A stretch of DNA of 51,928 bases from Basidiobolus meristosporus CBS 931.73 (taxonomy: Eukaryota > Fungi > Basidiobolomycota), in contig MCFE01000624.1 of NCBI GenBank assembly GCA_002104905.1, positions 1 to 51,928 of the forward strand. Direction: 5' to 3'. Positions 1 to 51,928 of this stretch are shown here, piece by piece. The translations under genes were made by a program, and so were the position numbers. The number at the start of each line of letters is the position of its first letter. The stretch's first letter is position 1. The notes below the pieces were generated by a model, which had not been told where the DNA came from, did not search any database, and saw only the letters and a list, made by a program, of their open reading frames with translations.

Positions 1-408
1 TGTTGGCTACTTCTTACCCGCTGCATCAAGCTCTTGCCACACTTCTGGCGTCGTCCCCAGGATATTATCTATGTGCCAGCGTTTTTGCTGTTCAACTACT
101 ATTTCGCAATCATGAAGCTGTATGCGCTTTTCACGCTGCACGTGACCGCATGGGGGACTCGACAAGGGGTGGACCTCGAATCGAGCGAACTGGACGAGAA
201 AAACCGCCAGCATCTAATGAATGAGAAAGCAGCCACGAGTTCTCTAGAATCGAGCCCGCCAGAAGCTTCGGATATCGTGGGTAGCACCCGCTCCAACAAT
301 TCTCACATATATCTGGACGTGCCCTTTGAAGCCGGTCATTCCGAAGAGATCCTCTCGCCGGCGCCAGTGCACGCCCCTTCGGATGTTCCATCAAAATCAG
401 GTGTTTGA
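1..408 (+). CDS. 3' end of GT2-family polysaccharide synthase (Cps1-like / hyaluronan-synthase-like), 5'-truncated by the window
   Basis: Frame 1 from base 1 reads CWLLLTRCIKLLPHFWRRPQDIIYVPAFLLFNYYFAIMKLYALFTLHVTAWGTR. This fits the C-terminal TM segment plus the TxWGxR motif of fungal Cps1-type GT2 synthases. A low-complexity tail follows; stop TGA at 406-408. Confidence 0.75.
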   Translation, partial: CWLLLTRCIKLLPHFWRRPQDIIYVPAFLLFNYYFAIMKLYALFTLHVTAWGTRQGVDLESSELDEKNRQHLMNEKAATSSLESSPPEASDIVGSTRSNNSHIYLDVPFEAGHSEEILSPAPVHAPSDVPSKSGV

Positions 409-1055
409 TTACTCCGCACTCTACCTAGAAAGTAGAGAATTGTCTGGTTGCTCACCCGCCATTAGAATTCCCCCTCTTATTTACCTATTATGATGCACTG
501 AATGTATTCCACTATTCTACCAAGACTTTGAAGCTACCCCAAGTAGTAGGCTGATATCTCGTGTTCTAATTTGTGGGCTTCTCCAACCCATTGCGACGTG
601 GTTTGTTTCCGGATAGTCTCCAATCGCCATGAAAGAGCGAGTGCTCGTCTATTTTGTCTGGACAATCCGTCGCAAGTTCCACTCGCTCCCAGTCGAAAGG
701 AGGTCAATAAAATTACTTGTCTGCACATGGGAACAGGACTTATTTGGTACCTATTCAACCTTAATGGGAGGAGATCTCAGACAGGATTTAGTAAGCATTC
801 ATATTAATATGGCGATGTGTCATCTGCACTGGACACCCCTTTCTAAAATGGAAACATGTGTAAGGAGCAATAGGTTCTGGAATGATGCCATATAGAATAC
901 TCCGGCATTGATGGTGAATAATCTTTAATAGCTGTTTATGTCAGATCAACGTGATCATTTTCTATCGGTTTGGTGGGCCAAAATGGAATAGAATGGTTTG
1001 CAGTAGGTGGCTATAGGATAGGCAGGGTGCACAACGCACTGATATTCCCGTGCTG

Positions 1056-2567
1056 TTACACGTCAAGGGTTTCCAGCCTCTCCTTCAACTTTTGCATTTC
1101 GTTGGTTAACCTACGGTTGTCGGCGGACACTTGCCTTAGCTTACGATAGGCTTGCGCAGAAATCTCATCAAATTGGGAGCGAGCGTTTTCCATCGACTTC
1201 AGCAACGCCGTTCTAGCAGAATGCTCTAACGATAACTGTCTTTTCATCTTTTCGAGCTCTTTCGTTAAATTCGAGTTCTCCAATCTCAAGGCCTCTATCT
1301 GAGTTTCACGCTCTTTATCGTTTCGTATAGGATCTTTCAGGATGGATGGGAATTTTGGGATTGCCGGCCTGGTTGGGGTGTTAGGTGGCAGAGGCTGTGA
1401 GGACGGACTTGACTTCTCTTCTGTCATGGTATGAAAACTCTCATTAGAGGAGAACGAGGACGAGCGAGAGCGAGCGACAGGGTCTTCGGGGCTATCCTCT
1501 CCTGAAAAATGTATCACTTCTTGCTCAGGTTTGAATGTCACTTTGGTGGATCTTGGGCTCTCCGTAGGCTCGGGCAGAGGCAGCGCAGTCCTAGGTCTAG
1601 CAATTGTGAGCTTTCGAGTGTTATCAGACTTTGGTGCAGGGCCAAGTTGGAACGGAGGGGATGCTATGGAGTGGGGTGGAGGATGTGGTTTATCAGTTGG
1701 GAGAAGAGGCAATGTTGGGGTAGAGAATGATCTTGATGACACTCTCAAAAGTGGTGGGGGCGTGACCGGCAGCCCAGTATCGGTCCAATCCTCTTCTTCA
1801 TCGTCATCCCTTTCATCGGGTGACGGGTAGTTCGGGGAGTACTGTTCTTTAAGCGAATGAGACGTACTTTTGTTGTGATCAAATAGGCTTTCCACTGGGG
1901 ATGCTTGCGGAGATATATTGAAAAATGAGGCAGAAGGTGATTGAGGGGTTAATAAATCGGACGACACGACAGTCTCCCTATCCCCGTACTTTCTGGATTT
2001 CTTACCAAAAGTCTTTTTAATCAGAGAACTAAGGGATTTCTTCTCTGCATGGCCCAGAGGCCCTGAAGATGACGTATCTGAATTGGTCTCCGTGTCGCTC
2101 TCGTGAAAGCCATGGTCAACAGGGCTAGCAATGTCTTCGCATAAGATAGGTGGTAAGGAACCAGGGGCGTGCGGACTATTGGAATATACATACGGCACCG
2201 AGGTTCGGGGCGGTCTACTCACAGCTTTATGTTGCAGCTTATGAGAGAAGTTGTCGAAAGAGATTTGTTTCCTGAGGACCCTCCTTGGAGAATGTTGATT
2301 TGCTTGAGTATTCTCCAGTCCAGTATTTGATAGGGAGCCACGCCTAGCGGAGGCTAGTGTCAGACGTGCTGGCGGCTCGTTCTTCAAGATACGATCAAAC
2401 TCCTCGGTTGTCATGACACGCTTTTCTCGACTTTCACCCAGACTTTTGATTAAACGAGGGGATATTGGCGGGGGAATACTGCCCAAGGCCTACAAAAGAC
2501 AGCTTAGCAATAGTACCGTACCGTATCAATGGACCAAACTTAGCTATACCATAGCTTCGGAACTCAT
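1056..2567 (-). CDS. Uncharacterised Ser/Pro-rich protein with C-terminal coiled coil; two exons (2567-2550 and 2489-1056), ~483 aa
   Basis: The long ORF starts at a TTG in the track. Upstream on the minus strand lie ATG AGT TCC GAA GCT ATG (MSSEAM) and a 60-nt intron GTATAG...GCTAAG...TTTTGTAG (2549-2490) that splices in frame to ALGSIPPP. C-terminus is heptad-like (LRLENSNLTKELEKMKRQL...). Confidence 0.75.
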
Positions 2568-5500
2568 GGTTTCGCTGGAGTTATGAGTTAGTACTGGGAC
2601 GGAATGGGTTTTGGCAGGAGGGTGTGGTTATGGTTCGAGAAAAGAACCTATTAGGGTAAGGGTCTGCGGGAGCGGTAAAGTAGTCGGTAGGTCAAAGTGA
2701 AAATGGAGGGCAGAAAGGTTTGCAGATATGGGCCAGAAAAATGGAATATAAGGAGAATAGAAATGGCTAAACCTCAAGTAGAAGGGCTGCCTAATTATAA
2801 TCAGGGAGGTAAATACAGGGACAAACTAATGGTGACCCCATGAAGCCAAACAATGGAAGGATAGATGATCATGAAAGAAGAATATGTATCTACTCAAGCA
2901 CCATGAAAGTCATCATAATAAATCAATTTATTGCACTACATCAAAAATGGTTTCATCTCGATCAAATTTGTACCAGAGCATGGATCTTAGCAGAGTGGCT
3001 GCAACGGCCACAAGTAGTAAGTATCGATTTGGACAGTTGTCACTCCACCACGCATATGTACAAAGGGAAGATGCGTCTAAATTTGTGCCCCTTCCATAAT
3101 AGGGTGCATGGGATAGGATTGGATGAACTCGATAAGTGCGATACTCATTAGATCAGTCTATCAAACGGAAAAAAGACACCACTGACCGCTATATATGGCA
3201 GGTAGTATTCGGGATTCCCAACCATCAGTTGGTTTGGCGCCAATCACAAAGGCTCACCACCCTTAATCCTAATAAGTTTGCAGAACCCTGAAAAAATTAG
3301 GGCGACAATATGCTGAAATTAAATGGGCCACAAGCAGCAAATCACTTGATCAACGTAGAGATGATGTTGAAACAGTAAACATGAAGCTTGCTGTTTGGTA
3401 GTTACGTGCGTCGTGCATCGGACTGTCCATCTCTGTGGACCACGCAGACACACACCATTTGGCAATTGGCGCGGGTGACTCTGCGGCTACGATCTGTGGT
3501 TAATGGCGGATGGGCCCTATGACTCTCAATCACTAGGGTTCGCAGGCTTATCGCAATAAGCATTGGCTTGGGTGAACATGCCATGAAACCTACGCAAGGT
3601 ATATGTTTGCAATCTGTGCTACTTCCTGGAATGACGGTTTATTGGGTACCAGCTACCCTTATTCAATATAGCCCCACTCCAATAGAGAAATCACCTCCTT
3701 TTTGGAGACTGGATTCGATTTCTTGCCTGCTACCTGCTTGACCGACCTATCATAATGGAGGGATTCCACGGACTCTCCATTCATTTCTGCAAGCAACGTA
3801 ATTTTGGATACCATTGCCGGATGGATGCACTATTGACACATTCAGGTAAATTCGCACCGTTGATGCAAGGGAACATTCTAGCATGACTAATCGAATAAAT
3901 TGCCCAGCACCACACATAGAAAATGGCGAGCTTGCTAACAAATAGAGTCTATTAGCAAGCATAGCCCCTCTCGCACCAGAAAAATACTAATTGCATCTTG
4001 GTAATGTTTCTCATTTAGCCTAATCTGTTGGTTGGTTTCTCAGCTTGTTGGGTACCAGAAGAATTCGGACAATCTCCTGAGTGGTAGAGAGCACCTGCCA
4101 CCGCTCAGGCAGCATTCGAGTATAGGCCCAAGCCACCGTAAGCAAACGCTTTCAATTTGTGATGGTTGTAAGAAATGGCCAATTAGTGCCCAGCAGATGT
4201 AGATTTTAGAGTAGATTGCCGTGACTGAATCGAGACTTGTGTACGATATATCAACTATATTTTGTCTTTACGGTGTGAGCTCGGCATTGGACCCCTGCTG
4301 CCAAATTTCATGGTCCAGCTCAGCGCACGAAGGACTTCCTGTCTGCTAATTGCAGAACACATCCCCTATAGTATCTGAGGCAAGCGCTTGTCAAAGCTGA
4401 GCAGGTGCACTCCTTATCGAATGCTGGAATAGGCATCAAAGCAGCCCAATGGATTCGCGGTAGTTCCCCTGGTTTATGGGCGGTGACTATTTTATTTTGT
4501 TTATTTGCTGCCCATTCTGTGAATAAGGATCGTCCATGATAACCTCGCCAAGTGAATCATCACCTCCGAAGTACCATGGCAGAACGGCTACCATGCTCAT
4601 TCATGCAGCCTTCAGGGTTGGGATTATGAGCTATGATACTCAGGAGAACACAGATAGATTGGTGTTGATGATTGATCAGTTTTGCATTGGAGAGCGACCT
4701 CCTTCATTGGTGAATCTCGAGCATGTGTACACAAGTGATGTAATTATGTGCAGTAAATGTGTTTAATCCTTCTGCATGTCTCCGTAATCGGCTATTAGCC
4801 TGTTGCCGACTCTTTCATTAGACTCAGGATCTAGATTGTGCCCAATGAACAGAGGATTTGCTGTGGGTCATGTGACGAAGACCCAACCTCACAGTCGTAT
4901 TATCCCAAGATACTACAGCGCCTTATCATTCGGTAACGCCATGAGATAAAAGGAGTAAACACTAGCTACGAACTATAGAATGTTATCAACATTCATACAT
5001 GTAAACGATGATGGTGGACAAAGGGCTAGGCTGGTGTAATTGCTTGTTATTGAGCTCCGATAGGTGGTACTCGACACTTGAAGCCTCATACAGGCAACTT
5101 TGATGATAGACGGATCTGCCTTGTCTGCACCCAACTCAACAATGCAGTACACTGGGTATTCGCCATCTGATGCCAATCGCAACCAAGGTGTAGTCAATTG
5201 GTATCATTTCCAACTTCTGGCTGCTGTCCTTTTAGTGACGTTAAAAATCGGGGAACACATGTGCTTCATGTGCGGCCAGTACTCTTCAGGGGAAAGCAAT
5301 GAAGTATAGGTGAATATTTAATAACATTTACATCACTCTTAATAACCACAATACCATCTTAAAACCAAGTCTGTGTTGGATCCATTCAAGATGAATTTCA
5401 CATTAAAATGAACCAGAAGTAAACTCGAAGGCCCCAGCTGTATACTCAGAGATCTTAGAGAACACATGAAGATTGTAAAAAAGCAACTCAAGCCATGCAA

Positions 5501-7077
5501 GTGTCACACCAGGGTTGACGATATTTGCTGGTCAGAAAACATGTTTGTGTACCTGCAGCCATGATTACAAAATCAAATCAAATGAAGCCTCACTACCAGG
5601 CCTGGTGCCTAAATAATCACCATCTGCAACAGCCCAGCCTATCTCTTAAAGCCTACCACCAAGCAGCACCATAGGTGAACGGTGGACTGTTGTACATAGA
5701 AACCAGACCTGGTACTTTGGCTGGATAAAGTCTGCTGTAGTGGTGCAAAATTGAGGATAGGTGTACCCCCTTGCCATAGGAGCGATATATAATTAAGGAT
5801 TATCGGCCTTTTTTCCGATGTAACTTAAGCTAGCCCAACTTCCCCAGATCTTGCTACAGCTATAGGCGATAATTAACCTGGTTGTTGAAAACTAGTTGGT
5901 CATAGTGCGTTGTTTCGGGGCAATGTAATAGCTGGCATTTTTTCCTTTGCGTACAGGTTCATCTTTTACTCTACACATAAGGCCGATTGCAGCACTGCAG
6001 TGTATTTAATTTTGACAGGAATGCCAATTTTAATCGTGTGACATTCATTATCGAAAAGACAGAGGTAAGGTGAACGGATCGGAAAATCATTTACGCACCG
6101 TCGAAGCATTCATAAACATCACACAAGTTGCCATCAAAGAAAAAATATTCGGAGGCATCCTTCGATAGACCCCCTGGCTAGCGTTTCTCATCGAAGCAGT
6201 AATATGACATATGGCTGAATTACACCATCCTGACCATTCCTTACTAGTTGGCTTCTTGATTGGGAAGGGACACCTTGATTGCCTGCCTATGTCATTATCG
6301 AGTCTCCTCGTCCGAAACAATCAGGTTTCAAGGCTTGTAATATTAATAATACACTGGTAATCGGCTCAAGAAACCTGGAAGCCCACACACTTCCCATGCA
6401 TTATACATGTTGAACTGTGCACAAATTACATAGCATGAAAAACCTGTGGCTACTCTGCAGTTTTTTCCGTCTCGATTGTGGTGAGTGAGCAGGAGCCCTG
6501 ATCAGAGTGGCAACCTCTTTGAATTGAGCCTGTTCACTCTCCTTTGAGGTGCCATGGACGTGATGATGGCTGGAGTACAGTACAAAACGCCTGTTACACA
6601 TGAGCAAGCTAGGCCCAACCAATGATCGCCACAGACCGAGGCAAATTGTCCACTGAGATATCATGCATGATTGATTTGAACTTGGGAGATATATCCCAAC
6701 TGACCGATTTGCCAATTTCCTGAATACATTTCAAAACTCCAACTGCTAATCTTCATTCGTGGTACACTGTGGTCTGCAGGTAGTATGGGTGGGGCGTTCC
6801 AGGTTTCGGCCGACAGAGAGATGACAGTCATTTTGGCGTGGATGGAGTTGGATTTATTAACGTTGTAACTAGAGCATCTGTTGACACCAGATGGATAATC
6901 TGAGCATACGAGGGAATCAATTACGATGCAAATATTGCCAATTCATACTAGATACTTGGTGTTTTTGTAGATTCGAAGACTACCCGGGGAGGAAGTATAT
7001 GCGTGAAGTGATATTTACAATAGGTTGAAGTGCCATGCTCATGCAAAAATACGCATCAAGCTCATGTTTCCTGGAAG

Positions 7078-8064
7078 CTACACAACTAGGGCAATGTTGA
7101 TTTGGGAATAGGAAGGTGGCGGGACACCAGGGAGGTCTTCTAGAGTGTAGTATGGAGGTAAAGCCTCGAAAATTCGATCCACTGTATCGGAGAGTATAAT
7201 GATGGGAATCTTTATGAAGTGGGTCAAGGTCTGTCCCTGGTGCTTGGCTTCGATTCTGAGCACTATCTCGTGCTTGGTTTCCATGAAAACGTTATCACAG
7301 TCGAACTGTATGTCGTTGGATTGTATGGGCATCACCACCTCCCGCTCAGTGGAATCGGAGAACTCTTTCTCGAACACGACGCGGTGCCACTTCTTCTCCA
7401 CATTGGTCTTGTGGCTCTTCGGCTTTTTGAATGTGGTGATTTCTTTGATGGCGGAATTGATTCTTAAGCATACTCTGTCTGCGCCACCCAGCGGTAGGCA
7501 GCGAATCTGGATAGGGATATCATCCCCAATGCCGTAAACCTTTTTCTGAGCAAAGAACTCGATGCTGAGGACGTTTGGAATGGTGTCGTAGGCAACAATT
7601 GGGTCGTCATTGTGCTGGAAGAAGCGCTTCACCAAGACGGGCTTCTTCACCGATAGTCGTGGTTGGAAATGGGGCCTTTCAGCGACAGCGGTAAGGGAGT
7701 AGTCGCACCTGACAACTTGGGTCTTGATGGTTTCCATGATATTCCCATCCAGTGCAAACTCAAACGGAAACTTCGACTCGCCGGCAGGCATACTGTGCAT
7801 CTCTTCGCTCGGCTCCAAGATGGTCAAGGTTTGGTCTATCAATTTGTCCCGAAACCGGCATTTGCTGTTTAGCAATGCGGTGCTGTAAATCCAATTTATG
7901 TCGCTCTCGCCTTCCAACTTCAGTATGAGGGATTTGACCTTTGCGGGACGTTTGAATCGCACCACCACGACTCCCTTCAATGCCTTGCCAGCAGAGGTGG
8001 ACGGGTGTCCGTAGAGAGCCAGGTATGGGTTGCTGAAGTGGATCTCAATGGTGGAATGTGGCAT
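7078..8064 (-). CDS. Alpha-arrestin (ART / Rsp5-adaptor-like), 328 aa
   Basis: Arrestin-N signatures (LKGVVVVRFKRPAKVKSLILKLEG; MPAGESKFPFEFALDG; YSLTAVAERP), an arrestin-C-like half and C-terminal PY motifs LPPY and PPPSY. Confidence 0.9.
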   Translation of the reverse strand: MPHSTIEIHFSNPYLALYGHPSTSAGKALKGVVVVRFKRPAKVKSLILKLEGESDINWIYSTALLNSKCRFRDKLIDQTLTILEPSEEMHSMPAGESKFPFEFALDGNIMETIKTQVVRCDYSLTAVAERPHFQPRLSVKKPVLVKRFFQHNDDPIVAYDTIPNVLSIEFFAQKKVYGIGDDIPIQIRCLPLGGADRVCLRINSAIKEITTFKKPKSHKTNVEKKWHRVVFEKEFSDSTEREVVMPIQSNDIQFDCDNVFMETKHEIVLRIEAKHQGQTLTHFIKIPIIILSDTVDRIFEALPPYYTLEDLPGVPPPSYSQINIALVV

Positions 8065-9128
8065 GGTACAGGAAACAGTAATTTATGAGAATCTAGTCCT
8101 ACAGAGAAGTCAGAAATCGGGCCCATGGTTGCTTTTATACAATGCATGTATCCAGTATTTACCACGACTATCTGATGCTGCCAAAGATGTCACCATCAGG
8201 TGAGTGTGAATGGTTCCAATTCAATTTGGATCAGTTTATTACCGAAGGGAAACCGAGTTAACTTTGACATATTAAATCCCCTGCCATTGGTTAACCCAAT
8301 TAGTAATGGGGTCGGGAACCCTGGAATTATAGTGAACAGATCATTTACAATTGTTGGGATCACAATAGGCCAAGGAATGGCTGAAGTGGTTGGCTACTCC
8401 AGAATGAAATTCACACAACCTCCAGGCCAGTTTGGCAGACGAAGTTTTACTCCCAAGAATGGGCGAATCCAGTTCGGAATATTGATTCCAATCAACCAGA
8501 ATCATTGATATTGGCCAACTTCACGACCTGATCTCGCGGGATTCTGTAGGTGCTCGGCGCTTTTGAACGACATTGAGTCGGAGCACTGCCCGAACGCCGA
8601 GCATACCCTGGCAAGCGCGTCTGCAGGATCTCAAGAGAGTCCAATAACGGGGCTTGGCAGCTCTCCGGCTACAGGATGCAGCTTCTCTGGGATAGGATGA
8701 GCTTTGTGAGGGGGTGGAGCAAGCAATGGCGTCTGACGAACGGTAAAGGGGAGCAGGTTAAACAAGAATCTTCCATTTTAACTTGTCAATCCTGTGTATC
8801 ACCGGGGTTTTTCCCAAGAGGATCGTATTAAAGACGCTATCCGTAGGGGATATCGCTGTGTTTCGCTATGGCAATAGTTCGAGGGGCTCCCTTTAATTCA
8901 GCGATACCTCGGTCATTTCTCGGCCATTCTGTCCAATTTAACTCTGGTGCGAGGAGTTGGAAACCCGGGAAAATGATCACTAGGTGTCACTGATTCCTGC
9001 AATGCGCTAATGAAGTCAGGATGGCATGGGCTCTATTAGGAATTTCATTAATGCCAAAAACAGTCAAGGACTGTCTTTACGAATAGTCAATTTCCATGCT
9101 AGCTTAAAGTTCCCATGAAGCGTTTCAA

Positions 9129-9530
9129 GTGTTGTCAGTCAAGAAGCGCATCCGGATCGCCTATCAGATATCGGCAGTGCGAGGTTTGCTGCTACATCGA
9201 ATACAACACGTCGGTTCAAACACCCGCCCATTGCCCAACCAGCCGCCACGACCTGACCCCCTACGTAGTGATGGGCTAGCTGTCCGATGCTATCTGGCTG
9301 GTGGGTTGTTCGATTGGATCTTGCTATCTGGGCTGGCGCTGCAGCAAGAGATAGCAGGAGCTCCATGCTGCAGCAGAACTGTCAGGCATTTGTTACACAC
9401 CCATGGTTTGCCCACTTGCATCCTTGACACTAATTCTGCTACCCTAGGCATCACATGGATTTCCTGCTTTTAGTATTAATGGACCCGTGATGACATTCGA
9501 CGCACTCATGTCTACCATGACTCAGCAGAT
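9129..9530 (+). pseudogene. Possible Tc1/mariner transposase N-terminal relic
   Basis: ALQQEIAGAPCCSRTVRHLLHTHGL resembles the Tc1 second HTH (SxRTVRRxLHxxGL), and an in-frame W-T-x-D-D follows after two stops. No DDE core or TIRs were found. Confidence 0.2.
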
Positions 9531-10126
9531 ATGTCCACTCTCCTCATCACGGATCACTGACGTCAAACGGATTTGGGAAAGTGGATCAGAGCGCGTACTG
9601 TGCAGGTGACAAGCAACGTCAAGGCTAAGAGGTGATGCTAGCATGAGGCTCACAGGGGCTATTGTGTTGTTCCATTACCATTTATCAAATTGGACTCATC
9701 TGAACGCATATTAGCCCACCACAATACTGCCATCAACGAGCACCACAGTATGCGACTCTAGTGCCGCTCCATTAGTGATGTTTCAACTGAATTGGTCCGG
9801 CTGCCTTGTGCTACCTCGGCTGTATTAAGGATGCATAGGTCATCAGGTGTGCGAAGCAACGGCTTTGATCACCTTCATTCCAGGCGTGTTTGTTTGGCTG
9901 CAGGTAACCATGGACTAATCGAATATAGGCCGATATTTATTTGACCAACGCTACCACAATAGAATGGGAATAAGACGAGGAGCGATTGGCTGGGCTAAAC
10001 TGCTGTACTCAGGAAATGCTTGAATCTAATTCTAGAACAACGGGAAAGATGTAACCATCATGCTTGGGGCTGCTGTCATCCGTGTGACATGGGGGATCGA
10101 GTCATGATATGCCAAATGATGAAAGC

Positions 10127-10888
10127 TTACTTCTCACTGCGACCGCTGTAGGTCTTAAACTGCACGAAAACCCCGACCAAAAACAATATTGCCAGAGAGG
10201 CCAGCATGCCGTAGACCGCACCGGTGGTGTGGTAAAACGTTTCTCCTCTGCCGTTGAGGAAATCCAGTAGCTGCTGGGTGAACCCAGTGCGCACGAAATA
10301 ATCCACCCCTACAACCAGGGAGTAGGAGCCAATGAGGGCGGTCCCAACGATAAGGATGGGCTTCTCGAAGAAGAAGATCAGCACCATGCCCACCACCACG
10401 AAGACCCCGATGAAGACGTAGCGTGCAGTGGAGTTGGTTATCAGCAGGCCATCCTTGAGAGACAGAATGAACATCGAGAGTGCAAACCCGCCCAACCCAC
10501 CAATGGCCAGCAGCCCCAGTTTCCAAAGGCAGGCAAACAAGAAGCCCCCGATGAGGCCGCTGACAATCGAAACTACCATGTAAATGGTGGCCCTGGAGGA
10601 CGTGGATGGAGCCTCGATCTCGTAGCAAATGATGTATGCTATGAAGCCAGTGGTGATGAAGCCAGCCAGAAACAAGAGGACCTTGAAGAATTTTTGGCCC
10701 AGGAAGCAGAAAAAGAATCCCACCGCGATCATGATCCCGGCGATAATCGAGGTCTGTGGTGTGATGGTGTAATCGCCGGGATTGGTAGGAAGATCTACAT
10801 TGGGTATGTCTGGAGCACCCCAGACGGTGCCCACCAGTGCAGCAATCACAAGGTAGATAGATAATGCTTTTGTGGCCAGAGCGAGCAT
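10127..10888 (-). CDS. TMEM198/TM7S3-like (DUF4203) multi-pass membrane protein with signal peptide
   Basis: Likely start MLALATKALSIYLV at 10888, followed by a signal-peptide-like segment and about 7 hydrophobic helices. Family-type motifs: GFFFCFLGQKFFK, LFLAGF, TALIGSYSLVVGVDYF. Confidence 0.85.
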   Translation of the reverse strand: MLALATKALSIYLVIAALVGTVWGAPDIPNVDLPTNPGDYTITPQTSIIAGIMIAVGFFFCFLGQKFFKVLLFLAGFITTGFIAYIICYEIEAPSTSSRATIYMVVSIVSGLIGGFLFACLWKLGLLAIGGLGGFALSMFILSLKDGLLITNSTARYVFIGVFVVVGMVLIFFFEKPILIVGTALIGSYSLVVGVDYFVRTGFTQQLLDFLNGRGETFYHTTGAVYGMLASLAILFLVGVFVQFKTYSGRSEK

Positions 10889-11778
10889 TGCTAATTTAAT
10901 GTTGTAGATGAATGTAACAGTCACTGATAATCGTTCAAGCATCCGATTGCTATTTAAAGCTTCCGATGTCTTGTGGAGAGCACGGCTTGGTTCAAGCTCT
11001 TGACTAATAAAGAAAATCTGCGATGGGCGCGGCTCATCACCCTAAGCCCTTCATCGTTGTCCAAAACCAGCCATGTACCTAGGTAACATCGTGGAAGTGA
11101 CTTGGCGGGGCTGATCGTACCCTGCTTATTCGATTGTGCCGACGTTCAGATGTTGGGTCTCCTGCGAATTCCCATGTTAAGGGAGGACCTAGATCCCATC
11201 ATGGCTCGCTCTGGCAACCGAACATGGCTACGGACATGGTATAGGCATGCTTTCCCAGACACCGACATTCCGCGACCTACTAGATGTGGAGTCGCCGTTG
11301 AAATTCATTAATCACCGATAAAATCCCCATTTAATCTTGATAAGCCTGACTATTGGAACCAATCGCTATGCGATCTCTCCAGTCTCAACAGATGACTGTG
11401 AATCACGTCGCGTTACCAGTTTGGCTGAACGGTCGTTGGGATCTATCCAATGAATTGTGGTATCCTACAACAGTTGAGACTGCTATTTGTGTTTCACGCT
11501 GAAGGGGGCTGTATTCATGAAATCGAAGTGGGTTCATACGAGTTGGACTCGCTCTCTACATGCAAAGCTTTAATGTTGATATATCATGCACATGCTTAAC
11601 AGTCTTGGTTTCCCAGTGCCCAATCAATCGATGGTTCAAAATTTATCTCAAAAGTGCCCTAGACACTGGTTGGTACGAAAAAGTGCTCTAGAAGGGGCTG
11701 TAAAGGTGGAATGAAGATCATGAATACTGAATAGCAAAGTTACAAGTGGAATAAATAGGCGACGACTATGCTAATGGT

Positions 11779-12790
11779 TTAGCTGATGGTGTGTGTGATT
11801 CCATTGGCTTCGTAGAACTTATGGAAGACAGGGATCAATTGCTGAGCAACGGTGAAGCTGAATATGAGCTTGGGCCCCACAACAAGGATCTTCGGGGTAA
11901 GGCCCTTGAAGAATGCTCCGAAGCCTTCCTTCTTGACCATGTTCTTGATGATGCTGACTCCACTCTCGGGGGCATCGAACGGCTTGTTTTGAATTCTGGT
12001 CTTCACCACATCCAATGGTGCAGCAACTGTAATACTGGCTACCGCGCCACCGATAGAGGCACAGAAGTTTTGGAAGAAGGTTGCCTTTGAGTAATCCTCT
12101 AGATGGAACATGTGCTCCTTAACGATGGCTGCACCGCCAAAGAGAGCAAATGATCCCGGGGCATTTCGGGCAGCAGTCCACATACCACCGCGATACAAAC
12201 CAGTACCTTCGTCCCACAAAATTCTAAAGAATCCTCGATTCTTGAGCGACTCGGGATTGGTTTGCATCTTGATCTTCAGAACATCTAATGGCAGCAAAGC
12301 AACCTCACCTATCCCTACAAGGGAGCCTGCAGTGGCGTGCATCATGGTTTTCCCGTTCTTTTCACCGAAGGCGCGAGAGAACGTATCGCGGTGATGGGTG
12401 TTGAGGTAATCCTTTACGAATGGTTGGCCACCAAACTTGTAGACACGTTGCAAGATCTTGTAGCCGGCAGCGAAGCCAAGGCCAGGGAAGAGGGACATGT
12501 ATTTTCGCAATGCACCAGCGTTCTGGGCATCTTTGAATATCACTGCTGACAGGTTGTGAAAGCCTTGGGAAAGTGGGGCGCCAGGGATGAAGACCTGTCG
12601 GATTTTTGGTCAGAACGAGGTCGTTCTGGTCGATTTATCAGGGGCTTACCTTTCCAGTGTTACTCATCAACCGTTTGGCAATAGTATCAATCGGATGGAA
12701 CCCGAGGAGCTCAAGGAGGCCGGAGGCGCCAGAGCCGCTGAAGCGAGCAAGGCCAGATTCACGATTGTTGCCGGTACCATGTACACCCAT
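11779..12790 (-). CDS. GGC1: Mitochondrial GTP/GDP carrier; two exons (12790-12650, 12594-11779), 318 aa
   Basis: Exon 1 reads MGVHGTGNNRESGLARFSGSGASGLLELLGFHPIDTIAKRLMSNTGK, then a 55-nt GTAAGC...CAG intron. Exon 2 has FPGLGFAAGYKILQRVYKFGGQP, LLPLDVLKIK and WTAARNAPGSFALFGG, as in yeast Ggc1/Yhm1, with three carrier PxDxxK motifs. Confidence 0.95.
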
Positions 12791-15700
12791 TGTTGTATGG
12801 AGGTGGAATCACTTGGGGTAGAAAGAGAGAGAAGAGGTTGGAGCGAGACGAGGACGGCGGCATATTCGAGGAAAGGACTCGGTTTTTATTCCCGGGTAGA
12901 AGAAAAATTCTGGGCATCGGAGCGGTGTAAACATCGAATTTGTCCATCAAACAGTTGTCTTGACTCATGCACCTTCAACGTAATCAACCGATTGGGCCGT
13001 GTTTAACCTTCACGGTATAAGATCAATCCATATATTGACCAAGCCTTGCTAGAGTAGCTGATGAATATATTGATCGACCCCATCTCTGGACCAATTAATG
13101 TGTACGGTGTCAGTTCCCAATTAGAAGCAGATTTCGAAATCACACATCAGCTACCCATTTCGTTGACGCTGTATGGAGCTAGAACCCAACCCGCAGGCTG
13201 TCTCGGTTTCCACCTCTTTCTGGATTGGGGGGGGGAGTTCAGCATGGATCCCACATTGACTCCGACCAAGCAGCCCGGCGAATTCTGGTCCTGCGCTACT
13301 TGGGCAAACCCAACCTTGAAGTGATGGCACTGTATGTCCGGCGCACTTGACGGTCACAGCCTGACCGAGCTTGGGCGACAACGGGGAAGTCGCTGTTCCA
13401 GGGCTCCCGATTACTGTCAAGCGCATGGCTCCATGTGAGGATCGATGTCTACTCGGTGATTTACAAGCCGCTTAAAATCACGAAGCCTGGGAACTTTAAG
13501 CTGTTTTCTTTCCATTTAAGGTAGATGGTTGGCGATGGTTTTCGAGCCGAAATAGCTTATGGGATTGAGTTGCGGGCGGCATACGTTGCATCCGGCCAGC
13601 CTCATGACACTCAAGTGGAAACCGAACTGGGTGAGGTTTGAGGCAGGTCAGCTCGCCAAACAATGTCAGCAAGCATTTTGATAAACACGTGCAATTGATG
13701 CCGACTGCAGATAACGTTTCAAATGGGAGTGTGTGCACAAAAGGCTAGGTTTCATTGCAGAGGGGCTTGGTGTCGGTTGGAGGTTGATCAGCCATCAGTG
13801 GCCTGACTTGGCAACTTAATTGAGGATCTACATCAGAGGTGCTGGAAGTGTATCTATTTGATGTGCGGACAGAGTTTGTGGTTGGAGTTTCATGGTGGTA
13901 ACCGGTGCTTCAGGCAGCCAGGCAGATGCTTTAGGCATCAGCAACGAAGATGATTCTGCCCTCCCCCCTCGGACTCATTACTACCAACTTAGCATCCGCT
14001 GTGTTATTCGGCACAGGATCGTCGAAGCCAACCTTCAGCGACCCATCTGCCAACTATATGGAGCGGAGTCAGAACCAGTACTTGGATCCTGACTTGGGTG
14101 TGCAATCTCTGCACATAAAATGGGGGATTTTCCCAATCCGGCTTCACACAACTGGCCCACTGCCAAGACCAGAATCGGCCACCTGTGAACATGATCACAC
14201 TGGTGGGGTAAGCCATGTAGAGATCGTGCACCGAACCAACCTGATGCCAGAGAATCGGCAGTAGCTGGGCCAGCAAGCCTCAGTGCATGCCACTTCACTA
14301 ACGATCACTTTCGAGCTCGGCATACCCTGTTTCCACAAGTTCCGCCGGTTCATTATTGACCACATCAAGCCACCTGGTGGAGCCGTCAAATCGTTTTGGC
14401 CCATATTCCAAGAATGCCGTCACTGGTCTCGAAAAGATTACTACTTACTGTGGTGTCCATTTCGAGAAAGGGTGGCTACGTTTCCACCATCCTGAGAAAG
14501 CCTAGGATTCCTTTGCGGATGTCTTTGGCGTAAATCGAAGGAGTAGCGCATCGGTGTCTCCGGCGCAGTTTCTTGGGCATGTTAAAGGACCTCATTAGCA
14601 GTCCCAGCTTTTCCTGTACTCGATGGTACCAGTGTAGGTGGCTCTGTGTCTGGACAGATCAAGGTGGGCTAAAGCGACCGTCCATTGGTTACGTTTCGGA
14701 ACCACTCGAAGGTGGTGTAACCAAACCCTATCCCAACCGAATACTGGTGTGTTGTTCGTAGTCACCAAATCTCCTTCCACTCGATGGTGGTGACCGCAGG
14801 TCATGTGATCGGGACTCGTCATAGTCATCATTCCCATGACGCCTATAAGCCATCACCAACACGATCCCTAGAAGAATCTGATAGGCTTCCAACAAAGTGT
14901 TTGCAGATTGGCCCCCAGTAGGTGAAGCTTACAAGGTGACACTCGAAGGCTACTCTGAAGCTTTCCCTAATCTTAGAGAGCTAAATGCTGGGTGGATGAG
15001 TGGGCTCACAGTGGTAGTGTGAGTGTTGGGGACTAGAGAAATGTCCCAATCACATAGCATATGAACAGTGGGCCAATCAAAAAGTTTATCTGAGAACCTC
15101 CAAAGCCCTATGGATAGTTGCTATTACCCACCCTTGATGATTTGACATTTATGCTAGATACTTTCTATGTTTCAATGCCTTGTTAATCCTATTGGTTGGA
15201 GGCTGACAGATTAGGATAAACTCAGGAGCCCACATGCAATGGGAAGCAGAAGACAAGCTGGCCTCTATGTAGGTGGATATGGGAGCATAGAAGCAGGCAC
15301 AAGTAGATCTCACTGGATCTTTATGAAACCAAAGGTGGCAATTCAAGTCTCATCTTATTTGAGCTTGTTGTATTTGGTTAGGAAATGATACATCCATGCT
15401 GTGATAAGAGCTGAGCAATATTGAATGAGCCTGCTCTTTCACCATTCCCTTAGTGTGGAGACTGACTCTGCATATTCCCCTAAAAGAAATCTCATACTTG
15501 GACTCATCTGATAATATGCTGGTGGTTTTGCTTCAAATATTAGGCTGCAATCCTTTGTGGAGGTGGTGAGTAGCTGATTGTCAAACTTACTATGAATGCT
15601 GGTAGGCCTAGTGTCCTCCTGGAGACTTTTTACTTCTCTGCCAAATGGCTATTACCAGAAATATTTAGAGTTGGAAGTTTGGAAAAACTTGGAATTCAAC

Positions 15701-16137
15701 TAATATTAGGATGGTACTATGCTGGCCCCATAGTTGATTTCTAGGGTTGTCAATGGCTAGTTGTTTGTAGAAGTCTACTAGTTCAGCCACTAATAACAAA
15801 GCTGTTTCATAGTATTATGTTGATATATATCAGGCTATCTATCTGTCCTCAAAACCCCTGTCACTGATATAGGTGCAAACTGTTGTAGGAGTTTGATGAT
15901 ATTAGAAGTGATTGGTAGCAGAAGTATATCATGGAATTCTCATTTAATGATTTATTGCATTTAAAATTGGTGTTGATACTTTAATATAATCATGCAGATT
16001 AAACATATAGAATATGTGTAGGAAGGTCCCAACAATATGTATACAAAGAATGTGGTAATTTAACAACTTTGTGAAATTTATGTTTTGGTTACCTGATGTT
16101 GTGGAGAAATGTTTGATAAGTGCATCTTAGCAAGGAT

Positions 16138-16840
16138 CTCTACAAGAAAAAATTCTGATGATCCCATTAAAAGATCATCACAAAATTAAGATCCCCTGAT
16201 TAAGAGGTATTGGTCCTGTCAGGACACTGTGGTAGGACCATCAAGATAAATGCCCCCAAGTTTCCACAAAAAATTTGGTCAAATGATTTTGTTAAAACTA
16301 TACAAAAGTGGCTTTTGATTGGTTCTCTGCTAATTTTCTCACTTTCTGATCCTGGACACTCTACCACCTCCTATGTTTGTGTGCATTGATTGGCTATTGC
16401 CTCTTTTTCACACTCCTTACTTCCTGACTCACCCATTGCTCTTACTTTTTATGCATACAAATTGGTTATATCTGTTGAAACTTCAGTTGTACCTCAGTTG
16501 CCAGTTATATTGACTTATACAAGTACCTATACCAAACACTAATGTTAAGCCCAACACCACACTCATCAAGTAACTCCATTAAATTCCACCATTCAATATG
16601 TATTTCTGCTATAATGCCCTTTTTTCATGACTTTGGCAGGAACCCTACAGCTTCATGCTACTGTTCATTTACTGGTTCCCATACATCCTGGTCTTCAGCT
16701 GGCACTGCAAGGCCTAGCACTTCATCTGCCAGTCTTTGCAATAGATACTCTTAATATTCAAGTGTATTTTCCTTTGCACTGCTCTTGAAGAAGTACTGCA
16801 ACCACTTGGTATGCCTATTAATGTTCCAACATGGCCTTTT
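16138..16840 (-). mobile_element. Truncated copy of a putative CACTA/CMC-like element end (terminus plus 3' part of cargo gene); inverted relative to 21000-21723
   Basis: Begins CTCTACAAGAAAA at 16138. Its reverse complement aligns over ~700 bp with 21000-21723, including the coding tail (AEDQDVWEPVNEQ; IEWW-LMELL-ECGVGLN). Confidence 0.55.
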
Positions 16841-17155
16841 GGGATGTAGCCCCACTTGTTGCACTGAATGTCAGAGCAAGCTGTGTTCTAACCATTCTTC
16901 TTCAGCTGTCAGCAGTGGGGTTTGGTTGGGAACCAGACAACTTTGCTTTATTTGAGGTGGCATGTGTATAGATGTAAGTCCATCCATATGGGGCATAGTG
17001 TTGCATATACATGTGTAAGTGATGCCACAGCTTCATTTATAATGCTTACCATGGTGGGTGATCATTGAATCTTACATTCATGCAGGTGCAATGTCTCAGA
17101 TAAAAGACTGTCTTATAATGCCATGTATATAAACAAAAAAGTGCTAAAATACCTT

Positions 17156-17724
17156 TGTAGTGGGGTCACAGTGGTACCCACTGACAGGTGGGCCTATTCC
17201 TTTATTTCCTACATCCCTAGTTCTCTACTACCTGTATTTTAGTTTGATCTCATTTGTCTGATCTGATCAGAACTATCCCATAAGCTGGCTAACTACAATA
17301 CCTGCTTATTTATTGCATAAGTCATTCCACATTTGATGTAAGATTACTAAATGTAAGTGCTTCTATATTAGACAAGTACCTGCACCAGGACCCATGACAT
17401 ATGATCAAACTGTGCCACCATCCCTACCAATATCATTCCATATATGGCATCCTAATGTTACACAGGTCTCAGAATACTGATCCCTGATTGGTTGGATGTG
17501 CTGTACCTCTTAGAGCCTTCTGTCATCTACTTGCAACATTCTTAGCTCATTCTGATGTCATTGGGATTTCTATTGATCTCCAGAACTCTCTGGAACACCA
17601 TGATTAGTAATCACTTAGCCAGTGAGAACAGTATATAAGGGAGGCAATCCTTCAGCAATAAACCATCCCTTTATCAATTTATCTACTTGTTGATTAGTGT
17701 GATCACTGCTACCTACTGTTACCA
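17156..17724 (+). repeat. Degenerate LTR-like repeat (copy 1)
   Basis: Starts TGTAGT and ends ...ACCA; contains TATATAA and AATAAA. Shares ordered blocks with 19256-19829 (ACCATCCCTACCA, TACACAGGT-TCAGA, GGTTGGATGTGC, TGATGTCAT, TTAGTAATCACTT, GATCACTGC). Confidence 0.55.
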
Positions 17725-19255
17725 GAACTTCCAACCCCAGACCACAGGACACTCCCAGGAAACCATGCTGACAGCCAACTGACCTTGGAGGCACTACTTG
17801 TGAGGAATAATCAGAGTTGGTATCTTTTATTATATTTCATTCCTTCCAAAGTTTGTTCTTGCACAGGCAAAGATACTTTTCTCTCTTTGTAACTATCAAC
17901 CACGTTTGCATTCTTATCAAGTCCCTACTGGTGGAGTTTACAGTTGTTTTGACTTTGGAAGCTTTAGTACATTGTCATCTCAAAGGAAGTTGAGCCCAGC
18001 ACATACTTTTGTTAAGTTGCCAACTAAGTTGGGGATTGTAGCTAAATAGTTCTCACTTGACAAGCTTGTGGCTTTATTCCCCTTTGTGCTAGAGTAGAGA
18101 CAGAACAAATATACTTGTAGCAAGCTTTTGCCTGAGGTTATTGCACCCAGTGAGCACCCCACTCACAAAACACTTGAGAAGTGTTGGATGTATCTCTCCA
18201 TTGGACTAATACACCACCATGCCATTATCTTATTGGGTGTCAAGCTGTTTGCCCCATGGACATTGTGGTTTATCACTGACTGTACTTAGTAGTTGGGAAC
18301 AAATGTAGGTCAAGTCACTACCACCTGGTTTGGAGTGGCTTCCAATAAAAGGTAGCAAGGTAATAAAGACTTGTGTTTATTACACTGAAATCTGACTCCC
18401 TCAACTTGACTCAATTGACTATATTTGTATCTCACTCACAGGGGCTTAGGTAATTGACAATGTGTTGTAAAATAGGCATGTGAACAAAATCCTGTTGTGG
18501 TAAGTATTCTAACTAGGTAAGGACTGGAGCAGGAGGAAGGACATGTGAGAGAATCATAGGGAGGATACTGGGGGACTTTGGGTAGGGCTTGGGGGGAACT
18601 TCTGGGGGAACTCTTGGACAAGTAGTGAGTACTATATTTAGTACTCACATATCCAGGGGTTAAGATGGAGCTTTGTCCCTTATGATCCATGACTAACTTG
18701 CTTTTCCAGGGTCACCTTTGTTTACAGTACATGGGGAGTTGTTATAGTACCATTATAGGTTGTCACTTGTAAGAGGATTGTGGGCATATGCTTGATGCTA
18801 TTTAGCAACAGAGTGGGGTGCAGCTTGGGTTGCTTAAGGGATGCTCTCCACAGAGCCAAACAATTGGCAAACTATAAGGTTTGGGGTGAGTTCATTGAGG
18901 TGATTGGAGAGCTAGAAGAGATGCAGTAACAAAATAAGGTCTTGCTTCATTATCTTGCAAGTATTTTAGGGGCTTGTCCTTGTGGTATTCAACTTGAGGG
19001 CAGGGGCTCTTTTGAAGAAGGCATATACTGGTTGGCAATACTCTGTTGTCAATAACAAGCTTTTGCTTCCTCAGAGACATAATGTAGTTCTTCTGTAGTG
19101 AATGTGGCACAATCAAGGTGTTTATGCACTTGCCTTATTGTTTCTATAGAGATGTGACAGTTTCTTCAGCTTCTTGGAGTTGGACTTTATAGTAGCTTCT
19201 GAGTTGCCCCATTGTGAGCCACTAAACAGATGGAATACTGCAACTTGGTGGATTG

Positions 19256-19829
19256 TGTTGTGGTAGGGTAAACATACCTCCCACAGACAGGTTTATCCAT
19301 AGAGGTATTATAATGCACTTATGATATTTTATCTTATCAGTACTATCCCATTCTTCTTTGCCCATAGTATTAGTATTATCTCCATATGATGTTACTTCTG
19401 ATTGGTTGTTAGCATTAGTTATCCCAGATGTTATTCAGCTTTGTGATCAGTATATGTGTTTACATTCACCAAGTACCTGTGTCAGTACCTGAGACACATG
19501 ACCTAAGTCTGTGTTACCATCCCTACCATTCCAATACCATATATAGAATCTCTATGCTACACAGGTTTCAGACTGCTGATCCTTGGTTGGTTGGATGTGC
19601 AGTGCCTTTAAGAACCTTCCAGGACCTTCTTGGCATTGTTTAGCTCATAGTGATGTCATCAAGAATTCCACTGATGCCTGGAATTTTCTAGAACCTTGTG
19701 GTTAGTAATCACTTGGCAATCAGGAAAAGTATTCACGGGAAGTCAATCCCTCATCAATAAATCATCACTTCTGTCAGTAACACTTCTCCCTTATTGATTA
19801 GCAGTTGATCACTGCACCTGCCTTCAACA
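19256..19829 (+). repeat. Degenerate LTR-like repeat (copy 2)
   Basis: TGTTG...CAACA termini; diverged direct repeat of 17156-17724. No matching TSD was found and no recognisable pol lies between the two copies. Confidence 0.55.
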
Positions 19830-20257
19830 GTACATCTCAGACCTACCATCAAGGAGCTTTTCAGGTTAGTACACAAGACACACAGAGGCCTTTGGAGACA
19901 CTTGGAGCACCTAGAAAGCTAGAGAAGCAGGAGCTTTTACCATAGTGACATATTGACAAAGACACCAGCAGTTTAGACACAGAGGTTATTGCACCTATCA
20001 GACACCTCACACACCTTGAGTTGTGTAGCATCTCCCAGGAGTACCTCTACATCACCACAATGCCATCACCTTAAGGCCGGCATACCATGGGACCATCAGG
20101 AACTCAAGGCCAAGCAGAATGCACTTGACTTGTTCCATGAGCATTATCCTGGATTCAAACGGGCAAATGGATTTTGGGCCAGCATTGGTATGCTAAGAAA
20201 GTATATCAAGAGTAGCAGAAACTATCAAAGGCAGAATAACAAAGGTGCCATGGCTAA

Positions 20258-20675
20258 AAACCAGCAGCTTCCTCAAGCGCCTGTTACAACAAGCCCAAAA
20301 GCTCCCAACAAGCGTCAAAGAGATGTCAGGCAGCTGGAAGAGTGCCAATTAGGGACAAGCAGGCAGACATGGATGCACCAGCACAACATTTATCAAGGAA
20401 AAAGCATAGTACCACTCAAGAAGCACCCAGTCAAAATAGCAGTGAAAGACCTGGCAGTGATAAAAACCAGCTGCTTTTACAGGAGCCCATCACAACTACA
20501 GTTAAGAGCTCAAAACAAGCTGAAAAGCAACATCAGGTTGCCAGAAGAGAGCCAGCAAGGGACAAGCAGGCCAAAACAAATGTGTTAGAGCAGAATTTAT
20601 CCAGGAGAAAACATAGTTCTTTATAAGAAGCACTCAGACAAAGTAGCAGTGAGAGACCTGGTAGTGAAAAAGGAA
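20258..20675 (+). repeat. Two diverged tandem units of ~207 bp (~69 codons)
   Basis: AACCAGC(A/T)GCTT at ~20258 and ~20465. Paired blocks AGGGACAAGCAGGC, ATTTATC(A/C)AGGA(A/G)AAA, CATAGT and AGCAGTGA(A/G)AGACCTGG(C/T)AGTGA. Confidence 0.75.
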
Positions 20676-20999
20676 AGGTAAAGGGAAAAATGTCTATCCA
20701 AGCCTGAGACAGAGAGGCATGCAAAAAAAACTGCAGTTCTTGCCAATCAACGCTGCAAGCCAGGAACAGACTGAAACTCATCATAGCCAAGAAGAATTAC
20801 CAACAAGAAAACAGCTGTTCTCACAAGAGTTGGAAGTGCAGCCAGTTGAGCTACACTCCAGCAAGGCAGATGAGTTTGCTGAAAAAGGCAATTTGTCTAC
20901 CACAGCATTCACAGCCTCCATTGTTGACAGAGTGGAGATCCCACTGACAGACAAGGCTACAATGTCATGTGCTGAAAAGACTATCACAATGCCTTCAGT

Positions 21000-21723
21000 G
21001 GAGTTTTGGAACATCAATAGGCACACTAAGAGGTTGCAGCACTTCTTTGAGAGCAGTGCTCAAGAAAATGCACAGGAATATTGCAAGGATTTATTGCCAA
21101 GACTGGTAGATGAGGAGCTAGACCTTGCTGTGCTGGCTGAAGACCAGGATGTGTGGGAACCAGTGAATGAACAGTGGCATAAAGCTGTTGGGTTCCCACC
21201 AAAGTTATCAAACCAGAGCGCTACAGCAGAAATACTTATTGAGTGGTGGATTTTAATGGAGTTACTTGCTGAGTGTGGGGTTGGGCTTAATATGAGTGTG
21301 GGGTTGGGCTTAATATTAGTGTAGGGTATAGGGACTTGTATAGGTCAATTCAATTGGCAATTGAGGGACAACTGAAGTTTCAACAGAAATAAATCAATTT
21401 ATACACATGAAAAGTAAGAGAAGCGGTTAAGTCAGGAAGTAAAGAGTGTCAAAAAGAGGCAATAGCCAATCAAACAGCACAAGTGTAGGAGGCAATAGAG
21501 TGTCTGGGATCAGAAAGTGAGCAAATTGGCAGGGAACTAATCAAAAGCCACTTATACATTGTTGTGATGAAAAATTTTGACCAAGTTATTTGTGAAATCT
21601 GGGGTACAATTATTTTTCAATGGTCTCTGGACAATGTCTTGACAAGATCAGTACCTCTTAGTCACGGGACTTTCACTTTGTGACAGTCTTTTGATGGGAT
21701 CATCTCAATAATTTTTCATAGGG
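21000..21723 (+). mobile_element. Second copy of the putative CACTA/CMC-like end (terminus TTTTTCATAGGG at 21712-21723)
   Basis: Inverted homologue of 16138-16840. The terminus (reverse complement CCCTATGAAAAA) abuts Copia gag sequence, which starts exactly at 21724. Confidence 0.55.
21271..21316 (+). repeat. Perfect 23-bp tandem duplication
   Basis: GAGTGTGGGGTTGGGCTTAATAT twice; only one unit is present in the inverted copy near 16540-16565. Confidence 0.9.
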
Positions 21724-24070
21724 TACCCTGCTTGTGGATGGGATGGAATCTCTGGGTGTATCAGCTACTGATGAGGATGTGATAGTAAACATTCTGAATA
21801 GCCTGAAAGACAAGTCTTATGGCCTTGTATCTGCCCTAGAGTCCATAACTGAAGATTTGACCTTAATTTACGTATATAGATAGCACCTGGATGAAGAATT
21901 AAGAAAATCTAGCACCAAGATGAAGGAAGAAGCAAATGCATTAATAAGCAATGATAACCAACAAAGGAGATGCCTAAGAGCACTTGAAGGCAATAGAAAC
22001 TTGTCTTGCATCTACTGTAATAGCAAAGGACACACATCTAACCAGTGCCTGAAAAAGAGAGATGGTCAGCAGAATAAGCCTGAATATAGAAATGCTTCAA
22101 CAACTGAAGATATACTATTCACATCTGCGCTTAATATGAATACAAACAAGGATTCTCAGATGTGGCATACTGACTCTTGAGCTTCTCATAACTTTACCAA
22201 CCAAAAAGAGCTTTTTACCCAATATCAAGAAACTCCAGTTAAAAAGGCTTTCATGGGCAACATCAGAACACTGGATTCAGTGGGAGAAGGAACTACTCAA
22301 GTAAGCCTTAGAAGCAGTGAAGGAAGCCATACACAGACATTTAAAGAATTACTATATGTACTAGAAATAGCCAAGAACCTACTATCTGTAAGCAAGGCCA
22401 CTGCAGAAGGACTCAGTTTTGACTTTGACAATTCTGATTGCAGGATCACTGATCAAAATGGTGCTCATATTGCTTTGGGTATCAGAGGTCAGAATCTGTA
22501 TAAGTTGACTTATATTCCATTATATCTCAAAGCCAGTATAAGTAACTTAAATGAAAAAACAGCAATGCTTTTGCACTGAAGATTTTGACACATCAATTTT
22601 GATTATTTGCGCAAAATGATCAAAGATCAGCTAATTTCTGCAGTAAGATCAATTCCTCTGCTAATTTGGAGCATTGTAAAGCCTGCACATATGAGAAATA
22701 AGCCAGACAACAGTCCAAGAGCTTAGGGTTAAACAATGTTAAGAAAAATTAGATCTAATTCACTCAGATCTGAGTGGACCTAAACAAAATTTATCCTTAA
22801 GTGGGATGAAGTATTAAATCACTTTTATTGACAACTGTACAAGATACCCATGGGTGTACTTCACAGAGAGAATAAAAGATGCTCTGGTTAAGCTCAGGGA
22901 GCTTAAAGCCATGGTGGAGAGAGAAACTGAGGATAAATCAAGGAAATATGCTTTGACAATGCTGGTAAATGTTCCTCAGAACTCTTCATCCGCTTCTGCA
23001 AAATTCATGGGACAAAGCAAGAGACTGCTGTACCATACTCCCCACAGCAAATGGAGTAGTAGAATGTGCAAACAGATCACTGATGGCAAGATCTATGATC
23101 CCTGATTGAAAATTATCCTGCAATATTGGGTAGAATTAGTTGCCACAGCTATACACCTTAGGAATAGGAGTTATAACAAAATACTTTGTGATTCCACTCC
23201 ATTTGAAGCATGGTATGGATAAAGATCAAGCACAGAACATCTAAGAATATCTGGGTGTACAGCATATGCCAAGAAACTGTCTGGAAATTAGTCAAAGTCT
23301 GAGCCAAAAAGTGTAAAATGCATATTTTTGGGCTACTGCAATGAGAGTAAAGCATACAGACTCAACAATACCAAAGCAAAGTAGCTGCTCAAGTTCAGGG
23401 ATGTGCTGTTTGATGAAAATTCAAAATTTTCACAAATAACAACATTAGATGATGACAAAAATCTGATCTCAAGTCCACCACTTGCCTGGATTGAGTCAGA
23501 GCAAAACAATAGATGTTTTTCACTCCAGAGGACTCTACAACTGTGGTTCAGCCTGAATCAGTGTCCAGAAATGTTCCAAAATTGATCATTCCAGTATCAA
23601 ATGCCCAGAGTTCCAACAGGACAAGAAATAGCCCAATTTACTCTATCAATGAGGGAACAAACTTAGCCTATGCCGATTCAGTCCATATTGATGGGCCCCA
23701 GACTGTAAAAGAGGCCTTGAATATGTTTTAAAATTTGTATTTCCACCTAAATATTCACCTAACTTAGTCACTTAGATCATCACCTTCAAATCCTAGAGAA
23801 TACTGACCAAATTCCTTGTCGGGATTTACTTAGAATATTTTCACCAAAATACCAGGTACCAAGAACATGAAAATTCTCAAAGTTGTCCAAACAGCCCCAA
23901 ACTTTGCACACATGTTCTTGGGACCTTCCTTAACCTATTCTATGTGTTTGTAATGCCAAGACCAGGTTAAAGTATAAATACCACTTTACATTCAATAAAT
24001 CATTAAGTGAAAACCACATAATCTACTTGTTCTCCAAATCACTTCCAATATCTCCAAGACTCTTACAACA

Positions 24071-24083
24071 GGTTATGAGCCCC
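24071..24083 (+). promoter_or_regulatory. Primer-binding site of half-tRNA-iMet type (also at 32209-32221; GGTTATGGGCCCC at 29492-29504)
   Basis: GGTTATGAGCCCC lies directly after the LTR's CA and is complementary to the iMet anticodon stem-loop (CAU), as in Ty5 and Drosophila copia. Confidence 0.9.
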
Positions 24084-27000
24084 AAGCTGTCACTCTCTGC
24101 AATGTCTACTACTGCTATTACTGGAATTTTTCCCTCTGCTGAAAAGTTGGATGGCTCTAACTACCAAGTGTGGAAGGTGAAGATGAAGATGCTGCTACAA
24201 GAAAGAGGCCTTTGGGATATTGTCATGGGAGAAGAATGACCTCCTAAAAACGTGGAAGAGGAAGCCTTAAAGTACCAGAAGAAAGAACAAAGTGCCTTTA
24301 ACTGCATTTGCCTTAATGTCAAGGACAAATTGCTAATTCAATGCTCAAGAGCAAAAACGGCAAAGAATGCCTGGAAAGCATTGGAAGACACCTACCAGTC
24401 ATGTTCAGCTGCCAAGAAAATGTATCTGAGACAAAAATTCTTTACTACAAAGATGCTGCCAGGAGAAGAAATGAAAAATCTAATTAACAGAATTACCCGG
24501 CTGGTAGATGAGATGGAATCTGTGGGCGTACCAACTACTGATGAGGATGTGATAGTTACCATCCTGAATAGCCTGACAGACAAGTTTCAGGGCCTTGTAT
24601 CAGCCCTAGAGTCCAGAACTGAAGATTTGACCTTAAATTACGTATATGGAAGGCTTGTGGATGAAGAATTAAGAAAATCAAGCGCTAATAAGAAGGAAAA
24701 AGAAAATGCCTTAATAAGCAATGATAGCCAACAAAAGAGATACCCAAGACCCTACAAAGTCAACAGCAACCTATTTTGCAACTACTGCAAAAGGAAAGGA
24801 CACACTTCAGACCGGTGTTTCAAAAAGAGAGATTATCAGCAAAAGAAGCCTGAATATGGAAATGCTGCAACAACTGAAGATAGACTATTCATATCTGCAC
24901 TAAATATGACCACAAACAAGGATTCTCAGACGTGGTATATTGACTCTGGAGCTTCTCAACACTTTACACACCAAAAAGAACTTTTTACCCAATATCAAGA
25001 AATTCCAATTAAGAAGGTTTTCATGGGTGACAATAGAACACTTGATGCAGTCGGAGAAGGAACTATCCAAGTAAACCTTAGAAGCAGTGAAGGAAGCCAT
25101 ACACTGACCTTTAAAGAAGTACTCTATGTACCAGAAATAGCCAAGAACCTACTCTCTGTAAGCAAGGCCACAGCAGAAGGACTCAGTTTCAGTTTTGACA
25201 ATTCTGGATGCAGGATCACTGATCAAAATGGTGCTCATATTGCTTTGGGCATCAGAGATCAGAATCTATACAAGTTGACTTATATTCCATCATATCTGGA
25301 AGCTAATATAAGTAACTTGAATGAAGAAACACCAATGCTTTGGCACAGGAGATTTGGACACATCAATTTTGATTATTTGCACAAAATGATCAAAGATCAG
25401 CTAATTTCTGGAGTGAAAATTGATCCCCCAGCTAATTTGGAGCACTGTGAAGCCTGCATATATGGAAAACAAGCCAGACAACCATTCAAGAGCTCTGGGT
25501 TAATCAATACTAAGAAAAAATAGATCTAATTCACTCAGATCTGTGTGGACCTATGCAAAATTTATCCTTAGGCGGGGTGAAGTATTTAATCACTTTTATT
25601 GATGATTATACAAGATACACATGGGTCTACTTCATGGAGAGAAAGAAAGAAGCTCTGTCTAAGCTCAGGGAGTTTAAAGCCATGGTGGAGAGAGAAACTG
25701 GTGAAAAAATCAAGAAAATACGCTCTGACAATGGTGGAGAATATACCTCAAAACTCTTCATCCACTTCTGCAAAATTCATGGGATAAAGCAAGAGACTAC
25801 TGTACCATACTCCCCACAGCAAAATGGAGTAGCAGAACAAGCTAACAGATCAATAATTGATATGGCAAGATCTATGATCCATGATCAAAAATTATCCTAT
25901 GATTTTTGGGCGGAATCAGTTGCCACTGCTGTATACCTTAAAAATAGGAGTTATAACAGAATACTTTGTGATTCTACTCCATTTGAGGCATGGTATGGAT
26001 ACAGACCAAGTGCAGAACATCTAAGAATATTTGGGTGTACAGCATATGCCAAAAAACTGGCCAGAAATCAGTCAAAATTTGAGCCAAAAAGTGTAAAATG
26101 CATATTTTTGGGCTACTGCAATGAGAGTAAGGCATACAGACTCTACAATACCAAAGCAAAGAAGCTTATCAAGTCCAGGGATGTGTTTTTTGATGAAAAT
26201 TCAAAATTTTCACAAAAAATGACATCAGATGATGACAAAAATTTGATCTCAAGTCCACCAATTGTCAGGATTGAATCAGAGCAAAACAATGAAAATTTTT
26301 TCACTCCAGAGGACTCTACAACTGTGGATCAGCCAGAATCAGTGCCCAGGAATATCCCAGAAGTGATCATTCCAGTATCAAATGCCCGGAGATCAAACCG
26401 GACAAGAAATAGCCCAAGTTACTATATCCATGAGGGTACAAACTTAGCCTATGCCTATTCAGTCCATATTGATGAACCCCAGACTGTAAAAGAGGCCCTA
26501 AATAGCCCTCAGACAAAGTTTTGGAGATCTGCAATGACTGAGGAATATCAGGCACTGATGGAAAATCAAACTTGGGACTTGGTCAAATTACCAATCAACC
26601 AAAAATCAATTGGATGCCAATGGGTCTTCAAGACAAAATACAAGGCTGATGGTACAATTGAAAGATACAAAGCAAGACTTGTAGCCAAAGGATACTCTCA
26701 AACAAAAGGACTTGACTATACTGAGACCTTTGCACCGGTAGCCAAGTTTAATTCCATCAGATTAATATTGGCAATTGCAGCCAAATATAAGTTTTTTATT
26801 CATCAAATGGATGTAAAAACTGCATTTTTGAATGGAGAACTTGATGAGAACATGTATATGAACCAGCCTGATGGGTTTGTTGACCAAGATAACCCCCATT
26901 TGGTCTGCAAGCTTAAAAAGTCACTATATGGTCTCAAACAATCACAAGAGCCTGGAATTGCAAGATAGATTCTTTTTTGGAATCTTTGAGTTTCAAAAGA

Positions 27001-28044
27001 AGTAATGCTGACTATAGTATATACTATAAGCCAGATAGAGCAAATCCAGTTCTATTAACTCTATATGTGGATGATCTTATTATAGCCGCCAATAACCTAG
27101 AAACATTGGAAGAGACTAAATCCAGCCTATCTAAGGAGTTAAAGATGTCTGATTTAGGAGAACTTAGTTACTACTTAGGGATTAAGTTCTCCATAGACAG
27201 AAGTACCCAGACAATTACCCTAAGCCAATCCAAGTATATTCAAGATATACTAAAGAAGTACAAAATGGAAGACTGTAAACCAGCAGCTACCCCAATGGAG
27301 ACAAACCTTAACTTGGTCAAAACTCAACCAAATCAAGAGAGCTTGGTGCCATCTGAAAGCCCTGACTTTCCTTATCAATCTATGGTCGGCAGTCTGATGT
27401 ATGTTATGCTTGGAACATGTCCAGATATCTCATATTCAGTGGGAGTTGTCAGCCAACATAATCAGAATTATGGATCTGATCATATTGCAGCAGTTAAGTG
27501 GATTTTTAGATACCTAAAAGGAACTGCTAATATCTGTTTAAGATACACGTAAAAGGATTCAGAACAGGATCTTGTGGGATACTCTGATGCTGATTGGGGA
27601 CAAAATTTGGAAGACAGAAGATCCACCACAGGATACACCTTTCTTTACTGTAAAGGAGCAATCTCATGGAATTCAAGAAAGCAACCAACCGTAGCACTTT
27701 CCACCACAGAGGCAGAGTATATGGCAGCCTGTGAAGCTACAAAAGAAGCAATGTGGTTAAGAAAGCTCTTTGCAGATTTAGGCCTATGTCAAAAAACGCC
27801 TATTACTTTATTTCAAGATAATCAAGGATGTATACAATTAGGTAGAAATCCAACTTTTCATGCCAGAACCAAGCACATAGATATTAGACATCATTTCATA
27901 CGTGAAGCTATAGAGAATAACTTGGTTAGCTTAGTTTACTGCTCTACAGATGAAATGATTGCAGACATATTTACCAAACCATTAGCTAGAGACAAGTTTG
28001 AATATCTTAGGTCAAAATTGGGACTAGTCAGTATGAACATTTAG
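24075..28044 (+). pseudogene. Copia A gag-pol with four lesions
   Basis: Compared with copy B: TGA at 24237-24239, 1-nt deletions near 25521 and 26945, and TAA at 27550-27552. Confidence 0.92.
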
Positions 28045-29001
28045 CTGAGTGGGAGTGTTGTAAAAATTTGTATTTCCACCTAAATATTCACCTAACTTAG
28101 TCACTTATATCATCACCTTCAAATCCTAGAGAATACTGACCAAATTCCTTGTCAGGATTTACTTAGAATATTTTCACCAAAATACCAGGTACCAAGAACA
28201 TGAAAATTCTCAAAGTTGTCCAAACAGCCCCAAACTTTGCACACATGTTCTTGGGACCTTCCTTAACCTATTCTATGTGTTTGTAATGCCAAGACCAGGT
28301 AAAAGTATAAATACTACTTTTACATTCAATAAATCATTAAGTGAAAACCACATAATCTACTTGTTCTCCAAATCACTTCCAATATCTCCAAGACTCTTAC
28401 AGCAGAATAGCACTCAGACAAATCTTTGGAGATCTGAAATGACTGAGGAATATCTAGCCCTGATGGAGAATCAAACTTGGGACTTTTTTCATTTCATATA
28501 TGAAGCCACAGAGAATAACTTGCATAACTTAGCCTACAGTCCTTCAGATGAAATGGGTGCACACATACTCACCAAACCATAAGTTAGAGACAAGTTTGAA
28601 TATCTTAGGTCAAAATCAGGACTAATAAGTATAAGCATTTAGTTGAGTGGGATTGTTGTAAAAGTTTGTAACTACACCTAAACATTCCCCTGTCTTGGTC
28701 ACTTAGATCCTTACATTCAAGTTCTAGAGAATACTCACCAAAATCTTTGTTGGGATTTACCTCAAATATTTTCACAAAATATTAGGTACCCAGAACATGA
28801 AAGTTCTCAAAGTTGTTCAAACAGCCTCAAACTCTGCACACATGTATTTGGAACCTTCCAAGACCTATTCTTTGTATTTTTTATGCCACTATCATGTAAA
28901 AGTATAAAAAGTATTATCACAATCAATAAATTGATATGTAAAAAACACATAATCTACTTGTTCTCCTAATCACTTCCAATATCTCTAAGACTCTTATAAC
29001 A

Positions 29002-29146
29002 ATATTAATTCATATGTATTGATTAGTATTAGACATGTGAGTCTACTTCATCAAGAGAAAGAAAGATGTTATGTCTTAGTTCAGGGAGTTTAAAGCCATG
29101 GTGGAGAGAGACACTGATGAGAGAATTTGGTAAATATGCTTGGACA
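29002..29146 (+). mobile_element. Integrase fragment of the oldest Copia copy 'E', between D's 3' LTR and C's 5' LTR
   Basis: Aligns to the copy-A segment encoding KYLITFIDD...FKAMVERETGEKIKKIRSD and ends at ...GGACA immediately before the next LTR. Confidence 0.7.
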
Positions 29147-29915
29147 TGTTGTAAAGCTTTGCAATTAAGCCTAAATATTCACTTGACTTAGTCACTTGGT
29201 GCATTAATAAAAATCAAACAGAACACTGACCAAACTCTTTGTTGGAACTACTTGAAATATTTACACCAAATACCAGGTACCCAAAACATGAAAGTTCTCA
29301 GAGTTGTTGGAACAGCCCAAAACTTTGCTCAAATATTCTTGGGACCTATCTGAATCTATTCTACATGCTTACTCTACCTAGACCATGAAAAAGTATAAAA
29401 ACTACTTTTATATTCTATAAAACATTGAGCAAAACCACATAATCTACTTGTTCCCCCAATCACATTCAATATCTCCAAGACTCTTACAACAGGTTATGGG
29501 CCCCAAGCTGTTACTCTCTGCAATGCTCACTACTACTACTACTGGGGTTTTTCCCTCTGCTGAAAAGCTGTATGGATCCAACTACCAGGTGCAGAAGGTG
29601 AAGATGAAGATGATGCAGCAGGAAAGAGGCCTCTGGAATGTTGTCATGGGAGAAGGATGCCCTACTAAAATGTGGCAGAGGGATCCTTGAAGCAGCAGAG
29701 GAATGAACAAAGTGCCTTTAACTGCATTTGCCTTGATGTCAAAGAAATAATGCTAATTCAATGATCCAGAGCAAAAAAGCAAAGAATGCCTGGATGGCAT
29801 CAGAAGACACCTATCAGTAATGCTCAGCTGCTAAGAAAATGTATTTTAGACAAAGATTCTTTGCCACAAGGATGCTGCCAGGAGAAGAAATTAGCAATCC
29901 AATTCACGGAATTAC

Positions 29916-30611
29916 TGTAGTGCATCAACAATTATAAACTTGGCCAACTTTGCTATGTTGGAAAATCTAGCACCCTAACTGATATTGCATAGGCCAAACA
30001 TAACTATTTGCATTAAGGGTTTATTTTATCCCACCACTGAATCCTTTTTAGCTGTCACACCTGATCAATTTTCCTGTGGTCATTAAATCCTAAACTGATC
30101 TGCTAAGCATTTCAAAGTGGTTAGTCATCTGAGACCTATCCAACCATTTAGCTACTGCCAAGACATCTGCTGATTGATAATGCAATTTTCTTTATCATAT
30201 GCACCTATCAACACCAAAACTGATTTCAATTAATTCTGTCTCTTGGCACTAGCTGATTGAACATGATAAGAGAAGTATTAATAAAGTTTATTGAGCCTTT
30301 TGGCTTAGTGTGTGTCATGACCATATTAAGATTGTATCTCAGCAAAATTGAGAATTCAACAATTCTGTTCTAGTTTCTACCCAAGCTGAGCATATCTAGC
30401 ACTCACAAGAACACCAAGCCTAGCCTGCATAGCAAACCAACTTTGTTACCATTCTAGCCAAACCCAGTTTTATAGAAGACCAATATTGGACCAGAATCTC
30501 TCTGCTAATAAATTCACCACTCTGACAACTCTAAGATTCTTCACTTAGTTGTCCCTTTGGCTGAGTTACATAATTCAAGAGTTTAATTACACTTTCCACT
30601 TAGATATAAGA
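29916..30611. mobile_element. ~700-bp AT-rich insertion in gag of copy C (solo-LTR-like)
   Basis: gag breaks after GGAATTAC and resumes at (A)CTACTCTGCTGGTGGATGAG. The insert starts TGTAGTG; candidate 5-bp TSD ATTAC / ACTAC. Confidence 0.55.
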
Positions 30612-31859
30612 ACTACTCTGCTGGTGGATGAGATGGAATCTGTGGGCATACCAACTACTGATGATGATGTGATAGTTGCCATCCCAAATAGTCTGACAGA
30701 CAAATTTCTGGGCCTTTTATCAGCCTTGAGTTCCAAACTGAAGATTTGGCCTTAAATCATGTATATGGAAGGCTCCTGGATGAAAATTTAAGGAAGTCAA
30801 GCACCAATAAGAAGGAAGAAAATGCCTTAATAAGCAATTGTAACCAATAAAGGAAGGTATCCAAGACCTTTAAAAGGCAAAAGCTGCCTGTTTTGCAACT
30901 ACTGTAAAAGGAAAGAACACACATCCAAGTAGTACCTCAAAAAGTGAAATAGTCAGCCGAAAAACCCTGAATATTGAAAGTGCTTCAACAACTGAGGATG
31001 AACTATTCATATCTGCACTAAATATGACCACAAACAAGGCTTCTTAAATGTGGTGCATTCACTGTGAAGCATCTCAACACTTTACAAACTAAAGACACCT
31101 TTGTATCCAATACCAAAGATTCCAATTAAGAAAGTTTTAATGGGTCACAATAGCGCAATTGATGTAATGGGAGAAGTACTTATTCAATTAAACCTCAGAA
31201 GCAGTGAAGGATGCTATACACATACCTTCAAAGAAGTACTCTATGTACCAGAAATAGGTAAAAGCCTACTCTCTGTAAGTAAGGCCACAGCAGAAGGACT
31301 CAGTTTCAGCTTTGAAAATTCTGAATGCAGAATCACTAATCAAATGATGCCTATATTGCTATGTGTACCAGTGATCAGAATCTATTCAAGTGGGTTTATG
31401 TTCCATCATATCTGGAAGCCAGTGTAAGTAACTTAAATGAAGAATCACCAATGCTTTGACACAGAAGGCTTGGACACTTCAATTTTGATTATTTGCACAA
31501 AATGATCAAAGATCAGCTAATTTCCAGAGTAAACATTGATCTTCCAGCTAATATGGAGTACTGTAAAGCCTGCATAAGTGGGAAACAAGCCAGATAACTA
31601 TTCAAGAGCTTTGGGTTAATCAAAACTAAGGGAAAACTAGATCTAGCTCACTCAGATCTGTGTGGACCCATGCTAAGTTTATATGTAAGTGGGATGAATT
31701 ATTTAATCACTTTATTGATGACTGTTAAAGATACTCATGGATGTACTTCACAGAGAGAACAGAAGATGCTCTGTCTAAGCTCAGAGAGCTTAAAGCCACG
31801 GTGGAGAGAGAAACTGGAGAAAAAAACAATAAAATATGCTCTGACAATGGTGGAAAATA

Positions 31860-34800
31860 TGTTGTAAAAATTTGTATTTCCACCTAAATATTCACCTAAC
31901 TTAGTCACTTATATCATCACCTTCAAATCCTAGAGAATACTGACCAAATTCCTTGTCGGGATTTACTTAGAATATTTTCACCAAAATACCAGGTACCCAG
32001 AACATGAAAATTCTCAAAGTTGTCCAAACAGCCCCAAACTTTGCACACATGTTCTTGGGACCTTCCTTAACCTATTCTACGTGTTTGTAATGCCAAGACC
32101 TTGTAAAAGTATAAATACTACTTTTACATTCAATAAATCATTAAGTGAAAACCACATAATCTACTTGTTCTCCAAGTCACTTCCAATATCTCCACGACTC
32201 TTACAACAGGTTATGAGCCCCAAGCTGTCACTCTCTGCAATGTCTACTACTGCTATTACTGGAATTTTTCCCTCTGCTGAAAAATTGGATGGCTCTAACT
32301 ACCAAGTGTGGAAGGTGAAGATGAAGATGCTGCTACAAGAAAGAGGCCTTTGGGATATTGTCATGGGAGAAGAATGCCCTCCTAAAAACATGGGAGAGGA
32401 AGCTTTAAAGAACCAGAAGAAAGAACAAAGTGCCTTTAACTGCATTTGCCTTAATGTCAAGGACATATTGCTAATTCAATGCTCAAGAGCAAAAACGGCA
32501 AAGAATGCCTAGAAGGCATTAGAAGACACCTACCAGTCATGTTCAGCTGCCAAGAAAATCTATCTGAGATGAAAATTCTTTACTACAAAGATGCTGCCAT
32601 GTGAAGAAATGAAAAATCTAATTAACAGAATTACCCTGCTGGTAGTTGAGATGGAATCTGTGGGCGTACCAACTACCAATGAGGATGTGATAGTTACAAT
32701 CCTGAATAGCCTGACAGACAGGTTTCAGGGCCTTGTATCAGCCCTAGAGTCCAGAACTGAAGATTTGACCTTAAATTACGTATATGGAAGGCTCCTGGAT
32801 GAAGAATTAAGAAAATCAAGCGCTAATAAGAAGGAAGAAGAAAATGCTTTAATAAGCAATGATAGCCAACAAAGGAGATACCCAAGACCCTACAAAGGCA
32901 ACAGCAACCTATTTTGCAACTACTGCAAAAGGAAAGGACACACATCAGACCGGTGTTTCAAAAAGAGATATTATCAGCAAAAGAAGCCTGAATATGGAAA
33001 TGCTGCAACAACTGAAGATAGACTATTCATATCTGCACTAAATATGACCACAAACAAGGATTCTCAGATGTGGTATATTGACTCTGGAGCTTCTCAACAC
33101 TTTACACACCAAAAAGAACTTTTTACCCAATATCAAGAAATTACAATTAAGAAGGTTTTCATGGGTGACAATAGTACACTTGATGCAGTGGGAGAAGGAA
33201 CTATCCAAGTAAACCTTAGAAGCAGTGAAGGAAGCCATACACTGACCTTTAAAGAAGTACTCTATGTACCAGATATAGCCAAGAACCTACTCTCTGTAAG
33301 CAAGGCCACAGCAGAAGGACTCAGTTTCAGTTTTGACAATTCTGGATGCAGGATCACTGATCAAAATGGTGCCCATATTGCTTCGGGCATCAGAGATCAG
33401 AATCTATACAAGTTGACTTATATTCCATCATATCTGGAAGCCAATATAAGTAACTTGAATGAAGAAACACCAATGCTTTGGCACAGGAGATTTGGATACA
33501 TCAATTTTGATTATTTGCGCAAAATGATCAAAGATCAGCTAATTTCTGGAGTGAAAATTGATCCCCCAGCAAATTTGGAGCACTGTGAAGCCTGCATATA
33601 TGGGAAACAAGCCAGACAACCGTTTAAGAGCTCTGGGTTAATCAAAACTAAGAAAAAATTAGATCTAATTCACTCAGATCTGTGTGGACCTATGCAAAAT
33701 TTATCCTTAGGCGGGGTGAAGTATTTAATCACTTTTATTGATGATTATACAAGATACACATGGGTCTACTTCATGGAGAGAAAGGAAGAAGCTCTGTCTA
33801 AGTTCAGGGAGTTTAAAGCCATGGTGGAGAGAGAAACTGGTGAAAAAATCAAGAAAATAAGCTTTGACAATGGTGGAGAATATACCTCAAAACTCTTCAT
33901 CCACTTCTGCAAAATTCATGGGATAAAGCAAGAGACTACTGTACCATACTCCCCACAGCAAAATGGAGTAGCAGAACAAGCTAACAGATCAATAATTGAT
34001 ATGGCAAGATCTATGATCCATGATCAAAAATTATCCTATGATTTTTGGGCGGAATCAGTTGCCACTGCAGTATACCTTAAAAATAGGAGTTATAACAGAA
34101 TACTTTGTGATTCTACTCCATTTGAGGCATGGTATGAATACAGACCAAGTGCAGAACATCTAAGAATATTTGGGTGTACAGCATATGCCAAAAGACTGGC
34201 CGGAAATCAGTCAAAATTTGAGCCAAAAAGTGTAAAATGCATATTTTTGGGCTACTGCAATGAGAGTAAGGCATACAGACTCTACAATGCCAAAGCAAAG
34301 AAGCTGATCAAGTCCAGGGATGTGTTGTTTGATGAAAATTCAAAATTTTCACAAAAAATGACATCAGATGATGACAAAAATTTGATCTCAAGTCCACCAA
34401 TTGTCAGGATTGAATCAGAGCAAAACAATGAAAATTTTTTCACTCCAGAGGACTCTACAACCGTGGTTCAGCCAGAATTAGTGCCCAGGAATATCCCAGA
34501 AGTGATCATTCCAGTATCAAATGCCTGGAGATCAAATCGGACAAGAAATAGCCCAAATTACTATATTAATGAGGGTACAAACTTAGCCTATGCCTATTCA
34601 GTCCATATTGATGAACCCCAGACTGTAAAAGAGGCCCTAAATAGCCCTCAGACGAAGTTTTGGAGATCTGCAATGACTGAGGAATATCAGGCCCTGATGG
34701 AAAATCAAACTTGGGACTTGGTCAAATTACCAATCAACCAAAAATCAATTGGATGCCGATGGGTCTTCAAGACAAAATACAAGGCTGATGGTACAATTGA

Positions 34801-36527
34801 AAGATACAAAGCAAGACTTGTAGCCAAAGGATACTCTCAAACAAAAGGACTTGACTATACTGAGACCTTTGCACCGGTAGCCAAGTTTAATTCCATCAGA
34901 TTAATATTGGCTATTGCAGCCAAATATAAGTTTTTTATTCATCAAATGGATGTAAAACCGGCATTTTTGAATGAAGAACTTGGTGAGAATGTGTATATGG
35001 ACCAGCCTGATGGGTCTGTTGACCAAGATAACCTTCATTTGGTCTGCAAGCTTAAAAAGTCACTATATGGTCTCAAACAATCACCGAGAGCCTGGAATTG
35101 CAAGATAGATTCTTATTTGGAATCTTTGAGTTTCAAAAGGAGTAATGCTGACTATTGTATATACTATAAGCCAGATAGAGCAAATCCAGTTCTATTAACT
35201 CTATATGTGGATGATCTTATTATAGCCGCCAATAACCTAGAAACATTGGAAGAGACTAAATCCGGCCTATCTAAGGAGTTCAAGATGTCCGATCTAGGAG
35301 AACTTAGTTACTACTTAGGGATTAAGTTCTCCATAGACAGAAGTACCCAGACTATTACCCTAAGCCAATCCAAGTATATTCAAGATATACTAAAGAAGTA
35401 CAAAATGGAAGACTGTAAACCAGCAGCTACCCCAATGGAGACAAACCTTAACTTGGTCAAAACTTAACCAAATCAAGAGAGCTTGGTGCCATCTGAAAGC
35501 CCTGACTTTCCTTATCAATCTATGGTCGGCAGTCTGATGTATATCATGCTTGGAACATGTCCAGATATCTCATATTCAGTGGGAGTTGTCAGCCAACATA
35601 ATCAGAATTATGGATCTGATCATATTGCAGCAGTTAAGCGGATTTTTAGATACCTAAAAGGAACTGCTGATATCTGCTTAAGATACACTTATAAGGATTC
35701 AGAACAGGATCTTGTGGGACACTCTGATGCTGATTGGGGACAAAATTTAGAAGACAGAAGATCCACCACAGGATACACCTTTCTTTACTGTAAAGGAGCC
35801 ATTTCATGGAATTCAAGAAAGCAACCAACCGTAGCACTTTCTACTACAGAGGCAGAGTATATGGCAGCCTGTGAAGCTACAAAAGAAGCAATGTGGTTAA
35901 GAAAGCTCTTTACAGATTTAGGCCTATGTCAAAAAACGCCTATTACTTTATTTCAAGATAATCAAGGATGTATACAATTAGGTAGAAATCCAACTTTTCA
36001 TGCTAGAACCAAGCACATAGACATTAGACATCATTTCATACGTGAAGCTATAGAGAATAACTTGGTTAGCTTAGTTTACTGTTCTACAGATGAAATGATT
36101 GCAGACATATTTACCAAACCATTAGCTAGAGACAAGTTTGAATATCTTAGGTCAAAATTAGGACTAGTCAGTATGAACATTTAGCTGAGTGGGAGTGTTG
36201 TAAAAATTTGTATTTCCACCTAAATATTCACCTAACTTAGTCACTTAGATCATCACCTTCAAATCCTAGAGAATACTGACCAAATTCCTTGTTGGGATTT
36301 ACTTAGAATATTTACCCAGAACATGAAAATTCTCAAAGTTGTCCAAACAGCCCCAAACTTTGCACACATGTTCTTGGGACCTTCCTTAACGTATTCTACG
36401 TGTTTGTAATGCCAAGACCATGTAAAAGTATAAATACTACTTTTACATTCAATAAATCATTAAGTGAAAACCACATAATCTACTTGTTCTCCAAGTCACT
36501 TCCAATATCTCCAAGACTCTTACAACA
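31860..36527 (+). mobile_element. Near-complete Ty1/Copia LTR retrotransposon 'B', TSD AAATA/GAATA
   Basis: LTRs at 31860-32208 (349 bp) and 36196-36527 (332 bp, 17-bp internal deletion). PBS at 32209; PPT before 36196; flanks AAATA (31855-31859) and GAATA (36528-36532). Confidence 0.97.
32213..36184 (+). pseudogene. Copia B gag-pol: single frame interrupted by three stops
   Basis: ORFs 32081-32512, 32591-35467 and 35483-36184 are in one frame. Stops are TAG 32510-32512, TGA 32570-32572 and TAA 35465-35467. Confidence 0.93.
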
Positions 36528-37204
36528 GAATATACCTCAGAGCTCTGCATACACTTATGCAAGATTGAAAGGATAACACAAGAGACTACTGTACAATACT
36601 CCCAATGGCAAAATGGAGTAGTGGAATGGGCAAACAGATCAATAATTGCTATGGCAAGATCTCTGTTCCATGATAAAAATTATGCATGACTTTTGGATGG
36701 AATCAGTTGCCCCAGCTGTGTACCTTAGAAGTAGGAGTTATAACAGAATACTTTGTGATTCTACTCCACTTAAGGCATGTTATGGATACAGTACAAGTGC
36801 AGAACATCTAAGAATACTTGGGTGCAGAGCATATGCCAAGAAACTGCCCAGAAATCAGTCAAAATATCAGCCAAAAAGTGTAAAATGCAGATTTTTGGGC
36901 TACTGCAATGAGAGTAAAGCATACAGACTCTATAGTACCAAGGCAAAGACGCTGATCAAGCTCAGGGATGCGTTGTTTGATTAATATTTGAAATTTTCTC
37001 AAAAAATAATATTAGATGATGACAAAAATCTTATCCCAAGTCCACCACTTGTCTGGATTGAATCAGAGCAAAACAATATATATTTCTCACTCCAGAAGAC
37101 TCTGAAATCATGGTTTGGCCTGCCTCAGTGCCCAGGAATATCTTTCAAGTGTTCATTCCAGTATCACAAACCAGAAGATCCAACTGGACCAGAAATAGCT
37201 CAGA

Positions 37205-37515
37205 TTGTGAATTTTGTAATCACAAGTATATACTTGATTAGCTTGATCACTGAAATCATATTCTGTGATGCTTTGAATATCTAGTCCAAGCTCCTTGCCA
37301 GAATTTGCTTTGAGTATTTTTGAGTAACATTGGGCACAAAGACCACAAAAAGCTGACAAGTTTTCCAAGGACCCCCAAAGTTTGCACAAATGCTACCAAA
37401 TCTATCCTAAGCATACTCTATATGCTGGCTCTATCAATACTATGTAGAAGTGTAAACATTACTTCTACATTCAATAAACCGTTGAGTAAGACCAAAAAAT
37501 CTACTTTGTCAATGT
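37205..37515 (+). repeat. Diverged LTR related to the Copia family LTR, 3'-truncated
   Basis: Ordered similarity: AAGTTTTCCAAGGACCCCCAAAGTTTGCACA, AGTGTAAACATTACTTCTACATTCAATAAA and AATCTACTT versus the family's AAGTTGTCCAAACAGCCCCAAACTTTGCACA, AGTATAAATACTACTTTTACATTCAATAAA and AATCTACTT. Confidence 0.65.
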
Positions 37516-37557
37516 TCTGTGCAGGATTGTGGTATAGGTATAGTGCTTGCTCACCAT

Positions 37558-37830
37558 TGTTCCAATAATTTGGGAGATCCGGGAAGTAACTAGGGGAGCT
37601 GGCATATGATTCGGTTTCACCAAATGATTTATTGATACATGCATATATAAGATCCCGACAAAAATGTGTATTGGATCTCCGGAAAAGTCCCGAGAATGTG
37701 TGGGTATAGTTTAGGGTCTTTTGGACAACTTTGAGTTCTCATATCCGGGGTACCTGACATTTTGATGAAAGATATTCCAAGTGGCTAAGTTAACAAATAC
37801 ATTTCGGTGTAAATACAATACTCACTTATT
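37558..37830 (-). repeat. Inverted LTR related to the Copia family, CpG-rich
   Basis: The reverse complement contains TTGTATTTACACCGAAAT, TAACTTAGCCACTT, CAGGTACCCCGGATATGAGAACTCAAAGTTGTCCAAA and TCAATAAATCATT, and ends ...GGAACA. Confidence 0.7.
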
Positions 37831-40800
37831 TGTTTGACTTGAAATTTGGTTGAATTTTAACCCCTTGATTGCAGACTTCCACAAAACGTAGAGTCATCTA
37901 ACGTGTGCCGGTCGATACTTATTTATACTGTCATCAAATCTTACTGAACTGATAAAATATGCTTCAGATTTAGACTCGATTTTAAATAGCATTGATGAAG
38001 CGTGAAGTTGTATTGTATGCTAGTTTAGAGCCAGAATTCCCCAAAACTCCGAAATGATATTATGATTGTGACTAATGATGCGGGAAACCACGAATAAAAG
38101 TAATTAACAATGCTGTGATTTCATTACACCAACTGACAGGAGGAGCACACTTAGCTTCAGTAGCAGGCCAGGTATGCTTTGAAGGCCAAAAATGGCATAA
38201 ACTGGATGTATACATGAGCTTAATACGGGAGAACAGTGAAGTACCAAGTGTACTTTGATCACAAAAACCAGTAACTTATTCCCCGGTTGTTTAAACCTTA
38301 AACCATACATAGTGATATTTAACACTTGCGCACTGATAGGTGCTCTGGTTGAGGATAACAAGAAATGCACCTCCGGTGGATGCTTACAAAACTGCAGGTT
38401 CCATTTTGGAAATTGCTTATACTTTGTATCTCCATTGTTCATACGTTTAATATACAGAGAACAAGCCGCCTGTATTTAGTTGGGTACCACACCTTTCATC
38501 TGTGGTATATATAACATAGTATACATTCATCCATTGTCCGGCCGCGGTAGCAGTACAGATGTTTTGCGTAAATTACCCAAACGCAAGGGTTTAGTAAAGA
38601 AACAGTAAAAATCCCGCTGTCGGTTTTTGATTGTTTCTTCCGAGAGGAGCGTGGATACTTGGAATTCATTTCATTAATAGTCGTCTGTGCTAGGAACCAA
38701 TATCGCAGCTCACATTCTCGTTTTCATTTGGCGGTGGGGTTTGCTTGTCTTTGGATTTGGCGAATGGTCAAAAGATGGTTACTTTCGGGGGGGGGTCCAA
38801 ATGCTCACCAACCACGAAATCCCTTTTCTAGATAGTATGAGGTTCCATGAGACTATGCCCCAGCACTGAATGCTATGTGATAAATCATGCAGCCGAAATA
38901 GTATGATGTAGCTAGTCAAGGTATGGGCTATTCATCTATAATTATTCGATATTCTTACATGACGAATGGTATATACCGATCCTGATAAATATGGAATATT
39001 TCTAATCACCAAACGGAGTAGCGTGTCGTGTCCGGATACATAATGAGGCGCTAAACCAACTTCGTTCAAAAATAACCAGATTCGTGGCCATTCTGAAAGA
39101 ATGTCTAACAATAGTGATTGCGATCCAACAAATCGGAGTGCTTGATGACCTAATTCTCAGCACAGCATTCCAATTCTTACGAAATTGAATGGCATCAGGG
39201 ATCCCAGCTGATGGGCCAAGATGTCCAAAATGAACGAGTTTTCATCATTACTTTATCGTCCTCACTGCCCAGCGATTCTTCTTTATATGGATGTGAATGA
39301 AGTCAATGTTCCTTTTGATGGATTGGGTATGCGGAACGATGCTATTTGGAGACCATTACATGTTCTCAAGGTAATCCAGCTGTAATGTCGATACCCAAAA
39401 TGCTGTATGAGCTGTAGATTTGATACATGCCCGAAAATGTAGTCATAGTACTCCTCACATCTACCCCAGCCATGCATCCATCTGTGCTTGTTAGCGAAAG
39501 CTCCATTTCTGGCTGCCGGTCGATCGAGCAACGCCTGGACAAATCCTGGGCAACCAGGCATGGTTTCCTGGTAATGGCCATCAAGGCTTCGCCACGTAGA
39601 GAAGGTACCTCGATTAGTATCTGCAACAGCTCGTATATGTGTGGATGATTCAAGCGCTCGCCTCTACTTGTCCAGTAACTAGATGAAGACAAGCCCTTGA
39701 CCATAAACATATTGCCAACGAAATGGTGCCCATTCGCTTCTGGCTGGCATTGCCCTATCTAGCAACATGGCGTAACACAGCCAGCTGCCCACAAGTACCA
39801 GTATGATTCCTGGCTGATTGTAATAGGTTACTTTCCATGGCAAACGAAATTCTTTGAAATTTGGTGAGTGCATTGATTGGCTGATACGTTGAGTCATCCG
39901 TGGTTCGGACCTGATCTGCATGTGATTCTGAGCGTTGTGACTATCATTTGGGATTGATCGACACTGGAGGGCAGCTGCCAACAAAGAGCGGGCCTTTTAA
40001 CGCCGGGGTGAGTTGTGGATACGCAAACTCGTCTCCAGGAAGACAACGAGCGACCCACCCCAGGAGCCTTCTTTGTCCCCCAACCATCGGACAAAGAGTG
40101 CGGTACTTTATGCCCGCCAAAAAGTGGCAGCGAGAGTGGGGCCGATCCATGTGCCCTTCTGACTACATCGCCCGTTCACTGGGTTGTTTATAAGAATCGC
40201 GCCATGCTCGGTAGATGTCGATCCACGTGACCGGCAACATCCAACTACAAGCGACTTGCCTGATGACCTTCATCGGCTAGCAAGCGACAATTGCGTAGAC
40301 AAATGTCTGCCCCATCGACCGGTGGGGATTGCTGGGCAAGTCTGTAGCATCGAGGATATTGCTCAAGGATGGTTTCATCGGATCCGTATTTAGATAGCGT
40401 TCTCCGTCATAAGATTTTAAACTTCGGCCAACAGTGGAGTTCAAGATCTCACCTGAAACAATCAAGAACCTTCTAGGAGTCACGATCCGATGACCTCATG
40501 AGGCCGTCGAAAAAGGTTATCGAAGTTCATCTCGGCGGTTAGCACGGCTAGCCATCGGACATATATCCTAATCGGAACAGAGATCCAATGCCAAGAAGCA
40601 TTATTGGGGAGTGTTTTTCCTGGCACAGGGGATCCGCCATTGGGCCAGCGATGCCGAGATGATTCAGGTCTCCAACCCGCTCAATGTTTCCTAATTCGCT
40701 GCCGCTGTCGCTGGCAGCATCGCATGTCGAGCCCAAAGCCCGCAAACCTCGATTGCAATCATCCAGCATATTGGCGATGGCGTCCGTTGATTGGCCGAGC

Positions 40801-41468
40801 TGCATATCTGCTGGCAATCAACCCTGCCTCATTCATCTAATCAACACTGCTTCTACTGACCAGCTGACATTAGGCATTGTCGGATTGGCCGGCCCATCAG
40901 AGACTAAATTAAGAAGGCGATTCGGGAAAGCAAGTCATATCCATCATCGCTTGCTTCAACTGATACATCCCTGATGGGGCTGGCCAATCAATGGGGGCAC
41001 TGATAATTTTCGGGTAGTAAACCTACGTGTCATTTGCACCTCTCTGAATACCTTATTTGTGGGCCATCTCGATTTGACATTCTTGCGATTCGGATATTCG
41101 TCGGGTGCCATATATGGAGATGACCTAGTGAAGTGGTCGAAACTCTTTGGGGTCACAAAGTTGGGCACCCCTTGGCAATCGGATTTAGTGTGTGTAATAT
41201 TGTTTCAGAAGCGCTCAATCTATTCATATGATCTCCCAAAACCAAGGCGACTGGTGATCCCGGCTAGCGTATACACATTAATATAAATATACATATGGCC
41301 AACTCCAATGATTATTAATTCGGGCTGTCGGAATCCTTTAAATAACCACACCCTGCCCCTCGACTTGCTCACTTTTCCTTTGCTCTGTGGAACTAATTCG
41401 TTCAGGATTTCCTACTGACCCAAACGCACAACTCCCACAGCCATACATATCCTATTGTTCGAGCACAT

Positions 41469-42596
41469 ATGATGGTGCCAGCCCAAGATCTTAACCAGCC
41501 TTTTTGCTCGGATTTCACTCTTTTTGATGACGATAACTTAGCTAAGAATCTATACAACATGCAACAACAACAACAACTTTTCAATAACCTGAATATGGCG
41601 AAATCCGAAGACTTTAGCCAATTCTACTCCAACATTAACTCAGATTTTACCCTTTTTGACCATGACTTCGAAGTGCCTGTCAACGACCCGCAGAAGTTAT
41701 CCGGTTTGCCTGTACAACCGGAGGCTCCACAAAGCGTCGACTCGGCATTCCCACCCGTGAAGCAAACCCCACAGATGACTGACATACCAGCCTTCACACA
41801 ATCCACTGAAAACCCCGACATCGTCGATTTCGACTTCATGTCTTCGTTTGCTACACCATACACCCCATATCAGTCCGATTTTTCGGGCAACAATTCCCTG
41901 ATAAGCCCTTACACGCCGTGTGCACCATACACCCCGGTGTATCCAGTGCTGGATTTCGCCCCCACACCGTATATCGGTGACGGTCAGATCGATTCTAGTC
42001 CAGCGCAATCTACTCCGTTCCTCACACCACAAATCGATTTCGAGCAAGGAAACTTTGCCTCGGTACCCAACCTACCTCAAAGCAACTCCATGCCCAAACC
42101 ATCCTCGTTCGATATGTCATTGTACTGTAAGGATGGTTCGTACCACGCCGATGATGAGCCATGTGACGACCGTTTACCGGTCCTAGTGGCTCCTTTGGAA
42201 GAGGTCACCGCGTACCACCAGCGCTCCGATGACCCTACGGAATCTAATCCCTCGAACGACATGCCTCCTTCTAAGAAGGCTAAGAAAGATGTGTCCTTCA
42301 CACGACCGACTGCGCCAAACGAGAAGAAATACGCCTGCGAGGTATGCGGCCTACGGTTTGCCCGAAAGTTCAACCTCAACGTTCACGCTCGTGGTCACAA
42401 TCCCACCCTGGCCAGGCCGTTCCAATGCACCCAGTGTCCGAAAGCATTTGGTCGAAAGCACGACCTCAGTAGACACATGGCAACCGTTCATAACGGAGAA
42501 CGTCCCTTCAGCTGCGACACATGCCATAAGTGCTTCTCACGGAAGGACGGACTGCACCGACATCTCTTAAAGGGATGTCCTGGACATGGACAATAA
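41469..42596 (+). CDS. C2H2 zinc-finger transcription factor (three C-terminal fingers), 375 aa
   Basis: Fingers YACEVCGLRFARKFNLNVHARGH, FQCTQCPKAFGRKHDLSRHMATVH and FSCDTCHKCFSRKDGLHRH; GERPF linker; basic patch PPSKKAKK; acidic/Pro/Gln-rich N-terminus. Confidence 0.93.
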   Translation: MMVPAQDLNQPFCSDFTLFDDDNLAKNLYNMQQQQQLFNNLNMAKSEDFSQFYSNINSDFTLFDHDFEVPVNDPQKLSGLPVQPEAPQSVDSAFPPVKQTPQMTDIPAFTQSTENPDIVDFDFMSSFATPYTPYQSDFSGNNSLISPYTPCAPYTPVYPVLDFAPTPYIGDGQIDSSPAQSTPFLTPQIDFEQGNFASVPNLPQSNSMPKPSSFDMSLYCKDGSYHADDEPCDDRLPVLVAPLEEVTAYHQRSDDPTESNPSNDMPPSKKAKKDVSFTRPTAPNEKKYACEVCGLRFARKFNLNVHARGHNPTLARPFQCTQCPKAFGRKHDLSRHMATVHNGERPFSCDTCHKCFSRKDGLHRHLLKGCPGHGQ

Positions 42597-43271
42597 TCCC
42601 ACACAAACATAGCAATCCCTTCACAAATTGTATTTTACACTTGGTCAACGAACCCCATCATACTTCGTTAATTCCGCCCTCCTCCCTTTCCTTCCCCGAA
42701 ATGTATTCTGCTCCATGGTTTTTTTTATTTACGAGAACGAGAATATACGCAACTGTAAAATAGTAGTCTTTCTGTACATCGATCCATCTCCCTCCCCCCT
42801 CTCATGTAATTTTGTTTACTTGGCGTGTGATCAGCAAAAGCAATATCATTAAACGATCAATAATCATTAAACAGTATTGGTAGGAGCCAAGTTTCGATCA
42901 TCTCTCCCCCCCCCAAATTCTCACGGGGAAGTATATCGGGAATCACCTGTTCAGTCCAGTAAGCTGTATGATCAAGGGGATCTATACCCCTAAAGCCTAA
43001 AACGCTCATGCTCATGCCCATCACGTGCACGCAATGTTATACATAAAGATCCAAACGTTTATTCGAAACTTTGAAAACGTACTTACATAGATAATTAGGA
43101 GGGGATTGGGGAGGGAAGAGCGGGGACGGGAGGACGAGTGCATGAAGTTGAATGAAAGGGGTTTGGGGATGGGGATGGGGCTGGTGTTGGTGTTGGTACA
43201 GGTCTTGTCAGATGCGGGGACGACCTGGTGGGGTAGGGGTTGCGACCGAGGGTTGGGCGCGCACACCTGGT

Positions 43272-46200
43272 CTAAACGAGGAATCCTTTGACCACGACGG
43301 TGGGCACCAGAGTCTGTTTCTTGAACTGCCCGGAGTCCACCGCCTTGGGACTGCTCACATCTTCCTTCCACACCGAGTTGATGTTCTGCAGTTTGGGTCC
43401 TTCCGTGGGATCCGCATCCCTCTTCCCGTTCACCGGTACGGTCACCGTAAGCTTCCCGGGTACGATCTGTACCATCTCGCTGTTGGAGTCCGCTGGTCGA
43501 TCCAGGAGTTCTAGGGTGTCCACATTCAGCTCCACGTCGAACAGATCTATGACGAATCTCCTGGCGGTGATACGGAAGTGGTAATGGCTTAATATACGAA
43601 CCACCTCGTAGAACAAGGAGGATCGGGTGAAGTATTCCGGCTGATCGTGCTTCAACCTGTTCGAAAGCGAATCAAAGATGGGTTACTGTTGGATCGTGGG
43701 CGGAGGGGGGAGGGGCTCGGGCTCGGGCTCAGGCTCAGGCTCCCCGAAGATGGAACATTTCCCACTTACTTGGTCAACACCCGAGAGCTAGAGTTCGCCA
43801 GGATATGGTTGCTAAGGTTCCCTATGTTCCGCAAGATCTCTACCTCCGTTTTGTCCAGGTTCAACTCCGGGTTGAACGGATCGTATTGTGACTGCTTGCC
43901 TTGGAACTTCCATGGGGGAAGCTGGAAGTCGATGGGAACAGGGGTTAATCGTATGATACTGAATCTCCTCGCCTCTTCCTACTTACCATCAGGAATTTAC
44001 TAGGGTCCTCTGGCACGCATAGCCCCCGAGAGGTTCCCAGTGCGATGTTGGCGGTTTGCCAACCGAACTCCTCCAGTATGTCCGCCCCTTGTGAGGATCG
44101 CGAAATCAGCCCTAGTACATAGTAGCCCGTGCTGGTGGGATTTCCAGGAGTGAGGGAGGGGGGGGGGAAGGATAGGGTTAGTGGGGGGTGGTGTCGAATT
44201 AACCGTGTGCTCGACTTAATTACCCTCTAAGAGATAGTACGGGGGAGTTCTCCGCGATGTCCACGATATTCTTGATCACGTCTTCCTCCTCCAGGAATCG
44301 CAATCCAATCTTCGTCGATCCGATGTGCCCCTAAAAAGGTTCCTACTGATGAGTGCACGTCCTCAATGTGGGTGGGCCAACTACGCCGTCAGTTCGGCTG
44401 GAACATACCACTGCCCACAGTATGGACTTCAGCTCGAGAATGGCGTGCTTGTCGCCGAAGTCGATCGAATAGGTGCGAAGGAATTCGGCGAAGTGCTTGA
44501 AATGACCTTTCTTGCGGAGAAGATCGCAGCCTTCCTTGGTTCGCGTTAGCCCGCCATAGAAATGGGGTGGGGTGAGCAGGACCGCAGGTCTAGTTGGTAA
44601 GGGAAATCATTAGGGTAGACCTCCTCAAACACAATCACAAGCAATACGTACGGATCGGGCTCTGGGTCCACATCACCACTGTCGAACTTCCCTGTGGTGG
44701 GGCTTTGAACGGGCGGAGCTGGGTCATTACTTAGCGCTTTCGACAATGCAAGCTCGAGATGGATGACATAGTTCTTATTGCGTCGCTAAGTTGCCAGCAT
44801 CGTCTGAAAGTTAGCTCAAATGATCACCGAAAATGCCGCTACATCACCACCACAAACCTCAAACCAGTCTTCCATTTCCGATTCTATGTAGTCCAGTTCA
44901 AGCAGATACCGGAATCCTGTAGAGGTGGATAGAAATCTGGCTCCCTGTCAGTCGGCATGTCACATAACTCCAGGTCAGCCTCGTATCGAATATTACCTTA
45001 ACAAAAGCGGGTTTCCGATGTCGCCGAGGTGCTCTAAACTTGGTCGTAATCGGACCAGGCTCTCAAGATTCTGTTGGTTCTTGCATGCTTCATCCAGAAC
45101 CTTCACTGCCATCTCGCACACTTCGACCGACGGGTCATACAGCTTAAAGAGATGTGTTGGTGGCCTATTATGAATGGGGAACAAACGTGGCTGCTTACCT
45201 GGGTGATCAACAGTCTAATGGCCCACTCGTTGAACTCATTACCGCTGGCTCGAATGATCGTTTGAAGGTATTTGGTAGCAAAAAGTCGGATATGCTTGCG
45301 TAAAGAGTTAACATGCTGCTGGCCATGGAGTTAAGTTGGTCGATGCTGAATCGATACCTTGTATGCGGATGTCATGATTTTAGATAAGATTATGCGAGGA
45401 TGGCCATCCCTGAGAATATATATGAATGAGTAAGAGTAGATGTGAATCTCAGACAGCTCACGCACATGCTATAATCCATGTTCCCGATGATGGCTCTGAT
45501 CAAATCGTCCCGACTGCGCAATTCACTAAGGTGGTAATACAAACTGAAGATCTTGAATTGCTCCATCAGCCAAACCCCCTCACTGTGCTGGCATAGTGTG
45601 CCTAACAACGTGAAATATCCGGATGTCAGGGTGGCTTCCATTCTCTCTCTTGAGAACATCGGCTCCTCTTCGGGGCTTCCATACACCTAGATACCCATGA
45701 ACTAGCGTCAGAATGCAAGGGCCCATTAGAAAAGTGTACAGCGCTACTAACGGGATCCAGCTGACTAAGGCACTCGCGGATCTGGCGTAAGAATTTGTTT
45801 TCGGATAGATATCGCACCCCCTCGGGGTTTGCCAGTAGTGTGGACATTAATGCGCACCCAATGTCCACGTACTGCATGTTTTTCTAATAAAGCTGGTGAA
45901 TTAGGCGGTGTCGAAAGAAACCACCCTCGCGAACGCTCAGCCTACCTCCGTTTTGGGAATGTTGGAGAATAATTGGTAAGATGGCCGGTAAAAACAAATC
46001 AGTCGTTTCAAGAATTTCGTGCCCTTTATGGCTTCCTCAAGACGCTTGGCGTTCAGCAAAGGGCCTTGGATTAGCTCCAAGATGAGTTCCCAATTCCACT
46101 TCGTGTACTCTTTTTCGCTAAGAACCTGCGTGTCGTTCAGCATATTCCTGAATTGCAAGTCGTCAATCTGTTTGCCCACTCGGATCTTCGCCTGCTCCAC

Positions 46201-48158
46201 CTGACGCTGCTCGCGGTTTTTTAGTTTCCCAGACCTGTACGGCGGTATATTAATACAAGTCTATGACAGACCGGTTGAATAGACATCGCAGAATTTACCT
46301 ATCTGCAGCACCGTTCACTGAATGTTGATCTAGTCTTCGCATATTATCGATCTGGCTTAGTGCGTCTGTGGCCACGTGTCGAAGCTTCTCGTCACCAAAA
46401 CTAGCAGCCATTTTAAACAAGCGTGGGAGTGCCTGTTGCATCCGTGAAGTTAGGATTAGAGGTATGCGAGAGGATTCACAGAGAACCCCACCTGTATCTT
46501 GGGCCCGTAAGAACCAGGTAGCAGTCGATTTCCAAGCTGTAGTACTTGGGCAACTAGTATGGTTGCAACCTCAGATGTACTCTTGCTCTCACTTTCAATC
46601 AGCTCGATGAGGATCTAGGCAAATAGATGAGCACCGGGGCAAGGCGATGTTCATAGAGATTGCTACACGAAATCTACCTCAATGAGACCAGCGTCAACGA
46701 AGAGGATTAAAAGTATGGCCAGGTGGTGTTCCACGAGGTCCAGGCCATTGCTTGTTTTGGGGCCACCTGTGGATTGGATGTATACTTCGACGGCCGGGGT
46801 TAAAGGAATTCGTGAAAAGGTGGAATAGGGTGGCTTACTTTGATTCAACTCCTTCATTGCTCTAGCGGGATTTTTGGGGTATTTGAACCGAAACAAGTCG
46901 AATAACATTTCTAGTACAATTTTCTAAAATCCTGACATTAGTTGCCTGTCTTATTGGCGAGAAGTCCATGTGTCCATAAAAACCTTAGTTTCTTTAAGAG
47001 GGGACTTTAATGAGAGTATGATGGATTTGATGGCCTTCTTGCTGTCCATAGAGAGATAGATCAGACCTGTTTGGGATTTTCGTTAGTCAGCGGAAACTTT
47101 TCTGCGTGTGTGTGTGTGTGTACTTACCCGTCCATGATTTCAAATAGGTGGAGACGATACGAGCGTGTGATTTCAGTCTCTCTTCATAGCCTTGAGCAAG
47201 TGTGTATGTATCGGTGAAGCTCGATATAACCATCTGTCGGGAAAAGTTTAACGCAATCGGTTGAGCGCGAGCCACTTGTGAAATATACGACAATTCCTAC
47301 CTCCAAATCAACTGCAGGTCGTATAAAGACACGACTTTGTGGCTTATCCACGATATAAAGCAAGGTCATAACTAAAGGGTCTATAATTTCTTTTGGACCA
47401 TCCATCAAAGCCTGTAACACCACCCTGACTCCTCCACAAGACACAACCAACTCTACATTCTGGATCACTGGTGAGGAAAGGAAGATCAGTAATGTCCACG
47501 CTAAGCATAAATCAAGGCAATGATTACTTAGTTCACACAGAGTCTCCAGACACACCAGTCTTATTCTATCGTCTGGCTGCTCGGCGATTGCTATTAATGC
47601 CCGAACTATTCCGGGCTTGATAAAGCTGGTCTTGTTTGCACAGCTGATTAAGCCTCTAGTCAGTTTCAGAGCTTGCTCGCGCTCAGGATCGAATTTTTGG
47701 TCCCTCATTAGAGTTCTAAGTAAAGCCAAGCGTTAGAGGGCTGAATGGGTCTTGTATATATCATGCAATCTTGCTCCCTTGCGAAAATTACCTTATTATG
47801 AACAGGTCAAAGTGGAACTCGAACATCAATTGGGGGGAATGCGGGCTTGTCAGTAGATATCGGCATATGCGAAAGCCCATCCACCGAATCTCCTTGTTTT
47901 GCTCGACTAAACATAGACGTAAGCTTCAGGGGAAGGAAAGCATTAGTTTGCCGGGATGGGCCAATAATTCCTTGGTCAAGATTAAAGTACTTGCCTCTTT
48001 ATGACGGTGAGAGTTTGTTCTTGGCTCAATTTGTGAGCTTCGCGCTTCATCAGTTCAGTTAAAACAATCAACTGCTCAAGACGTTCGTGCTCAGGTATCT
48101 TTAAGTCTCCAGATTTTTTAGCTACCTCCTCGAGGTGGTCATTGTCAATAATAGTCAT
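43272..48158 (-). CDS. RICTOR: TORC2 subunit RICTOR (Avo3/Tsc11/Ste20), about 22 exons
   Basis: Manual splicing gives in-frame Rictor motifs EREQALKL, WAIRLLITQ|LYDPSVEVCE, PPHFYGGLTRTKEGC, LKSILWAV|GHIGS, LSLRG|TGYYVLGLISRS and LSHYHFRITARRFVIDLFD. No frameshift was seen; the start ATG at 48158 is inferred. Confidence 0.93.
43712..43742 (+). repeat. Intronic hexamer microsatellite (GGGCTC/AGGCTC, about 5 units)
   Basis: GGGGCTCGGGCTCGGGCTCAGGCTCAGGCTC in the last RICTOR intron. Confidence 0.8.
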
Positions 48159-48879
48159 GCCTTCTAGCCGCAATCAGGAGGATAAATTGGATAGGATGAA
48201 AAATAAAATGTTCTTGAATAAATGCGAGTTATTGGAACCTCAGGAATGAGTTAGATATGGTTTGCTTCTGTGCAGAATGAAGGATGTTTCCCGCCGGGAA
48301 AATATATATTCTTCTCTATTAGTTATACGGGAATCACAAAAGCATTCAAAAAATAAAAGCAGTCAAAAGCTTCCCGAGTTGAGATTTGTCCGATGGCTTC
48401 AGGACTTGTAAGAAACAGAGGTTGGTTAGCGACGTGGTTCCTTGCTTACTGGAATAATCCACTTTTCCAGGGTCTGCTGAATTTCCAGAGAAACTTAACT
48501 ATTCTGTTTATCTCATGCTAGTGATCCTAGGAACATTCTAAGCCTTTATTGCTTGATGTCGGGACATCATTGGTTGAGAAAGCATGCTGAACAAAATAGC
48601 TTAATCATGACATTGATGACTAAAGCGAAGCCTATATGCGTCCCAGGGAATTCCGCAATCTTGATGGTATGGCGCTCTGATAATGTTATCCAATATCGTC
48701 GTATTTGTAATCTCGGTAAATATACGGATACACGGACTTATTTCCCAAAAGCAACCTTGGCCCCAAGTACGACCGTTTCAGAGGCTTTACGAACCTTACA
48801 CCAACAACGATCGAACTCCTGATCAAATCCCTCAGACACTTGACTTTTCTATACCCCTGTGAAGTTTTGGAACGCAAGT

Positions 48880-49383
48880 ATGAAATTATGCGTCGATCAT
48901 TCAGCGAAGAGGAAAAATCCTTTTGGTGAAGTCAGTCAATTACGGAAGGATATTCGCATCGAGGCAGACAAGAACACATCCTTTGGTATGTCCTCATCCA
49001 CAATTACTCGAGCACTCCTTCATCCACCTTGTTAAATATGATTTTGCAAAGGATCGATAGGAATATACGCGTTAACCCCTGAATCCACGAATCAAAGCGG
49101 CAATCCAAAACCCTCAAAGTGCTTGGGGCCTACAACTACGTGTGGGCAGTGTAAGAAGATTTCACTGACTGCAAGTTGTAGTTTTTGCGTTGAATTACTT
49201 TGTGGCAATTGCGGAATAAGATGTGAGCGGTGTGGGCTGAAGTTTTGCTCAATGTGTATTATCATCAAGTACGTATTTTTTCAGCCTTGAGATTCATTAT
49301 TCTCCGTGGCTAACAACTGTATGATGTGCAGATACGACGACTTATCTTCCGACTCTATACTGTGCCTAAGCTGCAAGGATTGA
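48880..49383 (+). CDS. SIVA-like zinc-finger protein; three exons (48880-48985, 49061-49268, 49332-49383), 121 aa
   Basis: Spliced product: MKLCVDHSAKRKNPFGEVSQLRKDIRIEADKNTSFG...TCGQCKKISLTASCSFCVELLCGNCGIRCERCGLKFCSMCIIIKYDDLSSDSILCLSCKD*. Canonical introns GTATGT..TAG (75 nt) and GTACGT..GCTAAC..CAG (63 nt) keep the frame. Confidence 0.8.
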
Positions 49384-50802
49384 GCAGTAATAATCTCCTG
49401 GAGAGATGCCGGTTGTCCCTAATTTCTCGTGTTGCATTCCCGTATCAACTGACTGGTTGTATTTATGACGTCTTTTAATCTTTTATTTTTAGTGAGCTTT
49501 TCGGCTCATGTCTGGTTTTTATCTATACATCCCAAGTAATGTGAGCTTCAGCAGTCGTACATACCCTTACCTCCCCAAATAACCTGCCTCAATCAATGTT
49601 GAGCATACGCTATATCAATTTCGGAGCCTGCGATTCTCAGCTTTGATGCTCTAAACCCAGGCTAATCGGCAGAAACATGCTCTAACCTTGTAGTTAGATA
49701 TTTCTTAGAGCGATTGATTAATAAACGATTTTGCGAATTTCAAATATTCTTGGGTGCGCGGAGACGCTTGATTGCCTCATATGCAGGGAGGGCGATTTCC
49801 TTCGTTGGCAAAAGACGTTGAGCTCAAGAGTGAAGGGAAAGCGGGCGACGCTTCTGGATAGAAAGTACATCTTACCTTACAAAGGGAGGCCGGGGGCGGC
49901 AATCTGTCGAAACCTCGTTAGCACATGTTTTCAGTGACTGTTGGCCATATCCACTTTGGGTGGCCACCTCCCCGTCGAAAAGCGCATAGCTCACACTGAC
50001 GGCTGTCCACCAGTGGAAAAGATGACCGGAGAAATGGCCTGACAACAAAAACAGGGAGGTGGTGTGCTCAGAGAGGCAGCAATTCTCACTCTTTCGAAGG
50101 AACTGGGCGGTGAGTTAAGGTGCATGCAGGTTGGCCGGAAATCGACCCTGCTGCTTCTGATTCGCAACCTTCCCCATAGCAATACAACATTGCGCGGTCG
50201 CTTACGATACTGGTATTGATACATAGCGGCAACAACACCAGTTCAGCCTCGCCTTCTCATCGCTGACAAAGGCAATGATCTGAGCAGTTGATTCACATTG
50301 GCTTGATCCGTGATCTGATAATTGCCATGGATCTGATACTCCTCTTCAGTATCCCAGCCAATTACTAAGGTACACACCCTCGCTTGCTCGTTGATCGACA
50401 GGCTGATACCTAGACTGATGTTAACGTGGTGTTTGGTCAAGCTCTGGTTTCAAATGACAAACAATTAATTCACGCCCACAAATGAATTCCAAAAGCGGCC
50501 TATACCAGCGCTGAGAGGCCCAAGATAACCAGAATTGGTAAATTCCTCAGGTTGAGTCTACTATCGGATTGATTAGAAATTGTTGGTGATCAGATTTGTC
50601 CTGATTATCCGCTCAACTACACTCGGTTGATTATAAATTCTATGTGACTTCAGTAAACGGGGTTACTTACGGCCAACCATTTTGGTAACCAGAATCTAGG
50701 TTGTACATAAATATCTCCAGCACACCGCTTTTTTCCGAAGGCTATTTCCGCCCAGCTTGGTAGCGTTTCTATACCTTGACAAAATCTCTTCGAAGCTTTC
50801 AA

Positions 50803-51928
50803 ATGTCCAGTAAAGCTCGCCTGTCCACTGAACTTGACTCGCAAGAGTCATTACCCCCATAGATAAAGCCACGGTTCTTGGCTCCGGCCGCTTTCGTTGG
50901 TTAATTCTGCTGTTCTCCTCCTTTCTAATCTTTGGAAGCTACTACTGGTACTTGTGTCTCGCGTTTGCTTTACTTTACAACAGCGACTAATTTGGCTGTT
51001 TCTTGTCCATACTTACAGCGGAGATACGCCGGGTGTCAGTATTGCCTTTGCAGATTTTCTTTTCGCTTGTTGGTTACTTACCGTTGTTGTTTCGATGTAG
51101 ATTATCAGCGTCCAACTGCGTGAACACTTGGAAGAAAGCATCGATATTTGGAATTATCAACTCGGAGTGCTGTATTCCATCGCTTCCCTCCCAAATATAT
51201 TCTTCCCCTTCTTCGGTGGAGTGCTCCTAGATCGATTGGGACGCAGACTCAACTTGATAACATTCGCAAGTTCTGTTTGCATTGGCCAGGCCCTTTTCGC
51301 CATTGGTGTCAGCGTCAAGGCATTCTGGCTAATGTGCATAGGGAGATTCTTGTTGGGATCGGCAACGGCTGTTTATCGGTAATTCAGGCGAAAATCACCG
51401 CCCAATGGTTTCGCTCCAGTAGGTTGGCCTTTGCGCTGGCTGTAAACATTACCATAGGTAAGGTTGGCTCTGCTATCGCAGACGCTGCCACAGCAGGACT
51501 AGAGAGACATACCGCCTTGACTTTACGAATTGGTTTGGGTTTATCCTCTGCCTGGTCTCTTTCGCCTGCGCCATGGGTCTTGTTATCCTAGACACCGACG
51601 AGAGAAGAGTGAAAGAAGGTGTTTTGGTTCTGGACGGGAATCAGTCATCCGAGGAGCGATTAAAGCTCAAAGAGGTGCTCGCTCTCGGTTCCAGGTTCTG
51701 GTTGCTCTTGGTGTACGCAGTACTTTTATACGGTAAGCAGTACTTCCACAAGTTTACTCTGACTTTGGCGGATCCTTATGCGGTCAACAAATTTAGGCGC
51801 AATTACATTTGGGTGGACCTCTAGTACTTTCCTACAAAGCAAGTGGTATCCTGGAAACGCCGTCAAAGCCGGTGCTGGTAGGTGGTTCAGCTGTTGCTTC
51901 CCCAAACAACCTGACTAAAGACGATGTG
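50803..51928 (+). CDS. MFSD1-like major facilitator transporter (3'-truncated by the window; three apparent 1-nt frameshifts)
   Basis: RFRWLILLFSSFLIFGSYY|CGDTPG|...LYSIASLPNIFFPFFGGVLLDRLG...GRFL-GIGNGCLSVIQAKITAQWF...WFGFILCLVSF...FLQSKWYPG, with GT-AG introns. Frame breaks occur near 50855, 51355 and 51520. Confidence 0.8.

Follow-up and report, generated by a model that had tools for sequence, protein, structure and literature searches.

The locus raises the question of whether a retrotransposon family that repeatedly entered copies of itself was guided to these targets, or whether its copies accumulated where insertions do no harm. In the window, i.e., the whole stretch of 51,928 nucleotides of Basidiobolus meristosporus DNA analyzed here, an earlier note had described a Russian-doll stack of one Copia family inserted five times into itself. 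Same-family nesting was found to be real; it takes the form of two parallel three-level stacks within one old fragment and not of a single stack five levels deep. An ordinary nested retrotransposon island, with insertions retained where they were harmless, is the explanation that we favor with modest confidence.

The CpG-erased island and its borders

The entire stack lies in a transposon island of 22.6 kb (14945-37580) from which CpG has been erased. The observed-to-expected ratio of CpG was 0–0.2 across the island, in comparison to 0.65–1.0 in the ordinary flanking genes within the 52-kb window. The borders are sharp, with the last regular CpG at position 14944 on the left and the first at 37580 on the right. 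The flanking open reading frames (ORFs) match arrestin, TM7S3, a mitochondrial carrier, a C2H2 zinc finger protein and RICTOR. Cytosine methylation of the block is proposed as the cause of the CpG loss. tRNA genes were absent from the window, so it offers no landing beacon of the tRNA type.

The repeat DNA at 15–21.7 kb contains an inverted repeat, X. Its left arm (16146-16829, minus strand) is 78% identical, in inverted orientation, to its right arm (21006-21717, plus strand). The outer end of the left arm adjoins a minus-strand LTR relic of the copia family (15877-16116), which corresponds to about positions 105–351 of the LTR reference, is 75% identical to the LTR of the young copy A and is cut at about LTR position 105 by the X arm. 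Since no PBS lies beyond its end, this relic is a 3' or solo LTR. Further to the left of 15877, sensitive local alignment scored at shuffle level. The relic contradicts the earlier note, in which this DNA had been called unrelated and free of the family. A second minus-strand LTR relic (37545-37885), with 62% identity to the LTR of A, retains 7 CpGs; read along the minus strand, it is followed by a TGG stretch resembling a PBS (about 37530-37544), and the relic may represent the 5' LTR of an element on the opposite strand that underlies the stack. A single outer minus-strand element F spanning 15877-37885 is not supported: the respective target-site duplications (TSDs) would be CTACG and GTTTG, and the two relics are only 58% alike. 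Copia coding relics were detected by tblastn neither at 15–21.7 kb nor beyond 37.2 kb.

Repeats other than copia also broke or entered the copies, and the island is thus a general sink. The outer end of the right X arm adjoins copy D at reference position 771 of the element, where the arm stands in place of the 5' part of D. A foreign insert of about 690 bp (29916-30608) lies in copy C at the same spot as this break in D, with an imperfect 7–8-bp duplication (GGAATTAC / AGAACTAC) at its flanks. The insert shows similarity neither to X nor to anything else in the window. Neither the repeat DNA at 15–21.7 kb nor the insert gave a match when about 16 ORF pieces were compared with Pfam and one Atlas search was performed.

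Young copies, older hosts and their junctions

Two copies are full-length and young. Copy A (23724-28404, plus strand; 4681 bp) carries LTRs at 23724-24071 and 28056-28404 that are 98.0% identical. Its host is copy D, which was entered at reference position 2781 and continues in register beyond A, and the TSD GAATA is present at 23719-23723 and 28405-28409. Copy B (31860-36527, plus strand) has LTRs at 31860-32208 and 36196-36527 that are 98.5% identical, besides a 17-bp deletion. It entered copy C at reference position 2021, with the TSD AAATA/GAATA at 31855-31859 and 36528-36532; copies without an insertion have GAATA at this place. These two nestings stand as they had been read in the earlier note. 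The LTR identities within A and within B compare with 57–83% among the remaining LTRs. A and B are 97% identical to each other, with 124 differing positions, and both entered internal coding sequence and not LTRs. They contain 22 (A) and 31 (B) CpGs versus about 166 expected. The reading frame of A is split into four ORFs, and that of B is a single frame of 1367 codons with three in-frame stops.

The element belongs to Ty1/copia (Pseudoviridae), as the order is gag-protease-integrase-RT, with integrase ahead of RT. In the 958-aa ORF of B, Pfam identified, in this order, Retrotran_gag_2, Pol_BBD, gag_pre-integrs, rve, SH3_retrovirus and RVT_2. The LTRs of 348 bp with the ends TGTTG...ACA and the 5-bp TSDs agree with the direct TG...CA LTRs and 5-bp TSDs of copia elements. 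The purine-rich GAGTGGGAG immediately 5' of the 3' LTR is a candidate PPT, and a conserved stretch after the 5' LTR is a candidate PBS. The Pfam scan of the polyprotein revealed neither a chromodomain of the kind that guides chromoviruses nor another reader domain. A protein word-index search with the polyprotein of B yielded P0022 (82%), located on a 3.3-kb contig, as the only close relative; the other matches were copia proteins with at most 46% identity. The LTR terminus had no match in a scan of metagenomes.

The hosts of A and B are older, and all their pieces lie on the plus strand. The left piece of D (21724-23723; reference 771-2781) comprises the end of gag, protease, integrase and linker, is 86.5% identical to A and matches the polyprotein of B in tblastn. 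On the other side of A, D continues with 28405-28485 (reference 2777-2857) and, after an internal deletion, with 28489-29001 (reference 4168-4681), which includes the 3' LTR (28654-29001). Reference positions 1-770 are missing from D. Copy C consists of 29147-29915 (reference 1-773, with the 5' LTR at 29147-29491), 30609-31859 (reference 766-2021; 84% identical to A) and 36528-37202 (reference 2017-2699). It ends within the IN-RT linker and has nothing past reference position ~2699.

Between D and C lies fragment E (29002-29146), the oldest plus-strand copy, whose 145 bp encode part of the integrase core (reference 1860-2007; 77% identical to A). According to tblastn, it corresponds to polyprotein residues 392–426 within the rve domain. 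E is bounded by the LTR end of D (29001) and the LTR start of C (29147), and both LTR ends are intact. At the other end of the stack, a degenerate LTR, G (37203-37515, plus strand; 64% identical to the LTR of A), abuts C with an intact 5' end at reference position about 2699 in the IN-RT linker and is truncated at its 3' end. The entries of D and of C into E (29001/29002 and 29146/29147) and that of a related LTR into the linker of C, which the earlier note had placed at ~37205, were thus recovered. Each of them is known from one junction alone, and TSDs are readable for A and B only.

Two simpler readings of these junctions were rejected. D and the 5' part of C are not halves of one element, since the 3' LTR of D and the 5' LTR of C are 75% identical, which is below the identity of either to A. 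The E/C junction is also not a duplicate of the C/B junction: the two LTR starts are at homologous positions 13 bp apart in host coordinates, and C-in-E and B-in-C are therefore separate events.

Orientation, target sites and rival explanations

The same orientation was found in all five nestings (P about 0.03, one-sided), which is weak evidence, and when all pieces are counted, six of eight lie on one strand, which is not significant. The six pieces A to E and G are indeed on the plus strand, as claimed in the earlier note, but the two family LTR relics on the minus strand had been omitted there, and because of them the orientation is not uniform. Most likely, the shared orientation is due to chance. 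Hits in the same family are unremarkable as well, since copia made up about 46% of the CpG-erased island (~6.3 of ~13.5 kb) when A and B arrived. Considering the island only, the probability that both landed in copia by chance is about 0.2, which is not significant. A same-family preference cannot be demonstrated within this window alone. The earlier preference for self-targeting over random accumulation is only partly supported. The insertion points themselves do cluster: those of the five copia insertions occupy no more than 922 of the 4681 bp of the element (P = 0.006; 0.04 if the target space is taken conservatively).

The targets of A and B are similar beyond this clustering. Their TSDs are both GAATA (chance about 0.002–0.003), and 11 of 14 target bases are identical, which gives the motif GAATA-N3-CTCAGA with GAATA as the TSD. 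On both strands of 26.8 kb of island DNA, the target of A had no equally good match besides the A and B targets. The 52-kb window contains only two perfect sites, both of which were used. Allowing up to one mismatch, seven sites were found in the window versus 1.3 expected; six of them are at the two positions of copia copies that correspond to the entry points of A and B (reference 2781 and 2021), and none is in the 15–21.7 kb repeat DNA or in genes.

A sequence-directed explanation can be built on this motif. A young subfamily would integrate preferentially and directionally at the asymmetric site, which occurs both in the part of the element that encodes integrase and in the IN-RT linker. 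Since the motif lies in its own coding sequence, older family copies would be the best targets, and insert and host would share their orientation. The enrichment of the motif is consistent with this proposal, as are the identical TSDs and matching sites of A and B at the non-homologous positions 2781 and 2021, both in sense orientation. However, only two events are involved, the motif was derived from them, and the older insertions D, C and G do not use it. Moreover, integrases of LTR retrotransposons usually have weak and roughly palindromic target preferences. We consider such self-homing unlikely. The same low probability applies to its fuller form, in which each generation would become the landing pad of the next at the ~14-bp motif, maybe aided by a Ty5-like LISSPP tether.

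Entry guided by homology, through cDNA recombination with resident copies or gene conversion, would explain why all nested pairs are co-oriented and why the hosts belong to the same family. Recombination would, however, be expected to produce replaced or tandem elements that lack TSDs, whereas A and B lie at non-homologous positions of their hosts, have intact LTR termini and are flanked by 5-bp host duplications, and the LTR termini of D, C and G are intact at the preserved junctions. As a general source of the stack, it is extremely improbable, and for A and B it is ruled out, since clean 5-bp TSDs are the mark of integrase and not of cDNA recombination. The guided self-targeting proposed in the earlier note loses this variant for these two datable events, while guided target choice of some other form is possible. 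An assembly artefact or segmental duplication is very unlikely. Assemblers can err at the 97% identity of A and B, but these copies differ at 124 positions and sit at different positions in hosts that are themselves only ~80% alike, and each insert is flanked by a TSD, with the host in register on its two sides.

In chromatin-guided targeting, which we regard as conceivable but doubtful, the C-terminal linker of the integrase would anchor the pre-integration complex at DNA that is methylated or heterochromatic, through a protein residing there. New copies would be steered to silenced islands, which in this genome would largely be old copia copies. Every copy is indeed within one CpG-erased island of a gene-rich region, and A and B are CpG-poor themselves, as expected for a lineage living in methylated DNA. 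The targeting hexapeptide of Ty5 is LDSSPP, with the pattern LxSSxP, and it binds Sir4 and thereby leads to integration into silent chromatin. The IN-RT linker studied here contains the putative counterpart LISSPP (polyprotein residues 598–603, within DDDKNLISSPP), which we take to fit the Ty5 pattern; A, B and D share it unchanged, and C has LIPSPP instead. The pattern LxSSxP occurred in 0.4% of linker shuffles and in none of 120 IN-RT linkers of other copia polyproteins, which contained it only in gag. On the other hand, a six-residue match that was sought and then found is weak evidence, Pfam finds no chromodomain or other reader domain, and selective retention gives the same distribution. 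Since Sir4 is limited to Saccharomycetaceae (PMC6394760), any tether partner would be another protein.

In the favored reading as an ordinary nested island, the oldest copia copy, E, would have inserted at an intergenic spot of the gene-rich region, possibly within or beside a relative on the opposite strand. Further copies from this broad family would have followed by normal integrase action, with D and C inserting into E, G and the foreign insert next entering C, and A and B reaching D and C, respectively, as the last and roughly contemporaneous events. Cytosine methylation of the block would have set in, or would already have been in place. New insertions may have been kept in the island because they did no harm there, while those in neighboring genes would have been lost. 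In addition, the integrase may itself prefer such islands at the level of chromatin. E, D and C would have lost their outer halves afterwards, through at least two deletions or rearrangements, one at the left-hand X repeat and one within the LTR of G to the right.

Comparison with known systems

To our knowledge, the choice of harmless landing sites has been worked out only for a few elements of yeast, fission yeast and slime molds. If integration of the family were in fact directed toward methylated islands or toward its own defunct copies, this would represent a new natural safe-haven system in an early-diverging fungus and give access to heterochromatin recognition in a fungal lineage that has received little study. 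At present, the locus is a clean example of a known nesting pattern, and the window provides two leads, the target motif GAATA-N3-CTCAGA and the integrase-linker hexapeptide LISSPP.

Like Ty5 of Saccharomyces, the element is of the copia type, resides in silenced-looking DNA and has a short S/P-rich hexapeptide in the C-terminal region of its integrase. Unlike Ty5, it cannot rely on Sir4, a partner confined to Saccharomycetaceae; its hexapeptide is a putative targeting motif, and its distribution may come from selection alone. Nested LTR clusters with "autoinsertions" in plants share with this stack insertion points that are uneven along the host element and an AT-rich TSD center (Jedlicka et al. 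2019, PMC6911290). The integrase domain is among the least-hit regions in the plant clusters, whereas the insertions described here lie in the integrase core and the IN-RT linker, within a small isolated island among the genes of an early-diverging fungus.

Structure of the copia nest

The stacked elements belong to Ty1/copia, with the Pfam domain order gag, Pol beta-barrel, pre-integrase, rve, SH3-like and RVT_2 and with LTRs of 348 bp (ends TGTTG...ACA). The nest was mapped by BLAST, junction reading and alignments, with the young full-length element A (23724-28404, 4681 bp) as the ruler for reference positions 1-4681. Element A sits in D, an older truncated copy found at 21724-23723 (reference 771-2781, 86.5% identical to A), 28405-28485 (2777-2857, followed by an internal deletion) and 28489-29001 (4168-4681, containing its 3' LTR). 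The other young copy, B (31860-36527, full length), sits in the older copy C, found at 29147-29915 (1-773, containing its 5' LTR), 30609-31859 (766-2021, 84% identical to A) and 36528-37202 (2017-2699, terminating in the integrase-RT linker). Between D and C lies E, an integrase-core fragment (29002-29146, reference 1860-2007, 77% identical to A), and C is followed by G, a degenerate, 3'-truncated LTR (37203 to ~37515). The nest has the shape of two parallel three-level stacks within E, one leading through D to A and the other through C to B plus G. The earlier note had described a single stack of one family; the nesting was confirmed, but in two stacks, and G, only 64% identical to the LTR of A, is related too distantly to be called a family member in the ordinary sense.

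Element A has GAATA on either side, and the same place in uninterrupted copies holds a single AAATA/GAATA; B lies between AAATA and GAATA, where uninterrupted copies show one GAATA. Since these duplications are single in uninterrupted copies, both insertions were made by integrase. The LTR pairs are 98.0% (A) and 98.5% (B) identical, so both elements are young and of similar age, and the 124 positions at which they differ identify them as separate copies. Of five self-insertions claimed previously, A in D and B in C are proven by target-site duplications (TSDs), while D in E, C in E and G in C each depend on a single surviving junction, at which the LTR terminus is intact; the opposite junction is lost. 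To the left and to the right, the nest has lost the outer halves of E, D and C, which implies a minimum of two subsequent deletions or rearrangements: one at 21717-21724, where an inverted repeat, X, meets D position 771, and the other inside the LTR of G near 37500.

The reading frame of A is split into four ORFs. In B, a single 1367-codon gag-pol frame (32081-36184) contains only three in-frame stops (codons 144, 164 and 1129), and is kept despite its location in CpG-erased DNA. The family was nearly absent from the protein collection searched with the polyprotein of B, and a metagenome scan with the LTR terminus gave no match.

A CpG-poor island among ordinary genes

The nest lies in an island (~14945-37580) flanked by ordinary genes, with ORFs matching arrestin, TM7S3/TM198, mitochondrial carrier, C2H2 zinc-finger and RICTOR domains; no tRNA genes were found in the whole window. 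G+C content falls from 0.45-0.53 outside to 0.34-0.45 inside (mostly 0.36-0.41), and CpG observed/expected drops abruptly at the borders, from 0.65-1.0 to 0-0.2. CpG scarcity is common to all island components, including the young elements A and B, with 22 and 31 CpGs versus ~166 expected. CpG loss of this kind is the usual footprint of cytosine methylation, and we infer that the island has been methylated.

Two minus-strand LTR relics of the family, missed by the earlier note, bracket the stack. One (15877-16116; LTR positions ~105-351) is 75% identical to A and has no PBS after its end; the other (37545-37885) is 62% identical to A and is followed by a PBS-like TGG stretch. The nested pieces are indeed all on the plus strand, but the relics contradict this for the family as a whole, and the first lies within the 15-21.7 kb that the note called unrelated repeat DNA. 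A single opposite-strand element hosting the whole stack could have supplied both relics as its LTRs; against this, the putative TSDs do not match and the similarity between the relics is only 58%. The right relic retains 7 CpGs and the DNA to its left almost none, so the border of CpG erasure coincides with the point where G meets this relic.

Repeat X spans 5.6 kb (16146-21717), with inverted arms of ~700 bp at 16146-16829 (-) and 21006-21717 (+) that are 78% identical. Both its outer ends adjoin copia sequence, the left at about position 105 of the minus-strand LTR and the right at D position 771. The right arm contains a 23-bp tandem duplication (21270-21327), and no coding relic was recognised in the structure. 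Two open frames of ~200 codons each (19977-20585 and 20668-21321) lie in this CpG-erased repeat DNA; neither had a Pfam match, and the second, the only one searched in the Atlas there, had no match in it either. The foreign insert in C (29916-30608, ~690 bp) has an imperfect 7-8-bp duplication. Pfam and Atlas searches identified neither X nor this insert. The X|D break and the insert are ~3 bp apart at reference position 770-773, which was thus struck by two unrelated events in two different copies.

Site choice and the integrase-RT linker

When A and B arrived, copia sequence made up ~6.3 of ~13.5 kb of the island, and the probability of both landing in it was ~0.2. The same calculation over the whole window before insertion (15% copia) gave P ~0.02, with the caveat that selection would remove insertions in flanking genes. 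Orientation agreed in all five nestings (P ~0.03, one-sided); with all pieces counted, six of eight were on one strand, which is not significant. Same-family hosts and shared orientation, the two main arguments for self-targeting in the earlier note, were thus observed, but taken from this window by itself they carry little weight. Some features of site choice do look non-random. All five points of copia insertion (reference 1859, 2007, 2021, 2699 and 2781) fall in the integrase core and integrase-RT linker, within a 922-bp stretch of the 4681-bp element (range test, P = 0.006; 0.04 with the target limited to the first 2857 bp), and the C-in-E and B-in-C sites are 13 bp apart at homologous positions.

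The TSD GAATA is common to A and B at non-homologous element positions, and their target 14-mers, GAATAGCACTCAGA and GAATATACCTCAGA, match at 11 of 14 bases. Across 26.8 kb of island sequence, both strands included, the shared 5-mer occurs at 0.17% of positions, and the 11/14 match is reached only by these two target sites. With up to one mismatch, GAATA-N3-CTCAGA occurs seven times in the whole window versus 1.3 expected, and six of the seven fall at two homologous places in copia copies. The motif is perfect only twice in the window, at the sites used by A and B; the older insertions did not use it. All these statistics, on insertion points and motif alike, are post hoc and cover few events.

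In a comparison with 12 other copia proteins, conservation along the polyprotein was lowest in the linker of ~120 residues that joins the integrase SH3-like domain to RT. The stretch DDDKNLISSPP in this linker is shared unchanged by A, B and D, and C reads LIPSPP. The hexapeptide lies at 34382-34399 in B and at the equivalent site in A, D and C, and is conserved although these copies are ~80-86% identical at the DNA level. LISSPP fits the pattern LxSSxP, which we take to be that of the Ty5 targeting hexapeptide (LDSSPP). This pattern appeared in 0.4% of linker shuffles and, among 120 other copia polyproteins, in gag only. Ty5 uses a hexapeptide binding Sir4 (PMC7459421). Sir4 is restricted to Saccharomycetaceae (PMC6394760), so the linker, if it has a partner here, would have to bind some other protein. 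As to the Ty5-like targeting domain suggested earlier, LISSPP is a putative motif to be taken as a lead, and Pfam detected no chromodomain or other reader domain in the polyprotein.

Origin of the nest and comparison with known nesting

We consider it somewhat probable that the nest arose by ordinary accumulation: copies would have been inserted by integrase into a silenced island where they did no harm, retained there and later cut by deletions. The presence of X and the foreign insert means that copia copies were also struck or broken by unrelated sequences, and such damage fits a general sink better than one-family homing. An integrase tethered at chromatin level to such islands is possible and rated unlikely; directional, sequence-guided homing on a motif within the element's own coding sequence is more doubtful again. 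Mis-assembly is very improbable, as the copies are divergent and the host sequence is in register. Least probable is homology-guided entry, a form of self-targeting proposed earlier that the TSDs of A and B contradict.

Nesting of this kind has parallels. Plant LTR retrotransposons also nest, some families preferring older copies of their own ("autoinsertions"), and regions of the host element are used unevenly (PMC6911290). The nest described here likewise combines self-nesting with uneven insertion along the host element. It thus follows a known pattern, with the shared target motif and the linker hexapeptide as new details that can be tested.

What the first reader, a model, noticed from the sequence alone, without database searches (positions are those of the whole stretch)
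48880..49383. Hidden SIVA-like gene in a fungus, missed by the ORF track
Three small exons splice to a 121-aa protein. Its N-terminus KRKNPFGEVSQLRKDIRI parallels animal SIVA1 (MPKRSCPFADVAPLQLKVRV). Its C-terminus has the SIVA Cys pattern CxxC...CxxC-x3-CxxC-x2-CxxC-x4-CxxC...YDD...LCxxC. SIVA1 is known mainly from animals (apoptosis, RAD18/PCNA adaptor) and I know of no yeast orthologue. It lacks the central death-domain-homology region, so it looks like a minimal ancestral form.
Basis: partly seen in the sequence, partly recalled or inferred. Interest (0 to 1): 0.75.

Follow-up and report, generated by a model that had tools for sequence, protein, structure and literature searches.

The report
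Short SIVA-family gene in Basidiobolus
The three-exon gene is real and belongs to the SIVA zinc-binding family, but GenBank already annotates it, and similar short SIVA proteins occur in other early-diverging fungi, protists, algae, sponges and cnidarians, so SIVA is not specific to animals.

Summary
The window is scaffold MCFE01000624.1 of the fungus Basidiobolus meristosporus CBS 931.73. GenBank already annotates it as K493DRAFT_320181, a 124-aa hypothetical protein.

The SIVA assignment holds on several independent grounds:
- Pfam Siva is the only credible family hit (25.6 bits, E 1e-5), just under the 26.2-bit cut-off.
- A profile of the two Basidiobolus proteins, searched against 1.84 billion proteins, retrieves named animal Siva proteins.
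- 24 of the 26 aligned proteins (the query plus the 25 hits) match Pfam Siva.
- A fungal profile against an animal profile gives 99.5% probability with hhalign.
- The N-terminal KRKNPFGE motif and all 12 cysteines are conserved.
- Both introns sit at the same position and phase in two Basidiobolus paralogues, Radiomyces, Nematostella and Priapulus.

The protein lacks the central region that carries the PCNA-binding box of the long bilaterian SIVA proteins. Its amphipathic-helix motif is degenerate, so a RAD18-PCNA adaptor role is unlikely for this copy.

It is a new member of a known family. Automatic database annotation already flags it, but no paper in the searched library describes it. Interest is modest.

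The parts
48880..48985 (+). Exon 1: ATG to a phase-1 donor (aa 1-35 plus the first base of codon 36)
   Evidence: The junction was verified against public protein P0001. The same start is seen in the B. ranarum orthologue.
48907..48960 (+). Conserved N-terminal SIVA motif KRKNPFGEVSQLRKDIRI (aa 10-27). It fits a bipartite-NLS pattern: KR, 10 residues, then RKDIR.
   Evidence: Alignments. BLASTP hit to mollusc Siva, E 4e-4. Pattern scan. The first 33 aa of mammalian Siva-1 are sufficient for nuclear import (PMC3935273).
48986..49060 (+). Intron 1 (GTATGT donor).
   Evidence: It is in phase 1, in the codon after the conserved aromatic residue, as in four other SIVA genes.
49052..49268 (+). Exon 2 (starting at 49052 or 49061): degenerate helix-motif region, linker, and five of the six CxxC pairs
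   Evidence: (Pfam Siva E 0.0047 for this exon alone).
49269..49331 (+). Intron 2: 63 nt, GTACGT donor, CTAAC branch site, CAG acceptor, phase 2, in the codon just before the invariant Tyr
   Evidence: Same position and phase in P0003, Radiomyces, Nematostella and Priapulus.
49332..49383 (+). Exon 3: YDDLSSDSILCLSCKD plus the stop codon (49381-49383). It holds the last CxxC pair.
49141..49374 (+). Cys-rich SIVA domain (C66 to C122 in P0001 numbering, interrupted by intron 2). It has 12 conserved Cys in six CxxC pairs and is predicted to form three Zn(Cys)4 sites.
   Evidence: Invariant or nearly invariant columns. hhalign 99.5% against the animal profile. AF2 block-mean pLDDT 75-95. FYVE/RIM-like cross-brace fold, Z 5-6.5.

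Best explanation
Window 48880-49383 (+) is a real three-exon nuclear gene of Basidiobolus meristosporus (GenBank K493DRAFT_320181). It encodes a short SIVA-family protein of 121 or 124 aa, depending on which of two acceptors 9 nt apart is used.

Shown here:
- It is homologous to animal SIVA at both ends. These are the N-terminal K-R-x-N-P-F-G-E motif and the C-terminal domain with 12 conserved cysteines.
- The gene shares both intron positions and phases with animal and other fungal SIVA genes.

Inferred:
- The C-terminal 60 residues fold as a compact three-zinc module, whose last 50 residues are a FYVE/RIM/RING-like cross-brace. The module would serve as a protein-binding surface.
- The disordered N-terminal tail carries a basic, bipartite-NLS-like short motif. 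In mammalian Siva-1 the homologous stretch drives nuclear import.
- The protein would therefore act as a small nuclear or cytoplasmic zinc-finger adaptor.

This copy lacks the central region of bilaterian SIVA1 that holds the PCNA-interacting box. Its counterpart of the amphipathic helix (the RAD18- and BCL-XL-binding stretch in human) is degenerate. So it probably does not bridge RAD18 and PCNA. The second paralogue (K493DRAFT_313076) keeps the helix motif and is the more canonical copy. The short architecture is widespread in eukaryotes and is likely the ancestral one.
For: Identity and annotation:
- an identical 124-aa protein with the same start and stop is annotated in the GenBank assembly.

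Family membership:
- Pfam Siva is the top hit for exon 2 alone and for the whole protein (25.6 bits, E 1.1e-5).
- All ten best named ESM Atlas neighbours are Siva clusters, best score 0.95.
- The exhaustive profile search gave 25 hits at E<=1e-3, many aligned over query residues 9-124. 24 of the 26 aligned proteins (query plus hits) match Pfam Siva, best E 2.6e-31.
- The hits include Nematostella 'apoptosis regulatory protein Siva', Priapulus 'Siva-like' and Tegillarca Siva.
- hhalign of the fungal profile against the animal profile gives 99.5% probability, E 1.7e-22.
- BLASTP against Tegillarca Siva gives two hits, E 3e-12 and E 4e-4.

Gene structure:
- Intron 1 is in phase 1 after the conserved aromatic residue. 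The last intron is in phase 2, in the codon before the invariant Tyr. Both hold in all 5 genes tested.

Conservation:
- The B. ranarum orthologue is 79% identical, with the Cys domain nearly invariant and the linker variable.

Fold:
- AF2 with 26 sequences gives block-mean pLDDT 75-95 for residues 61-124 and a disordered N-terminal half.
- The fold matches FYVE/RIM zinc fingers at Z 5-6.5.

Functional mapping from papers:
- PMC3935273: the N-terminal 33 aa of Siva-1 are necessary and sufficient for nuclear localisation.
- PMC4068132: the PIP box is at human aa 83-96 and RAD18 binding at aa 40-58.
- No PIP box or GQLTL block is present here.
Against: - The Pfam score is 0.6 bits under the gathering cut-off.
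- No transcript data were available, so expression and the choice of intron-1 acceptor are unverified.
- Zinc binding, nuclear targeting and the adaptor role are inferred from homology and a predicted model, not tested.
- The fold matches are middling (Z<8) and typical of many small zinc fingers.
- The family tree is unresolved, so orthology as opposed to deeper paralogy with animal SIVA cannot be shown.
Confidence: 0.85

Rival explanations
1. It is a generic B-box, RING or FYVE-like zinc finger protein that only looks like SIVA because it is rich in CxxC pairs.
For: Weak B-box hit (E 0.08-0.1). PDB sequence search finds the TRIM39 RING region at E 0.0013. The fold resembles FYVE/RIM/RING cross-brace fingers. 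The Pfam Siva score is just under the cut-off.
Against: Siva is the only Pfam hit below E 1e-3. hhalign against the animal SIVA profile gives 99.5%. The independent N-terminal motif is shared. Two intron positions and phases are shared with animal SIVA genes. 24 of the 26 aligned proteins (query plus retrieved relatives) are Pfam Siva.
Confidence: 0.04
2. The gene reached Basidiobolus by recent horizontal transfer from an animal host. Basidiobolus lives in amphibian and reptile guts.
For: SIVA is best known from animals. In the tree, the nearest rows after B. ranarum include Priapulus and Tegillarca, but with no support.
Against: Two paralogues only 35% identical exist in the same genome. Members occur in Mucorales and Paraglomus and in Amoebozoa, glaucophyte, red alga, Colponema and a stramenopile. 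The best non-Basidiobolus hits are not animal. The introns are short and fungal in type, with a CTAAC branch site. The protein has the short architecture, not the long form found in the two bilaterians examined.
Confidence: 0.04
3. It works like human SIVA1, as an adaptor that bridges RAD18 to PCNA for PCNA monoubiquitination.
For: It is homologous to SIVA1, for which this role was shown in human cells (PMC4068132). RAD18 and PCNA are conserved in fungi (established knowledge).
Against: The human PIP box (aa 83-96, Q85/I88) lies in the central region that is missing here. No QxxΨxx[FY][FY] motif or GQLTL block is present. The counterpart of the RAD18-binding stretch (human aa 40-58, the helix motif Y-x-x-T-x-x-L-L) is degenerate and contains Pro in this copy. 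AF2 predicts no helix there.
Confidence: 0.08
4. It is a decaying or unexpressed copy, a gene prediction without function.
For: No expression data were seen. The helix motif is degenerate relative to the paralogue. The Pfam score is sub-threshold.
Against: The reading frame is intact across three exons with canonical splice signals. The B. ranarum orthologue is 79% identical, keeps all 12 Cys and has an invariant C-terminal stretch (aa 90-124), while its linker varies. That is the pattern expected under purifying selection.
Confidence: 0.06

Closest known systems
Animal SIVA1 (apoptosis regulatory protein Siva; Pfam PF05458), long bilaterian form, e.g. Tegillarca P0026 (179 aa), Priapulus P0032 (183 aa), human SIVA1 (175 aa)
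   Same: N-terminal K-R-x-x-P-F motif. C-terminal domain with 12 Cys in six CxxC pairs and an invariant Tyr (41% identity over 58 aa). First and last intron at the same position and phase.
   Different: The central ~60-65 aa are missing, that is the death-domain-homology region with the PCNA-interacting box. The amphipathic-helix motif is degenerate. The protein has 121/124 aa instead of 175-183, and the gene has three coding exons instead of four (PMC6171514).
Short SIVA of non-bilaterian animals: Nematostella vectensis Siva (P0012, 126 aa) and the sponge Corticium candelabrum protein (P0017, 121 aa)
   Same: Both share the short architecture: N-motif, short linker, Cys-rich domain. The three-exon structure with both intron positions and phases shared was verified for Nematostella only.
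   Different: About 28-29% identity (27-33% across). The animal proteins keep the Y-A-R-T-K-x-L-L helix motif and the 'LQLKTHV' extension of the N-motif. The window protein has neither in canonical form.
Mammalian Siva-2 splice isoform (lacks exon 2, which holds the DDHR)
   Same: It consists of the N-terminal region plus the Cys-rich region without the death-domain-homology region (PMC6171514), so it is similar in size and layout.
   Different: Siva-2 arises by exon skipping from a four-exon gene, and the skipped exon probably also holds the helix region. That last point rests on my recollection and on the Priapulus exon map, and was not tested on a mammal. The fungal gene has this layout constitutively.
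Second B. meristosporus paralogue K493DRAFT_313076 (P0003, 124 aa, scaffold MCFE01000092.1)
   Same: Same length, same two intron positions and phases, same KRKNPF motif and the same 12 Cys. It ends with the same CLSCKD.
   Different: Only 35% identical. It keeps the canonical helix motif VYARTRLLLF that the window copy has lost. Its genomic neighbours differ.
FYVE / RIM / Slp4-type cross-brace zinc fingers (e.g. 2cjs_C, 5x6t, 2yw8)
   Same: The predicted fold of residues 75-124 superposes at rmsd 2.1-3.4 Å over 47-51 residues, Z 5.5-6.5.
   Different: There is no sequence-family match to FYVE: one search lists only Siva, plus a negligible IBR hit for P0002. An extra CxxC pair and a third predicted zinc site are present. 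The Z values are in the range common for unrelated small zinc fingers.

Membership tests
SIVA (Pfam PF05458, 'Cd27 binding protein (Siva)') | Match to the family HMM at or above the curated gathering score | tested here: inconclusive
   P0001 scores 25.6 bits against a cut-off of 26.2, E 1.1e-5, covering profile positions 99-169 of 173. It is the only hit. Exon 2 alone scores 17.1 bits. The database's precomputed annotation lists PF05458.18, marked 'faint'.
SIVA (Pfam PF05458) | C-terminal Cys-rich region: six CxxC pairs (12 Cys) with family spacing and an invariant Tyr | tested here: met
   C66, C69, C78, C81, C86, C89, C93, C96, C101, C104, C119, C122 and Y109 are invariant or nearly invariant over 26 sequences. 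hhalign of the fungal profile against the animal profile gives 99.5%, E 1.7e-22.
SIVA (Pfam PF05458) | Conserved N-terminal motif (M-x-K-R-x-x-P-F-x-[DE]...) | tested here: met
   KRKNPFGE at aa 10-17 aligns with KRRNPFGE in mollusc Siva and with protist and fungal members. There is a separate BLASTP hit at E 4e-4.
SIVA (Pfam PF05458) | A search from this protein retrieves named animal Siva proteins | tested here: met
   The profile of P0001+P0002 against 1.84e9 proteins retrieves Nematostella Siva, Priapulus Siva-like and Tegillarca Siva at E 2.5e-5 to 8e-4. 24 of the 26 aligned proteins carry Pfam Siva.
SIVA (Pfam PF05458) | Shared gene structure (intron positions and phases) | tested here: met
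   Intron 1 is in phase 1, in the codon after the conserved aromatic residue. The last intron is in phase 2, in the codon before the invariant Tyr. This holds in P0001, P0003, Radiomyces, Nematostella and Priapulus.
SIVA (Pfam PF05458) | Amphipathic helix region (SAH; motif [YF]-x-x-T-x-x-L-L) | tested here: not met
   The window copy reads SFG(SIG)IYALTPES, contains Pro and has no predicted helix. The motif is present in paralogue P0003 and in most other short members, so this is a loss specific to this copy.
SIVA1, long bilaterian form | Central death-domain-homology region with the PCNA-interacting box (human aa 83-96) | tested here: not met
   The linker is about 30 aa, against about 95 aa in the long forms. 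No PIP pattern or GQLTL block is present. Sponge and cnidarian members also lack it, so it does not define the family as a whole.
SIVA (Pfam PF05458) | Zinc binding by the Cys-rich region, and binding of partners (CD27, BCL-XL, RAD18, PCNA, p53/Hdm2) | not testable with these tools
   This needs recombinant protein, with metal analysis and pull-downs.
B-box zinc finger (PF00643) | Match to the family HMM at the gathering score | tested here: not met
   13.3-13.5 bits against a cut-off of 24.1, E 0.08-0.1, for exon 2 only. It is absent from the whole-protein scan.
FYVE domain | Sequence-family match as well as the cross-brace fold | tested here: not met
   The fold resembles FYVE (Z 5.1-5.5), but there is no Pfam FYVE hit even at E<=10.

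The most novel reading that the evidence does not exclude
SIVA may be an ancient, pan-eukaryotic three-zinc adaptor, possibly as old as the last eukaryotic common ancestor. Its ancestral form would be the ~120-aa short protein: N-terminal basic motif, short helix, Cys-rich module. The death-domain-homology region with the PCNA box would then be an addition made in Bilateria. In that case the original function is neither CD27/apoptosis signalling nor RAD18-PCNA bridging. It could be found in genetically tractable early-diverging fungi (Mucorales) or amoebae. The published statement that SIVA1 counterparts exist 'only in higher eukaryotes' (PMC4068132) would be wrong.
Probability: 0.5. Interest if true: 0.5.

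Novelty: new member of a known kind. Interest (0 to 1): 0.3.

Why it matters
SIVA1 is studied almost only in mammals, in apoptosis, p53/ARF control and translesion synthesis. A key paper states that it has no counterpart outside higher eukaryotes. The evidence here shows short SIVA proteins in Basidiobolus, Mucorales, Glomeromycotina, Amoebozoa, algae and other protists, with gene structure shared with animals. That gives the family a much deeper origin. It separates a conserved core (N-motif plus three-zinc module) from the central region that is present in the two bilaterian proteins examined and absent from the short forms. It also points to microbial models for finding the core function. 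The gain is limited because automatic annotation (Pfam, UniRef) already flags these proteins, and nothing here tests function.

Tried and rejected
- The word-indexed protein search with exon 2 (read through into the intron, by reference) and with the full public protein found only the two Basidiobolus proteins. With a 16-sequence alignment it added only two Mucorales members and one unnamed metagenome protein (P0029).
- The look-up of the B. ranarum locus failed. So there is no DNA-level dN/dS and no check of which intron-1 acceptor is conserved.
- The second scaffold, MCFE01000832.1, is a redundant assembly of the same locus: 0 mismatches and 13 indels over 6 kb. It is not an independent copy and says nothing about selection.
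- The first AF2 run, with 2 sequences, was useless (pLDDT 36).
- The PDB sequence search gave only weak RING and C1 hits. Foldseek against PDB gave nothing at E<=1e-3.
- The maximum-likelihood tree of 29 family members is star-like. Only the Basidiobolus pair and the Mucorales trio are supported. It cannot place the fungal genes or test transfer.
- Literature searches for fungal or non-metazoan SIVA, and for the family accessions, found nothing relevant.
- The scan's own notes have nothing on SIVA.
- Absence from Dikarya and yeasts could not be tested rigorously. No Dikarya sequence was among the named hits (about half of the 25 hits are unnamed environmental proteins), but the two-sequence profile has limited reach.

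Full report
**Where the window comes from**

A protein identical to the translated gene is in public databases as 'hypothetical protein K493DRAFT_320181 [Basidiobolus meristosporus CBS 931.73]' (P0001, 124 aa). Its encoding contig is MCFE01000624.1 of assembly GCA_002104905.1. That contig is 51,928 bases long, the same as the window. So the gene is missing only from a prokaryote-style ORF list. The GenBank record annotates it.

**Checking the observation**

- Exon 1 is 48880-48985, followed by a GTATGT donor.
- Exon 2 ends at 49268, followed by a GTACGT donor.
- Intron 2 has a CTAAC branch site and a CAG acceptor.
- Exon 3 is 49332-49383 and ends in TGA.

The public model uses the AG 9 nt upstream (exon 2 from 49052, after AAG). 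This adds Ser-Ile-Gly and gives 124 aa. Both acceptors are in frame.
- The upstream AG is the first one after the pyrimidine-rich stretch.
- The downstream AG has the better -3 base, and its product matches the 121-aa length of the B. ranarum protein.
- Only transcript data can decide between them.

Two spacers are one residue too short. The true spacers are x4 and x3.

- Exons 1 and 2 were searched by reference.
- Exon 3 (16 aa) is under the tools' 20-residue minimum and was left out.
- Whole-protein tests used the public 124-aa model P0001 and the 121-aa B. ranarum protein P0002.
- In some searches, a script checked splice junctions of public gene models. It translated short windows across candidate GT...AG pairs and compared them with the public proteins.

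**Is it SIVA?**

Exon 2 alone has Pfam Siva as its best hit (17.1 bits, E 0.0047). B-box reaches only E 0.08. P0001 scores 25.6 bits (E 1.1e-5) over profile positions 99-169 of 173. That is 0.6 bits under the gathering score, and no other family appears. P0002 scores 23.6 bits. All ten best named ESM Atlas neighbours are Siva clusters, best score 0.95 with 212 shared features.

A profile of P0001+P0002 was searched without a word index against 1.84 billion representatives. It gave 25 hits at E<=1e-3, and many aligned over query residues 9-124, that is both ends of the protein. Of the 26 aligned proteins (the query plus these hits), 24 match Pfam Siva, best E 2.6e-31. The named hits include:
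- Nematostella 'apoptosis regulatory protein Siva' (126 aa)
- Priapulus 'Siva-like'
- Tegillarca 'Apoptosis regulatory protein Siva'

A fungal profile against an animal profile gives hhalign probability 99.5%, E 1.7e-22. BLASTP of P0001 against the mollusc protein gives two separate hits:
- the Cys-rich domain, 41% identity over 58 aa, E 3e-12
- the N-terminal motif, KRKNPFGEVSQLRKDIRI against KRRNPFGEYSPMQLKTHV, E 4e-4

**Independent evidence from gene structure**

I located the introns in five genes: the window gene, the second B. meristosporus paralogue, Radiomyces spectabilis, Nematostella vectensis and Priapulus caudatus.
- In all five, the first intron is in phase 1, in the codon right after the conserved aromatic residue: TSF[G], AVY[A], AYY[A], KVY[A], VIY[E].
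- In all five, the last intron is in phase 2, in the codon right before the invariant Tyr: III[K]Y, SAK[S]Y, SVI[D]Y, SIV[N]Y, SVV[N]Y.

Two shared intron positions and phases between fungi and animals cannot be explained by convergent cysteine richness. They also support the three-exon model itself.

**Distribution**

Fungal members found:
- B. meristosporus, two paralogues only 35% identical (the second is K493DRAFT_313076 on MCFE01000092.1)
- B. ranarum
- the Mucorales Radiomyces, Parasitella and Benjaminiella
- the glomeromycete Paraglomus

Members outside fungi and animals:
- Amoebozoa: Pyxidicula, Arcella, Paramoeba
- Colponema
- the stramenopile Cantina
- the glaucophyte Cyanophora
- the red alga Gracilaria, which NCBI names 'Cd27 binding protein (Siva)'

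Most of these are 117-148 aa. The sponge Corticium (121 aa) and Nematostella (126 aa) are also short. The long forms (165-183 aa) with the central block GQLTLDSxGxL are the priapulid and the mollusc. Two unnamed 179-aa proteins (P0016, P0028) carry a canonical PIP box, QSSLLDHF, at residue 85.

The tree of 29 members is unresolved and adds nothing. No Dikarya member was among the named hits; about half of the 25 hits are unnamed environmental sequences, and the search depth does not allow a claim of absence.

Han et al. [quoted passage not shown] The database evidence here contradicts that. I found no paper describing fungal or protist SIVA.

**Anatomy and likely mechanism**

AF2 with the 26-sequence alignment gives block-mean pLDDT of 75-95 for residues 61-124. 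The N-terminal half is low-confidence with no secondary structure. Residues 75-124 superpose on FYVE/RIM/Slp4 cross-brace two-zinc fingers. The best match is 2cjs_C, Z 6.5, rmsd 2.1 Å over 50 residues. These Z values are common among small zinc fingers, so they indicate a fold class and not a function.

Twelve conserved Cys in six CxxC pairs imply three Zn(Cys)4 sites. This is an inference. From memory, it agrees with reports that mammalian Siva binds three zinc ions.

The N-terminal motif fits a bipartite-NLS pattern: KR, 10 residues, then RKDIR. A similar pattern recurs in several other members. In mammalian Siva-1, the first 33 residues are necessary and sufficient for nuclear localisation (PMC3935273).

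My best reading is a small adaptor: a disordered tail with a nuclear-targeting or partner-binding short motif, tethered to a three-zinc protein-binding module.

**What this copy probably does not do**

In human SIVA1, the PCNA-interacting box is at aa 83-96 (Q85, I88) and RAD18 binds aa 40-58. The first lies in the central region that is missing here. The second corresponds to the helix motif [YF]-x-x-T-x-x-L-L at the start of exon 2.
- Paralogue P0003 keeps this motif (VYARTRLLLF), as do most short members.
- The window copy and its B. ranarum orthologue have SFG(SIG)IYALTPES, with a proline and no predicted helix.

**Is it a live gene?**

The frame is intact and the splice signals are canonical. 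The B. ranarum orthologue is 79% identical. The last 35 residues are invariant, all 12 Cys are kept, the N-motif is conserved and the linker varies. That is the pattern expected under purifying selection. No transcript data and no orthologous DNA were available.

The 'second contig' with the same protein is a redundant assembly of the same locus, with 0 mismatches and 13 indels over 6 kb.

**Verdict**

The gene is a new member of a known family rather than a hidden gene. It is already in GenBank and flagged by Pfam and UniRef, but it is undescribed in the literature I could search. The useful outcome is the wider picture: a short, conserved SIVA core across eukaryotes. Interest is modest.

Noticed in passing
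L003:3001-3498 (MCFE01000092.1, B. meristosporus): A second SIVA paralogue, K493DRAFT_313076 (P0003, 124 aa, 35% identical), has the same two intron positions and phases. It keeps the canonical helix motif VYARTRLLLF that the window copy has lost. It lies between a peptidyl-tRNA hydrolase gene and a PH-domain gene.
   Followed up: partly
window 45877-51928 vs L001 (MCFE01000832.1): The last 6 kb of the window are duplicated on another scaffold with 0 mismatches and 13 small indels. This looks like redundant assembly or a haplotig, not a true duplication.
   Followed up: yes
window 45880-47720 (-) and 50943-51382 (+): The neighbours are a RICTOR-family gene (TORC2 subunit), transcribed divergently from the SIVA gene across a ~1.16 kb intergenic region, and a sugar-transporter (MFS) gene model near the window end. 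The transporter model is only 100 aa here, against at least 448 aa (cut by the locus end) on the duplicate scaffold.
   Followed up: no
P0016 / P0028 (unnamed ENA assemblies, 179 aa): These long SIVA proteins carry a textbook PIP box, QSSLLDHF, at residue 85. That is the same position as the divergent PIP box mapped in human SIVA1 (Q85/I88).
   Followed up: no
L005:1886-7082 (Priapulus caudatus SIVA gene): tblastn gives two hits that both cover protein residues 105-118, at 6073-6315 and 6675-6863. This suggests a short duplicated segment or alternative exon ends at the extra, bilaterian-type intron. The junction could not be resolved by my script.
   Followed up: no
It is unrelated to this finding and I did not examine it.
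   Followed up: no
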